Source: Candidatus Latescibacterota bacterium (GTDB taxonomy: Bacteria > Latescibacterota > UBA2968 > UBA8231). Taken from it: a stretch of DNA of 64,000 bases. The stretch covers positions 1,728,001 to 1,792,000 of the forward strand of contig OZ241867.1 in NCBI GenBank assembly GCA_965203175.1, read 5' to 3'. Within the stretch, counting starts at the first letter, position 1. Each line of letters opens with the position of its first letter. Positions 1 to 64,000 of the stretch are shown here, in pieces. A model generated the notes under the pieces. That model had not been told where the DNA came from. It saw only the letters and a program-made list of their open reading frames with translations, and ran no database searches. Both the position numbers and the translations under genes were made by a program.

Positions 1-1
1 C

Positions 2-514
2 TTGCTGGTGCTGGCCGTTGGGGCGCAGGCTGCGACGCCGGGACGCACCGACGGCCCTGAGGGCAGCGAGTACGGCAAGGGCGGCTACCACTACAAAGCC
101 CAGTACGGCCGCTTCTACACCGAGGGTTTTTTGGGGGCGGCGATGATGGAGAGCGAAGACTCGGACACCGAGACCAACCTCATTACGGGGCTTAATGCAG
201 GCTACATGGTCGAGGAATGGCTGGCCTTCCAGCTAGGATTCGCCCGCATCTTGGAGCAAAACATCAACCTCTATGCCGGCGGGGTGCGCTCGGCCTACGT
301 TACTCGGCCGTTCAACTACTACTTTTCGCTCGACGCCGAGCTGTACTCGCCTGAGATCGGCGACACGCGCTTCGGAATCGTCCCGGGAGTCGGGGCCGAG
401 GTGACTCTCAGCGACCGCCTGCGGGCGGGCTTGCGCTTCCAGCGCGACTTCATCTTTGCCGACGACATGATCCACATCAACCGCTTTACGGCGAAGATAC
501 AGGTGGATTTTTAG
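2..514 (+). CDS. Outer-membrane beta-barrel protein (porin/OmpA-like barrel), 5' end outside window
   Basis: Tail of a signal peptide (AVGAQA), alternating amphipathic beta-strands, C-terminal Phe (KIQVDF). Confidence 0.7.
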   Translation: MLVLAVGAQAATPGRTDGPEGSEYGKGGYHYKAQYGRFYTEGFLGAAMMESEDSDTETNLITGLNAGYMVEEWLAFQLGFARILEQNINLYAGGVRSAYVTRPFNYYFSLDAELYSPEIGDTRFGIVPGVGAEVTLSDRLRAGLRFQRDFIFADDMIHINRFTAKIQVDF

Positions 515-533
515 GGAGTTTCGCGTTGGTGAA

Positions 534-571
534 CAAAAGGGCTGGCTTCCGCTGTGAAGCCAGCCCTTTTG
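534..571. terminator. Bidirectional rho-independent terminator
   Basis: Perfect 16-bp inverted repeat CAAAAGGGCTGGCTTC-N6-GAAGCCAGCCCTTTTG with A/T tracts, between convergent genes. Confidence 0.9.
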
Positions 572-580
572 CATCGTATA

Positions 581-1483
581 TCACGCCAGATGCTCGGTCC
601 GCAGTTGCCGCGACCAGTCGAAGTACTCGTCCAGCCGCACTAGCTCGAATTCATCGACAATGTTGGCTGCGGTGCGCTCCGCGGTCTCGCTGTAGATCAC
701 CGAAGTGCCCACCTGCCCGGTCGTGACAATGCGCACGGCCTCGCCGTACTGCCGGTGAATGTCGTCGTACCTGGCCTGGTTCTTGTCGAGATGCACCACT
801 TCGTAGTCGAGGTTGATACGCGCCGTGGCCCAACTCTGGTAGTTGTTGCTTTGGGCTAGCGTGGTGCCCTGCGGGTCGATAATGGTACAGGGCGTCCCCT
901 TGTACACCGAGCCGATGAAAAACGCCTGCACATCCAAAGCCCAAAAGTTCTGTACTAGCCCCCCGTGGTACATGGAGCTGAAGAGCAACAATTTCGGCTT
1001 GAGCTTTTTGTATTGGGCACGCAATTCCCCAAAGTTCAGATCAAAGCAAATCACCCCACCCACCGGCCCGAATTCGGTCTGGATCAGGGACGCGCCTGGC
1101 CCCGGACGAGTGCCGTGGTCAAATTCTGGGTACACTGGAATGTATTTGCGGTAGATACCGGCTAATTCCCCCTGCCGGTCGAGCAGTCCGAGGACATTGA
1201 AAACCGCCCCGCTCTTGCGCTCCTTCTGATGCACCGGCACGGTGATATAGCAGCTATATTCCCGGGCTAAGTCAGCCAATAGCCGAGTCGTCGGCCCCTC
1301 TGGCACTTCCTCGTCGCAGTTTCGGCAGATGGTCTCGGGCAGGACGATTAGATCGGCCCTAGTGGCTCGGGCGACTCGGCCCACCAAGTCCTCTAAGTCC
1401 TTATGAGTTCGCTCCATCACCTCTTGGTCCGTACCGCTGATCGGGGCGTAGGAAACGCTCGATACGACGATGTGATTGCTCAT
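581..1483 (-). CDS. Carbon-nitrogen hydrolase (nitrilase superfamily)
   Basis: E-K-C triad motifs LIVLPE, YRK, ICFD; start set at MSNH (ORF open to 1513). Confidence 0.85.
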   Translation of the reverse strand: MSNHIVVSSVSYAPISGTDQEVMERTHKDLEDLVGRVARATRADLIVLPETICRNCDEEVPEGPTTRLLADLAREYSCYITVPVHQKERKSGAVFNVLGLLDRQGELAGIYRKYIPVYPEFDHGTRPGPGASLIQTEFGPVGGVICFDLNFGELRAQYKKLKPKLLLFSSMYHGGLVQNFWALDVQAFFIGSVYKGTPCTIIDPQGTTLAQSNNYQSWATARINLDYEVVHLDKNQARYDDIHRQYGEAVRIVTTGQVGTSVIYSETAERTAANIVDEFELVRLDEYFDWSRQLRTEHLA

Positions 1484-1600
1484 GGGATTTTTCCTTTTGA
1501 AAAGTGAAACCACGGTCCACTCGACGTACTATTGTTATCTACGATTACTATGTTTATGCTGTAAAAGCAAGACCTTGTCCGCACTCGCCTCCCGACACCT

Positions 1601-2278
1601 GTGAGCACTTCTCCAACTCCTTTGCGCGCCGTCGTCTTTGACATGGACGGCCTCATGCTCGACACCGAGCCTTTGTATCAGGCTGCTTGGCAACGCGCCG
1701 CCGAGGCATTGGGCTACGTACTGGACGACGAGTTCTATCTGACCTTGATTGGCACTCCCACCAAGGACGCCCTAAGAAAGGTAGGCACCTACTTTGGCCC
1801 CACCTTTCCCTTGCAGCGCTTTACCAAGTTGGGTGCAGACCAGTGGTACCAGCAAGTGGAAGAACACGGCATTGATACCAAGCCTGGCCTGCTACCTCTG
1901 CTCGACCAACTTGAGGCGGCGGCCGTCCCCAGAGCAGTGGCTACTTCTTCCAGCGCCAAGCAGGCCGCGGAGACCTTGGCGGCGAGTGGTTTGGCGGATC
2001 GCTTTGCCCACATCGTCACGAGTGACCAAGTAGCTTGCGGCAAACCATCCCCCGACCTCTACTTGGAGGCGGCCCGTCGCTTGGGATTGCCCCCGACTAC
2101 TTGCATCGCCCTAGAGGATTCAGAAGCCGGAGTCCAATCGGCCTCCACTGCGGGAATGACCGTGCTCATGGTACCCGACCTCAAGAAACCTTCGCCCCAA
2201 GCCGAGTCCCAAGCGTATAGAATCCTACCCTCGCTGCATCAGGCCACTCCTTTGATTGCCGACCTGTTGGCGTGCTAA
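1601..2278 (+). CDS. HAD-family phosphatase (beta-PGM/CbbY-like)
   Basis: FDMDGLMLDTE motif I, ATSS motif II, KPSPD and EDS motifs. Confidence 0.92.
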   Translation: MSTSPTPLRAVVFDMDGLMLDTEPLYQAAWQRAAEALGYVLDDEFYLTLIGTPTKDALRKVGTYFGPTFPLQRFTKLGADQWYQQVEEHGIDTKPGLLPLLDQLEAAAVPRAVATSSSAKQAAETLAASGLADRFAHIVTSDQVACGKPSPDLYLEAARRLGLPPTTCIALEDSEAGVQSASTAGMTVLMVPDLKKPSPQAESQAYRILPSLHQATPLIADLLAC

Positions 2279-2299
2279 GCGGAGGTGGCGTCGCAGGGT

Positions 2300-2509
2300 T
2301 TAGGCTTGAGTCGCCTTGTCTTGGTACCACACAGACACGACGGTCCTTGATGGCTCCATGCTGCCGCCGCACGACGACTGCTCGATGTTCGCGATCCGAA
2401 TATTGGGATTTGCACGAAGCCACGAATTGATCTCCTGCTCAAGATTAGAGGTGGCCTTGGCGATCGCACTAAAGTAGCCCTCTCGCATTACAAATATCTT
2501 CACTAACAC
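2300..2509 (-). CDS. Small hypothetical protein (69 aa)
   Basis: AGGAG RBS before GTG; protein-like composition (LEQEINSWL..NPNIRIANIEQS..VSVWY). Confidence 0.6.
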   Translation of the reverse strand: MLVKIFVMREGYFSAIAKATSNLEQEINSWLRANPNIRIANIEQSSCGGSMEPSRTVVSVWYQDKATQA

Positions 2510-2529
2510 GTCTCGCTCCTCCTTTGGAT

Positions 2530-3354
2530 TTATTTCGACCTATTCTCTTCGAGCCAACCGACTGTAAAGTCCACGACGTCTCGCTGCGGCATGAGCTGGC
2601 AATCTGCAAGACCAACCCGGCCACGGCGGACGACATGGCCCGCATCTGATCGCAGAAAGTCCTCGCCAATGCGATCAAAATCTGAACTATCGATGTCAAC
2701 ATCTTCAAAGGTGGCCCATCTCCGCGAATCCGACGTAGAGATTGGCGCACCCTGCTGGATGACGCGCTTGGTTGGAAAAGTCGCCCGATGTTCCGCAAGG
2801 TGCATGGACGTATTATTTCCGTGATCCACACCGAGAAGAAGGATGGAACCGTGCAGGTCGTAGATTCTCGCAAGCGGCGAATGCTCGCCCAAACCAAAGG
2901 CCAATGCGTGATTATCGGTGATGCGCGACGCTTGGGGTCCACATGCACAAAACGAGACCTGCGGATGTGCGCTGCGGAGGATGCCTCGTTGCTTGCGAAA
3001 TGTCTCCGCGATAATGCCCATGGAACGAGTGGGGGTAAGCTCTGGATCGTAGGCCGGCATGTTATCGCGTATTACCGGCCACCACGACTCGGGGACGGGC
3101 GGACTTTCCCAGCCGCTCGGTTCAGTCAGGTCCGGCGAGTGGGCGGGCATCACAAGCGTTCCAGTGGAACCCAACGCTTTCTGAAGGGCAACGATGACCG
3201 CCACAGCTCCTCCGCACACCCATCCCATCGCGCTTAAGGACGAATGCACCAATACGATCATCCCCGGTTTGACGCCGAGTGCGTGGAAGTCAGCCTGTAA
3301 AGATTCGACCGTAGCGGGGACTTCTGTTTTTTCAACGATCTCTTTTTCACTCAT
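2530..3354 (-). CDS. AAC(3)-family (YokD-like) N-acetyltransferase
   Basis: VLVHSSLSAMGWVCGG, GTLVMP, RSAHPQVSF, LLLGV..NTSMHLAE signatures. Confidence 0.92.
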   Translation of the reverse strand: MSEKEIVEKTEVPATVESLQADFHALGVKPGMIVLVHSSLSAMGWVCGGAVAVIVALQKALGSTGTLVMPAHSPDLTEPSGWESPPVPESWWPVIRDNMPAYDPELTPTRSMGIIAETFRKQRGILRSAHPQVSFCACGPQASRITDNHALAFGLGEHSPLARIYDLHGSILLLGVDHGNNTSMHLAEHRATFPTKRVIQQGAPISTSDSRRWATFEDVDIDSSDFDRIGEDFLRSDAGHVVRRGRVGLADCQLMPQRDVVDFTVGWLEENRSK

Positions 3355-3413
3355 TTCTTGCCTTTGTTTTGTATAAACTTTTCAAGAGGTGCGGAAACTT
3401 TGGCTTTGGCTTT

Positions 3414-4163
3414 TCACAATCCAAGACGTTTCGTCGATGGCTTACGAGCGATGACAATCATCTGACTACTGCCTCGATGGTACGGTTCGCAGTTCAATGA
3501 TCCATAGACGACCTCCACGCCGAGACCTGCCGAGGCAAGCAAGTTTCGCATTTGCGACAGAGTGTAGAGACGTTGAGATGATCGGCTTTCGTCCTCTGCA
3601 ATCCCGTCAATCACCCGTTGTCCAATGAGGCGCTCTTCACGAAGATCCCACTTTGATCTAAAAATCACACCGTGATTGACACTCACAGGACGAAAATTCC
3701 GCAGTATTCGCTCGCGATTTAGTAGGTCAATCAGAAGTCGTCCACCTGGACGCAATGCACGGGCGAACCGCCTCACCACGTCGGCATTCTCGCCGTCAGA
3801 AAAATAGCCAAAGCTGTTGAACCAGTTGTAAATCGCATGGAACTCGTTCTCAAACTCAATCGAACGCAGGTCCATGCTCCTGAGATCGGCTTGCACCCCG
3901 TCTCTACTAAATCTTCGTTTCGCCCGGTTTATGAACGTCGACTGCAGGTCGATGCCGACTACTTCCACCCCGTGCTTCGCCAGATGGTAAGCGACGCGCC
4001 CTGCGCCACAAGGAGCATCTAGGACGCGTTGTCCTTTTCTAATGCGCAACATCCGGCGAAGAGAATTTGCCTCGTCCTCGCCTCCTTCATCCGGACGAAG
4101 CCATAAGCTGCCATGAAGCGTTTTGAACCATTCGCGATCATCGTATTGAGCCTGTACATCCAT
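3414..4163 (-). CDS. Class I SAM-dependent methyltransferase
   Basis: VLDAPCGAGR motif I, SFGYF, LRPGGRLLID; start uncertain (ORF open to 4229). Confidence 0.88.
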   Translation of the reverse strand: MDVQAQYDDREWFKTLHGSLWLRPDEGGEDEANSLRRMLRIRKGQRVLDAPCGAGRVAYHLAKHGVEVVGIDLQSTFINRAKRRFSRDGVQADLRSMDLRSIEFENEFHAIYNWFNSFGYFSDGENADVVRRFARALRPGGRLLIDLLNRERILRNFRPVSVNHGVIFRSKWDLREERLIGQRVIDGIAEDESRSSQRLYTLSQMRNLLASAGLGVEVVYGSLNCEPYHRGSSQMIVIARKPSTKRLGL

Positions 4164-4259
4164 GTCATCTTTTGGTTTCGTAACTCTACTTCCTTTAAAG
4201 TGATAATCACACCTGCTGACGATCTTCACTAGGCACCAATTTCTTCTACAGGAATTTAC

Positions 4260-5126
4260 TCAAGCGGCGAATGACAGCGATAATCCGTCAAATGCTATTC
4301 TATAACCATGTGCTACGGCATACTCATCCAGTTCGTCGTGCTCTAGGTATCCCTCATGTGAGATGTGAGTCGCGTAAGCCTTTGCGTTGTTCTTGAGAAG
4401 GCCGCTGCGCCGAAAGCGATCGACGTGGCCTATGACGCCAACGGATGCTAGGTGATCCGGCGGACTAGCGTCAAAGCCGATGCCGTACGTGTGATCGAGG
4501 ACGAGCAAATCGAACTGAGTGTCTGCAAGCAGAAGGTGCTCCCATACCTGATCTGATAGAACCGAGGTATCAGTACCGTAAAATATGGCGTGCTGACCCT
4601 GCTCAATTGCGTAGAGCAGACACCCCCTTTCAGTACCGTGGTTCGCGGGATACCCTGTGAAGCGGTAATCGCCGATGACTTGAGTCTTGAACGGCTCGAC
4701 GGTGAGCAGATTAATCTTCAGGGCGTGCTGTGCGTCTTGAGCGAAAATACTTCCGTACCCGCATCTTCTGCCCAAGATCTCATCAATAGACCTCAGCGCA
4801 TCGCTTGAACCTGCTAGCAGCATTTCCTGGGCGACGACCGTTGCGTATTCCTCATGTCTCGACATGAGGAACTCAGGATCAAAGTGGTCTGCGTGGGCAT
4901 GTGTCAATAGGCAGATACTGATGCCAGTTAGAGAAACGTCGTGAGCGAACGACGCGGTCGCTATGTCTGGACCAATATCCACTAGCAGGTCATCGTTGAT
5001 TGCTATGGACGACCGCTTGCGAAGGTTTTTGCCGGCGGCCCGCCTCGCGGCTGAGCACGCCTGACATACGCAGAAAGGTATTGGCATCGACGGCGCGGCT
5101 GATGTTCCGAGAAACGTCACTTGCAA
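4260..5126 (-). CDS. Metallo-beta-lactamase-fold hydrolase, PhnP-like
   Basis: FLGT..P.P.C.C..C N-terminus, THAHADH metal motif, THISH, AFDG; TTG start. Confidence 0.85.
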   Translation of the reverse strand: MQVTFLGTSAAPSMPIPFCVCQACSAARRAAGKNLRKRSSIAINDDLLVDIGPDIATASFAHDVSLTGISICLLTHAHADHFDPEFLMSRHEEYATVVAQEMLLAGSSDALRSIDEILGRRCGYGSIFAQDAQHALKINLLTVEPFKTQVIGDYRFTGYPANHGTERGCLLYAIEQGQHAIFYGTDTSVLSDQVWEHLLLADTQFDLLVLDHTYGIGFDASPPDHLASVGVIGHVDRFRRSGLLKNNAKAYATHISHEGYLEHDELDEYAVAHGYRIAFDGLSLSFAA

Positions 5127-5129
5127 AGC

Positions 5130-5900
5130 TTAGCCGGTCTCCGTCGTAGTGCAGAAGCAAAGCTGATGTCTCGAGTCCGGCCCAAAGGCGTCCCGATCCC
5201 AGCTCCCGAACTTCTCGTTGATTCTCATCCCATTGTACTTTAGCAGGGCATCCAGTTCCTGCGGAAAATACATCCTGAGATTCAGACCGCCAACGACCTC
5301 ATCAGAGTCCTCTTTGTAGTGCTCCATGCGCGCGATCTGAGTGTCTGCTTCATACCTATATGACTGCGTTACTTGCACTTCTTGTCCGGTTTCATCGTCT
5401 GTGTAGCGAGAGAATGGATACCGTCTGCTTGGGTCGCGATTGAGGATCTCCAGCCCAGGGACAAAGACGTCCAAAATGAAGTAACCACCCGGAGCGAGAT
5501 GGCGCTTAACGCAGCGAATGCACTCCTCGAAATCCACTAGGTCGTGCAGATGCCATAGTGCGTTGCTCAGTAGTAAGATTGCTCCATACTGCCTACCGGT
5601 GTCAAAGCGGCGTATATCGTCGTAGATCCAGTTGACCTTCACCTGTCTACCGTCGGCCTTTGACCTGGCAAGGCTAAGCATCGGCTCCGAGTAGTCGATC
5701 CCAGTGACCTCAAGGCCGTGCTCTGCCAAGGGGATTGCTATCCGGCCTGTTCCACAGGCTAGCTCAAGGACCTCTCCGCGGGAGGCGAGCTCAACCAGAA
5801 ACCAATCTGGAAGCGTAGCATACGCGCCGTAGTACTGGTCGTATTTGGCTGGGGCCAGGTAGTCTGCGTCGATTGATTCTACTTTTTTCATTCCAGACAT
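5130..5900 (-). CDS. Class I SAM-dependent methyltransferase
   Basis: VLELACGTGR, GIDYS, HLAPGG. Confidence 0.92.
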   Translation of the reverse strand: MSGMKKVESIDADYLAPAKYDQYYGAYATLPDWFLVELASRGEVLELACGTGRIAIPLAEHGLEVTGIDYSEPMLSLARSKADGRQVKVNWIYDDIRRFDTGRQYGAILLLSNALWHLHDLVDFEECIRCVKRHLAPGGYFILDVFVPGLEILNRDPSRRYPFSRYTDDETGQEVQVTQSYRYEADTQIARMEHYKEDSDEVVGGLNLRMYFPQELDALLKYNGMRINEKFGSWDRDAFGPDSRHQLCFCTTTETG

Positions 5901-5946
5901 GGTTGTGCCGGTTTGCGAACCTACCCGTTCGGAAGGGACTAACCAG

Positions 5947-6660
5947 TTAGATTTTCTCCAATAGCTCCCGGACCTTTTGGTTGCGGGTTACTCCGACGGG
6001 TCGTTGTCCCTGATTATTTTTTGCATTTGGATCAGCCCCTTGCGCTAGCAGAAGTTTCACGCCCTTAATATCCCCCTTTTCCGCAACTCCATGCAGTGCA
6101 GTATTATTTTTAGAGCTTCCGCGTTGATCAACTATAGGGCTATTAACATCGGCTCCATAATCGAGCAGCAGAGCAAGCATACCTGGACACTTGCGGTTAA
6201 AGGAGGTTGCGTGTTTGAGCGCATCCCAAGACACGGTTTGCGTTTCGCTCGGACCACTGCCAGCGATCAGTGCGCCATTCTCCAATAGGAATTTCATACT
6301 ATCTAGGGAACTACCTTCGATAGCAAATATCAACGGCGGGCCGTAGTCTTGAGTGACTCGATTCACGTCCGCGCCATGTTGAACCAGTAGCTCCATAGTT
6401 GCAACACAGCCACCGCGTGTTGCTGCTCGGCAAAGGGGAAAGTTGTGGTTTTCCATAACGTCGCCCCCTTTGCCGATTAGATAAGCGAGGATCTCCGTAT
6501 GACCGCTCACGGCGGCTTGTATCATCGGATAGCCGCTGCGCCCCGCGCTAGGAAGGAGAGGCTCATGGAGAAGGGTAGGTTCTGTCTCGCCGATTTGTTT
6601 GACAGTGGCCAAGTCGCCATTTTCTATCGCTTCTCTGAGCTTATCTCTGCTTTCGGTCAT
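5947..6660 (-). CDS. Ankyrin-repeat protein
   Basis: Repeated PL..A...G...LL..GADVN units, TALH; GGAGG RBS before MTES. Confidence 0.9.
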   Translation of the reverse strand: MTESRDKLREAIENGDLATVKQIGETEPTLLHEPLLPSAGRSGYPMIQAAVSGHTEILAYLIGKGGDVMENHNFPLCRAATRGGCVATMELLVQHGADVNRVTQDYGPPLIFAIEGSSLDSMKFLLENGALIAGSGPSETQTVSWDALKHATSFNRKCPGMLALLLDYGADVNSPIVDQRGSSKNNTALHGVAEKGDIKGVKLLLAQGADPNAKNNQGQRPVGVTRNQKVRELLEKI

Positions 6661-6820
6661 CGATATTCCTCCGTTACTCGATGTGTGCAAAAAAGTGAAA
6701 AAACTAGCGTCCTAATACCGATTCCGAAAGCAAGAAGGACTATAGAACCATGTCAAGCAAATCTCCGTCTATCAGGGAAATTTATCCTTACACATCTTGT
6801 TTGGGGTTCGCATAATGTTC

Positions 6821-7885
6821 TCACAATTCAATGGGGTCTATAGAGGCTGCCCGTAATATCTCCTCTCCCATTTTGATTGCTTGCGGTAAATCGCGCATTT
6901 GCTCACTAATAGGCCAATTGGTCATGGGCCCCACATCGTGTTTTTCTAAAATCCTCAGATCTTGGGCTAATCTCCAAGCTTGATTTACAGCCCAAACCAC
7001 TGGAAAAGAATCTACTTCGTTCTTAGTAAGAGGACGTGTTTGGTGGTACCCTTTTAGAACATCGGCGATCTCAAGGGGTGTGAGGGGACGACCGTGCCTC
7101 TTGTCGCTACCCATGAGCCATTTGTTGCGGATCTTTCCTATATCCGATAATTGAGGATCATATTTGCAATTGAAGTCGATGAGCCTTAATGATTGCTCAT
7201 GCCTGAGTACATTGGGGGCACGTACATCTCCGTGAACGAGTCCAAAGCGAACCCGAAAATTTCGGTGATCGTTGCGAATTTGGGAACGAAGTACCCGTAC
7301 ATGTTCGTCATGGTGTCGCTCGGCAGCCCATGTCTCGGCTTTTCGCAGGGTAAGATCAATCCAGTCACCTAGCGGTAGAATTTGCCCCGGCATGTGTTCA
7401 AATTCGTGCATGACAGAATACAACTTGCCCAAAGTACGGCCTACATCAAATAAGACATCTAAATCTGCACTGGAACATCCATCACCGGGCAGTTCCTGTT
7501 CCACCGACAGCGTCTTCTGACCCAGCGCGATGGAGAGATCGCCGTTGGAAGTTGGGATGATGGCTGGTACAGGACATCCAGCAGCATGTAATCCATCGAC
7601 GAGTTCTACGAGCTGGACACTCGTCAGACCGTCACGAGGAAAACCAATGCGTGCGATACCGCATCCCTCTATCCGAAATATCCGAGGCGATAGCCATGGA
7701 GAAACTGCTTCGGGTGCGATGCCCCAATGCCTGCTAAGGGCATCAGCTACGGCCTCTTGTGATGGGAATTCAACCAATGCTGTGCTCTTCGAGATGAAAC
7801 CTGCTGGCGATCTTTGGCGATCTTTATAAGGTAGACAAGTCGCGCCGGAAGCGGATTTGTCGTCCTTCATCTCGGACGCCACCAT
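6821..7885 (-). CDS. Aminoglycoside phosphotransferase/homoserine kinase type II family protein
   Basis: HGDVRAPN catalytic loop and LIDF; the true start is probably downstream of the annotated one, which overlaps the GNAT gene. Confidence 0.8.
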   Translation of the reverse strand: MVASEMKDDKSASGATCLPYKDRQRSPAGFISKSTALVEFPSQEAVADALSRHWGIAPEAVSPWLSPRIFRIEGCGIARIGFPRDGLTSVQLVELVDGLHAAGCPVPAIIPTSNGDLSIALGQKTLSVEQELPGDGCSSADLDVLFDVGRTLGKLYSVMHEFEHMPGQILPLGDWIDLTLRKAETWAAERHHDEHVRVLRSQIRNDHRNFRVRFGLVHGDVRAPNVLRHEQSLRLIDFNCKYDPQLSDIGKIRNKWLMGSDKRHGRPLTPLEIADVLKGYHQTRPLTKNEVDSFPVVWAVNQAWRLAQDLRILEKHDVGPMTNWPISEQMRDLPQAIKMGEEILRAASIDPIEL

Positions 7886-8342
7886 CGCGGCTCCACCCCA
7901 TGGCCTCGTAGAAAGCGATTCCGCGCTCGTAGCCTTCCACGGTCCACACTACTGCCCCATTATACCCGTCCGCAACCAGATAACGCAAAGCGACAGACAT
8001 CAATGCCTTGCCAATACCTGTGCGCCAGTGCGACGGATAGACAGCGATAGTATCAAGTTCGCCGAGGCGTGAATCCACTGGATCCCGGCTGGGACCAATG
8101 CCGACGAACCCTGCAATTGAACCCATACGCTCAGCTACCCACCAACGATGTGGGACCGGCTGAGCAAGATCATGGCACCAGCGTTCAATAAGAGCTGGCG
8201 TCACAGTTCTATCGGCCTGCGATAGCAGTGCGCCAAATCCAGCGTTCCACGAATCGATGTAAATCTGCACCACAGTCTCGGCGTCAGCAGGCGTAGCGGA
8301 TCGGATCGTTGGTGGCACTTCTCGTGTCCCGTCTAGTTTCAT
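7824..8342 (-). CDS. GNAT-family acetyltransferase
   Basis: IRSATPAD, AVYPSHWRTGIGKALM, FYEAMGW. Confidence 0.9.
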   Translation of the reverse strand: MKLDGTREVPPTIRSATPADAETVVQIYIDSWNAGFGALLSQADRTVTPALIERWCHDLAQPVPHRWWVAERMGSIAGFVGIGPSRDPVDSRLGELDTIAVYPSHWRTGIGKALMSVALRYLVADGYNGAVVWTVEGYERGIAFYEAMGWSRDGGVRDEGRQIRFRRDLSTL

Positions 8343-9208
8343 CTATGTGCCGTAGCCCTTGGGATCTGCCAATCCGTGCTAAATCCAGTCTGCTTTAGTA
8401 TTTCGATTCCTTTCTCGAGGTGCAATCCAACCCCTGCGACCCCATGTGAATCATCTCCTGGGACGCAAGGGACGCCGAGATCCAGTGCCATTTCCAAGAT
8501 AGATCTGGATACGTAAGGTTCAGATCCACCCTTTTCGAGGGCCCTGAGATTGAAATCGAGAATTGACCCAAGGTCTTTGATCTTCTTGAGGTTCCTCCGG
8601 ATTCTCTCCTTGATTTTGGGGGTCTCTAAGCGCTGACGATAGTCCCTATCGTGCATTCGAATGAGGTCAAAGTGGCCGACTACTTCAGGCTCAAGTTTCT
8701 CTAGTAGTTCGTATTGTTGGTCGAAGTATTCACAGAATAGCTCATCGATTCCTCCAGCCTCTTCTACGGCCTGGGCATACCACTCTGGCGGACCATCGAT
8801 ACATATGTCTCTCACGTGATGGACCGAGCCAACAATGTAGTCTGGTTGAAATTGATTCCGCAGACTGTTGACGTGTGCTACGTAGCCGGTGTAACTCTCT
8901 GTTTCGAATCCGACTAAGATGCGAATAGAATCTCGATATTCCCTCTGGAGCCTGCGTGCGACCGAGAAGTATTCGGTGAACTGTTCCATCCTCGATTCAA
9001 GCGTCTGGCTCGCCTCAATCTCCCAGGGAAACAGGAAGTCGGCTGAAGCTGGCGGGATGTGCTCGGTAATGCCCACCCATTCGAAACCCTTGTCAACGTA
9101 GGCGCGCACGACCTCCGCAAGCGTGGAATCATTTGCATCGCCGAATTCTTTGCTGTGTCCACCGTGGACGGATACGCGCGCTGCCGAAGTGGTGTTTGGT
9201 ACCGTCAC
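8339..9208 (-). CDS. PHP-domain histidinol-phosphatase (HisJ family)
   Basis: HGGHS, GITEH, GSVH, GHFD, GDDSH metal ligands. Confidence 0.88.
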   Translation of the reverse strand: MTVPNTTSAARVSVHGGHSKEFGDANDSTLAEVVRAYVDKGFEWVGITEHIPPASADFLFPWEIEASQTLESRMEQFTEYFSVARRLQREYRDSIRILVGFETESYTGYVAHVNSLRNQFQPDYIVGSVHHVRDICIDGPPEWYAQAVEEAGGIDELFCEYFDQQYELLEKLEPEVVGHFDLIRMHDRDYRQRLETPKIKERIRRNLKKIKDLGSILDFNLRALEKGGSEPYVSRSILEMALDLGVPCVPGDDSHGVAGVGLHLEKGIEILKQTGFSTDWQIPRATAHR

Positions 9209-9307
9209 GCTAAGCTCTCCTTATCGTTAAGTGGGATAGATCCGCCAAGACTAGGGCGAGAAGACAAAATTATCAGAAACGGATCAGCATAGCTGTCATA
9301 GCCAATA

Positions 9308-9679
9308 TCAAACCTCCACATTGGCATAGAAATTGACGATGTTCCTATCCGGATCGCGAAACCAAACGGACCGGCGTCCCCACGGTTGAGTTGTCGGCGG
9401 TTTGACAATCTCAACATTCATGGCCTGCAAACGCTCAAATTCCTGGTCGACGTCTTCTACCTCAAACTCAATAGTATAGCTGCCATATCCGGCCCCCTTC
9501 AGGCTTCCATGAGCCATCTCCTCCATGTGTTCTGAGGAGAAGATGGACAACTCTGCACCCTCCGTTGGAATGATCTTAAATACATCCCCTTCTTCTGGTT
9601 CGAGTTTTAGTATCTCTCTGTAGAAAGCGCACAGTCTGGGTACATTCTGCGTTACTATACAAATGCCATTGAACCGCAT
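9308..9679 (-). CDS. VOC/glyoxalase family protein
   Basis: FY..IL, FEVEDVD, QPWGRRSVWFRDPD.N; GGAGG RBS. Confidence 0.92.
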   Translation of the reverse strand: MRFNGICIVTQNVPRLCAFYREILKLEPEEGDVFKIIPTEGAELSIFSSEHMEEMAHGSLKGAGYGSYTIEFEVEDVDQEFERLQAMNVEIVKPPTTQPWGRRSVWFRDPDRNIVNFYANVEV

Positions 9680-9756
9680 GAGAAACCTCCAGAAGTCTCA
9701 GTGAATTTTTTGGACGGCGCAGCGACAACATATTGTTACCGGATATGAGACCACAA

Positions 9757-9819
9757 TTATCCGACATTCTCACTCTCCCTGAACGGTATCACGATCACTT
9801 GTAGTGGCTGCCTTGCCAT
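9757..9819 (-). pseudogene. Probable 5' stump of a Nudix-hydrolase gene (20 codons)
   Basis: Reads MARQPLQVIVIPFRESENVG*, resembling from memory the N-terminus of a Nudix subfamily (M.R.P.QV.V.P[FY]R); no Nudix box follows. Confidence 0.35.
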
Positions 9820-9903
9820 GCTAACTCTTCAGTATGCATGGAACGCCGTCCTTCCGGACGCTATTCCATGGTCCATGAACACTCGGATCGAAATAGGCTT
9901 CTC

Positions 9904-10422
9904 TCACGATTCCACGGATTGACCTAATACATTCAGCCGCTCCTTAATCATCGATACGCTCGCTTCTACTGTTTGTTTGGCGGTATCAACAAGGATAGCT
10001 CCAGCCCAGGGTTCGAATGTTCTGTCCAGAACTTGCTGCCAGTTGGGTAGTTTGTGACCGGGGATATCCGCGACCCGCGACTCGACCCTGTTCCGGTGTT
10101 CACTTTCATCGCTGCAAACAATCTGAATCTCAACTAGGCGGATGGCTAGGCGTTTCGCCAAGTTTCGCCAATAGTCTCGAGTCAGCTCAATTGGGTTGAC
10201 TGCGTCTACGATGACGATCCGACCCTGTCTCAGGTTGTCTTCCGCCAAAGAGCAGGCTACCAAATATCCCTCGGGACCTGCTACTGTCTGACCCGCGTTT
10301 CTCATGGTCTGCTCAATAGTGTCTATTCGCAGGTAAACAACACCCATCTCTCGGGCCAGACAAGCCGCCAGTGTGGATTTGCCAGTGGCGGGAAGGCCGC
10401 CAAATACGATGAGCGATTGCAT
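9904..10422 (-). CDS. AAA_33-type P-loop kinase
   Basis: GLPATGKST Walker A, LRIDTIE, VDAVNP, HRNRVESR. Confidence 0.88.
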   Translation of the reverse strand: MQSLIVFGGLPATGKSTLAACLAREMGVVYLRIDTIEQTMRNAGQTVAGPEGYLVACSLAEDNLRQGRIVIVDAVNPIELTRDYWRNLAKRLAIRLVEIQIVCSDESEHRNRVESRVADIPGHKLPNWQQVLDRTFEPWAGAILVDTAKQTVEASVSMIKERLNVLGQSVES

Positions 10423-10562
10423 CCTCGCACTAGGATGGAATGATTTACACATATTATTGTTGCGATTAGCCATCTTCCACAAAATCGGAGGAGCGAGCCA
10501 GCGATTCGACTAGCTGAGCCAGCGTCAGTCCGTCTGGTCCATCCCATCGCTCGGTCTGATTT

Positions 10563-11102
10563 CTAATCTGCTCGGCTAAATGACTCCTTATGGCGAATTC
10601 TCAGGATGGCAACAAGAATGTCCTGTATGTTGTCTGGATCTTTGAACGTCCAGCCGTCACTCCGTTCGCCCTCATCTTCGCGTCCAGCATAGGTGAAAAA
10701 CACCTGATTCAGCTTTGTCGGGTCGAGTAGGAGAATGAGATCAATTGGGGTGCACGTGCGGTATCGATAGGAGGTCCACACAAAACTCTCGAGCATGGGA
10801 ATCTGGTCGCCGACGTGGTAATCGAAGCAGAAGAGATCGATGTGCTTGCCTTCGTTGTTCTCGTAGCGGTCGCCGGGACGGTTCGGGTCGTAGCGGTCGT
10901 GTCCTATAGACTGAATGATATCGATCATTTCACCGACGGACTTGTCGGGGTGGTCCGCGAGGGTGATGCAGCGGACACCGAGGTACTGACCCATGAAGAG
11001 TCGCTTGATCTCGTCGTCTATCTTCGCACCGATCGCAACGTGGTCCGGCTCGGAGTCATGGTGATACTCGGGAAGATGGATTTCGTATACGGGCTTCTTC
11101 AT
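10563..11102 (-). CDS. Hypothetical protein (179 aa)
   Basis: Long co-oriented ORF in the gene run with protein-like composition; no family recognised. Confidence 0.7.
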   Translation of the reverse strand: MKKPVYEIHLPEYHHDSEPDHVAIGAKIDDEIKRLFMGQYLGVRCITLADHPDKSVGEMIDIIQSIGHDRYDPNRPGDRYENNEGKHIDLFCFDYHVGDQIPMLESFVWTSYRYRTCTPIDLILLLDPTKLNQVFFTYAGREDEGERSDGWTFKDPDNIQDILVAILRIRHKESFSRAD

Positions 11103-11111
11103 TTCACTTGT

Positions 11112-11540
11112 TCAATCAAGTCTTAATTCCGATTCTACCCTGACAAGACTCTCCTTATCTGCCCTCAAATGCGACGAGCCAAACTGTAAATTCTCTGGAT
11201 TCAGAATGTAGCGGGCAGACGTAATGTCCATCTTCTCGTGCATCGGAAAAACATGGGCATGGGTATGAGGCACATCACTTCCAGCGAAGAGAAAGGCAAC
11301 GCGGTCAACCTTGTAGATGGCCTTCATTCTCTTCGCAAGTCGTTGACCAAGTGCCATTATTCTTGCCGCGAGGTCAGAAGGCATTTCTTCAAACGACTCG
11401 ATATGGCATTTTGGGATGATCAGACAGTGACCTTTTCGAATAGGCCTAGTGTCTAAGAACGCTACAATGTCCGAATCCTCCCATACGATCACTGCACTCG
11501 CGCTTTTGTTAGCTATATTGCAAAACGGACATACAGTCAT
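11112..11540 (-). CDS. HIT-family hydrolase
   Basis: CPFC, AFLDTRP..GHCLIIP, HTHAHVFP triad. Confidence 0.92.
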   Translation of the reverse strand: MTVCPFCNIANKSASAVIVWEDSDIVAFLDTRPIRKGHCLIIPKCHIESFEEMPSDLAARIMALGQRLAKRMKAIYKVDRVAFLFAGSDVPHTHAHVFPMHEKMDITSARYILNPENLQFGSSHLRADKESLVRVESELRLD

Positions 11541-11557
11541 ATGCTTCTCACAAAAAT

Positions 11558-12001
11558 CTAGCGCTTCTTCATCGAAGTGAAATAGGGTGTAAAACCAATG
11601 CGGCCCCAAAACTTTTGGCCGTCTGAATTGGTTGCGAGAACATCCACCGTAACCTCGCGATCCCCAAACCGTTCATTGGTAAGAAGCTCATAGGCCGCGG
11701 TACCTATCCCCCGTCGTCTCATTGGACGGTCGATGTAGAACTGACGCAGATATACGACCTCTTGGTCGGGGTAATAGTAGTCCTGCTGTACTATGTAAAC
11801 TGCGTACCCAAGGATGGCACCCTCGGAATCCGCAAAGATGTCAACGTTCCACTCATCGCCCCTCAGCCAGTCTCTAAAACGGTCCTCATATTCTGAGGCT
11901 GTATATGGGTTTCTGCTCCCCTGATCTACCACGAGCCGCTTATTTAGCGTTGCCAGCTCGGTTAGATCATCCTCGGTTGCTTGTCGCAGAACAATCTCCA
12001 C
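11558..12001 (-). CDS. GNAT-family acetyltransferase
   Basis: RQFYI..RRRGIGT, N..GQKFWGRIGF; GGAGG RBS. Confidence 0.9.
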   Translation of the reverse strand: MEIVLRQATEDDLTELATLNKRLVVDQGSRNPYTASEYEDRFRDWLRGDEWNVDIFADSEGAILGYAVYIVQQDYYYPDQEVVYLRQFYIDRPMRRRGIGTAAYELLTNERFGDREVTVDVLATNSDGQKFWGRIGFTPYFTSMKKR

Positions 12002-12050
12002 GGCTAGACCTCCCTCATAAAATTAAAAAAAGCTAGCTTGCAAAAATGAG

Positions 12051-12530
12051 TTATTGTGCGATTGGACGATTTTCAATATTCGATATCTCTCTGATTTTCT
12101 GTCGGATAGGTTCCGCCATGGTTGATAGGTCCGAATCGGCAACAGCCTGTTTTCCAGTTAGTGAAGGGAAAACGTACTTAATGCGATCCATAACGGACTT
12201 ACATGGAAATACGTGTACATGCAAATGAAATATTTCTTGTCCCGCACTTTTGCCATTTGCTATCCAGAGTCGGATGCCAGAGCAAGGTATAACTTCCTTA
12301 GATGCTCTCGCAATTAGATGAGTAACTTGCATCAAGGGAGCACATAGATCATTGGGCAAACTCCATATATTTTCGTAGTGCTCTCGGGGAATTACGAGGG
12401 CATGGCCGCCTACAGAAGATTGCCTAAATCGATCTAAAAAGCAGATTACGCGATCATCTTCGTAGAGAATTTCTTCCGGCTTTTTCTTGGCGACAATCTG
12501 ACAGAAGATGCAATTAGGATCTGAATTCAC
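12051..12530 (-). CDS. HIT-family hydrolase
   Basis: CIFC, GHALVIP, AGQEIFHLHVHVFP. Confidence 0.92.
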   Translation of the reverse strand: MNSDPNCIFCQIVAKKKPEEILYEDDRVICFLDRFRQSSVGGHALVIPREHYENIWSLPNDLCAPLMQVTHLIARASKEVIPCSGIRLWIANGKSAGQEIFHLHVHVFPCKSVMDRIKYVFPSLTGKQAVADSDLSTMAEPIRQKIREISNIENRPIAQ

Positions 12531-12577
12531 CGCAAGCGTCCTCTAATTTGAGTTAGGTTCGCCGCCGTGTTGAGCAT

Positions 12578-13384
12578 TCATTGGCTGAGGCACACCTGTT
12601 GCTGAGTGGCGATTTTCTTTTCATGGGCATAGCGCGCCGTTTCGACCAACTCGAACGTTTCGGGTGCCAGCCGCTCTTTGACCGCCTCCGGAATCGGGCC
12701 GGCTTGGCGGTAGTGTGGCCGGTAGCGCAGCGTCAGCACCCGGCGCTGGCGGTCGGGGGCTCGCCAGGGCAGAACCCCGTGGGTTACGCATTCGGGCATG
12801 ATCACCACGTCCCCGGCCGCAGGCGTGATATTGACGACCTCCAGCGGTACCTCCCCTTCGATGCGACCCTGATTAAATAGCTGCGGCGGCCGGTCGAACT
12901 CACTTTTGTGCGACCCCGGCACCAATAGTAGCCCGCCATCACCGGGATGCACATCGTCCAGGTAGGGAAACACCGCAAAGTCGTCGCAGTAAATACGGCC
13001 CCGGTGCACGTCGTAACGGGCGCTCTCAAAGCCGTAGTCGTCGCGGGCACAGTGCAGTTCTACCGACTCGGTGTGTCCGTCGGGAGAATCGACCATCATA
13101 GTACCGCTGGCGAGCATGGGTTTGCCGTTGGTCAGCTCCAGCACGATGGGCCAGACAGCCGGCAGAAAGACCAGCTTTTCCAGCGCTCGGTCGAAGGCGA
13201 AGCCGTGAGCAAAGCCCTTGAGGTTTTCCGATCGTCCGAAATGCGGCGGCAGATCTTCCGGTGCGCTGTCGATGTAGCGATTAGCGGCATCCGCAGCCGC
13301 ATCCAGTTCCTCCGGGGTCAAGACGTTCTTCAGGTGTAGAAAACCGCATAGATCAAAAAGATAGCGTTGTTCTTCGGTCATCAT
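12578..13384 (-). CDS. PhyH-family Fe(II)/2OG dioxygenase (atypical HxD: LHCARD)
   Basis: YLFDLCGFL..NVL, GGLLLVPGSHK, AGDV...E..THG, R. Confidence 0.85.
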   Translation of the reverse strand: MMTEEQRYLFDLCGFLHLKNVLTPEELDAAADAANRYIDSAPEDLPPHFGRSENLKGFAHGFAFDRALEKLVFLPAVWPIVLELTNGKPMLASGTMMVDSPDGHTESVELHCARDDYGFESARYDVHRGRIYCDDFAVFPYLDDVHPGDGGLLLVPGSHKSEFDRPPQLFNQGRIEGEVPLEVVNITPAAGDVVIMPECVTHGVLPWRAPDRQRRVLTLRYRPHYRQAGPIPEAVKERLAPETFELVETARYAHEKKIATQQQVCLSQ

Positions 13385-13639
13385 CGCCAGCCAGCCTTTC
13401 GTTAGAATAGCGAATTGGGCACCATTAGAATCAAAGAGTTTGCGAGGACAATCGCAACCGAACCCGCGAGGTTGAATCATTCTACGTAACTCCTTGTAAT
13501 AAATTGAGATAGACCGATTTTTCTAAAATCTGACGCGCCTAGCGCCGCAGCGCAAATTTCGCGTCGCCTCAACAATACTTATTATGCTACGTCACAGGGA
13601 GATCCGTTCCTAGGATCCGGACTACGCACAGAATAAAAC

Positions 13640-15076
13640 ATGAGCACCGAAAACGTTGAAACACTACAGTTGCCTTCGTACTTAGGCGGAGAAGCAATCG
13701 ATTCGGCGGATACTTTGGCCGTCCACTATCCCTACGATGGTTCGATTGCTGGTGCGGTTAGCAAGGTCAACGGCGGTCACCTCGACCTAGTGATCGAGCG
13801 CACACTGTCTTTTGACGGACAGCCGTCGCGCTTTGATCGGTCTCAAGTGCTGACCAGAGCTCGCGAACTTCTGCTTGAGCGGGCGGACGAGTTTGCCAAC
13901 CTGATCCGCATGGAGTCCGGACTGTGCATGCGGGAGACCCAGTACGAGGTGGGGCGCGCCTGTGACGTTTTTCAATTCGCCGCGGCAGAGGCATTAAAAG
14001 ACGACGGCGAAATATTCTCCTGCGATGTGTCGCCTAAAGGTGAACAGCGGAAGATTTTTACGGTTCGCGAACCGGTGCGGTTGGCCCTTGCCATTACACC
14101 CTTCAATCACCCACTGAATCAAGTTGCGCATAAGGTTGCACCTGCAATCGCGGCGGGTGTGCCCATGCTCGTCAAGCCATCGGAAAAAACTCCGCTGACC
14201 GCCATTCGGCTTTGCGAGTTACTCTATGATGCCGGCCTGTTCAAGCAGATGCTCAGCGTCTTCGTCGGGGACATCGACACGGTTGTCGAGCCACTAATCG
14301 CGGACGAGCGGGTTGAATTGGTCACGTTCACTGGCGGAACAGCCACTGGGAAACGCATTGCTCAGCTAGCGGGCTACAAGAAATTGTGCTTGGAGCTGGG
14401 TGGTAATAGTCCGTTGATCATTCTGGACGATGCGGACCTCGATCTGGCGGCGACGCTGGCGGCAGAAGGATGTTTTCGCAATTCGGGCCAACGTTGCACG
14501 GCTGTGAAGCGATTACTCGTCCATCGGAAGATTAAGAATGGATTTATGGATAAGTTCCTCGCGCGAGCGGCCACGTATCGGGCCGGTAATCCAGCGGATC
14601 CAGATACCATCGTGGGTACGGTGATTGATGACGCGGCGGCAAAACTGCTTGAGCAACGCGTCCACAAAGCCGTGGATCAGGGTGCGAAAGTGCTACTGGG
14701 AGGAGGACGCAGTGGCGCGCTAATAGAACCAACGATAATCGACGATGTCCCGCGCGACGCGGAAATGATTCGGGAGGAATCGTTCGGTCCGCTGGCCCCC
14801 ATCATCGAGGTCTCCGACATCGACGACGCCATTGCGGTCGCCAACGATTCCAAGTTCGGCCTCTCCTCGGGCGTAGTAACCAATCACCTGCCCAGCGCCC
14901 TGGAATGCGTTCGTCGCATTCGAACGGGGACGGTCAACATCAATCAAGTTCCTGGGTATCGCATTGAATGCTCTCCGTTTGGCGGAGTAAAAGATTCTGG
15001 CTTAGGGGTTAAGGAAGGCGTGATTGAAGCCATGAAGTTCATGACCAACGTAAAGACGTTCTCACTGCCGTGGTAA
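13640..15076 (+). CDS. phnY: Phosphonoacetaldehyde dehydrogenase (aldehyde dehydrogenase family)
   Basis: ITPFNHPLN, LELGGN, SGQRCTA, ESFGP; DDGEIFSCD and KEGVIEAMK..TNVKTFSLPW recalled as typical of PhnY. Confidence 0.8.
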   Translation: MSTENVETLQLPSYLGGEAIDSADTLAVHYPYDGSIAGAVSKVNGGHLDLVIERTLSFDGQPSRFDRSQVLTRARELLLERADEFANLIRMESGLCMRETQYEVGRACDVFQFAAAEALKDDGEIFSCDVSPKGEQRKIFTVREPVRLALAITPFNHPLNQVAHKVAPAIAAGVPMLVKPSEKTPLTAIRLCELLYDAGLFKQMLSVFVGDIDTVVEPLIADERVELVTFTGGTATGKRIAQLAGYKKLCLELGGNSPLIILDDADLDLAATLAAEGCFRNSGQRCTAVKRLLVHRKIKNGFMDKFLARAATYRAGNPADPDTIVGTVIDDAAAKLLEQRVHKAVDQGAKVLLGGGRSGALIEPTIIDDVPRDAEMIREESFGPLAPIIEVSDIDDAIAVANDSKFGLSSGVVTNHLPSALECVRRIRTGTVNINQVPGYRIECSPFGGVKDSGLGVKEGVIEAMKFMTNVKTFSLPW

Positions 15077-15087
15077 AGGATAATTCA

Positions 15088-15996
15088 ATGAAAAGACTTT
15101 TTATTGTCACCATTATAGCGCTGTCAGGTTTATTCTCTTGTTCAGAAAATGGTGACATACCACTCGATACACCCAATGCAAATACAACAGGTTTATTCAC
15201 ACGGACGCTTTCCCATGATGGTATAACAAGAGAGTACGTTCTATATGTACCTGATTCTTATGATGGAACTTCAGCAGTTCCACTCATGCTCAACTTTCAC
15301 GGATACGGTGGGATTGCAGACCAATACTTAAAATACGCCGATATGCGACCTTTAGCAGATACGGAAAATTTTATTCTAGTCTATCCCCAAGGGACCCTGC
15401 TGGACGGAAATCCACACTGGAATGCTGGTTTAGAATCAGATGAAAATAAAAGTGATGCAGACGACTTCGGCTTTGTAGAAGCATTAATTAGCGAAATCTC
15501 TTCCAATTATAACATTGATTTGGCAAGAGTATATTCCTGCGGTTACTCAAACGGCGCTTTCTTTACGTATGCACTTGCTTGCTACCATAGCGATAAAATA
15601 GCGGCCATAGGGTCTGTTGCTGGAACAATGATGGAGGAAACACATAACAACTGTAGTCCATCACACCCTACGGCTATGATTAACATTCATGGTACAGCAG
15701 ACAAGTCTGTCCCTTATGGCGGGGAGTTTGAAGGATTATCATCAATTGATGAGGTCCTTGCTTATTGGACGAGTTTTAATAATACCAGTACTGATCCGAT
15801 AGTAAACAGTATGGATGATAGTGGAACGACAATAGAGCATTATTCCTATACGGATGGAGACAACAATACTTCTGTAGAACATTATAAAATTATCGACGGA
15901 GGGCATGTCTGGTTCGACATGAACTACGACGGCTCCAATACCAGTCGTTTAATCTGGAATTTTGTATCGAGATATGATATCAATGGACTGAGATAA
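15088..15996 (+). CDS. LpqC/PHB-depolymerase-like alpha/beta-hydrolase lipoprotein
   Basis: Lipobox LFSC, NFHGYG, GYSNG nucleophile elbow, HGTAD, GGH; visibly AT-rich. Confidence 0.85.
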   Translation: MKRLFIVTIIALSGLFSCSENGDIPLDTPNANTTGLFTRTLSHDGITREYVLYVPDSYDGTSAVPLMLNFHGYGGIADQYLKYADMRPLADTENFILVYPQGTLLDGNPHWNAGLESDENKSDADDFGFVEALISEISSNYNIDLARVYSCGYSNGAFFTYALACYHSDKIAAIGSVAGTMMEETHNNCSPSHPTAMINIHGTADKSVPYGGEFEGLSSIDEVLAYWTSFNNTSTDPIVNSMDDSGTTIEHYSYTDGDNNTSVEHYKIIDGGHVWFDMNYDGSNTSRLIWNFVSRYDINGLR

Positions 15997-16039
15997 TCTG
16001 TGGTGGCCAGAATGCCCTAATAGAAGACAGGAGATTGCT

Positions 16040-17623
16040 ATGAGTAACGGATGGAATGACCTGCGCGGTTATTATCCTGGAGATTGGGTCAGGCCCAGGC
16101 AGAACGCGGGGCATTGGCGTCCATTGGTCGATTGGACGGAGGTTTTTCCGGGCCATCGCTCCGTCGACCGAGCGGGTGCATTCGAACTCTACGATGCTCC
16201 CATCGGCGTCCGCTTGGCGATCGAGGAGGCAGACAAATCGGCTCCGCTCGAGTTCGATGGCCAAGTGAATGATGACGGCGATGGTGTAGGCAATTCCGTG
16301 CGGGTGTGGCAGGCGGATGACCGATACCACCTGCTCTACTACCAGGGGAGACGCGTCGCTTATGCGGTAAGTGAAGACGCGTACCGCTGGACCCGTCCCG
16401 CCTTGGGCATCATCGAGAAGAACGGCTCGAAGGAGAACAACCTAGTCACCGATGTGGGGGGCGACCTGCTCAAAGCGGTATTCGAGGATCCAACCGCGCC
16501 ACCGGAAGAGCGGTTTAAGGGCATGGGTTGTGAGGGAGCTATGATCAATTCGGAGACCGGAGGGGTCGCCAACGAGGGCGAAGAGGTCGACGAGGAATAC
16601 ATACAAAAGTGGTGGGCCGATCAGGAATACTTGGGTCCAGCCTACAAAGGGCCTAAGCTGATTCTCAAGGGCCGGGTAATGGGATGGGTCTCCCCCGACC
16701 GCATTCACTGGAAGCGGACCGACAAGATTCTCGCCGATTTTCCCATGGATGGGGGCCTCTCCGCCAGATACGATGAGAAATCCGGTTACTACTACGCCTA
16801 CTGTCGCATCCAAGGCGTCCCCCAGGAACAGTTCGACCTGATCGGCAGCGGTGTTCCAGAGGATGGCATTTTCCACCGGGCGATCGGGCTGACCCGGACC
16901 AAGGACTTCAACCACTGGCCCGCTCCCAAGCTCCTCCTCTTTCCAGATGGTCAGGACGAGCCCGACCTCTCGTTCTACGGCGGCGATTACTTTCCCTATC
17001 CGAGTAGAGACGATCTGCACTGCATGTTGGTACAGGCCTACCATCACGCCACCGACCACGTGGACAGCCAGCTCGCCATCAGTCGCGACGGTTTGATTTG
17101 GCAGCGGCCGGAGCGCAAGCCGATTATTTCGGTAGGCGCTCCGGGTGCGCCCGACTCGGCCATGGTCTATTCCTGGGGCAGCGGCATCGCGGAATTGCCG
17201 GACGGCAATTGGGGGTCTCTCTACGGAGGGCACACATCGCTACACAACGCACCGCAGAGAGAAGAGGCGGTGTTGCAGTGGGCTCGGTGGCGGCCCCACA
17301 GATTCTGCGGCATTGAAGCGGATGTGGAGGGCCGGTTTACCTTGCCGACCGTAGTGAGAACCGCCAGTCAGCTGAAGCTCAACTACCGCTGTCGCCCGGG
17401 TGGCTGGATCAAGGTCGAGATTCTGCGCAACATTCCCTCGCGGATTCACCCCGACGTCGATCCGGTCGCCAGCCTGACCTTTGAAGAAAGCGATCTGCTG
17501 CAAGGAGATTCGCTCGACCAGACGGTCACCTGGAACGGCAACAGCGACTTGTCCGAGGTGGGTGAGATGTTGGCGATTCGGATTCGGATGTTTCAGGCAA
17601 AAATCTTCGCGTACCGCGTTTAA
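16040..17623 (+). CDS. Uncharacterised five-bladed beta-propeller (GH32/43/130-like) protein
   Basis: Repeated Asp-box-like S.D...W motifs (SEDAYRW, SPDRIHW, TKDFNHW, SRDGLIW); homologue of 60426..62015. Confidence 0.65.
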   Translation: MSNGWNDLRGYYPGDWVRPRQNAGHWRPLVDWTEVFPGHRSVDRAGAFELYDAPIGVRLAIEEADKSAPLEFDGQVNDDGDGVGNSVRVWQADDRYHLLYYQGRRVAYAVSEDAYRWTRPALGIIEKNGSKENNLVTDVGGDLLKAVFEDPTAPPEERFKGMGCEGAMINSETGGVANEGEEVDEEYIQKWWADQEYLGPAYKGPKLILKGRVMGWVSPDRIHWKRTDKILADFPMDGGLSARYDEKSGYYYAYCRIQGVPQEQFDLIGSGVPEDGIFHRAIGLTRTKDFNHWPAPKLLLFPDGQDEPDLSFYGGDYFPYPSRDDLHCMLVQAYHHATDHVDSQLAISRDGLIWQRPERKPIISVGAPGAPDSAMVYSWGSGIAELPDGNWGSLYGGHTSLHNAPQREEAVLQWARWRPHRFCGIEADVEGRFTLPTVVRTASQLKLNYRCRPGGWIKVEILRNIPSRIHPDVDPVASLTFEESDLLQGDSLDQTVTWNGNSDLSEVGEMLAIRIRMFQAKIFAYRV

Positions 17624-17635
17624 GAGGTTGATCGC

Positions 17636-19573
17636 GTGACAGGTAATCAGACGGGCGCGGTCCCTAAGTTGGTCGAAGTCAGGGCGACGCAGGTATCGCC
17701 GCCCCCCGGATGGGCGCTTCTGGAACGCCGGTTGATGAAGCTGATGGAGGACGCGGTCGAGCCCATGGTCGACAAGTACGCGGAAAAGGGCGGCGCATTC
17801 TACTACGCCGACGATGTTGACGACCTATACGAAAGGGTGTATAACTGGGGCCTGTTCTACGCCATGGGGGCCGATCGCAAGGTGCTCGACCTCGGGTTGC
17901 AGCAATGGCACGCAACCACTCGGTTCTTCGCCGACGATATTACCAGCCGCGTCCACCCCCGCTTCCAGCCCCAGATCCACAACGAGTACTACAACCAAGC
18001 CGCCGCCGGTGCCAACGAGTGGTACCACCAGGGCGAGGGCAACATGGCCTTCTACCATTTCGGCCTAGCCGATCCCACCATTTCGGAAAACGTGCGCCGC
18101 GCTAGGCGGTTTGCGGCCATGTTCATGGACGAGGATCCCGAAGCCCCCAACTACGATCCCCAGCACAGGATCTTCCGCAGCCCCATTCAGACCAGCGTCG
18201 GCCCCATGCACCACGCAACGGTGGACAACGTAATCATGTGGCTGCAGGGAGGAGAAACGGGTTACGAGAAGGGATACCGCCCCTACAGGGTGCGGGCCAC
18301 CCTCGATCCGGTAGTGACAGACCTCGAGGGGAACTGGTTCGAGGATCCCGCGCGCCGGGACGAGATTCTCAAGCTGTTCGACCACATCGTCCTTAACGGC
18401 GACGTCCCCCACAGTCTCGGCGCCACCGCCCTGATCACCAACGCCTTCCTCTACACCGGCGAGGACAAGTACAAGCAGTGGGTGCTCGACTACACCGAGG
18501 GCTGGATGGAGCGCATCGAGCGCAACGGCGGCATCCTGCCCGACAACGTCGGGCCGACCGGCGAGATCGGCGAAAACCGCAACGGCCTCTGGTGGGGCGG
18601 GCTCTACGGCTGGAACACCTTCGTCGGCCACTACATCATGTTCAGCGCCCTCACCATCGCCGCCGAATGCGCCCTCCTGCTCACCGGCGACTTCGGCTAT
18701 CTCGAACTGCTGCGCTCGCAGATCCGGCTGCTCATGGACAACGCCATCACCCGCGAGGACGGCCAGCTTCTGTTGCCGGCCCGCTACGGTGCGGACGGCT
18801 GGGAGTACGCGAGGGACGACTACGACTACGAAAAAGGCCGGTTCGTGCCCTACCGCATGCAGGAGTTGGCCCACCTCTATCACGCCTCAATGTCCCAAGA
18901 GGACTACGACCTCATCGTCCGCATTCGGGACACCGACAAAATGCGCGACTGGAACCACGCGCCCGTCCTCGGAGAGAAGAGCTACGCCGACACCGAGCTG
19001 GCCCGCTTCCAGTACTACGACGGCAAGAACCCGGACTGGCCCGAAAAAATCCTGCAGGCCGAGTATGAGAATGCCCAGGCTGATTTCCAGTCGATACTAA
19101 ACGAAACCCGGGACGCCAAGACCCTGATCGCCGACAACCCCTCTCCCCCCACTACGGTCTACACCAAGGGATTGACGCAGGTGACGATGGGGGCGCCGCA
19201 ATCGGTGTACACTGGAGGGCTATTGCGCGCCACCGTCCGCTACTTCGATGCAGACCGCACGCGACCGGGCCTACCACCCGATGTCGCCGCTCTCGTCGAC
19301 AAACTAGGAACTGACAGCGCAGGTCTTCAGCTCGTCAACCTAAACGCCAGCGAGACGCGCAACCTGATCGTGCAGGCCGGGGCTTTCGCCGAGCACGAAT
19401 TTGTCGAACTGGCGCATGAAGAGCAGACCATCCAAGTGGAGTCGAAGTACTTCGCAGTGCAACTCCCCCCCGGCACCTCCATCCGGCTGGACGTGGGCAT
19501 GCGCCGCTTTGCTCACCAGCCGACCTATGCCTTCCCTTGGCACGGGGATGCTATCCCGGTGCCGTACCAGTAG
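17636..19573 (+). CDS. Conserved hypothetical protein (probable alpha/alpha-toroid enzyme)
   Basis: 645-aa ORF with strong GC3 bias; motifs DDLYE, WYHQGEG, PDNVGP.G, WWGG.YGW; function not recognised. Confidence 0.7.
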   Translation: MTGNQTGAVPKLVEVRATQVSPPPGWALLERRLMKLMEDAVEPMVDKYAEKGGAFYYADDVDDLYERVYNWGLFYAMGADRKVLDLGLQQWHATTRFFADDITSRVHPRFQPQIHNEYYNQAAAGANEWYHQGEGNMAFYHFGLADPTISENVRRARRFAAMFMDEDPEAPNYDPQHRIFRSPIQTSVGPMHHATVDNVIMWLQGGETGYEKGYRPYRVRATLDPVVTDLEGNWFEDPARRDEILKLFDHIVLNGDVPHSLGATALITNAFLYTGEDKYKQWVLDYTEGWMERIERNGGILPDNVGPTGEIGENRNGLWWGGLYGWNTFVGHYIMFSALTIAAECALLLTGDFGYLELLRSQIRLLMDNAITREDGQLLLPARYGADGWEYARDDYDYEKGRFVPYRMQELAHLYHASMSQEDYDLIVRIRDTDKMRDWNHAPVLGEKSYADTELARFQYYDGKNPDWPEKILQAEYENAQADFQSILNETRDAKTLIADNPSPPTTVYTKGLTQVTMGAPQSVYTGGLLRATVRYFDADRTRPGLPPDVAALVDKLGTDSAGLQLVNLNASETRNLIVQAGAFAEHEFVELAHEEQTIQVESKYFAVQLPPGTSIRLDVGMRRFAHQPTYAFPWHGDAIPVPYQ

Positions 19574-19600
19574 CTCTCCACATAGCGTCAACCATCAACA

Positions 19601-20371
19601 TCAGGGCATCCAGATATTCCACTTGCCATACTTTTCCCAGATGCGACAGGCGTCACAGGTACACATCAACCGGAGTGCAAAACGCGGTTTGTTACTTGTA
19701 TTGAGAGATCCAGAGTGTATCAACAGATAATGAAAAAACAGTACATCTCCTCGGGAAGGCCTCAACTCAATCGGCTCTCCCAGACCGAACCTTTGTTGCG
19801 GCTTCTTAAAATCTGACAGCATTTGATACCGGTCAGAGTTCTGCACTGCCGCCTTGCTGAGCTTCCGATGCGATCCTGGCCAGACCGCAGTACCACCACC
19901 CTGCGCAACACCAGAATCGAGATAGGTCAGGGAAGAGACGCGGAATGACCCGGGAAAGACATTGAAAGGTCGATGTCCACCATCGACGTGCCCATTGCTA
20001 TAATCCCAGTCTTTCGAAACCGGAAATACACTGCGTGCCCAGACTCCCTCTGGTTGTGGCTTCTGACAGTGAAATGCACCTGCATTTTCCCGAGCCAGTT
20101 GGCTCTGTACTTCGTAAAATGCGGGAGTACAACAAGCCAACAACGCGGGATCTTGAACCCCAAAATGTTCAATCACCCCCTGGCTGACGATTGTGTTTAC
20201 CCCATCTGTTTCGTCTGGCAAAGGAGACCACGAAGCCGGATCATCCCGATCTACCCCGAGCACAGACCACATCGCAACTTCCGCATTGGCAATTGTCTCT
20301 TCTGGAATCAATCCCGACACCAGCACATACCCATCTCGGTCATATTGCGTCAGTTGCTCCTGTGAAAGCAT
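19601..20371 (-). CDS. PhyH-family dioxygenase
   Basis: Y.RDGY, HVD, GGT..WPGSH, GDVLFFH...HSG..N...R. Confidence 0.9.
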   Translation of the reverse strand: MLSQEQLTQYDRDGYVLVSGLIPEETIANAEVAMWSVLGVDRDDPASWSPLPDETDGVNTIVSQGVIEHFGVQDPALLACCTPAFYEVQSQLARENAGAFHCQKPQPEGVWARSVFPVSKDWDYSNGHVDGGHRPFNVFPGSFRVSSLTYLDSGVAQGGGTAVWPGSHRKLSKAAVQNSDRYQMLSDFKKPQQRFGLGEPIELRPSRGDVLFFHYLLIHSGSLNTSNKPRFALRLMCTCDACRIWEKYGKWNIWMP

Positions 20372-20397
20372 AGACTCCTCCTAGATAGATCGAATTA

Positions 20398-20438
20398 TGT
20401 ATAGAAAAAATAAGGCATCGATATCGGTACTATGCAGT
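20398..20438 (-). repeat. IS91/ISCR oriIS-like repeat, copy 1 (short)
   Basis: TGTATAGAAAAAATAAGGCATCGATATCGGTACTATGCAGT matches the first ~40 bp of the copies at 23391, 26073 and 32727. Confidence 0.8.
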
Positions 20439-20461
20439 CTTCAGCCCCCAGCCCCCACTTC

Positions 20462-21199
20462 TCAATGCTTACACGCCACATGTCGATCTTCGTAGATTCC
20501 CTTTGGAAACTTTTCTGGATTGAGTTCTTCAGGCATATAATGCCATGCCGTGCTATAGCGCGTGCGATTGCTGTGGTTATCATAAGCACCGTGCAGGAGA
20601 TTGGCGGAAAACAGGACAACCGTGCCAGCGGGAATGACCACATCCACAGCCTGCGATTCATCGACCTTTGTCCAACTGCCATGCCTGCTTGGATCCCTGC
20701 GGTGCTCGACAATCTCGCCCATCCGGTGGCTGCCGGGCACCACCCGCAAACACCCATTCTCCACATCTGAATCTTCCAGATAAATTCCACAACTGATAAT
20801 GCGATCCGTATCGGTGCCAAAATAAAAGTTGTCCTGATGCCAGCCCGTTGACGTGCCGCCATTGGGCAACTTGGGAAAAAACTTAGTGCCAAACACATCG
20901 ATATTTTCACCAATCAATACGGCCACGCGGTCTAAAATCGCCGGTTCACGCGCCAGTTCCAACACGCGGGCATCGACCACGCAAACCCCCTGCACTTTGT
21001 GCAACAAACCCGCCTGGGGTTCGCCGCGCTCGTCCAACTCAAGCGTCCAGTGCGGCACCTGCTCGGTCAACTTGCATCCTTCTGCGACCAGTTCATCAAA
21101 CACCTGCTTGTAATAGGCCAATCGCTCGCCTTGTATCAGGGCTGCAAAAACGAGATAGCCCTGTTCTCGGAACTGTCGCACCTGTTCGTCTGTCAACAT
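20462..21199 (-). CDS. PhyH-family dioxygenase
   Basis: F.EQGY, WHQD, NGCLRVVPGSH, LHG..N.S...R; GGAGG RBS. Confidence 0.93.
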   Translation of the reverse strand: MLTDEQVRQFREQGYLVFAALIQGERLAYYKQVFDELVAEGCKLTEQVPHWTLELDERGEPQAGLLHKVQGVCVVDARVLELAREPAILDRVAVLIGENIDVFGTKFFPKLPNGGTSTGWHQDNFYFGTDTDRIISCGIYLEDSDVENGCLRVVPGSHRMGEIVEHRRDPSRHGSWTKVDESQAVDVVIPAGTVVLFSANLLHGAYDNHSNRTRYSTAWHYMPEELNPEKFPKGIYEDRHVACKH

Positions 21200-21300
21200 A
21201 AAAACCTCCTCGACTTCGCGGCCTGAACCAACTCTCGCTCTAGCAATTTGTAATAGGCTGCAGAATCAGTCGTCGCCTTTTTCTTTAACAGAGCCTGCGA

Positions 21301-21334
21301 TGTATAAGAAAAATAAAGACACCGGCTCGGTGCC
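21301..21334 (-). repeat. IS91/ISCR oriIS-like repeat, copy 2 (short, diverged)
   Basis: TGTATAAGAAAAATAAAGACACCGGCTCGGTGCC: same terminus and a CACCG/CGGTG palindrome at the same offset. Confidence 0.55.
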
Positions 21335-21375
21335 ACCACCTCTTACCGGTGACCCGCTTGGCTACTGGCGGTTGG

Positions 21376-21403
21376 GGAGCGGCGCGCCTCAGGACGCCGC
21401 TCC
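21376..21403. terminator. GC-rich hairpin after the tandem-PhyH gene
   Basis: GGAGCGGCG-N10-CGCCGCTCC, 5 bp past the stop codon; no U-tract. Confidence 0.4.
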
Positions 21404-21408
21404 GAATT

Positions 21409-23160
21409 CTACCTAGCCAGCGAGGGTGGTGACACGCCTTTCCCCCCTTTCAACACCAGGAAATTCCTGGCCTCATCCACAGCGGGCTTCCCGGCGGGGT
21501 CCACCTTCATGGGCCCTCCGTTCCCGCCGTTGGCATCCTTGTCCCAGATTCTGTCATCATACCCATCGGGAGCATACTGACAGATGTAGGCTTTGCGCAC
21601 GCTATCGGTGTTGTTGGCCCCTGTAAAGTGCGGCGTCAGGCTCCAGAAGATCGCCGCCGAGCCCGCCTTGACCGGCACACAGACGGCATCGTCGGATCTA
21701 AGGCCGCTGATCGTCCAGCCACCGTTGCTCTCATCGAACTCGTGAAGCAGCGGCCCTCGCCGGAAGAGCCTCGGCACGAACCACGGGCAGCCGTTTTCCT
21801 CGGTTGCATCGTTGAGCGCTACCCAGCACGACAGGTATTGCAGGGGGTCAATGAACGCAAGGCCAATGTCCTGATGGCAGGGGAAAACCCGCCCAGGGCA
21901 GGGCTTCGTGTACACCGCCTGCTCCCGGTACAACCGCACATCGTCGCAGTTGAGCAGGTCGTGGCAAACCTTCTGGAAGAACGGGCCGGCGCAGAATGAG
22001 CGGGCAAGCGCCGACCCCCGGGCCAGGCCGCTCGTAATGGTGATCCGATCAGCATTCGCAATCGTGCGCGACGGCTGCTGCCGCCCCCTGGCTTCGAGGT
22101 GCCGCACACTCTCGTGCTCGAGCCGATCGAATTCATCCCGCAGCTGCCCGATCTCCGCAGCGCTGAAGGCATCCTCGACCACAGTGAACCCCTGGAGATC
22201 CATATCGTCCGCCTGATCCCTGGTGAGGATCCGGAGAGGAGCATCCTTGCGTGTCGGCAGGAGCGACGGGTGCTTGCTCGCGCTGCTGAACTCCATGGCC
22301 GGATGCCGCGGCAGTCGCGCGTTGTGCTGAGCAGCCGGCGTCGGCTCGTCGCCCGTGGACCAGCGTGCGGTTCCGTCGAAGCCGAGGCGCTCCCACAACA
22401 CGTGCGGCCACTCCCTGAAGCCGCTTGAGATGTAGTGGCATGCGTAGACCTGGCGAAAGACGGTCGGGTCGCGCCCCATCAACCCCCGGTGCCACAAATG
22501 GCCGTCGAAGATCACGGCTGTTCCCCTTTTTGCCACGATGTGCACCTCCTCCGCCCCTGCCGCTTCGTTCTCCTCGAAAATCTCCTTCCTCAGCCTAGCA
22601 CCTAGCTCCGGGTCGCCTGAGTGCGTGCGATAGCCCGCCCACTTTCCCTGCCGGAGGTCATCGTGGTGAAGCTTGCGGCGAAGGTGGCCGCCTGTCTGCA
22701 GCGCGAGCGTGCCGATCTCCTCGTCCACGTCCACGAGCGGAATCCACACACCGATGCAGCCCGGAAGCGGGGTTCCGTCACAATGCCAGCTCTGCGACCA
22801 CTGGCTGCCCTTCCACCAGTAGTGGCTCTTGATGCCCTCGGGCTCTTCCCCGCCCAAGGCATCCTTGAGCGGTCCGCGCAGCTTCGGATGCAGCATGAAA
22901 GCGCGGCAGACGGGGTCGTGGATGTGGCACTGATCCGTGTCGATGAGATGGTCGGCGCTTTCCGCCGGCGGGACGATTCCCTCGACGGGGATTTCGCCCG
23001 CGTGCACGGCGTCCATATGCCGGATGAGCCCGTCGCACTCGTCGGCGGTGAAGAGCGAAGGCACGGCGACCCACCCGTCGCGAGCGTACTTCCGCCTCTG
23101 CTCGGTGGTGAGGCCCGCCACCTCCACGTGGCTGGGTTGGGTGTGTTCGGAGCCGGACAT
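21409..23160 (-). CDS. Protein with two tandem PhyH dioxygenase domains
   Basis: Domain 1: Y.RDGW, WHCD, WHRG. Domain 2: QGF, CHQD, NGC..VP, PH.T..N...R. Start set at MSGS (ORF open to 23319). Confidence 0.82.
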   Translation of the reverse strand: MSGSEHTQPSHVEVAGLTTEQRRKYARDGWVAVPSLFTADECDGLIRHMDAVHAGEIPVEGIVPPAESADHLIDTDQCHIHDPVCRAFMLHPKLRGPLKDALGGEEPEGIKSHYWWKGSQWSQSWHCDGTPLPGCIGVWIPLVDVDEEIGTLALQTGGHLRRKLHHDDLRQGKWAGYRTHSGDPELGARLRKEIFEENEAAGAEEVHIVAKRGTAVIFDGHLWHRGLMGRDPTVFRQVYACHYISSGFREWPHVLWERLGFDGTARWSTGDEPTPAAQHNARLPRHPAMEFSSASKHPSLLPTRKDAPLRILTRDQADDMDLQGFTVVEDAFSAAEIGQLRDEFDRLEHESVRHLEARGRQQPSRTIANADRITITSGLARGSALARSFCAGPFFQKVCHDLLNCDDVRLYREQAVYTKPCPGRVFPCHQDIGLAFIDPLQYLSCWVALNDATEENGCPWFVPRLFRRGPLLHEFDESNGGWTISGLRSDDAVCVPVKAGSAAIFWSLTPHFTGANNTDSVRKAYICQYAPDGYDDRIWDKDANGGNGGPMKVDPAGKPAVDEARNFLVLKGGKGVSPPSLAR

Positions 23161-23390
23161 TTCAGTGGGAATCGCTACTTCGGTCGCGCGAAGGCGACGA
23201 GCGCGGCGTCCGATCCGGTGCCCGTAGCGATGACGACGAACTGCCGCCCCGACCGCGCGCGGTAGGTCATGGTTCTTGGGCACCCGCGAGGGCGGTAGAT
23301 AAGAGGGCGGCTGTCGCAACTAATCGCTTCATGAAGAGGACAACTGAATCATAGTTTCGCGGCGTATTCTAGATATCATGGATTGACCTA

Positions 23391-23526
23391 TGTATAGAAA
23401 AAATAAAGGCATCGATATGGTTCTATGCAATTCGCTGAAAACGCTACAATTCACCGAGAACGTTCGCAAGAGTCCGGCAGAGTCCCTGATGACTCGCCTG
23501 TCGTCGCATCGAATTGTTCGGGAATT
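23391..23526 (-). repeat. IS91/ISCR oriIS-like repeat, copy 3 (~19-bp internal insertion)
   Basis: Aligns with 26073 and 32727 through TTCGCTGAAA..CGCAAG..CCTGATGA..TGTCGTCGCA.CGAAT.GTTCG.GAAT. Confidence 0.8.
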
Positions 23527-23664
23527 ACACACCGGTGTAAATATGATGCGGCTATTCCCTCGGTCAACCAAGAATGTTGATTTTGAGTTTGGTGATCAGC
23601 TAGAGATGAAAGTGCACGCTCAATTTGAACTCGAAAAACTAGCCTGTTGAGCTTTTGCCCCAAA

Positions 23665-24456
23665 TCAATTGATTGGAGTACTCTCAAGCGTCTCCAGCCA
23701 GCGATAGCCGTAGGCCGGCACTTCGGGTGACCCGGTCATGCCGTCGGGAAACATGCCAAACCGCTCGACGCGCAGGCGGTAACCGTAGTCGTGCCAAGGC
23801 TGGAAGCCCACGATCTCGCCGCGGAAGGGGGCGCCGTTGACGACCTTGCAGTACCCGGGATAGCCGTCGTCGCACTCGACCCTGTGGGCATCCACGGTAA
23901 TCTCCTCTTCCGTGCCCGCGGCCTTGGTTCTCGAGACGACTTCGCTCAACACGTATCGACCATCGCCATACCTGTTGGCTTCGAGGATGTAGTGGTGGCC
24001 GGCCTCGTATTCGAAGCTAGTGATCATGTCGTCGTACGGTGCGCCGTCCACCACCAGGCAGAAGTCGTCACTCTGGGCGCATATCACCCGCGCCGGACCC
24101 ACCGACAAGGTTGCGGGGATGGATGGTGCTGGGGTCTTCTCCAGTTGCTCCAGCAGGCGGTAGGCGTACCGGCCGGCGTCCTGCGGCGGCTCCTCCCCAC
24201 CCCAGGGATCGTACTTGCCGATCCGCAGGCGATAGTCGTAGCCGGGCTCGTATTCGAATCCTTCGATTCCATCGTAGAAGAACTCGCCGTCGACCACCAT
24301 GCACGACTGCAAGCCCACGCCGTAGCACTTGGCTAGGGTGGGGCCGACGGTCACCTCCCGTATCTCGAGGTATCCGGCGTCCGGTCCTGTGGAACGGTCA
24401 CAGCCGGCAAAGACCAAGGTCAGCAGGAAGAAGACAGTAGAACTTCTGGTGCGCAT
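23665..24456 (-). CDS. Lipoprotein with three DUF4377-like repeats
   Basis: Lipobox VFAGC; three units of C..(C).VVDG..F...I.GF.YE.GY.Y.L. Confidence 0.8.
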   Translation of the reverse strand: MRTRSSTVFFLLTLVFAGCDRSTGPDAGYLEIREVTVGPTLAKCYGVGLQSCMVVDGEFFYDGIEGFEYEPGYDYRLRIGKYDPWGGEEPPQDAGRYAYRLLEQLEKTPAPSIPATLSVGPARVICAQSDDFCLVVDGAPYDDMITSFEYEAGHHYILEANRYGDGRYVLSEVVSRTKAAGTEEEITVDAHRVECDDGYPGYCKVVNGAPFRGEIVGFQPWHDYGYRLRVERFGMFPDGMTGSPEVPAYGYRWLETLESTPIN

Positions 24457-24567
24457 TGGAGTCCTCCCTCGGTACGACTACCGCCACCTTTGCGTCCCGC
24501 ATTGGATCGCAACAGGCTCTGACGGCTCTACTCCAGAATCTAAGTACACGACAGTAGAGCGGTATGG

Positions 24568-24641
24568 GATGCTTCGCTCCGCTCAGCATGACAGGGCCTC
24601 ATGTTGTCATGTTGAGCGGAGCGAAGCGGAGTCGAAACATC
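24568..24641. repeat. REP-like palindromic element pair
   Basis: GATGCTTCGCTCCGCTCAGCATGACA ... TGTCATGTTGAGCGGAGCGAAGC(GGAGTCGAAACATC): long imperfect inverted repeat of the GTCATSCTGAGCG..GCGAAG type. Confidence 0.75.
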
Positions 24642-24704
24642 TTATTCCTCGATGCCCATGCGTAACGTTACTGTCGTGTATTAAGCTCTAGAATATACCG
24701 AAAG

Positions 24705-26039
24705 CTATAGCCCCTGCATCGCTGATTCGGGATCGAGAATTACATCAGCAGCAATCAATCGATCCTGTAGCTCGGCCATCGGTACGCTACGACTATCCAC
24801 ACCTGTTGCCCTTGCTAGCGCCGCGGCCGTGCCAGCAGCCTGCCCCATGCCCATCGAATTAGCTGTGACTCGACTTGATGCCAGGGCCTCTGAAGTTGCC
24901 GAGTGACAACGACCCGCAACCCAGAGATTCTCCACGCCCTGCGGCAGCAACGTTCTGTACGAAATATCGTACGGCGGTACGATCGGCTGATCGTGATACC
25001 CGGCTGCGTCCTTGGGATGCCGGTCTATCCTCCACGCCCCAAGCACTACCACGTCATCCTGTCGTTTCGCCGTTCTTATATCGTCGCCGGTCAGCGTGTA
25101 ATCGCCGACGATTCTTCTGGATTCTCGCGCTCCAGCCGTCGGACCACTGGTGAAAAAGTATGCGTCTTTGAACTCGGGTAGTGCTTCTTTCCAGAGCTCA
25201 AACATGGTCCACGCATCGCGTCGGCCCTGGATTTCTGCGTTCGTCCAGTCTTGCGGATTCGTTGCGTTTCCGGGTGTGCGAATCACATTGAAATAGATGT
25301 CTCGACCGGAAAAAGTTGCCGGCCACGGGCCACCATAAAGGCCGATCTTTCCTGCGGCACGTGCCTTCTCCAGAACGGCCGCACATTTGCGACGCAGCTC
25401 AAATGTAAGTTCGACAAAGCCAATTCGGAAATGCAGGCTCATCGGCTGCAGCGATTCGGCGACCTCGTATGGACATCCTGCCCAGGCGGCGACATCGGCA
25501 TCACCCGTGGCATCGATAACGCACTTGGGTCGTATGGCGGTGAGGCCGTCTTTGTTGCTGACTACGACACTGTCCACCCGGTTTCCCTTGACGATCACGT
25601 CAGACACCTGGGTGTGGAAAAGCAGATTCACGCCAGACTCGATTAAAATCTCATCCGCAGCCTTCTTGAACAACTCCGGATCAGTGCGCGGAATCACGCG
25701 ATCAGGATGCTTTTCGACCTCGGTGAAATCGCCGTTCACGTTGTATGAGAGATGTGGAGCCTGCCCGGGCTCAACCACACCCATTCGTTCGAGCATCTCA
25801 AAGACAAGTCCACCCACAACAGGCTTACCCGTCTCTTCGTAGACGAATCCATCGAACGCCGAGCCGATGATGTTCGTAAAGAACCCACCGGCAAATCCCA
25901 TGCGGTCGACAGCCATCACAGAAGCCCCGTTCCGCGCCGCGCTAACAGCCGCGCCAATACCCGCCAGCCCCGTTCCGCAAACGAGAACATCGGGTTCAGC
26001 GACTACGGGAAGTGATTTTGTGTACTGGATTATTGACAT
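24705..26039 (-). CDS. FAD-dependent oxidoreductase (FAD_oxidored family)
   Basis: DVLVCGTGLAG, IDATGDAD, RESRRIVG, PYDISYR.L.P, NLWVAGRC. Confidence 0.9.
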   Translation of the reverse strand: MSIIQYTKSLPVVAEPDVLVCGTGLAGIGAAVSAARNGASVMAVDRMGFAGGFFTNIIGSAFDGFVYEETGKPVVGGLVFEMLERMGVVEPGQAPHLSYNVNGDFTEVEKHPDRVIPRTDPELFKKAADEILIESGVNLLFHTQVSDVIVKGNRVDSVVVSNKDGLTAIRPKCVIDATGDADVAAWAGCPYEVAESLQPMSLHFRIGFVELTFELRRKCAAVLEKARAAGKIGLYGGPWPATFSGRDIYFNVIRTPGNATNPQDWTNAEIQGRRDAWTMFELWKEALPEFKDAYFFTSGPTAGARESRRIVGDYTLTGDDIRTAKRQDDVVVLGAWRIDRHPKDAAGYHDQPIVPPYDISYRTLLPQGVENLWVAGRCHSATSEALASSRVTANSMGMGQAAGTAAALARATGVDSRSVPMAELQDRLIAADVILDPESAMQGL

Positions 26040-26072
26040 GGTTTGATTCTTTCTTAATCCAATTTTTTATAA

Positions 26073-26228
26073 GATAGGAAAAGTAAGGTGCCGATATCAG
26101 TACTAATCAGTTCGCTGAAAACGCACGCAAGGGGCCAGCAGGGCCCCTGATGAATCGATTGTCGTCGCACCGAATCGTTCGCGAATACTCAGAGTACTGT
26201 TGTAAAGAATTTCGGCGCGGTTCAGGGG
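26073..26228 (-). repeat. oriIS end of an IS91-family element, copy 4 (attached to transposase relic)
   Basis: Minus strand ends ...CCTTACTTTTCCTATC about 225 bp downstream of the IS91 transposase stop; aligns over ~155 bp with 32727..32890. Confidence 0.8.
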
Positions 26229-26296
26229 TCAACCTAGTACTTGAGGGCACACTCCTCCGTACGGCTCACGGCGCAGGGAGCGAATCGCGGAGGAGG

Positions 26297-26775
26297 TCAG
26301 GCGACGAACTCGAACTGCGGCTGCGGGGGTGTCTTGGGTGGGCACCGCCGGCCGGCCTCCCCCCTCCAAATACCCTGGATCGAGGTAGGATCGGTCAGGG
26401 CGGCCACGATCCGCAGGGGCCGGGTAGCCGTTGAGCTCGGCGGCAAACACCCAGGCGATGGCCGCAGGGCGGAGCGCTTGAATCGCGGTCCACCGCCGTC
26501 GACTCTTCGACCGGCTTGGCGGGCACGATGCGGCCGCGATCCCGGGCACGGAGGGGCCAGGACCCTGTGGTAGCGCAGGAGATGAAACCGGGGCGGGGGA
26601 CCAGAGTTGCCAGCTTCTCCAGTAGGTCCATCGGAGAGAGTAGAAGATAGCTCGTGCCATTCGACCAAGGCGTTTTGAGCGCGAAGGAAAGCCGCTGCGA
26701 ATCGAGGATGCGCAGACGCCTCGCCGCCAGGGCCGGCCGGGCCACGTAGCGGAATAAGCGTTCGAGCCCCGCTCG
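26297..26775 (-). pseudogene. IS91-family (Y2/HUH rolling-circle) transposase, frameshifted 3' half
   Basis: LERLFRYVARPALA..RL..LKTPWSNGT..PMDLLEKLATLVP / RFHLLRYH.VLAP / LRIVAALTDP..QFEFVA* spread over several frames. Confidence 0.88.
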
Positions 26776-26957
26776 TGGCCATCGTCAAGGAACGACTCCA
26801 TCTCGATCTATCTTTGCATGCGATGCTACAAATTCTCAGCGTCACGCCTTTCGAAACAGTACCGCTGATTCAACTATTTACCGTACCCCGCCGCCTCAGG
26901 AAATCCCTGATGCCCATAACCAACTGTTTTTGCTATGAAACGTGTCGGACACTACTG
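26772..26957 (+). mobile_element. IS4-family transposase 3' fragment with right terminal IR
   Basis: LVAIVKERLHLDLSLHAMLQILSVTPFE resembles the IS4 C-terminus; ends ...CGGACACTACTG. Confidence 0.72.
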
Positions 26958-27136
26958 ACAACACATGAAGATTGTCGAGTTCGACGCTAGACTCGCATGG
27001 GGTGCGGCCTAACTACCGTAGCATCACTTCTGGGATGGCACAGTAACCCACCGGCCCGAACGACTTCGCACGCCCTACGAAATCATCGTCGGGGATCGGT
27101 GATATGTATACGGTGGCCCTAGTGCGTTGTAGCAAA

Positions 27137-30100
27137 CTATCCCACCAGCTCAAAAGTTTCATATCTCACTCTTTCGCCTTCAAACTCCTTCACTTGCCTA
27201 GACATATAACGCCCTACCGTCTTTTCTATTCTTGATACTTCCTCTCCGCCCAGAACCGAGATTTCCGAATCCTTGTTCCCAAGAGAATTGTAACTCGTTC
27301 CCAAACGAAGCCCCACTCCTTTTGACAAGATCCAGCGATCGTGAAAGGGCGCAACACCATTCCTTTCAGTGCCTACAACCAGGATTTCTGTTTCCGGAGG
27401 GGCATGCTCGCAAAGTTTTCGCCAAGCGGTGGTGTATGCACTAGGCAGGTCGCTGTTAGTGTTGGGTCCGAGTTGGTGTGCCTTGCTTGTGACAATTTGT
27501 ACGTGAAGATCCGGGTCTGCCTCTATTACTTGAACCACAAAATCCAAGTCATTTACCCCAAAGTAAGGATCGACAATGGTGATACTGTCCACGGCGTTTT
27601 TGTCGAGCCAATCCTGGAGGTATTGTTTCGCCTTGTCCCGTTCACCAAACTGAATGATGACTATATTGTCTGCGTCGCCTCGGTCCTGCCACTCGGGATT
27701 CGAACCCAATCGGCCATGTCTTTCGGTTATGGAAAAGAAAAACTCCGCGCCCCGCAACACACCTTCAAATAGATCTCTAATATATGTCTTCGATTCACTA
27801 GTATAAGAATATTTTATGAGCGCATTAGACAGTATCCACGAATAGATCGGGTACGATGTTTTCAACGGATAGTTGCTAGCGCACACGAGCATTTCACGCA
27901 GCCGAACCATGTCAGTGGCTATCATGCGACCAGAATTGAGTGCACCGAGAGCTCGCCACGCTGCCAATGCTAGGCCCGGGTCGTCTTGCAGCGTTTCCAA
28001 ATCAAGATGACTACGCGAGTCTCCCAGGTCCTTTCTTAACTTATGTCCATCTAATTGTAACCTCGCGCGTTCCCTGTATTCGTCGCGCGCGGGATCGTCG
28101 TCATATAGCATAGCCAACTTCATTGGTAGTTCGGGATCGAGGCGGTAAGCTAGGTCTATGATCTGGTTTTCTCTAAAGGCAGTTCGCCGGGAACCTGTAT
28201 TGATTATTAGACCGAACGCCTTTTTCAAAGCGCGCGAAGCAAGCTCTCGGTCCCAAGCAATCGTTAGATCGGTGATAAGAAAGAGATGACTGTAGCGGTC
28301 TTCGATAGTCGGTAAACTGTCGGTTGTTAAGTCCACATCTTTCAACAATCGCTTGGCGTGGCGGTGCTGTTTCGATGGGAGGCTAACGGCCAGTTCGGCC
28401 AGTACAAAAATTCGATCGGCCATATTACTGATTGACTCGCCCTCCGCTATGAGTTTGGCCCACGTTACGTCGGGAGATGCTGAAATTCGCAACGCCTCTG
28501 CTTTGCAGAGAATTTGGTATCCCGCATGTTGTATCCGGTTTGGGAGAGGCAATCGCCGTTCGGCAATTTCGAGCATCCGCCGGGTAATGTCTGCTTTCTG
28601 GTCCCGAGTCAGATGAATCGATGTTCGAGGTGCTGTGACGGCTGACGCGATGCTGTGGAAAATCCTATAAATTGTAAAGTCTTCGTCGGTTTCGTCACAC
28701 AATTGTAGTAAATTCTGAATATCAGAAAAGGTGAGACGTGAGGCGGTTGAATTTGTGTCGTCAAAGGGTTCTCCAGGCGGTTGTTTTCGTAACAGGGCGA
28801 AGCTGAGGGCTGACGTGCAATCCGCTTGCACGGATGCGGGGAATGCGGAAATCCCACTTCGGGCCCGATCTCTGTCGTCAAGCCACACCGCGGGATAGGC
28901 ATACCGCCATGCCTGATATGCGGTCGCGCAATCCTTCCCGGAGAGATTAGCAAGTGCCGGCCACACGTGTTCGTTCACTACGTCGGAGAATGCGCGAGAT
29001 TCTCCTGCGCGCCAGAGATAAAACGCTAGGCTGGACAATAAAGTGACCCGCTCTTGTAAATCTGGTACTCTAACAGCCATGCGGCAAACCCTGTCTATGT
29101 CGGTGGCCACAAGGAGTTTAGATTCCGCTAGTGCGTAGGCTGCTTTCATCAAGAGATCCACGACGTAAATGATACCCTGTTCGACATCCTCGCTTCCAGA
29201 AACCAATCTGCTTTCTGTGGCCAAAGAGTCAAACACGGTTTTTGCCAAGTCGGGGCGTTTCTGTCGTAGTGTGGGCACCAGTTGACAGGCTGTTCGGTAT
29301 TTGGCTCGAGGGCTGGCGATGGAATCAAACGCGGCTAGGAGGCTGTCATCCACAGAGGTACGAAAAACGTCGTTATCCTGTGAACTACCAAGTGTAACCG
29401 CGATTTCGGCAAGACACTTCGTTTTGATTACTGCGGAAGAACATGCCGCTAAACGAGGGAAAACGCAGTTTAGATCGATCGACGGGCGAGTGCCGGCGTC
29501 TACATCAAGACAGAAGCGCTTTACGGTGTCCCAGATCGCGGCGTCGAACTGCTCGCAGGGGCCCATTTCATTGAGTGCGGCAAACAATACGGCGCTATTG
29601 AGAGTAATTGTGGTGGCCTTGCACATTGAAGCCACTATTTCGCGAAATGCGCTAGTTCGACGGTCTATGGTGTTAAGGCGACGAGAAACGTCGAGCGCGG
29701 CTTCCGGTTTAGAACTTGCTAGTGCCGTAATGGTATCCTTAAGTATCTCGAACTGTTCCGCACTAGCTGCGAGTATTTCGGTAAGTGTTTGGGCGAACTC
29801 AGTGTCCACCATAGCGCCGACGTCGGACAATTGGTCCAACTTTCGCGAAGGGTCGAACTTGTGTAGCTCGGCGATGAACCATGCGAGGCAAGTGATTCTA
29901 GTCTCCAATTCGTCAAGGGAGTCAATTGGGTCTAAATATAGTTCTTCGAGACGGTCTACTGTTCGGGCGAGATCGCCATCTGCGTAATTGCATCCCGCCA
30001 AGCGGAGCTGTAGTCGGACATAATCGACGATTGGGCCCTTGTTTCGTATAACCTCCTTTTGCCCGTCAAGCATGGCGACGATGCGCCGACATCTGTCTCG

Positions 30101-32095
30101 ATCGACTGCGTACGGAAGGGGTGCAGAAAGTTCGCGATAGACCGCGGCGGTCGGGGTGAATTGCGGGGTAGCGATGGCGTCGTGGATGCCTACTTCAACC
30201 ACATCGAGTGCATCACTTCGTAACGGATGTCGCGCAACCCACTTTCTCAGGATGAACAACCTTTCACTAGAATCGCTAATGGAGTGGGTTACGTCTAGGA
30301 CGTCGGCGGCTGACTTCGGATGGAAGAAAATCTCGCTGGCGTCCAACAGGCGGCGAAGTTTCTCGTCGACCATGAGGTCTTTCGGAACGGGCGGTAAGGG
30401 ACTTTCGCTACCGCGTGTCTCGTGGGTGTTTTTGGTCCTGAGTGCAGCTACGGTGACTCTCGCCAAGGCAAGTTCAAATGAACCATCGTCCACTTGGGAA
30501 TGCGTGACCGTTTTTAGAAGGTTCAACGCGAGCTCGGCGTCGATCGGATAGAGATCGGTGGCGATATCTATCCCTTCTTCTGTGGGCAAAGACCCAAGAT
30601 CGAGACTTTGGTAGATCTGTCGGATCTCTTCCAATATTGGTGTCGCGTCAAAACCGGGGCTGTTGGAAAGTGCGTCAACGGTAACTGCTAATAGGCGCAT
30701 ACGTTGTGTGAGTAGCGGTACATCGTTGGCGACCGCGAGAGCTCCGTCGACATCGCCGACTGCGCTGCGCGCTCGGATCTCGTGCTCTATACCGGTTGTC
30801 TGTGAAGCCTGTTGAATTATTGACCTAGATAGTGAGTAGGTGGTGAGTGCGCGGTCTCGTCGCGCTTGGTGGCATATATTTATGGCGCTGCGCAGCGTTG
30901 GTTCTATTCCGGCTGCAGTTCGTGTCTTGAGTAGTATGGTGGCCAGTCGGCGCTCATGTAGCCAATCCACTAGTGCGTCCGTTTTTCCCGCACGTTCTAA
31001 ATACGTTGGGAGTTGAGTCAGTGATTCGGGTGAATCTGGCTTCTGGAGTAACATTTCGGCGATGGCTTCGGTGGCCTCGGATACGAGTGCTCCGAGGTTC
31101 CGGTCGGCAAAACTTCGGAAAGCGTCCGACGAAAACTCCCAACCCTTCGCCTTCTCTGAGTAGAGAAGAAATGGTAGCGAACTAAACGCGTTGTCGATAT
31201 TCGTTTTGGTTGTTCCACAATGAGCCGCGAGAGTCTGTGAATCTACAGGAGAGCCGTAAGCCACAATAAATCCCAAGGCTCGATGGATCTCCATAGGTGA
31301 CTGGGAGATGACAGTCCATTCGGTTTCGAAGAGAGACTCAATGTCTGTGGGGAATTCATTCAGAATCTCAGAGACGTCTTCTGGATTGGAAGCAAGGCGA
31401 CGCCTCACACTTGCGAGGATGGCCGGTACCCCGCCAAATACCGGGTGAATTTCAGCTCGCAACTTGTCATCTGTTACTAAGTCCTTAAAATACTCGTTGG
31501 TCTCATGCGGGCTAAACGGCGGTAACGGATATGATTTCGCTCGTAGCGTTCGCTTGGTAGCGCCGCTAAGTACGTCGCTCATTTCCCCACTGAATAGGAA
31601 CCTGAATGGTTTGATTCCGAGTGGTAGAAGGTTCAATAATGCTTGGCGGATTGAGTCGTCGGCAGATGGAATATGGTGAAAACCGTCAACAATGATGTAC
31701 CCCGGGTTACGGGCACGGTCCAGTACACGGGCACATTTACCCCACAAATTACGAAGATCTCCGTCGGTTGGGTCGCGGTTGTCGGGTAGCCGCCTGTCGG
31801 TTAAGTACCAGTGAACTTGGTCTGCCAAGTCATGGCGCGCAAAAACTGGGTCGTAGGCTAATCTGCTAGGCGCTTTGAGGAATAGTCCAAAACACGGTTC
31901 GTCGACACTATCGGCAAACTCTAACAAAAGAGTGGTCGTTCCCCAATTCGATGGTGCTTCGACGCATACAACGTCGGTATTCGAGACAAACATGTGGGCT
32001 AGCGTTTGAATTAGGTGTGGTCGGCGAACGTGCGGGTTCGGGAGTGCCGGCGCAGTCAAGGAGACATCCAGAATTCTGGCGGTGCTTCGGGTCAT
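27137..32095 (-). CDS. 1652-aa protein: STAND-like P-loop domain, long alpha-helical (TPR/HEAT-like) region, C-terminal PLD-like domain; candidate anti-phage protein
   Basis: Walker A-like VCVEAPSNWGTTT, Walker B IIVDG; C-terminal IVDPYF ... FHDRWIL ... GTSYNSLG..SEI. Confidence 0.7.
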   Translation of the reverse strand: MTRSTARILDVSLTAPALPNPHVRRPHLIQTLAHMFVSNTDVVCVEAPSNWGTTTLLLEFADSVDEPCFGLFLKAPSRLAYDPVFARHDLADQVHWYLTDRRLPDNRDPTDGDLRNLWGKCARVLDRARNPGYIIVDGFHHIPSADDSIRQALLNLLPLGIKPFRFLFSGEMSDVLSGATKRTLRAKSYPLPPFSPHETNEYFKDLVTDDKLRAEIHPVFGGVPAILASVRRRLASNPEDVSEILNEFPTDIESLFETEWTVISQSPMEIHRALGFIVAYGSPVDSQTLAAHCGTTKTNIDNAFSSLPFLLYSEKAKGWEFSSDAFRSFADRNLGALVSEATEAIAEMLLQKPDSPESLTQLPTYLERAGKTDALVDWLHERRLATILLKTRTAAGIEPTLRSAINICHQARRDRALTTYSLSRSIIQQASQTTGIEHEIRARSAVGDVDGALAVANDVPLLTQRMRLLAVTVDALSNSPGFDATPILEEIRQIYQSLDLGSLPTEEGIDIATDLYPIDAELALNLLKTVTHSQVDDGSFELALARVTVAALRTKNTHETRGSESPLPPVPKDLMVDEKLRRLLDASEIFFHPKSAADVLDVTHSISDSSERLFILRKWVARHPLRSDALDVVEVGIHDAIATPQFTPTAAVYRELSAPLPYAVDRDRCRRIVAMLDGQKEVIRNKGPIVDYVRLQLRLAGCNYADGDLARTVDRLEELYLDPIDSLDELETRITCLAWFIAELHKFDPSRKLDQLSDVGAMVDTEFAQTLTEILAASAEQFEILKDTITALASSKPEAALDVSRRLNTIDRRTSAFREIVASMCKATTITLNSAVLFAALNEMGPCEQFDAAIWDTVKRFCLDVDAGTRPSIDLNCVFPRLAACSSAVIKTKCLAEIAVTLGSSQDNDVFRTSVDDSLLAAFDSIASPRAKYRTACQLVPTLRQKRPDLAKTVFDSLATESRLVSGSEDVEQGIIYVVDLLMKAAYALAESKLLVATDIDRVCRMAVRVPDLQERVTLLSSLAFYLWRAGESRAFSDVVNEHVWPALANLSGKDCATAYQAWRYAYPAVWLDDRDRARSGISAFPASVQADCTSALSFALLRKQPPGEPFDDTNSTASRLTFSDIQNLLQLCDETDEDFTIYRIFHSIASAVTAPRTSIHLTRDQKADITRRMLEIAERRLPLPNRIQHAGYQILCKAEALRISASPDVTWAKLIAEGESISNMADRIFVLAELAVSLPSKQHRHAKRLLKDVDLTTDSLPTIEDRYSHLFLITDLTIAWDRELASRALKKAFGLIINTGSRRTAFRENQIIDLAYRLDPELPMKLAMLYDDDPARDEYRERARLQLDGHKLRKDLGDSRSHLDLETLQDDPGLALAAWRALGALNSGRMIATDMVRLREMLVCASNYPLKTSYPIYSWILSNALIKYSYTSESKTYIRDLFEGVLRGAEFFFSITERHGRLGSNPEWQDRGDADNIVIIQFGERDKAKQYLQDWLDKNAVDSITIVDPYFGVNDLDFVVQVIEADPDLHVQIVTSKAHQLGPNTNSDLPSAYTTAWRKLCEHAPPETEILVVGTERNGVAPFHDRWILSKGVGLRLGTSYNSLGNKDSEISVLGGEEVSRIEKTVGRYMSRQVKEFEGERVRYETFELVG

Positions 32096-32468
32096 GTTCT
32101 TTCTTTAAGCTCGGTTTGGCGGTCCCGCATCGCGGTGCGCCTGGGGATGACGAGGCGAAGACCGTAGTCAGATGGCAACTGTGTGACATCAAAAGCAACT
32201 GCGTGCAAGGAACGAAAGGCGCAACAACCCTGCAGATTATAGGTTACACGTGAGTTCGGATAATTATCACAAACTGGCATCAGTAGTGCGTCTTTGTCAA
32301 GGTGTCGAACCGACGCTCGCTGTCAACCCTTTGCTGGGCCATGTCTCGCCTCGGCTCCGGCTTCGTGTGGGTGAGGTGTTGGGGTGAGGACCCAGTAGGG
32401 GTTAGATCGGGCGTCTGATGGGAGGGGGGGGTGCCATCACCCTTGGCATCAACGAAAATAAATTGGGG

Positions 32469-32517
32469 TGTAAACCGTGTTCGCGGTTTGTTCTGTAAAC
32501 TGTGTTCGGCTCGTACA
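32469..32517 (+). mobile_element. Probable IS481-family right end relic
   Basis: Two subterminal direct repeats TGTAAAC(C/T)GTGTTCG, ending ...GGCTCGTACA. Confidence 0.45.
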
Positions 32518-32532
32518 CTGGTGTCTCGGAAC

Positions 32533-32647
32533 GGCTTTGTTGCACGAAAAACGGTAACTCGTTAGAAAACAATAGTTTACGAAATTTGATAGCAAAACGC
32601 TAACTTACTGTAAAACAACGACTTATAGATATTCATGCAACAACGCC
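32533..32647. mobile_element. 115-bp MITE of the IS5 family, IS903 group
   Basis: TIRs GGCTTTGTTGCACGAA / reverse complement GGCGTTGTTGCATGAA (14/16), like the IS903 IR GGCTTTGTTG; perfect 9-bp TSD TCTCGGAAC at 32524-32532 and 32648-32656. Confidence 0.88.
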
Positions 32648-32726
32648 TCTCGGAACTGAAGTCCCCGGGCAGGTGCGGAATGTGTCGCCACTCAAAAGGC
32701 TATGCTGCGGATAGGAGCGATGTCGA

Positions 32727-32890
32727 TGTATAGAAAAAATATGGCACCGATATCGGTACTATGCGGTTCGCTGAAATCGTACGCAAGGGTCCAGCAGATT
32801 CCTGATGAATCGTTTGCTGTCGCACCGAATCGTTCGGGAATGCTCAGAGTACCGTTATAAAGGATAAAGGGTTTCGGCGCGTTTCAGGGG
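32727..32890 (-). repeat. IS91/ISCR oriIS-like repeat, copy 5 (long)
   Basis: TGTATAGAAAAAATATGGCACCGATATCGGTACTATGCGGTTCGCTGAAA...TTTCGGCGCGTTTCAGGGG; perfect palindrome ACCGATATCGGT at 32746-32757. Confidence 0.82.
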
Positions 32891-32904
32891 CTTCCGCCAC
32901 ATAG

Positions 32905-36192
<3,288 letters not shown>

Positions 36193-36207
36193 GGAGACCT
36201 CAGCCCC

Positions 36208-37710
36208 ATGAGGCGACGCAGGACGATCTACCACAACGACGCGCGGCACTCGTACCTGTGGCACTTCGAGCCGCCCATGCGCCTCGAGGACGCCTGGATA
36301 CCCATCGACGAGGTGGCGGGCACGGCCGTCGATACCTTCAGCTACTGCGTCGAGCGGGGAGACGGCGCCTTCTACCCCACGAAGGTGGGGAAGATGTTCG
36401 CCGTCGAGGACGGCAAGCCGCAGTCGGAGCAAAATTACGTGTGGCGGGCAGCGGCGTGCATGCTCAGCCTGATGGAGCGCGGCCTCGACCCACTGCGGGT
36501 GCTCGTCGACCGCGCCCACGAGCACGGCCTAGACTTCATCGCCAATCTGCGCCTGCAGCGGCTCGGCGGCGTGTACCCGGAACTGGAGATCGAAAACGGT
36601 GGCGCCGGCTGGGCCGAGGAGCGCGTCCAAGATCTCAAATACGATGTGCTGCGCGAGCTCGTCACCGAATACCCCATCCAAGGTGTCGAGCTGGATTTCA
36701 CGGCAGCCTTCAGCGAGCGCGGATTCTTCTACTTCAGCGACGGAGGGACTCCCGAAAACACGGCGGCCATGACCGAGTGGGTGCGGCGCTCGGCGGAGAT
36801 GGTGCGCTCGCGGCCGGGCGAGCCGGGCCTGATCGGCGCGCGGATCTTTCCCACGGAGAAGGGCAACCTCGAGCAGGGTCTCGACGTGAGGACGTGGCTC
36901 GGCGAGGGGCTGCTCGACTTTGTCGTGCCGGTGGCCTACATCTACACCGTTCTCGATCCCGACATGCCCTTCGACTGGGTGGTCGGGCCGGCCCACGACG
37001 CGGGTGCCTCCGTCTACGGATTCCTACAGCACTACACACAGGAACAAATCGTCGGTGCCAGCGGCAGGCGGTACCCCAGCTTGGAGCACTTCCGGGCCGC
37101 TGCGGCCAACTACTGGGAGAAGGGCGTCGACGGCCTGTACACTTGGATGATGGACTGGCCCCTCGGCGACGCGGAGCGCAACATCCTCACCGCGATCGGC
37201 TCGCCGCAGCTCGTCCGCGAGCGCGACAAGCGCTATGCCTTAGCCCGCAAGTACGACGGCGCAGCGCGGGTCGACTATCGCCACCACATCCCGCACGAGC
37301 TTTCCCCGCCTCTCCCCACCGCGGCCCACCAGATCCCCTTCACCATCGCCGACGACATCGCCGCGGCCGACAGCCGCGTCAGCGGGACGACGCTGCGCAT
37401 CTACCTGACCAACGTCGTATCCGCGGACCGGTTCAACATCTCCCTGAACGGACACTCGCTGGCCGGCGAGACGTGCCGCCGCGTCTGGAAGCAGGACGAC
37501 GCCTATCCCTACACCAACCCGCGAAACCACTGGCTGGAGTTCGATCTCGTCGCCTGCGTGCCCCGCAAGGGCGAGAACCTTCTGGAGGTGTCGCTGGAGA
37601 GCCGACCGGACGGCCTGACCGGAAGCGTCACCATCCAGGAGGTAGAGGTGGAGGTGCGCTATAGCCCGTATCCGGTGGGGCTAGGGGGTTCCACTCACGA
37701 TCTGAGGTGA
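36208..37710 (+). CDS. Glycoside-hydrolase-like TIM-barrel protein (GHL10-like), uncharacterised
   Basis: IYHND, DPL..LVDRAHE.G..F.A..R, GVELDF, G.DV..W..EGLLD, GVDGLY. Confidence 0.6.
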   Translation: MRRRRTIYHNDARHSYLWHFEPPMRLEDAWIPIDEVAGTAVDTFSYCVERGDGAFYPTKVGKMFAVEDGKPQSEQNYVWRAAACMLSLMERGLDPLRVLVDRAHEHGLDFIANLRLQRLGGVYPELEIENGGAGWAEERVQDLKYDVLRELVTEYPIQGVELDFTAAFSERGFFYFSDGGTPENTAAMTEWVRRSAEMVRSRPGEPGLIGARIFPTEKGNLEQGLDVRTWLGEGLLDFVVPVAYIYTVLDPDMPFDWVVGPAHDAGASVYGFLQHYTQEQIVGASGRRYPSLEHFRAAAANYWEKGVDGLYTWMMDWPLGDAERNILTAIGSPQLVRERDKRYALARKYDGAARVDYRHHIPHELSPPLPTAAHQIPFTIADDIAAADSRVSGTTLRIYLTNVVSADRFNISLNGHSLAGETCRRVWKQDDAYPYTNPRNHWLEFDLVACVPRKGENLLEVSLESRPDGLTGSVTIQEVEVEVRYSPYPVGLGGSTHDLR

Positions 37711-38580
37711 CGCATAGAGATCAGGCCTGGCCTCGTTCGCTGTGAAGCAGCCGGACGATCGCGCTTTCTCTATTAATTCTCTCGAAACCTCGGTCACGAT
37801 TATGCCTTCCACAGGCGCGTGTTCGTCGATGAACTCGCCGTTCGGATCGATCGCGAAGGCAAGCCCTGGAAACCATGCGTTGCCGCTCTTTCCAGCCTGA
37901 TTGGCGTAGAAAATGTAGAGCGCATTGTCCACGGCCCTTGCTGGCAGGACTTGGGCGGCCAACTGTCGATGTTCGGCGGCCTGTTCAGTCTGATCGCCGT
38001 CGGGGGTGACGTTGTCAGCACAGCCGCTTGCACCCACAGCGAGGAGGAAAAAGTCCGCGCCCTCCTGTGCGGCGGTGCGAAAAATCTCCGGAAACCTCAG
38101 GTCGTAGCAGATCCCCACGCCAAAGGTCCAGCCTTGCGATGTCACGACGGGGAACTGGCTCCCCGGTTCGAACCAGGCCCGCTCGGTTGCATTCGGGATG
38201 TGCAGTTTGGTGAAGGTCGCGAGGTACCCGCCGGGCCCTACGATGTAGGCGCTGTTGCGATAGCGCTCGCCCGCCGGCTCGATGGTGCCGACGACAAGGG
38301 TCATGTCGAGTTCGCGGCAGAGCGATTCGAGGAATGGAACCGATGTCTCGGCCGCTGCTTCGGCGATCCGCATGGACTCCTCGGGAGGAATGTCCGACTT
38401 GTTCATCGAGCCCGTGATGCACTCTTCGGGAAAGAGCGCAAACGCGGCACCTTGCTCGCGAGCCTTGCTCGACCACTCGGCAATCCGGTCGAGGTTGGCC
38501 GTGGGGTCGCCCATCGCGCTGTGCATGGCGACCGATGCGACACGTGTTTCACTAACCGGTTGTATGATCTCACGGGCCAT
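37681..38580 (-). CDS. Carbon-nitrogen hydrolase (nitrilase superfamily)
   Basis: LFPE, TKLH, GICYDLRFPE, ARAVDN. Confidence 0.92.
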   Translation of the reverse strand: MAREIIQPVSETRVASVAMHSAMGDPTANLDRIAEWSSKAREQGAAFALFPEECITGSMNKSDIPPEESMRIAEAAAETSVPFLESLCRELDMTLVVGTIEPAGERYRNSAYIVGPGGYLATFTKLHIPNATERAWFEPGSQFPVVTSQGWTFGVGICYDLRFPEIFRTAAQEGADFFLLAVGASGCADNVTPDGDQTEQAAEHRQLAAQVLPARAVDNALYIFYANQAGKSGNAWFPGLAFAIDPNGEFIDEHAPVEGIIVTEVSRELIEKARSSGCFTANEARPDLYASPQIVSGTP

Positions 38581-38650
38581 CGCTCCCTCCCCTCGGTTCA
38601 TTGGCAGTGTTTACGCCCTGTCCCATTCCGCATGAACGGTCTTGTTGAAT

Positions 38651-39754
38651 TCATTCGGCCCTGATCCACGCGGAACCGTAGTCGTTATCAAGCTCACGAT
38701 ACATACTGTGGGCGTGATCTACGGTGCCTTCGCCGTTTTGAACCGCGTATTCGAGTACCATGGACGGGCTGGTCACGCGGAAATACGCAGCGCCCAAGAC
38801 ACCCTGGCGTCCCCACCATCCAAAGTATGTGTCCTCGATCTCGGCCACCACGGTCTTCATTTTCTCGGCGTAGTCGTCATTGTTCATGAAGCCCAAACGG
38901 GCCGCGATCACATCCAGGAGTAGCGTTCTCTGCATAGCTGTAAGTTCGCTGCCCTTGATGCCTTCCGGCGCGGCTGTTGTGCTATACTTTCCTGGCCTCA
39001 GCAAGAGGTCGATGGGCCGCTCGGCACGAACGGCTTGCCCTCTCTGCTCGTCCGTGAGGCTATCCATGAACACTTGCGCCGCCGCAGTTTCCCTCTGCGT
39101 AATGAAGATGTCGTCCCCATCAAGGCGCAAGTGCAGCGGCTGGCCGCCGGTCAGCATTGGTGAAAAGGAAACGTCCGGTCCGAATACTGTGGCGTTTATT
39201 GCGAGATGGTGCCCGCCGAACTGGAACATCCAGGGCTCTGTAGTTGACGGTTCACCGAGGAATGCAGCGTAAAAGTACTCACTGCCGTATTTCATGACTC
39301 CGAACAGGTCTCCTGAGATCAGCAAGTCTTCTGCGGCCAGTTGATAAGTGATGTTTTCCACACCGTCTTCACTTAGGAGTTCCCCAAGGAGCTTGTCGAG
39401 ATTCGCCCGCTGTGATTCAGAGAGAGCACCGAGCTTTACACCACCACGCGGAACCATACCCTCAGGGAAGTTGGACCAGTTTGAACGCTGTGCGTTATCG
39501 GTAAACCTATATGTCGCCGCCTGTCTCTGATTGTCGTCCAGTGAGTCTAGAAAGAGATTTGCAGCCGCTACGATGGCCACGGTCTTCTTGTCTGCTGCAG
39601 GCACGTTGTAAACGTGCCTGAGATTCATCTCTACTGGTGAGGGAGCCGCTCCAAAAAAGACCCCAGCCGCAATATCGGGGCGAAAGAACAGGTAGACGAA
39701 AATTGCGGCAACGATAATCACTGCACCCAGAAGGTAGATCGACACACGTTTCAT
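38651..39754 (-). CDS. DUF3500-family protein with N-terminal membrane anchor
   Basis: AANLFLDSL..Q, WSNFP, LLSEDG, PW..QFGGHHLAIN, HAHS..R..NDYG. Confidence 0.8.
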   Translation of the reverse strand: MKRVSIYLLGAVIIVAAIFVYLFFRPDIAAGVFFGAAPSPVEMNLRHVYNVPAADKKTVAIVAAANLFLDSLDDNQRQAATYRFTDNAQRSNWSNFPEGMVPRGGVKLGALSESQRANLDKLLGELLSEDGVENITYQLAAEDLLISGDLFGVMKYGSEYFYAAFLGEPSTTEPWMFQFGGHHLAINATVFGPDVSFSPMLTGGQPLHLRLDGDDIFITQRETAAAQVFMDSLTDEQRGQAVRAERPIDLLLRPGKYSTTAAPEGIKGSELTAMQRTLLLDVIAARLGFMNNDDYAEKMKTVVAEIEDTYFGWWGRQGVLGAAYFRVTSPSMVLEYAVQNGEGTVDHAHSMYRELDNDYGSAWIRAE

Positions 39755-39913
39755 GGATCCTCTTTAGAATAACCATACCCCTTATCACCACGGTAATGGT
39801 AATATATGGCGCGGTGCTCGAGGCGGGAATGCTGGTTGATCAGAATCAACTGCTCCACTCGTTTCCTCTCCTCGGGTGTCAGATCCCGTAATGAGATGGC
39901 GTATCTGTCTTGG

Positions 39914-40780
39914 TCAGGGCCCTCTCTCTTCCACGATTTGCAGTTCGGCAGTATCCACTTCGCTGGCTCCGAAATATCCCAATGCATATCGCTGAGGATT
40001 GGTCAGATTCTCTATGTTGCCCCTAATCAACGACGCAGGCGTAGGGAAGAGGGGATCTTGCCCTGTTTCCTCGAAGAGCAGGAAGTAATATTCAAAGGCC
40101 TCTTTCGATAAGGAGAGCTGTCTCACGAGGACCAACTGATCCGATTTTACCGTGGCTTCTTGGTTGGGTTCGAAACCGATGACGTGCTCTCCGTCAAAAA
40201 ACTCATCCGATCCGACAAAGTTGAGCGAATTGCCAGGATCGGGCTCTGCCTGCAGTACGCCGTCCGCGAATTGCTCCCACAAATAGTAATCTTCGCGACC
40301 TAGGACGTCTTGATAGTCGATCTTTACTCGAATGCCTCCGTCCTCGAACGAATTGGCCTTCTCAAACTGCTGGTAGATCGAGTCGATGGGCGCGACGGGA
40401 AGTAGTGTTTCGACTGCTCGATAGGATTCGCCGTTAAGGTCAATTTCAAGGGTGTAGGTCCTGCCAACTTCTGGCCGCATGTCCCTGTTTTCGTACATGC
40501 CGGCTTGGCGCAAGGACTCAGCGAAGAGGTAGGTGGTACCCTCATCGTCGTGTACGATCACCTCTGCTCCGCTGACCACAGGTGTGGCTTCATTGCTGAA
40601 ATAGGGGGCTGTGGTAGACAATCTGATTGACTGCGCGACTGCGCGATCATCTTGGTGGCGCTCGATGCGACCTTCAACGACGAGTCGTTCCGGTCCTGCT
40701 TCTACATCGATATTGACGACTCTCTCACATCCCATGAGCACGGGGACTGACAGCCAGATGGTGATTAGCATGTTTTTCAT
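39914..40780 (-). CDS. DUF4249-family lipoprotein
   Basis: Lipobox LMGC, CE.V..ID, LVVEG.I, ALGYF.AS; directly downstream of a TonB receptor. Confidence 0.8.
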   Translation of the reverse strand: MKNMLITIWLSVPVLMGCERVVNIDVEAGPERLVVEGRIERHQDDRAVAQSIRLSTTAPYFSNEATPVVSGAEVIVHDDEGTTYLFAESLRQAGMYENRDMRPEVGRTYTLEIDLNGESYRAVETLLPVAPIDSIYQQFEKANSFEDGGIRVKIDYQDVLGREDYYLWEQFADGVLQAEPDPGNSLNFVGSDEFFDGEHVIGFEPNQEATVKSDQLVLVRQLSLSKEAFEYYFLLFEETGQDPLFPTPASLIRGNIENLTNPQRYALGYFGASEVDTAELQIVEERGP

Positions 40781-40782
40781 AT

Positions 40783-43146
40783 TTAGAAGTTCCGGTTGTA
40801 GGTTATGCTGGGCAGGATTCCGAAAAGGGATGTTTGTACGGCTTCGGTGACAAGCTTGTCGTTCTCGTTTTGCCGCACGTACACTGAGGCGGAGTTGCGT
40901 CGGTTGTACACGTTGTAGATGGTAAAGGCCCAACTGTTTTCATTGGCTGTCGTGTAGGTCAGTCCCAGATCCAGGCGGTGATAGGCTGGCAGGCGAGCCC
41001 CATGGCGGGTCTCGTACTGAGGAACAATAAAATTGGCGAATTCGTAGCGGCTGGCCGGAAAGGTGGAGGGCGTACCTGTGGCAAGGACGAGATTCGTCGA
41101 TAGCGACCAGCGGGGTTTGAGCGCGTATACCGTTGTTAGGGTCAGGTCGTGTGTCTTGTCGTTGCTGGCTGGATAGTACCTCCCGTTGTTGATGCCCGGA
41201 TCGCCGTTACCTAGTCCAGGGACTTGTCGCTCGGTGCGCGACCACGTGTACCCCAACCAACCGGTTAATTGTCCGGTGCGCTTGCGCACCATCAGCTCTA
41301 CGCCGTAGGAACGGCCCTCGCCCTTTAGTAGCTCGGTTTCCAGGTTGTTGTTGACGGTCAGGTCGGCTCCGTCGACGTAGTCGATCTGGTTGTTCATTTT
41401 CTTGTAGTAGGCTTCGATCGAGGCTTCGTACGTGTTGTCCTGGAGATTTCGGAAGTAGCCGGCGGCGATCTGGTCCGCTGCTTGCGGCTCAACAAAAGGT
41501 CCGCTGGGTCTCCAGATGTCCAATGGCTGGGACGCGGTAGTATTGGAGATGAGGTGGATATACTGCCGGATGCGATTGTAGCTCACCTTGATCGAGCTGG
41601 CCTCGGTCAAGGACCATCGTGCCGACGCTCGGGGCTCCAGACCAGCAAAGCTCTGTATGTTTTCCCTCTCCCCAAACGAGATGACGCTATCGACCACGCC
41701 CGCTTCGTACCGGCCTAGGGTCTCGTTGTAGACGATGGGTTGATTATCGCGATAGGCGGGAAGGTCTTGGGCACCCTGGCGTCTGAACGCTGAGAGACGC
41801 AACCCATATTGGAGGGAGATAGAGTTGGTGATTTGATGGTCCAGGCTGAGGTACGCGCCTGGCTCTATGGCGTTTTGTTGATCCAGTTCCGTTGGCACAA
41901 CAGAGGACACTTCCCCAATGGGTTTGATAGTGCCGGGGATAAAGCTGTAATGGATGGTACTCGCGCCGAAGTTGACCGCATTTCCTTCGCTCAGTGAGTA
42001 GGAAAAATCCGCTTTGAGCTTGTAGTTGGTTATGTGTGATAACCAATTGTGTTCCGCGCCTGCCGTGAATGTATCGCTATCGTAGCTGTACCTGCTGAAC
42101 ACTCCCGTGAAATTCGCGAAGAGTCGCCGGCTGAAGAGGTTCCAGCGGATGGTCGCTGTGGTATTCCCCCACGCGTTGCCGAAGATATCCGCTACTTTGA
42201 ACGCGTCTCTGCCGCGATAACCCGAGACAAAGAGCCGGTTGTTGTCGTTGATATTGTAGTTGCCTTTGAAGTTGACGTCGTAGAAGTGGGCGGTGCTCTT
42301 GTCACTGCTAAACGCGTTGTAGAAGATGTCGCCGTATGAACGGCGAGCGGCGATCACGTAGGATCCGCGACCATTGGCGACCGGTCCTTCAAGGAGCAGC
42401 CGCCCCGAGAGGATGCCTATTCCCACTTTGCCGCGGAACTCTTTGGCATTGCCCTCCTTTTGTCGCACGTCCAGCACTGAAGACAAGCGTCCGCCATATT
42501 GCGCTGGGATACCGCCTTTGTAGATCTTGATATCTTTGGTGATGTCGGCATTGAAAACTGAGAAGAAGCCGAAGAGATGAGCGGCGTTATAGACGATGGC
42601 TTCGTCGAGTAGGACGAGATTCTGATCTGCTGCGCCACCGCGCACGTTGAAGCCCGCAGCCCCTTCGCGTACGGTCGTCACTCCCGGCAACAGTTGTATT
42701 GTTTGTACCACGTCTGCTTCGCCCAATACAGCCGGCGTGCGCTGTACAGTCTGTATGTCCAACTCGGCTGCGCTCATTTCGATCGATTCGACATTCTCAT
42801 CGGCTTGGTGTGCGCTCACGGCGATCTGCCCCAATTCGATGACGGCTGCCCGCATTTCGATGTTGAGCACTTGATCCTGATGCGGATCTGTCGTGCGCAC
42901 GATTGATTCGTAGCCGATAAAGCTAAAGCTGATTTCATGAGCTCCTGCTGGCAGTCGCAGCGAGTAATGCCCGTAGACATTCGTCGTTGTACCCACCTGA
43001 AGGGTCGTTACAACGACGTTGACGCCCGGTAGGGCTTCGCCGTCGGCCGCATCTTTGATTTGGCCGCTAACGGTGAGTGTCTCCTGGGCTGGGCTGTTTG
43101 TGATTGTCGTGAGCAGCAGACAAGCTGTTAGGAGGGATTTGTGCAT
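40783..43146 (-). CDS. TonB-dependent receptor with N-terminal carboxypeptidase-like domain
   Basis: Signal peptide, GEALPGVNV, VRGG..DQN, YKGG.PA.YGGRLSSV, YHRLD, C-terminal Phe. Confidence 0.93.
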   Translation of the reverse strand: MHKSLLTACLLLTTITNSPAQETLTVSGQIKDAADGEALPGVNVVVTTLQVGTTTNVYGHYSLRLPAGAHEISFSFIGYESIVRTTDPHQDQVLNIEMRAAVIELGQIAVSAHQADENVESIEMSAAELDIQTVQRTPAVLGEADVVQTIQLLPGVTTVREGAAGFNVRGGAADQNLVLLDEAIVYNAAHLFGFFSVFNADITKDIKIYKGGIPAQYGGRLSSVLDVRQKEGNAKEFRGKVGIGILSGRLLLEGPVANGRGSYVIAARRSYGDIFYNAFSSDKSTAHFYDVNFKGNYNINDNNRLFVSGYRGRDAFKVADIFGNAWGNTTATIRWNLFSRRLFANFTGVFSRYSYDSDTFTAGAEHNWLSHITNYKLKADFSYSLSEGNAVNFGASTIHYSFIPGTIKPIGEVSSVVPTELDQQNAIEPGAYLSLDHQITNSISLQYGLRLSAFRRQGAQDLPAYRDNQPIVYNETLGRYEAGVVDSVISFGERENIQSFAGLEPRASARWSLTEASSIKVSYNRIRQYIHLISNTTASQPLDIWRPSGPFVEPQAADQIAAGYFRNLQDNTYEASIEAYYKKMNNQIDYVDGADLTVNNNLETELLKGEGRSYGVELMVRKRTGQLTGWLGYTWSRTERQVPGLGNGDPGINNGRYYPASNDKTHDLTLTTVYALKPRWSLSTNLVLATGTPSTFPASRYEFANFIVPQYETRHGARLPAYHRLDLGLTYTTANENSWAFTIYNVYNRRNSASVYVRQNENDKLVTEAVQTSLFGILPSITYNRNF

Positions 43147-43282
43147 AGGTTCTTTCCTGGTTAATAGCTACGTGTATGTGCGCCAAAGCCTTCTCGGTGA
43201 CCATGTATTGCACCGTGCAGTGGTCATCTGACTAGCGCACAACTAATACTACGATCCGGCTGTTAACTGAGGATTGCTGCTG

Positions 43283-43298
43283 TGTAACGAATTGTAAT
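43283..43298 (-). promoter_or_regulatory. Putative OmpR-family binding site
   Basis: TGTAAC-N4-TGTAAT direct repeat upstream of the TonB receptor; same motif at 45561. Confidence 0.55.
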
Positions 43299-43495
43299 AA
43301 GATGTGAACGGTGTGAGCGGTGCGGACGCACGAGTATTTCGTGCCCAGGCAGTCTCTGTCTTGCCTCAAGCGAGGATGGTAGAGGGATGCTGTTACGAGA
43401 AGCTATTTGGGGGCGCGTAGATGCGCCCTCATTATCTCTACTGCTAGTCAGTCTTTGTGTTCGTCGTTTTGGGCGAACCCTTAGTAGTCACGGAT

Positions 43496-44800
43496 TCAGG
43501 GAAATGTGAGCAGGACGCATGTTCCTTTGTTCGGTTGGCTCGTAATATCGATCTGTCCTCCGTGTGCCTCCATGATTTTCTTGCATACGCTCATGCCCAA
43601 GCCATAGCCACCAGTTTGTTTGGAGCGAGATTTATCCACGCGATAGAAGGGCTCGAAGATGTAGGGGAGATCGTCTTTGGGGATGCCTGATCCGTAGTCT
43701 TGCACCTTGACAAGGATCTTCCCTTGCTCCCGGGCACAGGTGACTTCGATGGGATCTTTCGCATTGGAATGTCTGGTGGCATTCGAGAGGAGATTGTTGA
43801 GGACCGTTGTTACTCTTGTTGGGTCGACGCTCACTATGAGGTCTTCAGGTGAGCATTGGAGGACGACACCAGGTTTTTGATCTTGGTAATTCTTGCACGT
43901 ATCCATTAGGAGATCAAGAATATTGATCGGTTCGGGTTGGAGCCCTCCATAGGAGCTGTTTAGGCGCTCAGTTTCGAGGATTTCCGTCACCATTGCTTCC
44001 ATATGCTTGATGTTTCTGTGGAGGGTTTGCTTGGTCTTGTCGTGCTTGAGAAACTCCAGAGCTACTAGCATGCGCGTTAGCGGTGAGCGTAACTCGTGAC
44101 TCACGTCGAGCAGCAACTGGTCGCGTGCCTGGAGTGACTCACGGATTTGCCGGGTCATATGGTTGAACGAGAGTGCGAGCTGGCCAAGCTCGTCGACGCT
44201 ATTGGTCTTGATCTCAAAGTCGAGGTTGCCTTCCCCAATTGCTCTTACGCCCTCATGTAGTGCTTTTATGGGTTTGAGTTGGTTGCGAAGTATGAGGTAG
44301 ATGGCGAAGAAGGAGAATATGACGAGTCCAAGTGAGATGAAATCATAGAATTCATCTTGAGGTAGATGGCCGGCTTTGAGGAGATTAAGCTGATAGTGGC
44401 CATGGTCTGATTGCAGATCTACGAATATGCCTTCGCTTTCGCTTTCTTCGCTGATCATGATCCTGACTCGATCATCCTCCTCATAGGGGATCATGGCCTC
44501 TCTCTTCTTCACCTGCATGTCGGGGTCACTTTGCCAAATGACGCCGTTGCTTTCATACCTAATGTCTACTTGTAGGCTGTCTGCTGTTTGCTGTAGTCGA
44601 TGCGGATCGGGTTGTGGTCCAAGGTCGGCTACAATGCCTTGTGCGTGCCTCACCATGAGGCCTGATAGGGCCGGTAGAATGCTGCTTCGTAGTTCACGGT
44701 CTTCAAGCCAGAGGAGGAGGGTTGTCGTGATTGCGACGGCGAGGAGGAACAGTAGGGAGATCCTCAGAAAGAGCGACCGCTTGATATCGAAGAGTCTCAT
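43496..44800 (-). CDS. HAMP-domain sensor histidine kinase (CpxA/EnvZ-like)
   Basis: Two TM segments, DELGQLA HAMP, SHELRSPL H-box, NLLSNA, D.GSG, GYGLG. Confidence 0.95.
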   Translation of the reverse strand: MRLFDIKRSLFLRISLLFLLAVAITTTLLLWLEDRELRSSILPALSGLMVRHAQGIVADLGPQPDPHRLQQTADSLQVDIRYESNGVIWQSDPDMQVKKREAMIPYEEDDRVRIMISEESESEGIFVDLQSDHGHYQLNLLKAGHLPQDEFYDFISLGLVIFSFFAIYLILRNQLKPIKALHEGVRAIGEGNLDFEIKTNSVDELGQLALSFNHMTRQIRESLQARDQLLLDVSHELRSPLTRMLVALEFLKHDKTKQTLHRNIKHMEAMVTEILETERLNSSYGGLQPEPINILDLLMDTCKNYQDQKPGVVLQCSPEDLIVSVDPTRVTTVLNNLLSNATRHSNAKDPIEVTCAREQGKILVKVQDYGSGIPKDDLPYIFEPFYRVDKSRSKQTGGYGLGMSVCKKIMEAHGGQIDITSQPNKGTCVLLTFP

Positions 44801-45492
44801 ACTGCCTCTGTGGCGCCGAGGAACATGTATCCTGCACCGCGAATCGTTCGTATGTAGCGAGGGTTTTTCGGGTCGTCTTTTAGCTTGTTGCGTATTCTGG
44901 ATATGAGGACATCAACTGAGCGGTCGAAGGCCTCCCAGTCTACTCCTCGAATACTCTGCATGATATAGTCTCGACTGAGGACTCTTCCCTGGCTTTGGAC
45001 GAGCAGAGCCAGCATTTCGAATTCTGTTGTTGTGAGATTCAAGACGACGCCATCGAGTGTGGCGGTGTATTTCTCCAAGCTAATTTTGAGACTGCCGACG
45101 TGGAGAAGGTCTTTCTTGGCCGGCTTGTGCCCTCGTCTGAGGACTGCTTGTATTCTCGCGACCAGTTCTCTTGCTTCAAATGGCTTGGGTAGGTAGTCGT
45201 CTGCTCCGAGTTCGAGTCCGACGACACGATCTGTGATGTCCCCACGGGCCGTGAGCATAATAATGGGCAGCGTATTTGTTTCTCGGATGGTTTTGCACAC
45301 CTTGAATCCATCCAATTCTGGTAACATGACATCGAGAATGACCAGGTCGAAGTCGCTTGTTCCAAGAAGCTCAAGACCCTTAGACGGGCTGTGCACAGCG
45401 GTTGTCTGGTAGCCGAAGTCTCCCAAGTAGGTCTCTAAGAGGTCGGTGAGTTCTTGGTCATCATCGATGATTAGTATTGAATCCATTACCAT
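44797..45492 (-). CDS. OmpR-family response regulator
   Basis: IIDDD, LDVMLP, LTA, KPF, winged helix RSVDV..IRTIRGAGY. Confidence 0.96.
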   Translation of the reverse strand: MVMDSILIIDDDQELTDLLETYLGDFGYQTTAVHSPSKGLELLGTSDFDLVILDVMLPELDGFKVCKTIRETNTLPIIMLTARGDITDRVVGLELGADDYLPKPFEARELVARIQAVLRRGHKPAKKDLLHVGSLKISLEKYTATLDGVVLNLTTTEFEMLALLVQSQGRVLSRDYIMQSIRGVDWEAFDRSVDVLISRIRNKLKDDPKNPRYIRTIRGAGYMFLGATEAV

Positions 45493-45560
45493 GCGTCCTA
45501 TGAGTCCTTTCTTCTGTAAGGAGAAGAAAACCTTGCAGTGTAAATGGATATTTTCTGCTT

Positions 45561-45576
45561 TGTAACAGATTGTAAC
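45561..45576 (-). promoter_or_regulatory. Putative OmpR-family autoregulatory site
   Basis: TGTAAC-N4-TGTAAC direct repeat ~70 bp upstream of the regulator start. Confidence 0.55.
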
Positions 45577-45686
45577 CGTGGAGGGGTGTGTTACGGTAGG
45601 GTGGGGTTCGGTCCAGGTACATGGTTTACAGTTTCTCCCATCTTGGGAGCAGCTCTCAGGAGGTGCTCTCTATGCCCTGGAACGAA

Positions 45687-45785
45687 GGCACCTTGCTCGA
45701 CGGCAATCCGGTCGAGGTTGGTCGTGGGGTCGCCCATCGCGCTGTGCATGGCGACCGATGCGACATATGTTTTTGTGTTGTCCAT
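45687..45785 (-). pseudogene. Duplicated 5' fragment of the nitrilase gene at 37681..38580
   Basis: 45701..45765 matches 38478..38542 at 64/65 nt; encodes VASVAMHSAMGDPT.NLDRIA, then two short deletions. Confidence 0.9.
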
Positions 45786-45817
45786 AGGATCGCTCCAAGA
45801 TTGATAAGGAAAGGCAT

Positions 45818-47311
45818 ATGCTGACACAAATCGATTATGGCGTAATTGCGGTCTACGCGGCATTGATGACCTGGATCGGGATTCTGGCCAAGCGGAAGTC
45901 CAGCAATGTGGACCAGTATTTCGCGGCCGGCCACGGGTTGCCTTGGTGGATGGCGGCCATCTCCCACCACGTGTCGGGGTACAGCGCGGTCGTGTTTGTG
46001 GGTTTTGCCGGTCGTGCAGCGGTCACGGGCTTCAGCATGTGGACCCTGTTTTCGCTTGGGGTGTTCGTGGCGCTGGTGCTCGGATGCCTCATCTGGGCGC
46101 CGAGATGGTCCCGGTTGAAAGTGCTGACCCCGGTGGAATACCTGGAAGCGCGCTACGGCAATTCCGTGCGGGGTCTGATAGCGGTTTCCGGCATTCTCAT
46201 CAAGTTCATCGACCTCGGCATCAAGCTGTTCGCGATCTCCATCGTCGTCCACGTGGTTACCGGCTGGGAGGTGGTGCCCATCATCGTTGTTTCGGGTCTG
46301 ATCACCATCGCCTACGTATTCGTTGGCGGGCTGTGGGCGACCGTACTGACGGACTTAGTGCAGTTTGTGGTACAGCTCGTCATGAGTCTGGCCGTGCTGT
46401 TCATCGCCCTCGATATGGTGGGAGGCTGGAACGCGATGTGGGACAGCTTGCCACCGGAGCGGGCCGGCTTCTTCAACCGGGAGGAGGGGATCAGCGTCAG
46501 CTTCTGGCTGGTCTACGTCGTCGTTATCATCCTCAGCTACAACGGAGGCACCTGGGGACTGGCGCAGCGATTCGTATCGGTGGAAAAGCCGAGGGATGCC
46601 CAGAAGGCGGCGAGCCTGTCGGCGATTCTCTACTTGTTGTATCCCATCGTCATCTTCGTCCCCGCGTGGGCCGCGCCGCTGCTGATGCCCGAGCACTTCG
46701 ATCCGGTCACACTGCAACCCATCGCCGGCTTCGATCTGGATCAGACATATATCCTTGTAACGCAGAAAATACTGTCGACTCTGGCACCGGGGCTGATTGG
46801 ACTGCTGGTATGCTCCATGTTTGCCGCGACCATGTCCATGATCGACAGCGATATCAACGCCCTTGCCGCGGTGTTCACCAAGGATTTCTACCAGCGCAAC
46901 TTCAAGCGCGAGATCGACGACAGGGCGTTGTTCAGGGCGGGAATGATCACGACGGCGATTTTCGGTATCGCGGTTCTGATAACCGCCATTGTGATCTCCC
47001 AGAGTCAGGGCATGAACAAGGTGTTTTCTCTGACCGTAAAACTGTTCGGCGGCCTCCTGTCGCCCATCGCGATCCCATTGATGCTCGGGATGATATGGAA
47101 ACGCCCGACTGCGCGGGGCGCAATCCTGTCGTTTATCGGCGGCGTGATCACCTATTTCATTATGATTCAGTACACCGACAGGTTTGAGATTTACACCGGG
47201 GTGGAAATCCTCGTTGCGCTGGCCATCTACTTTGGCGAGGGGTATATCGGCAAACGCAGCCTTGAAAAGGAGGCGGAGGTAACGGCGTTGTTCGATAAGA
47301 TCCGGGCCTGA
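45818..47311 (+). CDS. Sodium:solute symporter (SSS) family transporter
   Basis: Many hydrophobic helices; YFAAG..LPWW, EYLE.RYG, GGLWATV.TD.VQ, QRF, AATMS..DS. Confidence 0.93.
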   Translation: MLTQIDYGVIAVYAALMTWIGILAKRKSSNVDQYFAAGHGLPWWMAAISHHVSGYSAVVFVGFAGRAAVTGFSMWTLFSLGVFVALVLGCLIWAPRWSRLKVLTPVEYLEARYGNSVRGLIAVSGILIKFIDLGIKLFAISIVVHVVTGWEVVPIIVVSGLITIAYVFVGGLWATVLTDLVQFVVQLVMSLAVLFIALDMVGGWNAMWDSLPPERAGFFNREEGISVSFWLVYVVVIILSYNGGTWGLAQRFVSVEKPRDAQKAASLSAILYLLYPIVIFVPAWAAPLLMPEHFDPVTLQPIAGFDLDQTYILVTQKILSTLAPGLIGLLVCSMFAATMSMIDSDINALAAVFTKDFYQRNFKREIDDRALFRAGMITTAIFGIAVLITAIVISQSQGMNKVFSLTVKLFGGLLSPIAIPLMLGMIWKRPTARGAILSFIGGVITYFIMIQYTDRFEIYTGVEILVALAIYFGEGYIGKRSLEKEAEVTALFDKIRA

Positions 47312-47377
47312 AACATCGGCATCTAGCGAACGAAACCCGCCGTTGACATTCGAAGATGACCGCTCGGTCCGGTCCGT

Positions 47378-48637
47378 TCAACACAGGTAGTCGACGCAGG
47401 TGGCGGCGTGGACCTTCAGCACCTGCCCGAACTCCGACTCGCGGATCTGCTCGTCGGGAACGGCGATGTTCTCCAGGTCCGTGCCGTAGATCGCCGCAGG
47501 GATGCCCCGGCGCCACCAGAAGCGGGTATCCGTGGAGCCGTAGCTGACGTTGGCCTCGATCTCACGCCCCGTGATCCGTCGCGCGTTGGTGGCCACGGCC
47601 TGCACGATCTCCTCGTCGGGGGCCGAATAGGCCGACTCCAGACACACCACCCACTCCACGTCGATCTCCCCGCGGTCGAGGCCCGTGCCGGCCAGCACCT
47701 CCTCCACCTTCTCCTGCAGATCCTGTGTGGACACGCCGACCGGCGTACGCAGGTCGATCTCCATGCGGCAGGCCGTGGGGATCGTGTTGCTCTGCACGCC
47801 GCCCTGGATCACGCCCACGTTGACCGTGGTCGAGTCCGCCACCCAGCCCTTGCCCGCCAGCCCGCCGTCGCGCACCTCCCGGTCCCGGCCCCGGGCGACG
47901 GCCGCGGCCACCTCGGGCGGGGTCTCGAGACGCCAGCCCTTCAGCGTCAACAGGGCCGCGGCCACGGTCATGGCCCGGGCGATGGCGTCGTCCTCCACGG
48001 GCACCGCCGCCAGCCCGCCGCCGTGGCGGGTCTCGACGACCAGCGTGTACTTGCCCTTGTGGCCGATCAGCACCTGGTCCATCCTCGTGGGCTCGCTGTT
48101 CAGGCAGGCGTCGCCGCGGGTCATGGGCACGTGCTCCAGCAGCCAGTCCGAGCCCCAGAACCCACCTGTCTCTTCGTCGCCCACCAAGGTCAGCGTCAAC
48201 TGCCCGCGGATCGGGACGTCGAGCTCGTGGAGCAGCACCAACGACAGCAGGGAGGCCACCGATCCGGCCTTCATGTCACCGACGCCGCGGCCGAGGATGC
48301 GGCCGTCCCGGCACTCACCGGAGTAGGGATCAAAGGACCAGGCCTCTGGGTCGCCGGCCGGGAACTGGTCCAGGTGGCCGTTGAGGACGAGGTTGCGGCC
48401 GGCCTGGCGGCCCTCGATCCAGGAGACCAGGCTCTGCACCGTCGGCTGCGGCTCGTACACGTCGGCCGGCAGCCCCTTCGACTTCAGGTAGCGGGTTAGG
48501 TAGGCGACACAGGCGCTGGTGTCGCCGGGCGGGTTATCGGTGGGGATGGCGACGACGTCCCGCAGCACGCCTTGGAACTCCGGCAGTCTGCGGTCGACCT
48601 CGGCGAACAGGCGTTGCTTCAGGTCTTCTGTGGTCAT
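47378..48637 (-). CDS. M20-family (ArgE/DapE-like) metallo-amidohydrolase
   Basis: LNGHLD, GRGVGDMKAG, GDEETG, EPT, G.TD.R; the usual C-terminal His reads IAVPDE. Confidence 0.88.
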   Translation of the reverse strand: MTTEDLKQRLFAEVDRRLPEFQGVLRDVVAIPTDNPPGDTSACVAYLTRYLKSKGLPADVYEPQPTVQSLVSWIEGRQAGRNLVLNGHLDQFPAGDPEAWSFDPYSGECRDGRILGRGVGDMKAGSVASLLSLVLLHELDVPIRGQLTLTLVGDEETGGFWGSDWLLEHVPMTRGDACLNSEPTRMDQVLIGHKGKYTLVVETRHGGGLAAVPVEDDAIARAMTVAAALLTLKGWRLETPPEVAAAVARGRDREVRDGGLAGKGWVADSTTVNVGVIQGGVQSNTIPTACRMEIDLRTPVGVSTQDLQEKVEEVLAGTGLDRGEIDVEWVVCLESAYSAPDEEIVQAVATNARRITGREIEANVSYGSTDTRFWWRRGIPAAIYGTDLENIAVPDEQIRESEFGQVLKVHAATCVDYLC

Positions 48638-48651
48638 GCAAGCCACTCCGG

Positions 48652-48713
48652 TGGTGTCTGGGCAACGAGATGGATAGAAATTATAAAGGGCCTTTGAGGG
48701 GAGCTGGTCAAGC
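48652..48713 (-). repeat. Promoter/oriIS-like direct repeat, copy A
   Basis: Matches 54201..54261 with 1 mismatch and 1 indel; minus strand reads TTGACC-N20-TATAAT-TTCTATCC. Confidence 0.85.
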
Positions 48714-48820
48714 GGTGGGCCGTCTTGCCCCTCCCTACTTGTTCACAGTCGCCGCCCTGATTTATCTTCTCGCCAGAGCCAGAAGACGGTGACGCCCCCC
48801 GCAATGGAGAGGAGTTTGCG

Positions 48821-49696
48821 GTGAAGTTGAAAATTGCCACTTGCCAGTTTCCCGTCAGCCGGGACCTAGAACGCAATTTCAAATACGTCGTGCGCCAGAT
48901 GAAATACGCCAGTGAGCAAGGTGCTCATCTGGCGCATTTTTCCGAGACCTGTCTGGGGGGATACGTCGGAGTCGATCTCCCTTCCTTCGACCACTACGAC
49001 TGGGATCTGCTGCGCCAGTGCACTGAGGCGATCGCGGACTTGTCCCGCAAGTTGAAGCTGTGGGTCATTCTTGGCTCCAATCATCGCCTCACGGGCAGAC
49101 ACAAGCCGCACAACAGTCTCTACGTCATCAATGATCGCGGCTCTGTGGTGGACCGCTACGACAAGATGTTCTGCACCGGGAAGGTCGGCTCAACGCCGGG
49201 CGATCTGGATTTCTACAGCCCAGGGTCGCGCTTGGTTACATTCGAAGTAAGAGGAATTAAATGCGGTCTGCAGATATGTCACGACTTTCGCTACCAAGAG
49301 TTGTACAGAGAATATAAAAAGCTCGGCGTCCAACTCGTCTTGCACTCCTATCACAATGGGGGCATGACCTCGAGAATGAAGGAGAAATACAGGAACATTT
49401 GGGGAATAATGGTTGCAGCGACCATGCAGACCTATGCGGCCAACAACTATATGTGGATCAGCGTCAACAACACTACGAGACGCGAAAGCAGCGGTTCCAG
49501 CTTTGTCGTCCGGCCCGACGGTCTGATCGACGGCCGATTGCCACTGCACCGGCCCGGGGTCTTAATATCGACCATCGACCCCAGAGAGAAATTTTACGAT
49601 GCGTCGGAGGCGTGGCGCGAACGGGCCATGCAAGGGGTCTACCACAGTGGAATCCTAGTGCAAGACAGGCGCTCGACGGACCGAACTAGCTTTTAA
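48821..49696 (+). CDS. Carbon-nitrogen hydrolase (nitrilase superfamily)
   Basis: HFSE, RYDK, QICHDFRY.E. Confidence 0.9.
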   Translation: MKLKIATCQFPVSRDLERNFKYVVRQMKYASEQGAHLAHFSETCLGGYVGVDLPSFDHYDWDLLRQCTEAIADLSRKLKLWVILGSNHRLTGRHKPHNSLYVINDRGSVVDRYDKMFCTGKVGSTPGDLDFYSPGSRLVTFEVRGIKCGLQICHDFRYQELYREYKKLGVQLVLHSYHNGGMTSRMKEKYRNIWGIMVAATMQTYAANNYMWISVNNTTRRESSGSSFVVRPDGLIDGRLPLHRPGVLISTIDPREKFYDASEAWRERAMQGVYHSGILVQDRRSTDRTSF

Positions 49697-49718
49697 GTAT
49701 ATTGAAGGGAGAACCTCC

Positions 49719-50774
49719 ATGCTGATCGTCGATTCCCATCTCGATATCGCGTACAACGCGCTCGACTGGGACCGGGACTTGCTCCAGCCCATCGCCAAAA
49801 TACGCGAGGCCGAAGCCGGAATGGGGCAAAAGGGCCGCGGCCTGAACGTAGTGAATTTCGCCGAACTGCGGCGCGGCGGGATCGGCCTCTTCTTCGTCAC
49901 GGTGCACTGCCGGCTCGCTTCGCAGGGAAGGCGCTTTGCCGGGGTGCGCACCCAGGACATCGCCTACGCCAAGTGCAAGGGCGAGTTGGCCTACTACCGC
50001 CTGATGGAGGCCAAGGGCGTCCTGCGCCAGATACGCGATCGCACCGAACTCGACGCCCATCTGGCCGAGTGGGACGACGATCCGCAGGCGACCCCGCTGG
50101 GGTTTGTCCTCAGCATGGAAGGGGCAGACGGCATCGTGGCACCCGAACAGGTGGCCGAGTGGTGGGATGAAGGCCTGCGGGTCGTGAGTTTGTGTCACTA
50201 CGGAGTCAGCGCCTACGCCCACGGAACGCAGGCTCCCGGCGGCCTGACGGCCAGAGGCCGCCCCATGCTCGAAGCGTTGGAGGCGGCCGGGGTAATCCTC
50301 GATGTGAGCCACTTGGCCGAGCAGGCATTCTGGGAAGCCCTGGAGATTTTCACCGGTCCCGTGCTGGCTACTCACAACTGCTGCCGGGCCCTGTGCGACC
50401 ACGACCGCCAGCTCGACGATCAACAGATCAAAGCGCTGGCACAGCGCGGCGGCGTCATTGGCACAGCCATGGACATCTGGATGATCTCCCCCTTGTGGGA
50501 CCGGGCCGCCATGGACAACACCGGCATCACGCTGGAGACCGCGGTAGACCACATCGACCACGTCTGCCAGCTAACCGGGAGCTGCCGCCACGCCGCCATC
50601 GGCACCGACTTGGACGGCGGCTACGGCAAGGAGCAGTGCCCCTCCGATCTCGACACCATTGCCGACCTGCGGAAGATTCCCGCCATCCTCGAAAAACGCG
50701 GTTACTCGCAGACCGACATTGCCGACATCATGCACGGCAACTGGGTCCGCTTGCTGCGCGCGGCGTGGAGATGA
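49719..50774 (+). CDS. M19-family (renal-type) dipeptidase
   Basis: DSHLD, SMEG, DVSH, THN, R, GTDLDG, GNW.R. Confidence 0.9.
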   Translation: MLIVDSHLDIAYNALDWDRDLLQPIAKIREAEAGMGQKGRGLNVVNFAELRRGGIGLFFVTVHCRLASQGRRFAGVRTQDIAYAKCKGELAYYRLMEAKGVLRQIRDRTELDAHLAEWDDDPQATPLGFVLSMEGADGIVAPEQVAEWWDEGLRVVSLCHYGVSAYAHGTQAPGGLTARGRPMLEALEAAGVILDVSHLAEQAFWEALEIFTGPVLATHNCCRALCDHDRQLDDQQIKALAQRGGVIGTAMDIWMISPLWDRAAMDNTGITLETAVDHIDHVCQLTGSCRHAAIGTDLDGGYGKEQCPSDLDTIADLRKIPAILEKRGYSQTDIADIMHGNWVRLLRAAWR

Positions 50775-52930
50775 CCAAGATCGAGTCAGAGGAGTATTCA
50801 AATATGTCGATAGAGAGCAGTTTCTGTTTTGCGCTCGATGCCGCTGCGCTCGAAGTACGAGGTCAGTTCGATCAACTCCAATACTGCGAGCTGAAAAAGG
50901 CTATCGTCCTCAATGATATGCTCCTAGTCGAAGACGATGCGCCGGCCATCGGCTGCCCCCAAGGCGCTGAGGACCGGTCGTGGTTCGAAAAATTGCGAGA
51001 GGGGGTGATGGTGCGCAAAGATCTGGTCCTGGATGATCCCTGCGCCATAGCCGCCTATCTGATCTTCAACGGACGGGAAATGGACGACAATGGCCATGCA
51101 CTTCACATCTGTGTCAACGGCCACCACTTGATCCGACCTCCGAGCAAGATAGCCCACCCCTGTGCTCGCCATTACTACACCAGCGACTGGGGAGGCTCGC
51201 ACTTTGACAACTGGTTCGTGGTAGCCGTGCCAGTGGGTGCCCTGCGGCAGGGTACCAATGAGTTCGTTCTGTGGGCCGAATCCGAGGAGACCAGTTGGGA
51301 AATCATGGTGGCCGCGGATGAAGAATATAAGCGTGGCTCTGAAACGCGGCTCTGCCACCCTAACCGCAGCGCCAAGAGTCGAGACGGAGGTCGTACCTGG
51401 GATTTTGAGCACTTGGGCTGGAAGGATGAAATCGACGGGGAGTACGCCATCCGCCTCAGTCTAGATCGCAGCGTACCGCAGGGCACCTTTGTCTCGTCGG
51501 TGATCGACTTGGCTACAGGAGAGGATAGAAAAAGAATCGAGAAATTGCTCGACGTGAAAGAGTGCCGGGTAGGATGGGAGGTGGATGTGCCCGAGGGAAG
51601 CCAAGTAGAAGTAGAGGCTCGTCTGGGCGATAATCCAGTGCCTACAGCCGCCGCATGGACCCCTTTTGAGTCCGTAGCAAATTTCTCCAAGACATGGTGC
51701 GATCCCGCTGGACGCTACCTGCAATTCAAGATTGTCATGTACGCCCACAATCCGCTGGTGACGCCAGTGTTCAAAGGTATTTCCGTGGAAGCGAAGTGCC
51801 GCGAGCGCAAGCATCGCTCCAATAGACGTTATCACCTACTCCAATTGCGCAACGGCCGCGTCATCCGCCCATCCCTACCGTACGTCCACGAAGATTTCGC
51901 CCACTTGAACGAACTGCGCCACCGCTTTGAACTGGACGCGCTAGTCGCAGACGCGGCGACTGAGTTCGAAGCCCAGTTGCAACTCATGCACTGGGCCTAC
52001 AAAGTGCCGCTCGGTCGCCTAGATGCCTACCAATGGAATTACTTTGATCTGCCTCAACTCGATAGGGATGCAAGTGGACGCCCCGGCCTGCTAGGCGACT
52101 ATCAGAAGCGCCGGCGCGATGGCCACTGCCTCTACTGCAACTTGACCCTAATCGCCGCCTGTCTGGCCATGGGCTTTCCGGCCCGCTGGGTCAACATCTC
52201 CACTAAGCACACCTACGGACACGAGGTGGCCGAAGTATGGTCCAACGAGTTCGACAAGTGGATATTCTTGGATGCGACGCGCGATTACTACATCTACGAT
52301 CCCGACACGGGCATTCCCCTGAGTCTAGTGGAAATCAGCGAGCGCTTGGCCGAAATCATGCCGGGACCGGCGACCTGGGAATATCCCATCCAGTGGCACC
52401 TGCCGGACCTCGAAATGCTCCGGGCCGCTCGCGTCGCCTACCGCCAAGGCGACAATGCTTTTTCGATTGACGACCTGAGCGGAGGACCGGAGCACTTGAT
52501 GCTCAAAGGGCACTTGCAAATGGTGCGGCGCAACGACTTTGCCAGCCGGCCTTGGCCGCTACCGTGGCGCCTCTCCAGCAACTGGGGAAGCGACCTCTTC
52601 TATTGTTTCTACAGCGATATGTTCCCCCGCAAACGCGAATACCACCAACACACCAAGCGCTGGCAGGATTTCAATCCTCCGCTCAACCAGACAGAACTCT
52701 TCTTGAGCGAAACCGCCGAGCCGGATGTTCTGCGCGGGGATGTGGATACTGAGACGCCTTGCTTTGACGCATTTCTGGTGCAGATCGACAGAGCCGAATG
52801 GAGCGAACAAACAGCCCCCTCGCTGGAGTGGAGGCTGCACAAGGGCTTGAACCAACTGCGGCTCAAGGCGCGCAACAGCGCGGGGGTTTGCGGCCCGGAG
52901 AGCCATGCAGCGGTAGTGATGAATACTTGA
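50771..52930 (+). CDS. Large protein with C-terminal transglutaminase-like domain
   Basis: ATGA overlap with the dipeptidase stop; Cys (GHCLYC), His (GHEVAEVWS), Asp (WIFLD). The ORF track's extension back to 50192 is a shadow of the dipeptidase. Confidence 0.75.
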   Translation: MTKIESEEYSNMSIESSFCFALDAAALEVRGQFDQLQYCELKKAIVLNDMLLVEDDAPAIGCPQGAEDRSWFEKLREGVMVRKDLVLDDPCAIAAYLIFNGREMDDNGHALHICVNGHHLIRPPSKIAHPCARHYYTSDWGGSHFDNWFVVAVPVGALRQGTNEFVLWAESEETSWEIMVAADEEYKRGSETRLCHPNRSAKSRDGGRTWDFEHLGWKDEIDGEYAIRLSLDRSVPQGTFVSSVIDLATGEDRKRIEKLLDVKECRVGWEVDVPEGSQVEVEARLGDNPVPTAAAWTPFESVANFSKTWCDPAGRYLQFKIVMYAHNPLVTPVFKGISVEAKCRERKHRSNRRYHLLQLRNGRVIRPSLPYVHEDFAHLNELRHRFELDALVADAATEFEAQLQLMHWAYKVPLGRLDAYQWNYFDLPQLDRDASGRPGLLGDYQKRRRDGHCLYCNLTLIAACLAMGFPARWVNISTKHTYGHEVAEVWSNEFDKWIFLDATRDYYIYDPDTGIPLSLVEISERLAEIMPGPATWEYPIQWHLPDLEMLRAARVAYRQGDNAFSIDDLSGGPEHLMLKGHLQMVRRNDFASRPWPLPWRLSSNWGSDLFYCFYSDMFPRKREYHQHTKRWQDFNPPLNQTELFLSETAEPDVLRGDVDTETPCFDAFLVQIDRAEWSEQTAPSLEWRLHKGLNQLRLKARNSAGVCGPESHAAVVMNT

Positions 52931-52996
52931 TTGGCTGTGGGTCGATAAATGAATTAGCTCTTCAGCCGATCAAAGAGTGCTTCGACTTCTCGCTCT

Positions 52997-54178
52997 TCAG
53001 TTGTCCTCCACCGACCCGTCTTCGTACTTGAGTTCCTCCCGGAGTTGCGGTTCGTAGGGGTGGGCCCGGGCCACTTCCTCGTTCAGCTCGAGTCCGAGAC
53101 CGGGGGTGTCCGGCAACGTCACGAAACCGCCCTCGATCTGGTACCTGTGTCCGAAGAACAGGTCGTCCCGCCAGTCCGTGGACTCCTTGAAGGGCTCGTT
53201 CGCGTAGGACCCCATCTCCTGGATGACGCTGTTGGGGCAGTTCAGGCCCATGTGGATCTCGGCGGTGATACCGATCTTGCTGTAGGTGATGTGGGGAGAG
53301 ACCTGGATGTACTGCGCCTCCGCCATGGCCGCGATCTTCTTGAACTCCGAGATGCCGCCGCAGTGGACGATGTCCGGATTGAGGTAGCTCACTAGACGCT
53401 TGGCGATGATGTCTTGGAAGCCCCACTTGGTGAAGTTCCGCTCGCCCATGCACAGGGGCACTGTCGTGTGGTCGCTCAGCCACTCAAGGGCGTCGTTGGA
53501 TCCTTCCACTTGGATGGGTTCCTCCACCCAGAAGGGACGGTAGGGCTCGACGGCCTTGCAGTACTCCAAGGCCATGGTCGGCGTCAGCCGGCCGTGGGCG
53601 TCGATGAGGATGTCGAAGTCGTCGCCTCCTTCGACTCGCATCTCCTCGATCTGCTTAGCCGCCCGGTTCAGGTCCCAAGGCATGGGTACGGTGAGCGGGT
53701 CGCCGACCTTGGTCACCGGCGGTCCTGTCTTGACGGCATTGCATCCCATGCTCCGGGCGCGCTGCACGCCCGCCTTGCCGCTGCCGGCGGCGTAGATGCG
53801 GACCTTGTCCCGCGCGCCGCCGCCGAGGAGCTTGTAGATCGGCAGGCCCGCGATCTTGCCGAGGATGTCCCACAGGGCGATATCGATGGCGCTGAGGGCC
53901 GTGCTGAAGAGCACGCCCACGTGCCAGCGGTTCCAGCGGTAGAGCCCCTGCCAAAGATGCTCAATGTCCGTGGGATTCTTGCCGATGAGGTGGCCCTCTA
54001 GGTCTTTGATGCACTGGGCGATGGTGCCTACCTTGTTGTCGCTGATCGAGCCTTCGCCCAGTCCCGTGATCCCCTCGTTGGTGCTGATCTTCACGAAACA
54101 GCAGTTGCCTTCCACCAGGAAGGTGTCCACCGCGGTGATCTTGATACCGGGGTACTTCGCGCTGCCTTCTTCCGCCAT
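52997..54178 (-). CDS. Mandelate racemase/enolase-superfamily acid-sugar dehydratase (DgoD-like)
   Basis: SAIDIALWDI.GK..G.P.Y.LLGG, IDAHG, EEP, GER, PD....GG.SE; AAGGAG RBS. Confidence 0.9.
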   Translation of the reverse strand: MAEEGSAKYPGIKITAVDTFLVEGNCCFVKISTNEGITGLGEGSISDNKVGTIAQCIKDLEGHLIGKNPTDIEHLWQGLYRWNRWHVGVLFSTALSAIDIALWDILGKIAGLPIYKLLGGGARDKVRIYAAGSGKAGVQRARSMGCNAVKTGPPVTKVGDPLTVPMPWDLNRAAKQIEEMRVEGGDDFDILIDAHGRLTPTMALEYCKAVEPYRPFWVEEPIQVEGSNDALEWLSDHTTVPLCMGERNFTKWGFQDIIAKRLVSYLNPDIVHCGGISEFKKIAAMAEAQYIQVSPHITYSKIGITAEIHMGLNCPNSVIQEMGSYANEPFKESTDWRDDLFFGHRYQIEGGFVTLPDTPGLGLELNEEVARAHPYEPQLREELKYEDGSVEDN

Positions 54179-54200
54179 CGTCAGGGTCTCCTTCTTCATT

Positions 54201-54261
54201 TGGTGCCTGGGCAACGAGATGGATAGAAATTATAAAGGGCCTTTGAGGGGGCTGGTCAAGC
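54201..54261 (-). repeat. Promoter/oriIS-like direct repeat, copy B
   Basis: Matches 48652..48713; minus strand reads TTGACC-N19-TATAAT-TTCTATCC. Confidence 0.85.
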
Positions 54262-54319
54262 CCTGCGACCAATACCTATAATTGTGCAATGCAGTCTTGA
54301 CGGAAGCTGAAAGGACCCG

Positions 54320-54679
54320 ATGGACAAGCGCAGACAAATAGAAGATTGCATCGAGGCCTTCCACTTGGGGACTCTTACCGAAGGGGATTTGCGCCAGACC
54401 CTCGAAGAATTGAGCGCGGCGAAACCGCAATGTCAGGATCTGCTCTACCTGCAGACTGGCAGCACTTCCCTGAACTCCAGCGTCCACGGCATGGCCCTCG
54501 TCGAAAACGGCGAACTCTCCGACGGACCGACAGACCCCGAAGACTGGCCCTACAAAACGCCACTCCAGGCCATGCGCGACGGCTGGCGCATAGTGCAGTT
54601 CCCCAATATGGCGCTGATGCTGGACGAGTCCAAAACCTACGGACTCGGCTGTGAGTTCATCCTCGAAAGATGGAGTTGA
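54320..54679 (+). CDS. Hypothetical protein (119 aa), translationally coupled to a PhyH gene
   Basis: AAGGA RBS; WPY.T...AMRDGWR..QFP motif; TGATG stop/start overlap. Confidence 0.75.
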   Translation: MDKRRQIEDCIEAFHLGTLTEGDLRQTLEELSAAKPQCQDLLYLQTGSTSLNSSVHGMALVENGELSDGPTDPEDWPYKTPLQAMRDGWRIVQFPNMALMLDESKTYGLGCEFILERWS

Positions 54680-55551
54680 TGCCCTTGCGCCTGCCCGATA
54701 TCGCGCCCACCCTGACTGACACCGAGGTCCTCGAATTCTGTCAGCGGGGCTACCTGATCCTCGAAGGCGTCGTCGCGCAGGAGACCAATGAGCGGGTGAA
54801 TGAATTCATCCGCGCTCACCCCTACGGATCCGACGACAGCGGCGGATTCGAAGACGACAAACTGCTGGCCGAGGACTGGTTCGTCGCCGAGGTGATCCTC
54901 AACCCGCAGGCGGCCGGTGCAGTGCGCTCGCTCTTGGGCGCTAGCGCCGCCTTGCCAACCTGGATGTTCAACCACCGGTCCACGCGCCCCAAACCGGCGC
55001 AGCAATGGCACCGCGACGGCTGCTCCCGCTACGGCCACGCAGTCAACCACTTGCAGGTATTCTACTATCCTCAGGACACCCCCCTCGAACTCGGCCCCAC
55101 CGAAGTGCTGCCCGGCTCGCATTTCCTCTTCAACCTCGGGCCGTTTATGGGCCACTATGGCGGGATCAAGGGGACCGCGTCGACCGCGGCACCGGCGGGT
55201 ACCATTTTCATCACCGCCTACCCGATCTGGCACCGACGCGGCGCGTCCACCGCCGAGGGCGTCCGCAATATGCTCAAGTACCTCTACTGGCGCATGGCAC
55301 CGCCACAGCGGGACTGGATCGTCGAGCCCGATTTCAGCCTCGACGACCTCAACGACCTCGAAAGCGCCCTCTACGGCGGCAAGGTACACCCGGCCAAAGA
55401 CCAGTTCCACCACTGGCACGACGTCGCCCGGATGTTCTACTGGCTGGCGGGCAAAAAGGACGATTTCCACAACTTCCTCGGCACCGACCGCTGGCCTATG
55501 GGCCATCCGCCGCGCCGGCAGCCCGGGGATTTCCACACCTTTCCGTCGTAA
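54679..55551 (+). CDS. PhyH-family dioxygenase
   Basis: F...GY, QQWHRD, GPTEVLPGSH, IWHR..R (ORF open from 54670). Confidence 0.88.
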   Translation: MPLRLPDIAPTLTDTEVLEFCQRGYLILEGVVAQETNERVNEFIRAHPYGSDDSGGFEDDKLLAEDWFVAEVILNPQAAGAVRSLLGASAALPTWMFNHRSTRPKPAQQWHRDGCSRYGHAVNHLQVFYYPQDTPLELGPTEVLPGSHFLFNLGPFMGHYGGIKGTASTAAPAGTIFITAYPIWHRRGASTAEGVRNMLKYLYWRMAPPQRDWIVEPDFSLDDLNDLESALYGGKVHPAKDQFHHWHDVARMFYWLAGKKDDFHNFLGTDRWPMGHPPRRQPGDFHTFPS

Positions 55552-55587
55552 TTCCTACTTGACCTTTTTGGCCCTCATGTCTGGGGG

Positions 55588-56589
55588 CTATAGTACTTTC
55601 CAATTGGAAGAATCGCGAGATGCTTCTAGGATAGCAAGATTACACTCGAGGGTATGGCGCGCTTCGGATAGGCCACAGGGCATTTCACCCTTGCCGTCGA
55701 TGGCGTCAAAAAAACAGTTCGCTTGGGATATAAACGCATGGTCGCGCTCAAAATCTGGCCAAGACTCTTCCTGCCACTCGGTTTCAGGTTCCATCATCCA
55801 GCGCATGCGATTAGAGTGAATTTCAGATTGCAACGTACCGCGTTCACAGACCACGGTGATCACTCCTTCATCAGGGGCTTGATATTGATTCATGCTGAAG
55901 CAGGCGAGCGCGTCGCCATGACGGGTTAAGACGTTGACGGTGTCTTCGACTTCAACTCCTGCCAAAACTTGATGCGCGCAGTCGGCAACCAAGCGGTCGA
56001 CTGGTCCAGCAAGCCAACTTACGAAATTGATAAGATGTGTTAGCCCATCCTGAATAGCGCCACCTCCCGTGGCGTGACTGGCGTAGTAAATTTCTCTGTA
56101 AGCGGGTCGGTAGGTGGGAAAGTGTTGGCCTCTAACAACAGTAATGTGCAAGGGCCGCCCAAAGCGTCCACTGTCGAAGGCTTTCTTCATCGCCGAAAGC
56201 ACGGGGATGTGGCGCAAGACATAAGCGACTCCAGCAACGAGCTTCCGCTCCCTGATAGTTCTATCGAGACGATCAATCCCATCTATACTTATAGACAATG
56301 GTTTCTCGATCAATAGATGTAGGCCAGACTCTGCTGCTTGTTGCGCCATGGGAATATGTAGGTGCGCGGGTGTTGCGATCACAATAGCGTCATGTCCTAC
56401 TTCGAGAGCCAATGTAAGATCGGCATAGCTATTTTCGATGTTATAATTCTCTGCTACTTTTTCACGCAGATTGTCGTTGATCTCACAAATTGAAACCTCT
56501 GCGCGATGTGTTGCGAGTATACAACGCGTATGACGTTCACCTATTGAACCCGTGCCGACGACGAGCACCTTTTTTTTGGCTGCTGCCAT
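55588..56589 (-). CDS. Gfo/Idh/MocA-family oxidoreductase
   Basis: VVGTGSIG, ATPAHLH, EKP, GGG..D...H. Confidence 0.92.
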   Translation of the reverse strand: MAAAKKKVLVVGTGSIGERHTRCILATHRAEVSICEINDNLREKVAENYNIENSYADLTLALEVGHDAIVIATPAHLHIPMAQQAAESGLHLLIEKPLSISIDGIDRLDRTIRERKLVAGVAYVLRHIPVLSAMKKAFDSGRFGRPLHITVVRGQHFPTYRPAYREIYYASHATGGGAIQDGLTHLINFVSWLAGPVDRLVADCAHQVLAGVEVEDTVNVLTRHGDALACFSMNQYQAPDEGVITVVCERGTLQSEIHSNRMRWMMEPETEWQEESWPDFERDHAFISQANCFFDAIDGKGEMPCGLSEARHTLECNLAILEASRDSSNWKVL

Positions 56590-56610
56590 AAATCAGTTAC
56601 TCCAAAACCG

Positions 56611-57576
56611 TTAAATCCTTATCCCAAACGCAGCCTCAAAATCCTGCCACACCGCTTCGGGTACCTCAGTCGTGGCGCTGGCATATACCTCGGCTAATTC
56701 CCTGCGGTTGGAGGGTCCGACGAGGATTATGCCATTGCCTGCAACCGGCGCATTGAGCGCGAACTGCATGGCCAGATCCCGGATGTTCAACCCCCGTTCT
56801 TGGCACCATTGCCACATCTGGTGTGCGCGCGGCACCACCGCGGGGTCGTCCGGCCCACCGATGGCCGCCGGTATGAGATTCCCGTCTTGATCTAGGGACT
56901 GCTTTTCTTTCACGCGCTGGGGTTCTGGACCGGCCAGCAGTGAGCCGACCAATACTCTGCCCATAATGATTCCTACATCGCGTTCCAGCGCCAGGGGAAT
57001 GGTCGTTTTGGCGAGGGACTGGTTCAGCAAGCTGTAATCCAAAAACGACAACACAATGTCTATGGTGCCTGTTTCAATCGCCTGCTGATGAAATTCGTGC
57101 TGTCGCACGGCGATGCCAAGGTGACCGATGCGTCCCTGCTCTTTCCAGTCGATTAACACATCCAAACAGGCCCCCGGCACCAACAGTGGTTCCATGTCGT
57201 AGCGCGGGCCGTGAATCAACACGGAATCCACATAGTCCGTCTGAAGCTGTTTGAAGCTGTTTTCCAAACTCCACAAGGTCGCTTCTTGTGAAAAATCGTG
57301 AAAAAAGCGCGGATGAGATCCCACCTTGGTTTGGAGATACACTTTCTCTCGCCATCCACCTGCCAAGGCCAAACCGATGCAGCGCTCGCTCTCGCCATCG
57401 CCGTATGGCGGAGCCGTATCGATAAAATTGATGCCCCGCTCAATGGCCTCCCGAATCGTCGCCGTGGCTTCCCCCTCTGACATCAGTTCGGGAAGGCCCA
57501 GATAGCCGCCGCCCAATCCTAACGCCTTCGGTTTCATCTCTGTACGCCCCAAACGTCGAACTTCTAGATCTACCAT
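56611..57576 (-). CDS. Aldo/keto reductase
   Basis: LGRT, GINFIDTA..YG...SE, TKVG, LQTDYVD...H. Confidence 0.92.
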   Translation of the reverse strand: MVDLEVRRLGRTEMKPKALGLGGGYLGLPELMSEGEATATIREAIERGINFIDTAPPYGDGESERCIGLALAGGWREKVYLQTKVGSHPRFFHDFSQEATLWSLENSFKQLQTDYVDSVLIHGPRYDMEPLLVPGACLDVLIDWKEQGRIGHLGIAVRQHEFHQQAIETGTIDIVLSFLDYSLLNQSLAKTTIPLALERDVGIIMGRVLVGSLLAGPEPQRVKEKQSLDQDGNLIPAAIGGPDDPAVVPRAHQMWQWCQERGLNIRDLAMQFALNAPVAGNGIILVGPSNRRELAEVYASATTEVPEAVWQDFEAAFGIRI

Positions 57577-57611
57577 TTTGATCTCCCCAATTGAATTTTA
57601 AAACCCCTCCC

Positions 57612-58220
57612 TCACAGGATCTCCCTGCCGAAGTCGGCATAGGTCCCTGCGGTGGAAAGCCTGATCGGGGCGTTGGCTCCGTCTAGCTCGGTTGCCACAG
57701 AATCCAGCGCTGCGAAATCGGGGATGGTCCAAACGGCCAGGCCGCCGGGTTCGGGAGCTAGCTTCCCGATTCGCTGGACGAGGAGATTGAGGGTAAACTC
57801 GGGATGCTGTTTTGCCCGGCTCTCGTAGAAGCTCCTAACGGCATCCGTAGTGTCGTGGGCAGCGAAAAACTCGGCGTAGTAGGTACCGTTGCGGGCCGGG
57901 ACCGGCTCGAGCAGCGGATCGTAGCAGCCGGCCACGTCGATCCGCGCGACCTGAAAGAACGGCTGTTCTAGGGCGTCCGCCTCGCCGCTGCGAAAAATCC
58001 GGTCCCACGCGTCGATCCGGTCCAGGCCGGCGTTCCGCGTGTGCCAGACCGTCATGTAGCCCGGGTCGGGACCCAATCGCCACGTGCGACCGACGGACAG
58101 AACCAACTCGTCCTCATACCCACTGTCCCATCCCTCTTGGCCCTGTGCGGCCTGCGCGCGAAACGTCTCCAGATCGATGCCCGGCAGACGGCTGATGTAT
58201 TCGATGTACACAAGTCCCAT
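57612..58220 (-). CDS. Hypothetical protein (202 aa)
   Basis: AAGGAG RBS; co-oriented and 5 bp from the upstream gene; family not recognised. Confidence 0.7.
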   Translation of the reverse strand: MGLVYIEYISRLPGIDLETFRAQAAQGQEGWDSGYEDELVLSVGRTWRLGPDPGYMTVWHTRNAGLDRIDAWDRIFRSGEADALEQPFFQVARIDVAGCYDPLLEPVPARNGTYYAEFFAAHDTTDAVRSFYESRAKQHPEFTLNLLVQRIGKLAPEPGGLAVWTIPDFAALDSVATELDGANAPIRLSTAGTYADFGREIL

Positions 58221-58225
58221 AGCGT

Positions 58226-59293
58226 TCAGACTCCTTCCACAGCGACCTCTTGCCCGGACGCCGCCGAGGCATAGAGCGCGTCCATGAGCCGCTGAATTCG
58301 CACGATCTCCTCGCCCGCAACAGGAGACATCTCACCCTCGCGGACGGCGCGCAGAAAATCGTTGATCAGCCGCCTCATATCGTAGTCGCAAGGCTGCAAC
58401 GCGCCCTTGGCGGGGGTCTCCTCGCGCCACGATCGTCCGTCGTCGGTCCAGATTCTGAGTGGTGAGATGGACGCGGCACCCCGGTCGCCGAGAAAGGTCC
58501 AGCCTTCGCGTCTGTCAGAGGGCGCCTGAAGAAAATCCGCTTCCACCGTCAGGATGGTATTTCCGGACAGCCGAACGAAGCCGGCACCAAAGTCCTCGAA
58601 ATCCGGATCGAGCGACGCCGGATCGATGTCGTCTCGTAGGGATCCAGCCGCCGCCGGGTAAGTGGAGACCCGCTGATGGCAGAACGCGCTGGCGGTCAGC
58701 GGTTCGGGATTGCCAAGCAGCCAGAGCGCGAGGTCGAGGTTGTGGATCGTCCAGTGCGCTAGAACGCCGCCGCCGTTCGCTCCACGCGACCGGTGCGCTC
58801 TCCCCGGCAGTCCGTAGGCACTCCCTCCCCACGTTCGCACGGCGTGTACGCGACCGAGTGCGCCGTCTGCGATGCGGTCTCTCAGGTACCGGGATTCGTC
58901 CCAGGTTCGGTATTCAAAGCAGATGCTCAGCAGTCGATTATTCGCTTCCGCGGCGTGGACCATGTCCCGGGCCTCGCCCGCATCCAGCGCCACGGGCTTC
59001 TCGCACAGGACGTGACATCCCGCCTCTAGGCACATCACCGCGAGGTTGCGATGGCTCGAGGGCAGCGTGGCGATGCTCACGACATCGGGCCTAGTCTTTT
59101 CGAGCATCTCTTCCGCATCCTGAAATCCGGCGACTGCAAACTGCTTTCCAGTCTGCGATACCCGTTCGGGCTCCAGATCGCATACGCCCACCAGCGAGCA
59201 AACCCCGGCCTCTGCTGCCTCCCGGTAGGCCGGCAGATGTTGTGAGGTTGCGATCTGGCCGCACCCGATCACGGCGACTTTCGTCGGACTCAT
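58226..59293 (-). CDS. Gfo/Idh/MocA-family oxidoreductase
   Basis: VAVIGCGQI, CEKP, GGG.L....H.LD; GAGGAG RBS before MSPT. Confidence 0.9.
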   Translation of the reverse strand: MSPTKVAVIGCGQIATSQHLPAYREAAEAGVCSLVGVCDLEPERVSQTGKQFAVAGFQDAEEMLEKTRPDVVSIATLPSSHRNLAVMCLEAGCHVLCEKPVALDAGEARDMVHAAEANNRLLSICFEYRTWDESRYLRDRIADGALGRVHAVRTWGGSAYGLPGRAHRSRGANGGGVLAHWTIHNLDLALWLLGNPEPLTASAFCHQRVSTYPAAAGSLRDDIDPASLDPDFEDFGAGFVRLSGNTILTVEADFLQAPSDRREGWTFLGDRGAASISPLRIWTDDGRSWREETPAKGALQPCDYDMRRLINDFLRAVREGEMSPVAGEEIVRIQRLMDALYASAASGQEVAVEGV

Positions 59294-59359
59294 GAGCTCC
59301 TCGTCACATCGCTTGAATAAATCGAACCAAGTCACTTGGATCTCGGCACCGCTTGCAAG

Positions 59360-59449
59360 TCGCCGCTGCTCGCGACGCCTATCTGGATTGTATTCCGTTA
59401 CCAGCGTCTCATACAGATCGAAGAGAACGGCTTTCATGTCCTCGGGCAA
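59360..59449 (-). pseudogene. 5' stump of a HAD-family hydrolase, in frame with the downstream oxidoreductase
   Basis: MKAVLFDLYETL is a HAD motif-I-type N-terminus; no other HAD motifs follow. Confidence 0.6.
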
Positions 59450-59465
59450 ACCCGTCTAGTCCACG

Positions 59466-60248
59466 TCATCTTTTTTTGGCAATTTCAGCGATGGTAGCGC
59501 CGGTTATTTTGACGGTGTGGGTGTCCACTCGCTCAACGTCCTCGCGGGCCGCTTTGGCCTCGGCACTAGCAGCGGACTGATATTCGGTCACGAAAACATA
59601 CGGGGATTGGATGGTATAAGGTTCGATTTCCCCGATCCGCCCCATCGCCTTGCGAGCGCCCTCGCGGATCAAGTCCCGAGCTTTAGTGGGAGAGAGGGTG
59701 AGAGCACCCGTGCGGCTGAGCCCCTCTTTCACGACGATGCCTTCAATGTCGGGAACGTAACGCTGGGCCTCGTCCACAGCCGCCCGATCCCCGCTGACAA
59801 AAACCGTGGGCACGCCAACCTCACCGGCATGAGCCATGTTAAAACCAATCTCACCGATCAGTTCTTCGTTCAACCAGCAATTGGCAATGCTGCGAGAGCT
59901 CCAACTGTGACACAGCACGCCATTAGGTGTGTTGTCCATCGCGTGATGGCCATACAAAAACAGCGCCGCAAATGTCAATCCCATCTCCCACGCAGAGCCC
60001 ATAGGACGGCCGAACATCACCCGGGCTTCGCGGTGGATATGTTCGATATTGATTCCACCACTGCCGTGTCCGTCCAGCACGATCGGATCGGTGGCGCCTC
60101 CTTCTAGCGCACCGTCTATGAGGGAGTTGATCTCCAGCGTGGCCAGATATTTGGCTTGTTCATTGTCGCGGCCCCCGTCGTACGTCTGAGTTTCAAAATC
60201 TACGACGCCGGCCGTGCCCTCCAAATCGCACAAAATGAGAATTCTCAT
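59466..60248 (-). CDS. M55-family D-aminopeptidase (DppA-like)
   Basis: DLEG, DGHG, GHHAM, L.H, GEIG.N, SGD. Confidence 0.9.
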   Translation of the reverse strand: MRILILCDLEGTAGVVDFETQTYDGGRDNEQAKYLATLEINSLIDGALEGGATDPIVLDGHGSGGINIEHIHREARVMFGRPMGSAWEMGLTFAALFLYGHHAMDNTPNGVLCHSWSSRSIANCWLNEELIGEIGFNMAHAGEVGVPTVFVSGDRAAVDEAQRYVPDIEGIVVKEGLSRTGALTLSPTKARDLIREGARKAMGRIGEIEPYTIQSPYVFVTEYQSAASAEAKAAREDVERVDTHTVKITGATIAEIAKKR

Positions 60249-60425
60249 GGAAAGTCTCCTGATGAACTTGACGGGGAGATATTATCAAATTGTATCTTGG
60301 GTAACGCACTCACAAGAAAATACTCACATCCAAACCTGTCCAGATTTAGGAGGTCAGACCCCCTCGCCGCTTGCGGCATTGCAGGTTGTTCGCCGGGCCT
60401 AGCGGCTCGTCTCAGAAGGAGGAAA

Positions 60426-62015
60426 ATGATGGCTAAAGAGAGAGTTCTCTCCGGAAAGTGGCAGGGGTTTTTCCCGGGCGACTGGGTGAGACCGAGAAGC
60501 AACCCAGGGACGTGGATGCCGCTGATCGACGTCGCGGAGATCTTTCCTGGCAACAGGAGCGTCTCCCGCCAGGGCGTTTACAATCTGTACGATGCTCCCA
60601 TAGGCGTCGAGCTCAAAATAGAGGAGGCCGCCAAAGCTCCCATAGTATTCGACGGAGAGGCGGAGTGGGAAAAAGGGGGGCTTGCTCCCGGCGATGTGTG
60701 GTGCGAAGATGGTCGCTACCACATGTTCTACCACGCCATGGGACAGGGCACGTGTTACGCCGTCAGCGACGACTGTTACAACTGGACGCGTCCCGAATTG
60801 GGGGAGGTGGAGTACCAGGGCTCGAAGAAGAACAACATCCGCGCAAACCACCCGGAGGGCGGCATTTTTGAGGACCCTTCGGCACCGCCGGAGGAGCGGT
60901 TTAAGGCAATGGGAGCGGGATCTGGATGGTTTGACCCCGATACGTGGGAGAAGCTGGATAAAGAGGAGGCCCAAAAGCGATGGGATGCCATGCACTACGG
61001 GGGTTTGGACTATAAAGGACCCAAGGTGGTGCTGCGGGGGTGGATGGTCGGCTGGACCTCTCCAGACCGCTTCCGTGGTTGGAAGCAGATAGAGGAACCG
61101 CTGGCGGAATACTCCGTAAACGGGGGCATCGTCGCCGGATATGACCAAGAAAGCGGTACGTACTTTGCATACATGCAGCCCCAAGGCTTCGCACCGGAGG
61201 ATCCCCGGGGCATTGGGACCGGCGTCCAGGAGGTTGAGATGGTGCGTCGGGCCAACGGCTTTTGCCGCACGAAAGACTTCAGGCACTGGCCGGCCTCCAA
61301 GCTCGTCATGCACCCCGACGCGCAGGACGACCTGGACATCTCCTTCTACGCTCACAGCTACTTCCCCTATCCGGGGCGCACGGACCTCCACGGCATGCTA
61401 ACGCCCGTCTTTCATCACATGACCGGCCAGATGGACGTGCAGATAGCCTTCAGCCGCGACGGACTTATTTGGTACCGTCCCGAACGCCGGCCCATTGTGA
61501 CCCTGGGGCCTCCGGGAAGCGGAGAAGAGGGAATGATCGGGGCCTCTGGAATCGTGGAGCTGCCCGACGGACACTGGGGCGCCCAATATTGGGGCGAGTC
61601 CGTACTGCACAACGTCAAGGACGAGCACGAAGACACCCTTTTCCCGCAGCGACAACCTAGAAAGATGGGATGGGCCCTGTGGCGGCCGCACCGCTTTTGT
61701 GGCTTTCAAGCGCAGTCCGAGGGGCAGTTCACCATTCCTACCATATACCGTCGCAACGACGAGCTGCGGTTGAATTACCGCTGTCAACCAGGGGGTTGGG
61801 TGAGCGTGGAACTCATGCGCATGATGCCGTCCATGTTTCATGGGGACGTCGACCCTCTCGCAGGGTTCACCTTTGCAGAGTGCGACCGGTTGACGGGCGA
61901 TTCGCTCGACCAGGTGGTAACTTGGCAGGGTAACAGCGACATCTCCAGGGTGGGTGAGATGGTTGCTATCCGGCTGAAGATGTTCCAGGCGAAGCTATTT
62001 GCCTACCAAGTTTAG
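60426..62015 (+). CDS. Uncharacterised beta-propeller protein, homologue of 16040..17623
   Basis: Shares PGDWVRPR.N.G.W.PL.D..E.FPG.RSV, FEDP.APPEERFK, WRPHRFCG, MFQAK.FAY.V; AGGAGG RBS. Confidence 0.75.
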   Translation: MMAKERVLSGKWQGFFPGDWVRPRSNPGTWMPLIDVAEIFPGNRSVSRQGVYNLYDAPIGVELKIEEAAKAPIVFDGEAEWEKGGLAPGDVWCEDGRYHMFYHAMGQGTCYAVSDDCYNWTRPELGEVEYQGSKKNNIRANHPEGGIFEDPSAPPEERFKAMGAGSGWFDPDTWEKLDKEEAQKRWDAMHYGGLDYKGPKVVLRGWMVGWTSPDRFRGWKQIEEPLAEYSVNGGIVAGYDQESGTYFAYMQPQGFAPEDPRGIGTGVQEVEMVRRANGFCRTKDFRHWPASKLVMHPDAQDDLDISFYAHSYFPYPGRTDLHGMLTPVFHHMTGQMDVQIAFSRDGLIWYRPERRPIVTLGPPGSGEEGMIGASGIVELPDGHWGAQYWGESVLHNVKDEHEDTLFPQRQPRKMGWALWRPHRFCGFQAQSEGQFTIPTIYRRNDELRLNYRCQPGGWVSVELMRMMPSMFHGDVDPLAGFTFAECDRLTGDSLDQVVTWQGNSDISRVGEMVAIRLKMFQAKLFAYQV

Positions 62016-62189
62016 TTGGAATAAGACCGTACCGCGTCACGTGCAATGCCTTGAAATTTCCTTCTTCGTCAAGATCTTCCGGAGTTCTCTGCATTGAATG
62101 GGGTAAAAAAGCACGGGTGAAGAATTGAGAAGACGAACTTGCCACCGTCGACTAGCACCCGACGGACACTGGAAAATATTGCCGTTAGA

Positions 62190-63215
62190 TCAGGGGTAAG
62201 ACGCAACCTTCTCCAACACCCCGCTCTCAAGGAACTTGTCTAGCATCGGTGCTAACTCGGCGATCTCTGCCGTCAGTTCATGAGGGTCATCGTAGGCTGT
62301 TCGATTGACTCCCTCTATCAAGATGCCTGCGGCAAAGGTATCTATCTGATGGGGATATTGCTCGGGCCAGGATCCGATGTTCTCGTATCCCTGACGGAAC
62401 GCTGCTCTCAATGCTGGGTAAGAGTCTTGGGTGGTATCGTCCATTAGGTCTCTGAACGCCGTTGCGATGTCTTGTACTGGAAATCCCCAGCAGGTGTCCT
62501 CGAAGTCCAGCGGATAGAGAACCCCACGGCATACTTTGATATTATCGTGATGCAGGTCGTTGTGGATCACACGGAGGCCGTTGAGATCTGCGTATAGAGA
62601 TTCGTAGGCTGCATTGACGTTGGCCATTGTCTCCTTGAAGACATCCCTATCTCCGGGGCGAAAGGCCGATAAGAGATGATCGTCGAATAAGATCTCGGGG
62701 CGTCCACGATGGTACGGATTATCTACGCGATGACGAGTAAAGGATGGTGGTGGAACGAACTGCAGAGACCACTCGTGGAGACGAGCGAAAAGGAGTCCCA
62801 TGTTGTGGAGGTTTTCCTCCGTTAGTCGGAGACCCATTCTCGCCCCGGGGAGCCAACTCATGACCATGCAGCGACGTGGCTCAGGAACGCCCTCGGCAAC
62901 GGCCTCAATGATGTAATCGCCGGTCTTCGCTGCGATGGGCAACGGCGTGTTAAAATTACCGTCGCGACTCAAAGCCTGTAGGAATGCCACTTCTGAGATG
63001 AGGTCTAGGTCCGTGCGCCAGCCAGGTTCGCAAACGCGAATGAAATAGGAATCCCCGTCTCTTGTCTTCACTCGGTAGTTCGCATTGGTGAAAGCCTCAA
63101 TCAGATGGACGCTTGCGACTTCCATTGGATAGCGCAATAGCGCGTTCATGGCCAATTGACGTAATCGGCGGGTCTTTCCTCTGTAGCTGAGCTTCTCAAA
63201 GGGCTGCATAGACAT
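62190..63215 (-). CDS. Phosphotransferase, homoserine kinase type II/APH family
   Basis: IHNDLHHDN catalytic loop, LDFED..WG..VQD; start set at MSMQ. Confidence 0.88.
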   Translation of the reverse strand: MSMQPFEKLSYRGKTRRLRQLAMNALLRYPMEVASVHLIEAFTNANYRVKTRDGDSYFIRVCEPGWRTDLDLISEVAFLQALSRDGNFNTPLPIAAKTGDYIIEAVAEGVPEPRRCMVMSWLPGARMGLRLTEENLHNMGLLFARLHEWSLQFVPPPSFTRHRVDNPYHRGRPEILFDDHLLSAFRPGDRDVFKETMANVNAAYESLYADLNGLRVIHNDLHHDNIKVCRGVLYPLDFEDTCWGFPVQDIATAFRDLMDDTTQDSYPALRAAFRQGYENIGSWPEQYPHQIDTFAAGILIEGVNRTAYDDPHELTAEIAELAPMLDKFLESGVLEKVASYP

Positions 63216-63252
63216 GATTGTTTGCCTGAGACCTATTACCTGAATGTGGACA

Positions 63253-64000
63253 TTAGACGTCCAATTGATCCAGTAGCGGAGCTGCCATACCCGCGTCCCA
63301 ACCAAATGGAGTTGGCCCCCCGTACGCCGCCAAGATATCCAGTAATCGACCGAGTGAGTGCAGAGCGAGAATCTTCTGCTGCCCCTCGTCCAATACACCG
63401 TACTCCTGCCAGAAGGTGTCTGCAAGTCCAGGGCCTCTGAGGAACACGCTAAGCACTAAATCCCGCGCATCTGTGAACGGCGGGGCCTGAGTCACATAGT
63501 CGAAGTCGAGGACAGACAGGACCTTCAGCGATGCCGGATCTACCCTCAGGTTGTGCAACTGAAAGTCGTAGTGCACGAGCGAGAGTTGACCCGCATTGCT
63601 CAGTGATGCGGCGCGTCGATCCCATGCACACTCAACTCTCTTAAGCGTTCTCCCATTGAACCAGCCTTGTTGGCGCAGCGCTTGAATACATCTACGGTGC
63701 CGATCGATTTCAGTTGCGGCCCAGGCTGAAGCGTCAGTCGGGCCGGGTGCCTCTATCCCGGAGGTGTGTAGGATGAGCATGATCTGAGCACACTCAGCCA
63801 AGAGACGCTGCTTCTGCTCAACAGATAGGGTGCGCCATAGAACGTCCCCATCCTCGCCGTCGATGTACTCGAGCACTGCGTAAGGGTAGGGGATTAAGTC
63901 GTCACCGCTACTAATACAGAGCCACCCAGGGGTCGGGACGCCCGTCTCACGATGGATGCGACTCACCGTACTCACGTGCAGCTCCATCACTTCAGGACCT
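63253..64000 (-). CDS. APH-family phosphotransferase, 5' end outside window
   Basis: VPTP, LEYIDG, LVHYDFQLHN, VLDFD. Confidence 0.82.
   Translation of the reverse strand, partial: GPEVMELHVSTVSRIHRETGVPTPGWLCISSGDDLIPYPYAVLEYIDGEDGDVLWRTLSVEQKQRLLAECAQIMLILHTSGIEAPGPTDASAWAATEIDRHRRCIQALRQQGWFNGRTLKRVECAWDRRAASLSNAGQLSLVHYDFQLHNLRVDPASLKVLSVLDFDYVTQAPPFTDARDLVLSVFLRGPGLADTFWQEYGVLDEGQQKILALHSLGRLLDILAAYGGPTPFGWDAGMAAPLLDQLDV

Follow-up and report, generated by a model that had tools for sequence, protein, structure and literature searches.

Five copies of one non-coding repeat, found in a 64-kb stretch of a Latescibacterota chromosome (64,000 nucleotides, here called the window), are probably fossil right-end (oriIS-side) stubs of ISCR-type elements, whose interiors were lost by deletion or recombination and which were possibly reused as outward promoters. 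A repeat search and MAFFT alignment of the window placed all copies on the same strand with a common left boundary and with a truncated inner side, where 35 to about 290 bp are left:

20397..20438, minus strand: copy 1, terminal 42 bp of the ISCR-like 3' (oriIS-side) end (nhmmer E 1.5e-05)
21300..~21335, minus strand: copy 2, ~35 bp of the end, hairpin loop differs (nhmmer E 0.13)
23390..~23525, minus strand: copy 3, ~136 bp of the end, interrupted by a 19-nt insertion (nhmmer E 4.4e-32)
26070..26363, minus strand: copy 4, decayed terminus, whole 3' non-coding end and last transposase codons (nhmmer E 2.3e-50)
32726..32890, minus strand: copy 5, 165 bp of the end, with the sole intact 12-nt palindrome (nhmmer E 3.4e-49)

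On the minus strand, the exact boundary shared by the five copies reads …TTTTTYCTATACAT. When as many as 3 mismatches were allowed, the 18-nt terminal motif CTTATTTTTYCTATACAT was matched four times in the 64-kb window, always on the minus strand and by copies 1, 2, 3 and 5; shuffles gave an expectation of 0.03 matches and none of 100 reached four. In copy 4 the terminus has decayed to CCTATCTTAT. Between them, repeat search, alignment and motif statistics recovered the five co-oriented repeats that an earlier, sequence-only reading had described. The truncation it reported was real as well, but copy 4 does not end at ~165 bp: its repeat alignment spans 26070-26228, and homology to the copies of G001 and G040 continues to 26363 and 26330, respectively, so that this is the longest stub. 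A subterminal palindrome had also been described as retained. The perfect 12-nt form, ACCGATATCGGT, was present within the window in copy 5 only (and in the copies of L060, from another genus), while copies 1, 3 and 4 have mutated forms of it and copy 2 has another loop. Upon folding as ssDNA the best value, -4.5 kcal/mol for copy 2, was equalled or beaten by 16 of 200 shuffles, and no copy had a hairpin significantly more stable than its shuffles. The flanks beyond the terminus vary (AATT, CGCA, AGGT, TAAT and CGAC); a conserved IS91-type target tetranucleotide (CTTG or GTTC) abutting oriIS was not seen among them, CTTG occurring only at the second PhyH2 junction described below. Genome-wide, nhmmer returned the five copies and three weak relics at 5965090, 3984867 and 2186331, which makes the repeat nearly confined to one locus. 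The poorest match among the five in this search is copy 2, yet the motif is present there with 2 mismatches and other species have orthologues of this copy. An 86-aa plus-strand ORF starting at the copy 3 boundary, in which some substitutions looked synonymous, was considered as a small protein and dropped, as indels make the frames of copies 3, 4 and 5 disagree; a small plus-strand RNA was dropped after Rfam gave no match for the repeat at E up to 0.1.

Sequence comparison identifies the five repeats as 3' (oriIS-side) ends of an ISCR-like IS91-family element, in line with the original proposal. A Y2_Tnp remnant directly adjoins copy 4:

26300..26775, minus strand: dead IS91/ISCR-family transposase, residues ~306-480 of ~480 left, in two frames

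Pfam Y2_Tnp matched 26395-26784(-) of the window (E 3.8e-11, C-terminal part only), and tblastn with an intact relative as query aligned two stretches of its 480 residues, 306-414 and 365-480, in different frames. The remnant lacks both the HUH motif and the N-terminal zinc-binding domain, and its stop codon lies 221 bp from the copy 4 terminus (~225 bp had been estimated). In other Latescibacterota genera the five-copy profile matched at the same position and in the same orientation downstream of intact family frames of 455-594 aa, with the end about 220 bp past the stop codon. Another genus, represented by L060, has six full copies within 20 kb (E 1e-41 to 1e-47), four of which end ...GGTGCCTTATTTTTCCTATACAT. 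The AT that follows CTATAC had been taken for a continuation outside the terminus; in L060 CCTATACAT ends four of the six full copies. Because the AT or TT after CCTATAC differs by subfamily, it is part of the element itself.

The intact 481-aa relative L029 matched Zn_Tnp_IS91 (8e-21) and Y2_Tnp (5e-29) and scored 364 bits (1e-108) against the NCBIfam model 'ISCR clade Ia', which is below the cut-off of that model. Identity of the intact relative to ISCR1 and ISVsa3 was 38-41% over 91-95% of the length. According to termini taken from plasmid records, ISCR1 ends ...AAAAAGGTGGTTTATACTTCCTATAC and ISVsa3 ends ...AAAAGGGCGTTTATTCTTCCTATAC, both about 230 bp past the stop codon, and the terminal motif TTCCTATAC is common to the window copies, ISCR1, ISCR2/ISVsa3 and about 130 termini in four related genomes. 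No terIS-side DNA was found in the 64-kb window, and a single fragment of it lies elsewhere in the genome (2185959-2186111); the left end of the relatives bears a GTGAGG...CTTCAC inverted repeat, with the exact boundary not fixed. A search of the 6.58-Mb genome for an intact IS91-family transposase was negative: PF04986 gave one match, the remnant itself, to which tblastn with an intact transposase added one 32-aa scrap. As the remnant is the only PF04986 match, no transposase is present to act in trans, contrary to what the sequence-only reading had postulated, and the stubs are now unable to transpose in this genome.

The stubs punctuate a run of co-directional genes, assigned with Pfam, beyond which lie one further gene and katG:

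19601..26039, minus strand: co-directional gene run punctuated by stubs
19601-20371, minus strand: PhyH1
20462-21199, minus strand: PhyH2
21409-23319, minus strand: tandem PhyH
23665-24456, minus strand: DUF4377
24705-26039, minus strand: FAD-dependent oxidoreductase
27137..32095, minus strand: 1652-aa gene, between copies 4 and 5
32950..35187, plus strand: catalase-peroxidase katG, divergent from the array, constant neighbour of the copy 5 inner end

The terminus of copy 1 lies 25 nt before the PhyH1 ATG, with its inner end 24 nt after the PhyH2 stop codon; the distance from terminus to ATG is 100 nt for copy 2 and PhyH2 and 33 nt for copy 4 and the FAD oxidoreductase. For copy 3 a distance of ~230 bp to the tandem PhyH start had been given, but the first possible start codon of that ORF (TTG at 23319) is 70 nt away. 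Copy 5 faces 630 bp of non-coding DNA followed by the 1652-aa gene, and its inner end is joined to the katG upstream region, a repeat-katG junction common to all genus genomes aligned. Among the loci fetched, the 1652-aa gene was found in this genome only. Its protein has no Pfam family and a C-terminus that is weakly VPA1262-like, and PADLOC gave no family for it or for two ORF pieces in a 2-kb insert of G013. The GC content of the modules in the run ranges from 0.51 to 0.65, and their presence varies among other species.

The array is old and inherited, orthologous across the genus, and the same junctions recur in other species. The repeat was present in 15 of 24 other genus genomes, at the same locus wherever the locus was fetched, with flanking proteins 93-98% identical and a fourfold-site identity of 0.85-0.92. 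Orthologues of copy 1 were found in 8 other genomes, 6 of which have a G-to-A change in the palindrome, and those of copy 2 in G003, G012, G011 and G021. At the repeat-PhyH1 junction most species have 42-46 bp of the repeat, while G013 has repeat positions 2-159 and G040 positions 12-117; by this comparison the 42-bp length of at least copy 1 stems from later rearrangement of a longer repeat and not from capture. G022 lacks copies 2 and 3 owing to a deletion between two TGATT microhomologies. Every difference between species that could be resolved is either a microhomology deletion or a change by one repeat period, the latter of which homologous recombination between repeats explains equally well, and most differences look like deletions or recombination. 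Such inherited junctions, a secondarily shortened copy 1 and differences of this kind speak against the serial capture that had been proposed for this genome. Copies 4 and 5 are separated by 6.65 kb, a stretch of exactly one repeat period that is missing in G010 and G021. Their single repeat gave no assignment to copy 4 or copy 5, the diagnostic sites being alike in all copies and the differences private to one of the two. The genus loci compared yielded no empty site for any of the stubs. PhyH2 has two independent repeat junctions, CTTATACAT followed by CGCAGG... (100 nt before the ATG) and CCTATAC followed by CTTGAGGAGGAACAAGAATG, which suggests recurrent placement or selection. Between species copy 1 shows roughly 0-4 changes per 42 nt in a by-eye count, and 112-118 of 119-123 fourfold sites of PhyH1 are identical. 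Since these sites are conserved as highly as copy 1, no constraint on the stub was seen, 42-nt stubs being too short for power.

In our reading, ISCR-like elements were already present at a katG-PhyH locus when this Latescibacterota genus split into species; original deposition by rolling-circle transposition from oriIS would follow from family membership. The transposase has since died, its frameshifted C-terminal third surviving beside copy 4 with no other copy in the genome. Deletion and recombination have stripped the element interiors, leaving the last 35 to ~290 bp with the terminus always included, and the stubs would act as short direct repeats at which modules get lost, swapped or joined. 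Set against such a fossil origin, all five stubs retain the terminus and face a co-oriented gene, whereas in plain debris the loss of either end would be expected; the GC range of the modules (0.51 to 0.65) is as expected for a mosaic of several sources; and random decay does not explain the strict co-orientation of the arrays in relatives, described below.

The stubs may possibly be reused as outward promoters or 5' leaders of the genes 19-100 nt beyond the terminus. Transcript starts would in that case fall a few nt past CTATACAT and depend on TATACA. The divergent katG-FADox spacer of G010 and G021 measures 258 bp, of which the repeat occupies 158, with 30 nt from terminus to ATG; in G023 the katG-PhyH2 spacer is the repeat itself and the terminus lies 19 nt from the ATG. 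According to the available text of PMC6218425, outward promoters have been shown experimentally inside the last 232 bp of the ISCR1 oriIS region, and variable genes start 0-1211 bp beyond oriIS. A scan for sigma-70-like promoters returned nothing inside the terminal 42 bp, and copies 2 and 5 score as terminator-like on the gene-sense (minus) strand. A 1084-nt metatranscriptome contig (run X4) covers PhyH1, copy 1 and PhyH2, contigs being unable to reveal transcript starts and stretches without coverage being uninformative. In metatranscriptome contigs from other community members PhyH1 is joined to different upstream sequence, and the stub is therefore not indispensable. At older junctions, in this genus and G040, a co-oriented start was found within 121 nt in 9 of 14 cases, by crude ORF calls and at junctions that are not fully independent, which we take as a hint. 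A promoter role of the stubs is plausible by exclusion only.

Related genomes carry 19 to 75 ends each, in arrays of up to 28 termini in 150 kb. All 95 pairs of neighbouring termini within 20 kb were co-oriented in four related genomes. Their 37 inner truncation points were all distinct, with the terminus kept in every case; the breakpoints shared no tetranucleotide, and 137 kb of arrays held no copy that kept the terIS side alone. The cargo between the ends (37 ORFs scanned) comprised PhyH (5 ORFs), sulfatase, xylose-isomerase-like TIM barrel, aldo-keto reductase and similar proteins. The earlier idea of an array with cargo between its ends is supported to this extent, by strictly co-oriented arrays with metabolic genes in the relatives, but active capture in the present genome is not. 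Termini pointing into genes did not emerge as a general rule, the adjoining gene in the younger arrays of relatives being co-oriented in 23 cases and opposite in 16 (n=39, crude ORF calls, no clear bias). One additional terminus-to-terminus unit is present in G131 when compared to G132. The two are 99% identical in the unit and 95% identical over the final 124 bp of the tail, which fits a crossover inside the tail. In an orthologous, 99% identical unit of relatives, a 703-bp internal deletion shortened the tail and spared the last 124 bp. A duplicated 2.3-kb module with a PhyH pair has no IS ends at its bounds in the relatives. We consider the mechanism that builds the arrays in the relatives to be the interesting part of the finding.

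These arrays leave some room for a reading which we regard as possible but not probable, namely that Latescibacterota ISCR-like elements build co-oriented arrays in which each unit ends in a precise oriIS terminus, an oriIS-to-oriIS stretch is a cassette, the stub doubles as outward promoter and the window is a fossil of such an array. Units would carry PhyH dioxygenases, sulfatases and sugar-phosphate-isomerase-like enzymes and would be added at a resident oriIS junction or shuffled, with ori-to-ori excision as in rolling-circle plasmids with two origins. If true, this would be the HUH-transposase counterpart of the integron.

That each stub is an independent abortive rolling-circle product, inserted strand-specifically between the genes of a pre-existing cluster that were never cargo, seems unlikely to us. 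Right-end fragments of 229, 360 and 679 nt made up 26% of events for IS801 in the available text of PMC3189936, copy 1 starts at GGAC/GAAC, an IS801-type tetranucleotide, and both the 37 different inner breakpoints with their constant terminus and the lack of terIS-only copies in 137 kb of arrays would be expected from such products. Those same breakpoints, however, have no tetranucleotide in common, copy 1 came to its 42 bp from a longer repeat at that junction, a later internal deletion cut back an orthologous tail, and none of the stubs has an empty site.

Quite unlikely, in our view, is the integron-like expression array of the sequence-only reading, in which working non-autonomous oriIS anchors receive blocks of oriIS plus cargo by one-ended rolling-circle transposition through a transposase in trans. 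For IS91, IS1294 and IS801, both one-ended transposition and the mobilisation of flanking DNA have been documented (available text of PMC13181058 and PMC3189936). The 95 of 95 co-oriented pairs, the metabolic cargo of the relatives (PhyH, sulfatase and others among 37 ORFs), the extra unit of G131 and the one-period interval of 6.65 kb absent from G010 and G021 are all consistent with such an array. But the genome has no transposase, and rolling-circle capture moves terIS-side DNA and should bring the whole element, whereas the units here hold a stub only. Recombination between direct repeats yields one-period indels equally, the diagnostic sites did not tell whether the single G010 repeat corresponds to copy 4 or to copy 5, and the drop in G131/G132 identity from 99% to 95% in the last 124 bp fits a tail crossover. 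The duplicated PhyH-pair module without flanking IS ends, the co-orientation of the downstream gene in only 23 of 39 cases and the decaying palindromes likewise argue against it.

A native regulatory module of a katG/PhyH regulon (palindromic operator and promoter), lying beside an IS remnant by chance, is highly improbable: the perfect 12-nt palindrome of copy 5, the position directly upstream of genes and the near restriction to one locus would suit it, but in other genera this 160-bp sequence is found behind transposase genes and ends in the ISCR terminal motif, three of the five copies have a mutated palindrome and Rfam has no match, so that the ISCR end in other genera contradicts this origin and leaves secondary reuse as an operator as something that may have occurred.

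Fossil ISCR-type stubs thus remain the preferred reading, and they can be set beside known elements. To our knowledge, ISCR elements are known almost solely from resistance plasmids of clinical bacteria, and we know of no direct demonstration of ISCR transposition. Why ISCR cargo lies on the oriIS side is still debated, and the present lineage offers natural material for this question. With ISCR1 the stubs share the transposase family, an oriIS about 230 bp past the stop codon, the terminal motif ...AAGGTG..T.T..TTCCTATAC and variable genes just beyond oriIS that its promoters can drive (available text of PMC6218425). They differ in that the protein of the relative is only 38% identical, the host is an uncultivated Latescibacterota chromosome, the neighbours are dioxygenases and oxidoreductases and not resistance genes, and five orphan stubs without a live transposase are present, whose promoter activity is inferred. 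ISCR2/ISVsa3, in the tet(X3) and floR contexts, has the same terminal motif and complete and truncated co-oriented copies that bracket cargo upstream of the transposase gene, with circular intermediates reported (available text of PMC7758954); there, one or two recent plasmid units are found, in contrast to a chromosomal fossil array of stubs here. Around virulence genes of Pseudomonas syringae, IS801 likewise left right-end fragments of variable length that keep the ori end, and the authors ascribe most genomic fragments to reorganisation, in which they serve as homology regions; its experimental fragments begin at a GAAC-like tetranucleotide, whereas the 37 breakpoints here have no common one, and strict co-oriented arrays are not mentioned in the available text (PMC3189936).

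With integron cassette arrays the likeness is one of layout only, co-oriented short structured sites alternating with promoterless-looking genes. The sites here are ends of HUH-transposase elements, and unit boundaries are at most candidate recombination points. If the stubs act as promoters, transposon ends would have been domesticated as control regions in a dioxygenase/oxidoreductase cluster; if transposase rather than recombination builds the arrays, this would be a second, independent way to assemble gene-cassette arrays. In the limited collection of literature searched, no description was found of arrays of truncated IS91/ISCR copies or of IS91 in Latescibacteria. The lineage comprises uncultivated, apparently marine or sponge-associated bacteria, and as a whole it holds hundreds of termini; some of its genomes have transposase genes that look live, while others have fossil arrays.

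Five copies of the repeat were recovered by repeat search, MAFFT and an nhmmer profile. All lie on one strand and share one boundary, the terminus, which reads ...CTTATTTTTYCTATACAT on the minus strand. These copies, with the ORF between copies 4 and 5, are:

From 20397, minus strand: copy 1, 42 nt
From 21300, minus strand: copy 2, about 35 nt
From 23390, minus strand: copy 3, about 136 nt
From 26070, minus strand: copy 4, at least 159 nt
27137-32095, minus strand: 1652-aa ORF, GC about 0.51 (genome 0.59)
From 32726, minus strand: copy 5, 165 nt

With up to three mismatches allowed, the 18-mer CTTATTTTTYCTATACAT matched the window four times, always on the minus strand, against 0.03 matches expected from shuffles; the terminus of copy 4 is decayed. 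The five co-oriented repeats with a single boundary and varied lengths described in the sequence-only reading were thereby confirmed, and the whole-genome count it had called for yielded only the five window copies and three weak relics elsewhere (profile search of 6.58 Mb). The subterminal palindrome that it regarded as retained is perfect in copy 5 (ACCGATATCGGT) and in no other copy. None of the five copies folded better than shuffles as ssDNA.

Copy 4 runs on into a broken gene, one frame of which matches Pfam Y2_Tnp. Compared with an intact relative of 480 residues, this remnant corresponds to residues 306-414 and, in a second frame, 365-480. When the remnant was used to search 168 genomes of the phylum, 36 gave matches; other genera within the same family have open frames of 455-594 aa. 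The relative at locus L029 has the domains Zn_Tnp_IS91 and Y2_Tnp, reaches 364 bits with the NCBIfam model 'ISCR clade Ia', which is below the model cut-off, and shows 38-41% identity to the plasmid ISCR1 and ISVsa3 transposases. The five-copy profile matches the DNA just downstream of relatives' transposase genes, antisense and with position 1 farthest from the gene, and the likeness among these copies stops at one exact point, ...GGTGCCTCATTTTWCCTATAC, followed by TT. A second subfamily, represented in 20 kb of locus L060 by six full copies, aligns with the window repeat over its full length (E-values 1e-41 to 1e-47) and has the terminal sequence ...GGTGCCTTATTTTTCCTATACAT in four of the six. 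Read from plasmid records, the termini of ISCR1 (...GGTGGTTTATACTTCCTATAC) and ISVsa3 (...GGGCGTTTATTCTTCCTATAC) lie about 230 bp past the stop codon; in the window, 221 bp separate the stop codon of the remnant from the terminus. Copy 4 does stand downstream of a decayed IS91 transposase, and both motif and distance agree with the known ISCR ends. The adjoining Y2_Tnp remnant, the same end after relatives' transposase genes and the motif of ISCR1 and ISVsa3 together identify the repeat as the oriIS-side (right, 3') end of an ISCR-like IS91-family element, as had been proposed. Transposase, oriIS position and oriIS terminal motif are those of the IS91/ISCR family; the conserved target tetranucleotide of the family was not found. 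The feature is a decayed new representative of known ISCR/IS91 elements. Close precedents for the shortened copies, or stubs, are the shortened co-oriented copies around cargo in ISCR2 and the right-end miniatures of IS801 (PMC3189936). In the literature searched, neither large co-oriented arrays of ends like these nor IS91-family elements from Latescibacteria are described.

Nothing in this genome is able to move these ends. Pfam PF04986 has one match, the remnant itself, tblastn with an intact transposase returned the remnant and only a 32-aa scrap more, and no DNA of the opposite, terIS side lies within the window. The intact transposase postulated to act in trans was thus not found in the 6.58-Mb genome and, with no transposase beyond the remnant, an active integron-like capture mechanism is not supported here. 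The window stubs are fossil right ends of ISCR type that have eroded from within and have no transposase.

The repeat occurs in 15 of the 24 other genomes of the genus and, outside the genus, in one genome of another family (G040); none of the 15 genomes searched in two more families had it. All genus loci fetched carry it at the katG-PhyH position of the window, beside proteins that share 93-98% identity with the window's, and the stubs predate the divergence of the species compared. G010 has the simplest layout, PhyH1 / repeat (42) / PhyH2-FADox / repeat (159) / katG, to which the window adds DUF4377, the tandem PhyH and two more stubs, with the transposase remnant and the 1652-aa gene lying between copies 4 and 5. 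Several differences between species are plain deletions: the DUF4377 stop codon and the PhyH2 leader are fused at a TGATT microhomology in G022, 55 bp of that leader are missing in G003 and G012, and only 19 bp of copy 2 are left in G021 and G011. The repeat-PhyH1 junction is identical everywhere, with 42-46 bp of repeat in most species. Since a longer repeat is found at this junction in G013 (positions 2-159, with 2 kb of other genes behind) and in G040 (positions 12-117), the short copy 1 is a secondary state. Two unrelated junctions join PhyH2 to a repeat terminus, and the 3' flank of PhyH2 has the same end point in four contexts. Copies 4 and 5 are spaced by a period of 6.65 kb that may have been inserted or lost; the sites that tell the two copies apart are private to each. 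The locus is a patchwork still being rearranged, with stubs at many seams.

At the usual site of the 42-bp stub, the 2 kb in G013 (L023:5787-7677) hold a 364-aa ORF, then 162- and 115-aa pieces, and are followed by a 175-bp repeat inside which the last ORF ends; the 364- and 115-aa pieces matched no PADLOC family. G040 has two near-identical copies of the whole PhyH1...repeat...katG locus on two contigs (L015 and L016), with proteins 77-84% identical to the window's. This could be a duplication, two replicons or an assembly effect.

The stubs may serve as short direct repeats for recombination, the role concluded for IS801 fragments in Pseudomonas syringae (PMC3189936). By analogy with ISCR1, in which outward promoters have been proven within the last 232 bp (PMC6218425), they probably also provide the following gene with its promoter or leader. 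The repeat makes up 158 of the 258 bp between katG and FADox in G010 and G021, and its terminus lies only 30 nt from the ATG; in G023 the katG-PhyH2 spacer is the repeat. A sigma-70 scan found nothing in the terminal 42 bp and scored copies 2 and 5 as terminator-like, and stub conservation is at the neutral level.

The part worth following is the array phenomenon in relatives. A 23-nt terminal pattern (≤3 mismatches) matched 75 times in G132, 20 in G131, 19 each in G127 and G128 and not at all in G130; the reversed control pattern had no match. The termini are clustered, for example 28 in 150 kb, and 95 of 95 neighbouring pairs ≤20 kb apart have the same direction. The copies keep the terminus and end inwards at 37 different cut positions, which have no tetranucleotide in common; copies keeping only the other end were not seen in 137 kb of arrays. 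Among 37 inter-terminus ORFs scanned, five are PhyH dioxygenases, and others encode a sulfatase, xylose-isomerase-like barrels, an aldo-keto reductase, a GNAT protein and a methyltransferase. Such arrays might be taken to behave as gene cassettes delimited by termini; however, the gene past the terminus is co-oriented in just 23 of 39 cases (crude ORF calls), and a duplicated 2.3-kb PhyH pair of 97.6% identity has no IS ends at its borders. Between G131 and G132, moreover, a unit is 99% identical, the last 124 bp of its tail are 95% identical and the flank switches exactly at the terminus, as a crossover inside the tail would give; the same tail has a 703-bp internal deletion in one species. 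G131 has one additional terminus-to-terminus unit, which could stem from recombination or transposition.

At L058:9637-11415 (G132) and L030, single frames of 593-594 aa begin as a xylose-isomerase-like TIM barrel (AP_endonuc_2) and continue directly as the C-terminal half of the transposase, with the junction at the HUH-motif region; L061:2567-4210 is fused in a similar way. They may be genuine chimeric genes or frames that are open by chance.

The 1652-aa ORF matched no Pfam or PADLOC family; its C-terminus showed a weak VPA1262-like match (E 1.2e-10, below cut-off), and among fetched loci it occurs in this genome only. Upstream of it, 78 non-coding nt (32571-32647) recur at 1426326-1426403 of the genome with 90% identity, and in G002 a similar motif replaces the repeat before FADox. 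Just upstream of the tandem PhyH ORF (636 aa), a short signal-peptide-like frame (23270-23335, minus strand; MKRLVATAALLSTALAGAQEP, then stop) is out of frame with it, perhaps through a frameshift or because the start is mis-set. Over 15000-16200, at the left of the region, GC falls to 0.42-0.45 (genome 0.59). Finally, the FADox/DUF4377 interval contains an element of about 155 bp (24534-24690) with a 23-nt-arm inverted repeat (96% complementary), which BLAST matched 27 times in the genome. Across four metatranscriptomes its contig depth was very high, its flanks were many and varied, and there were contigs that skipped it exactly; it resembles a MITE or REP-like repeat.
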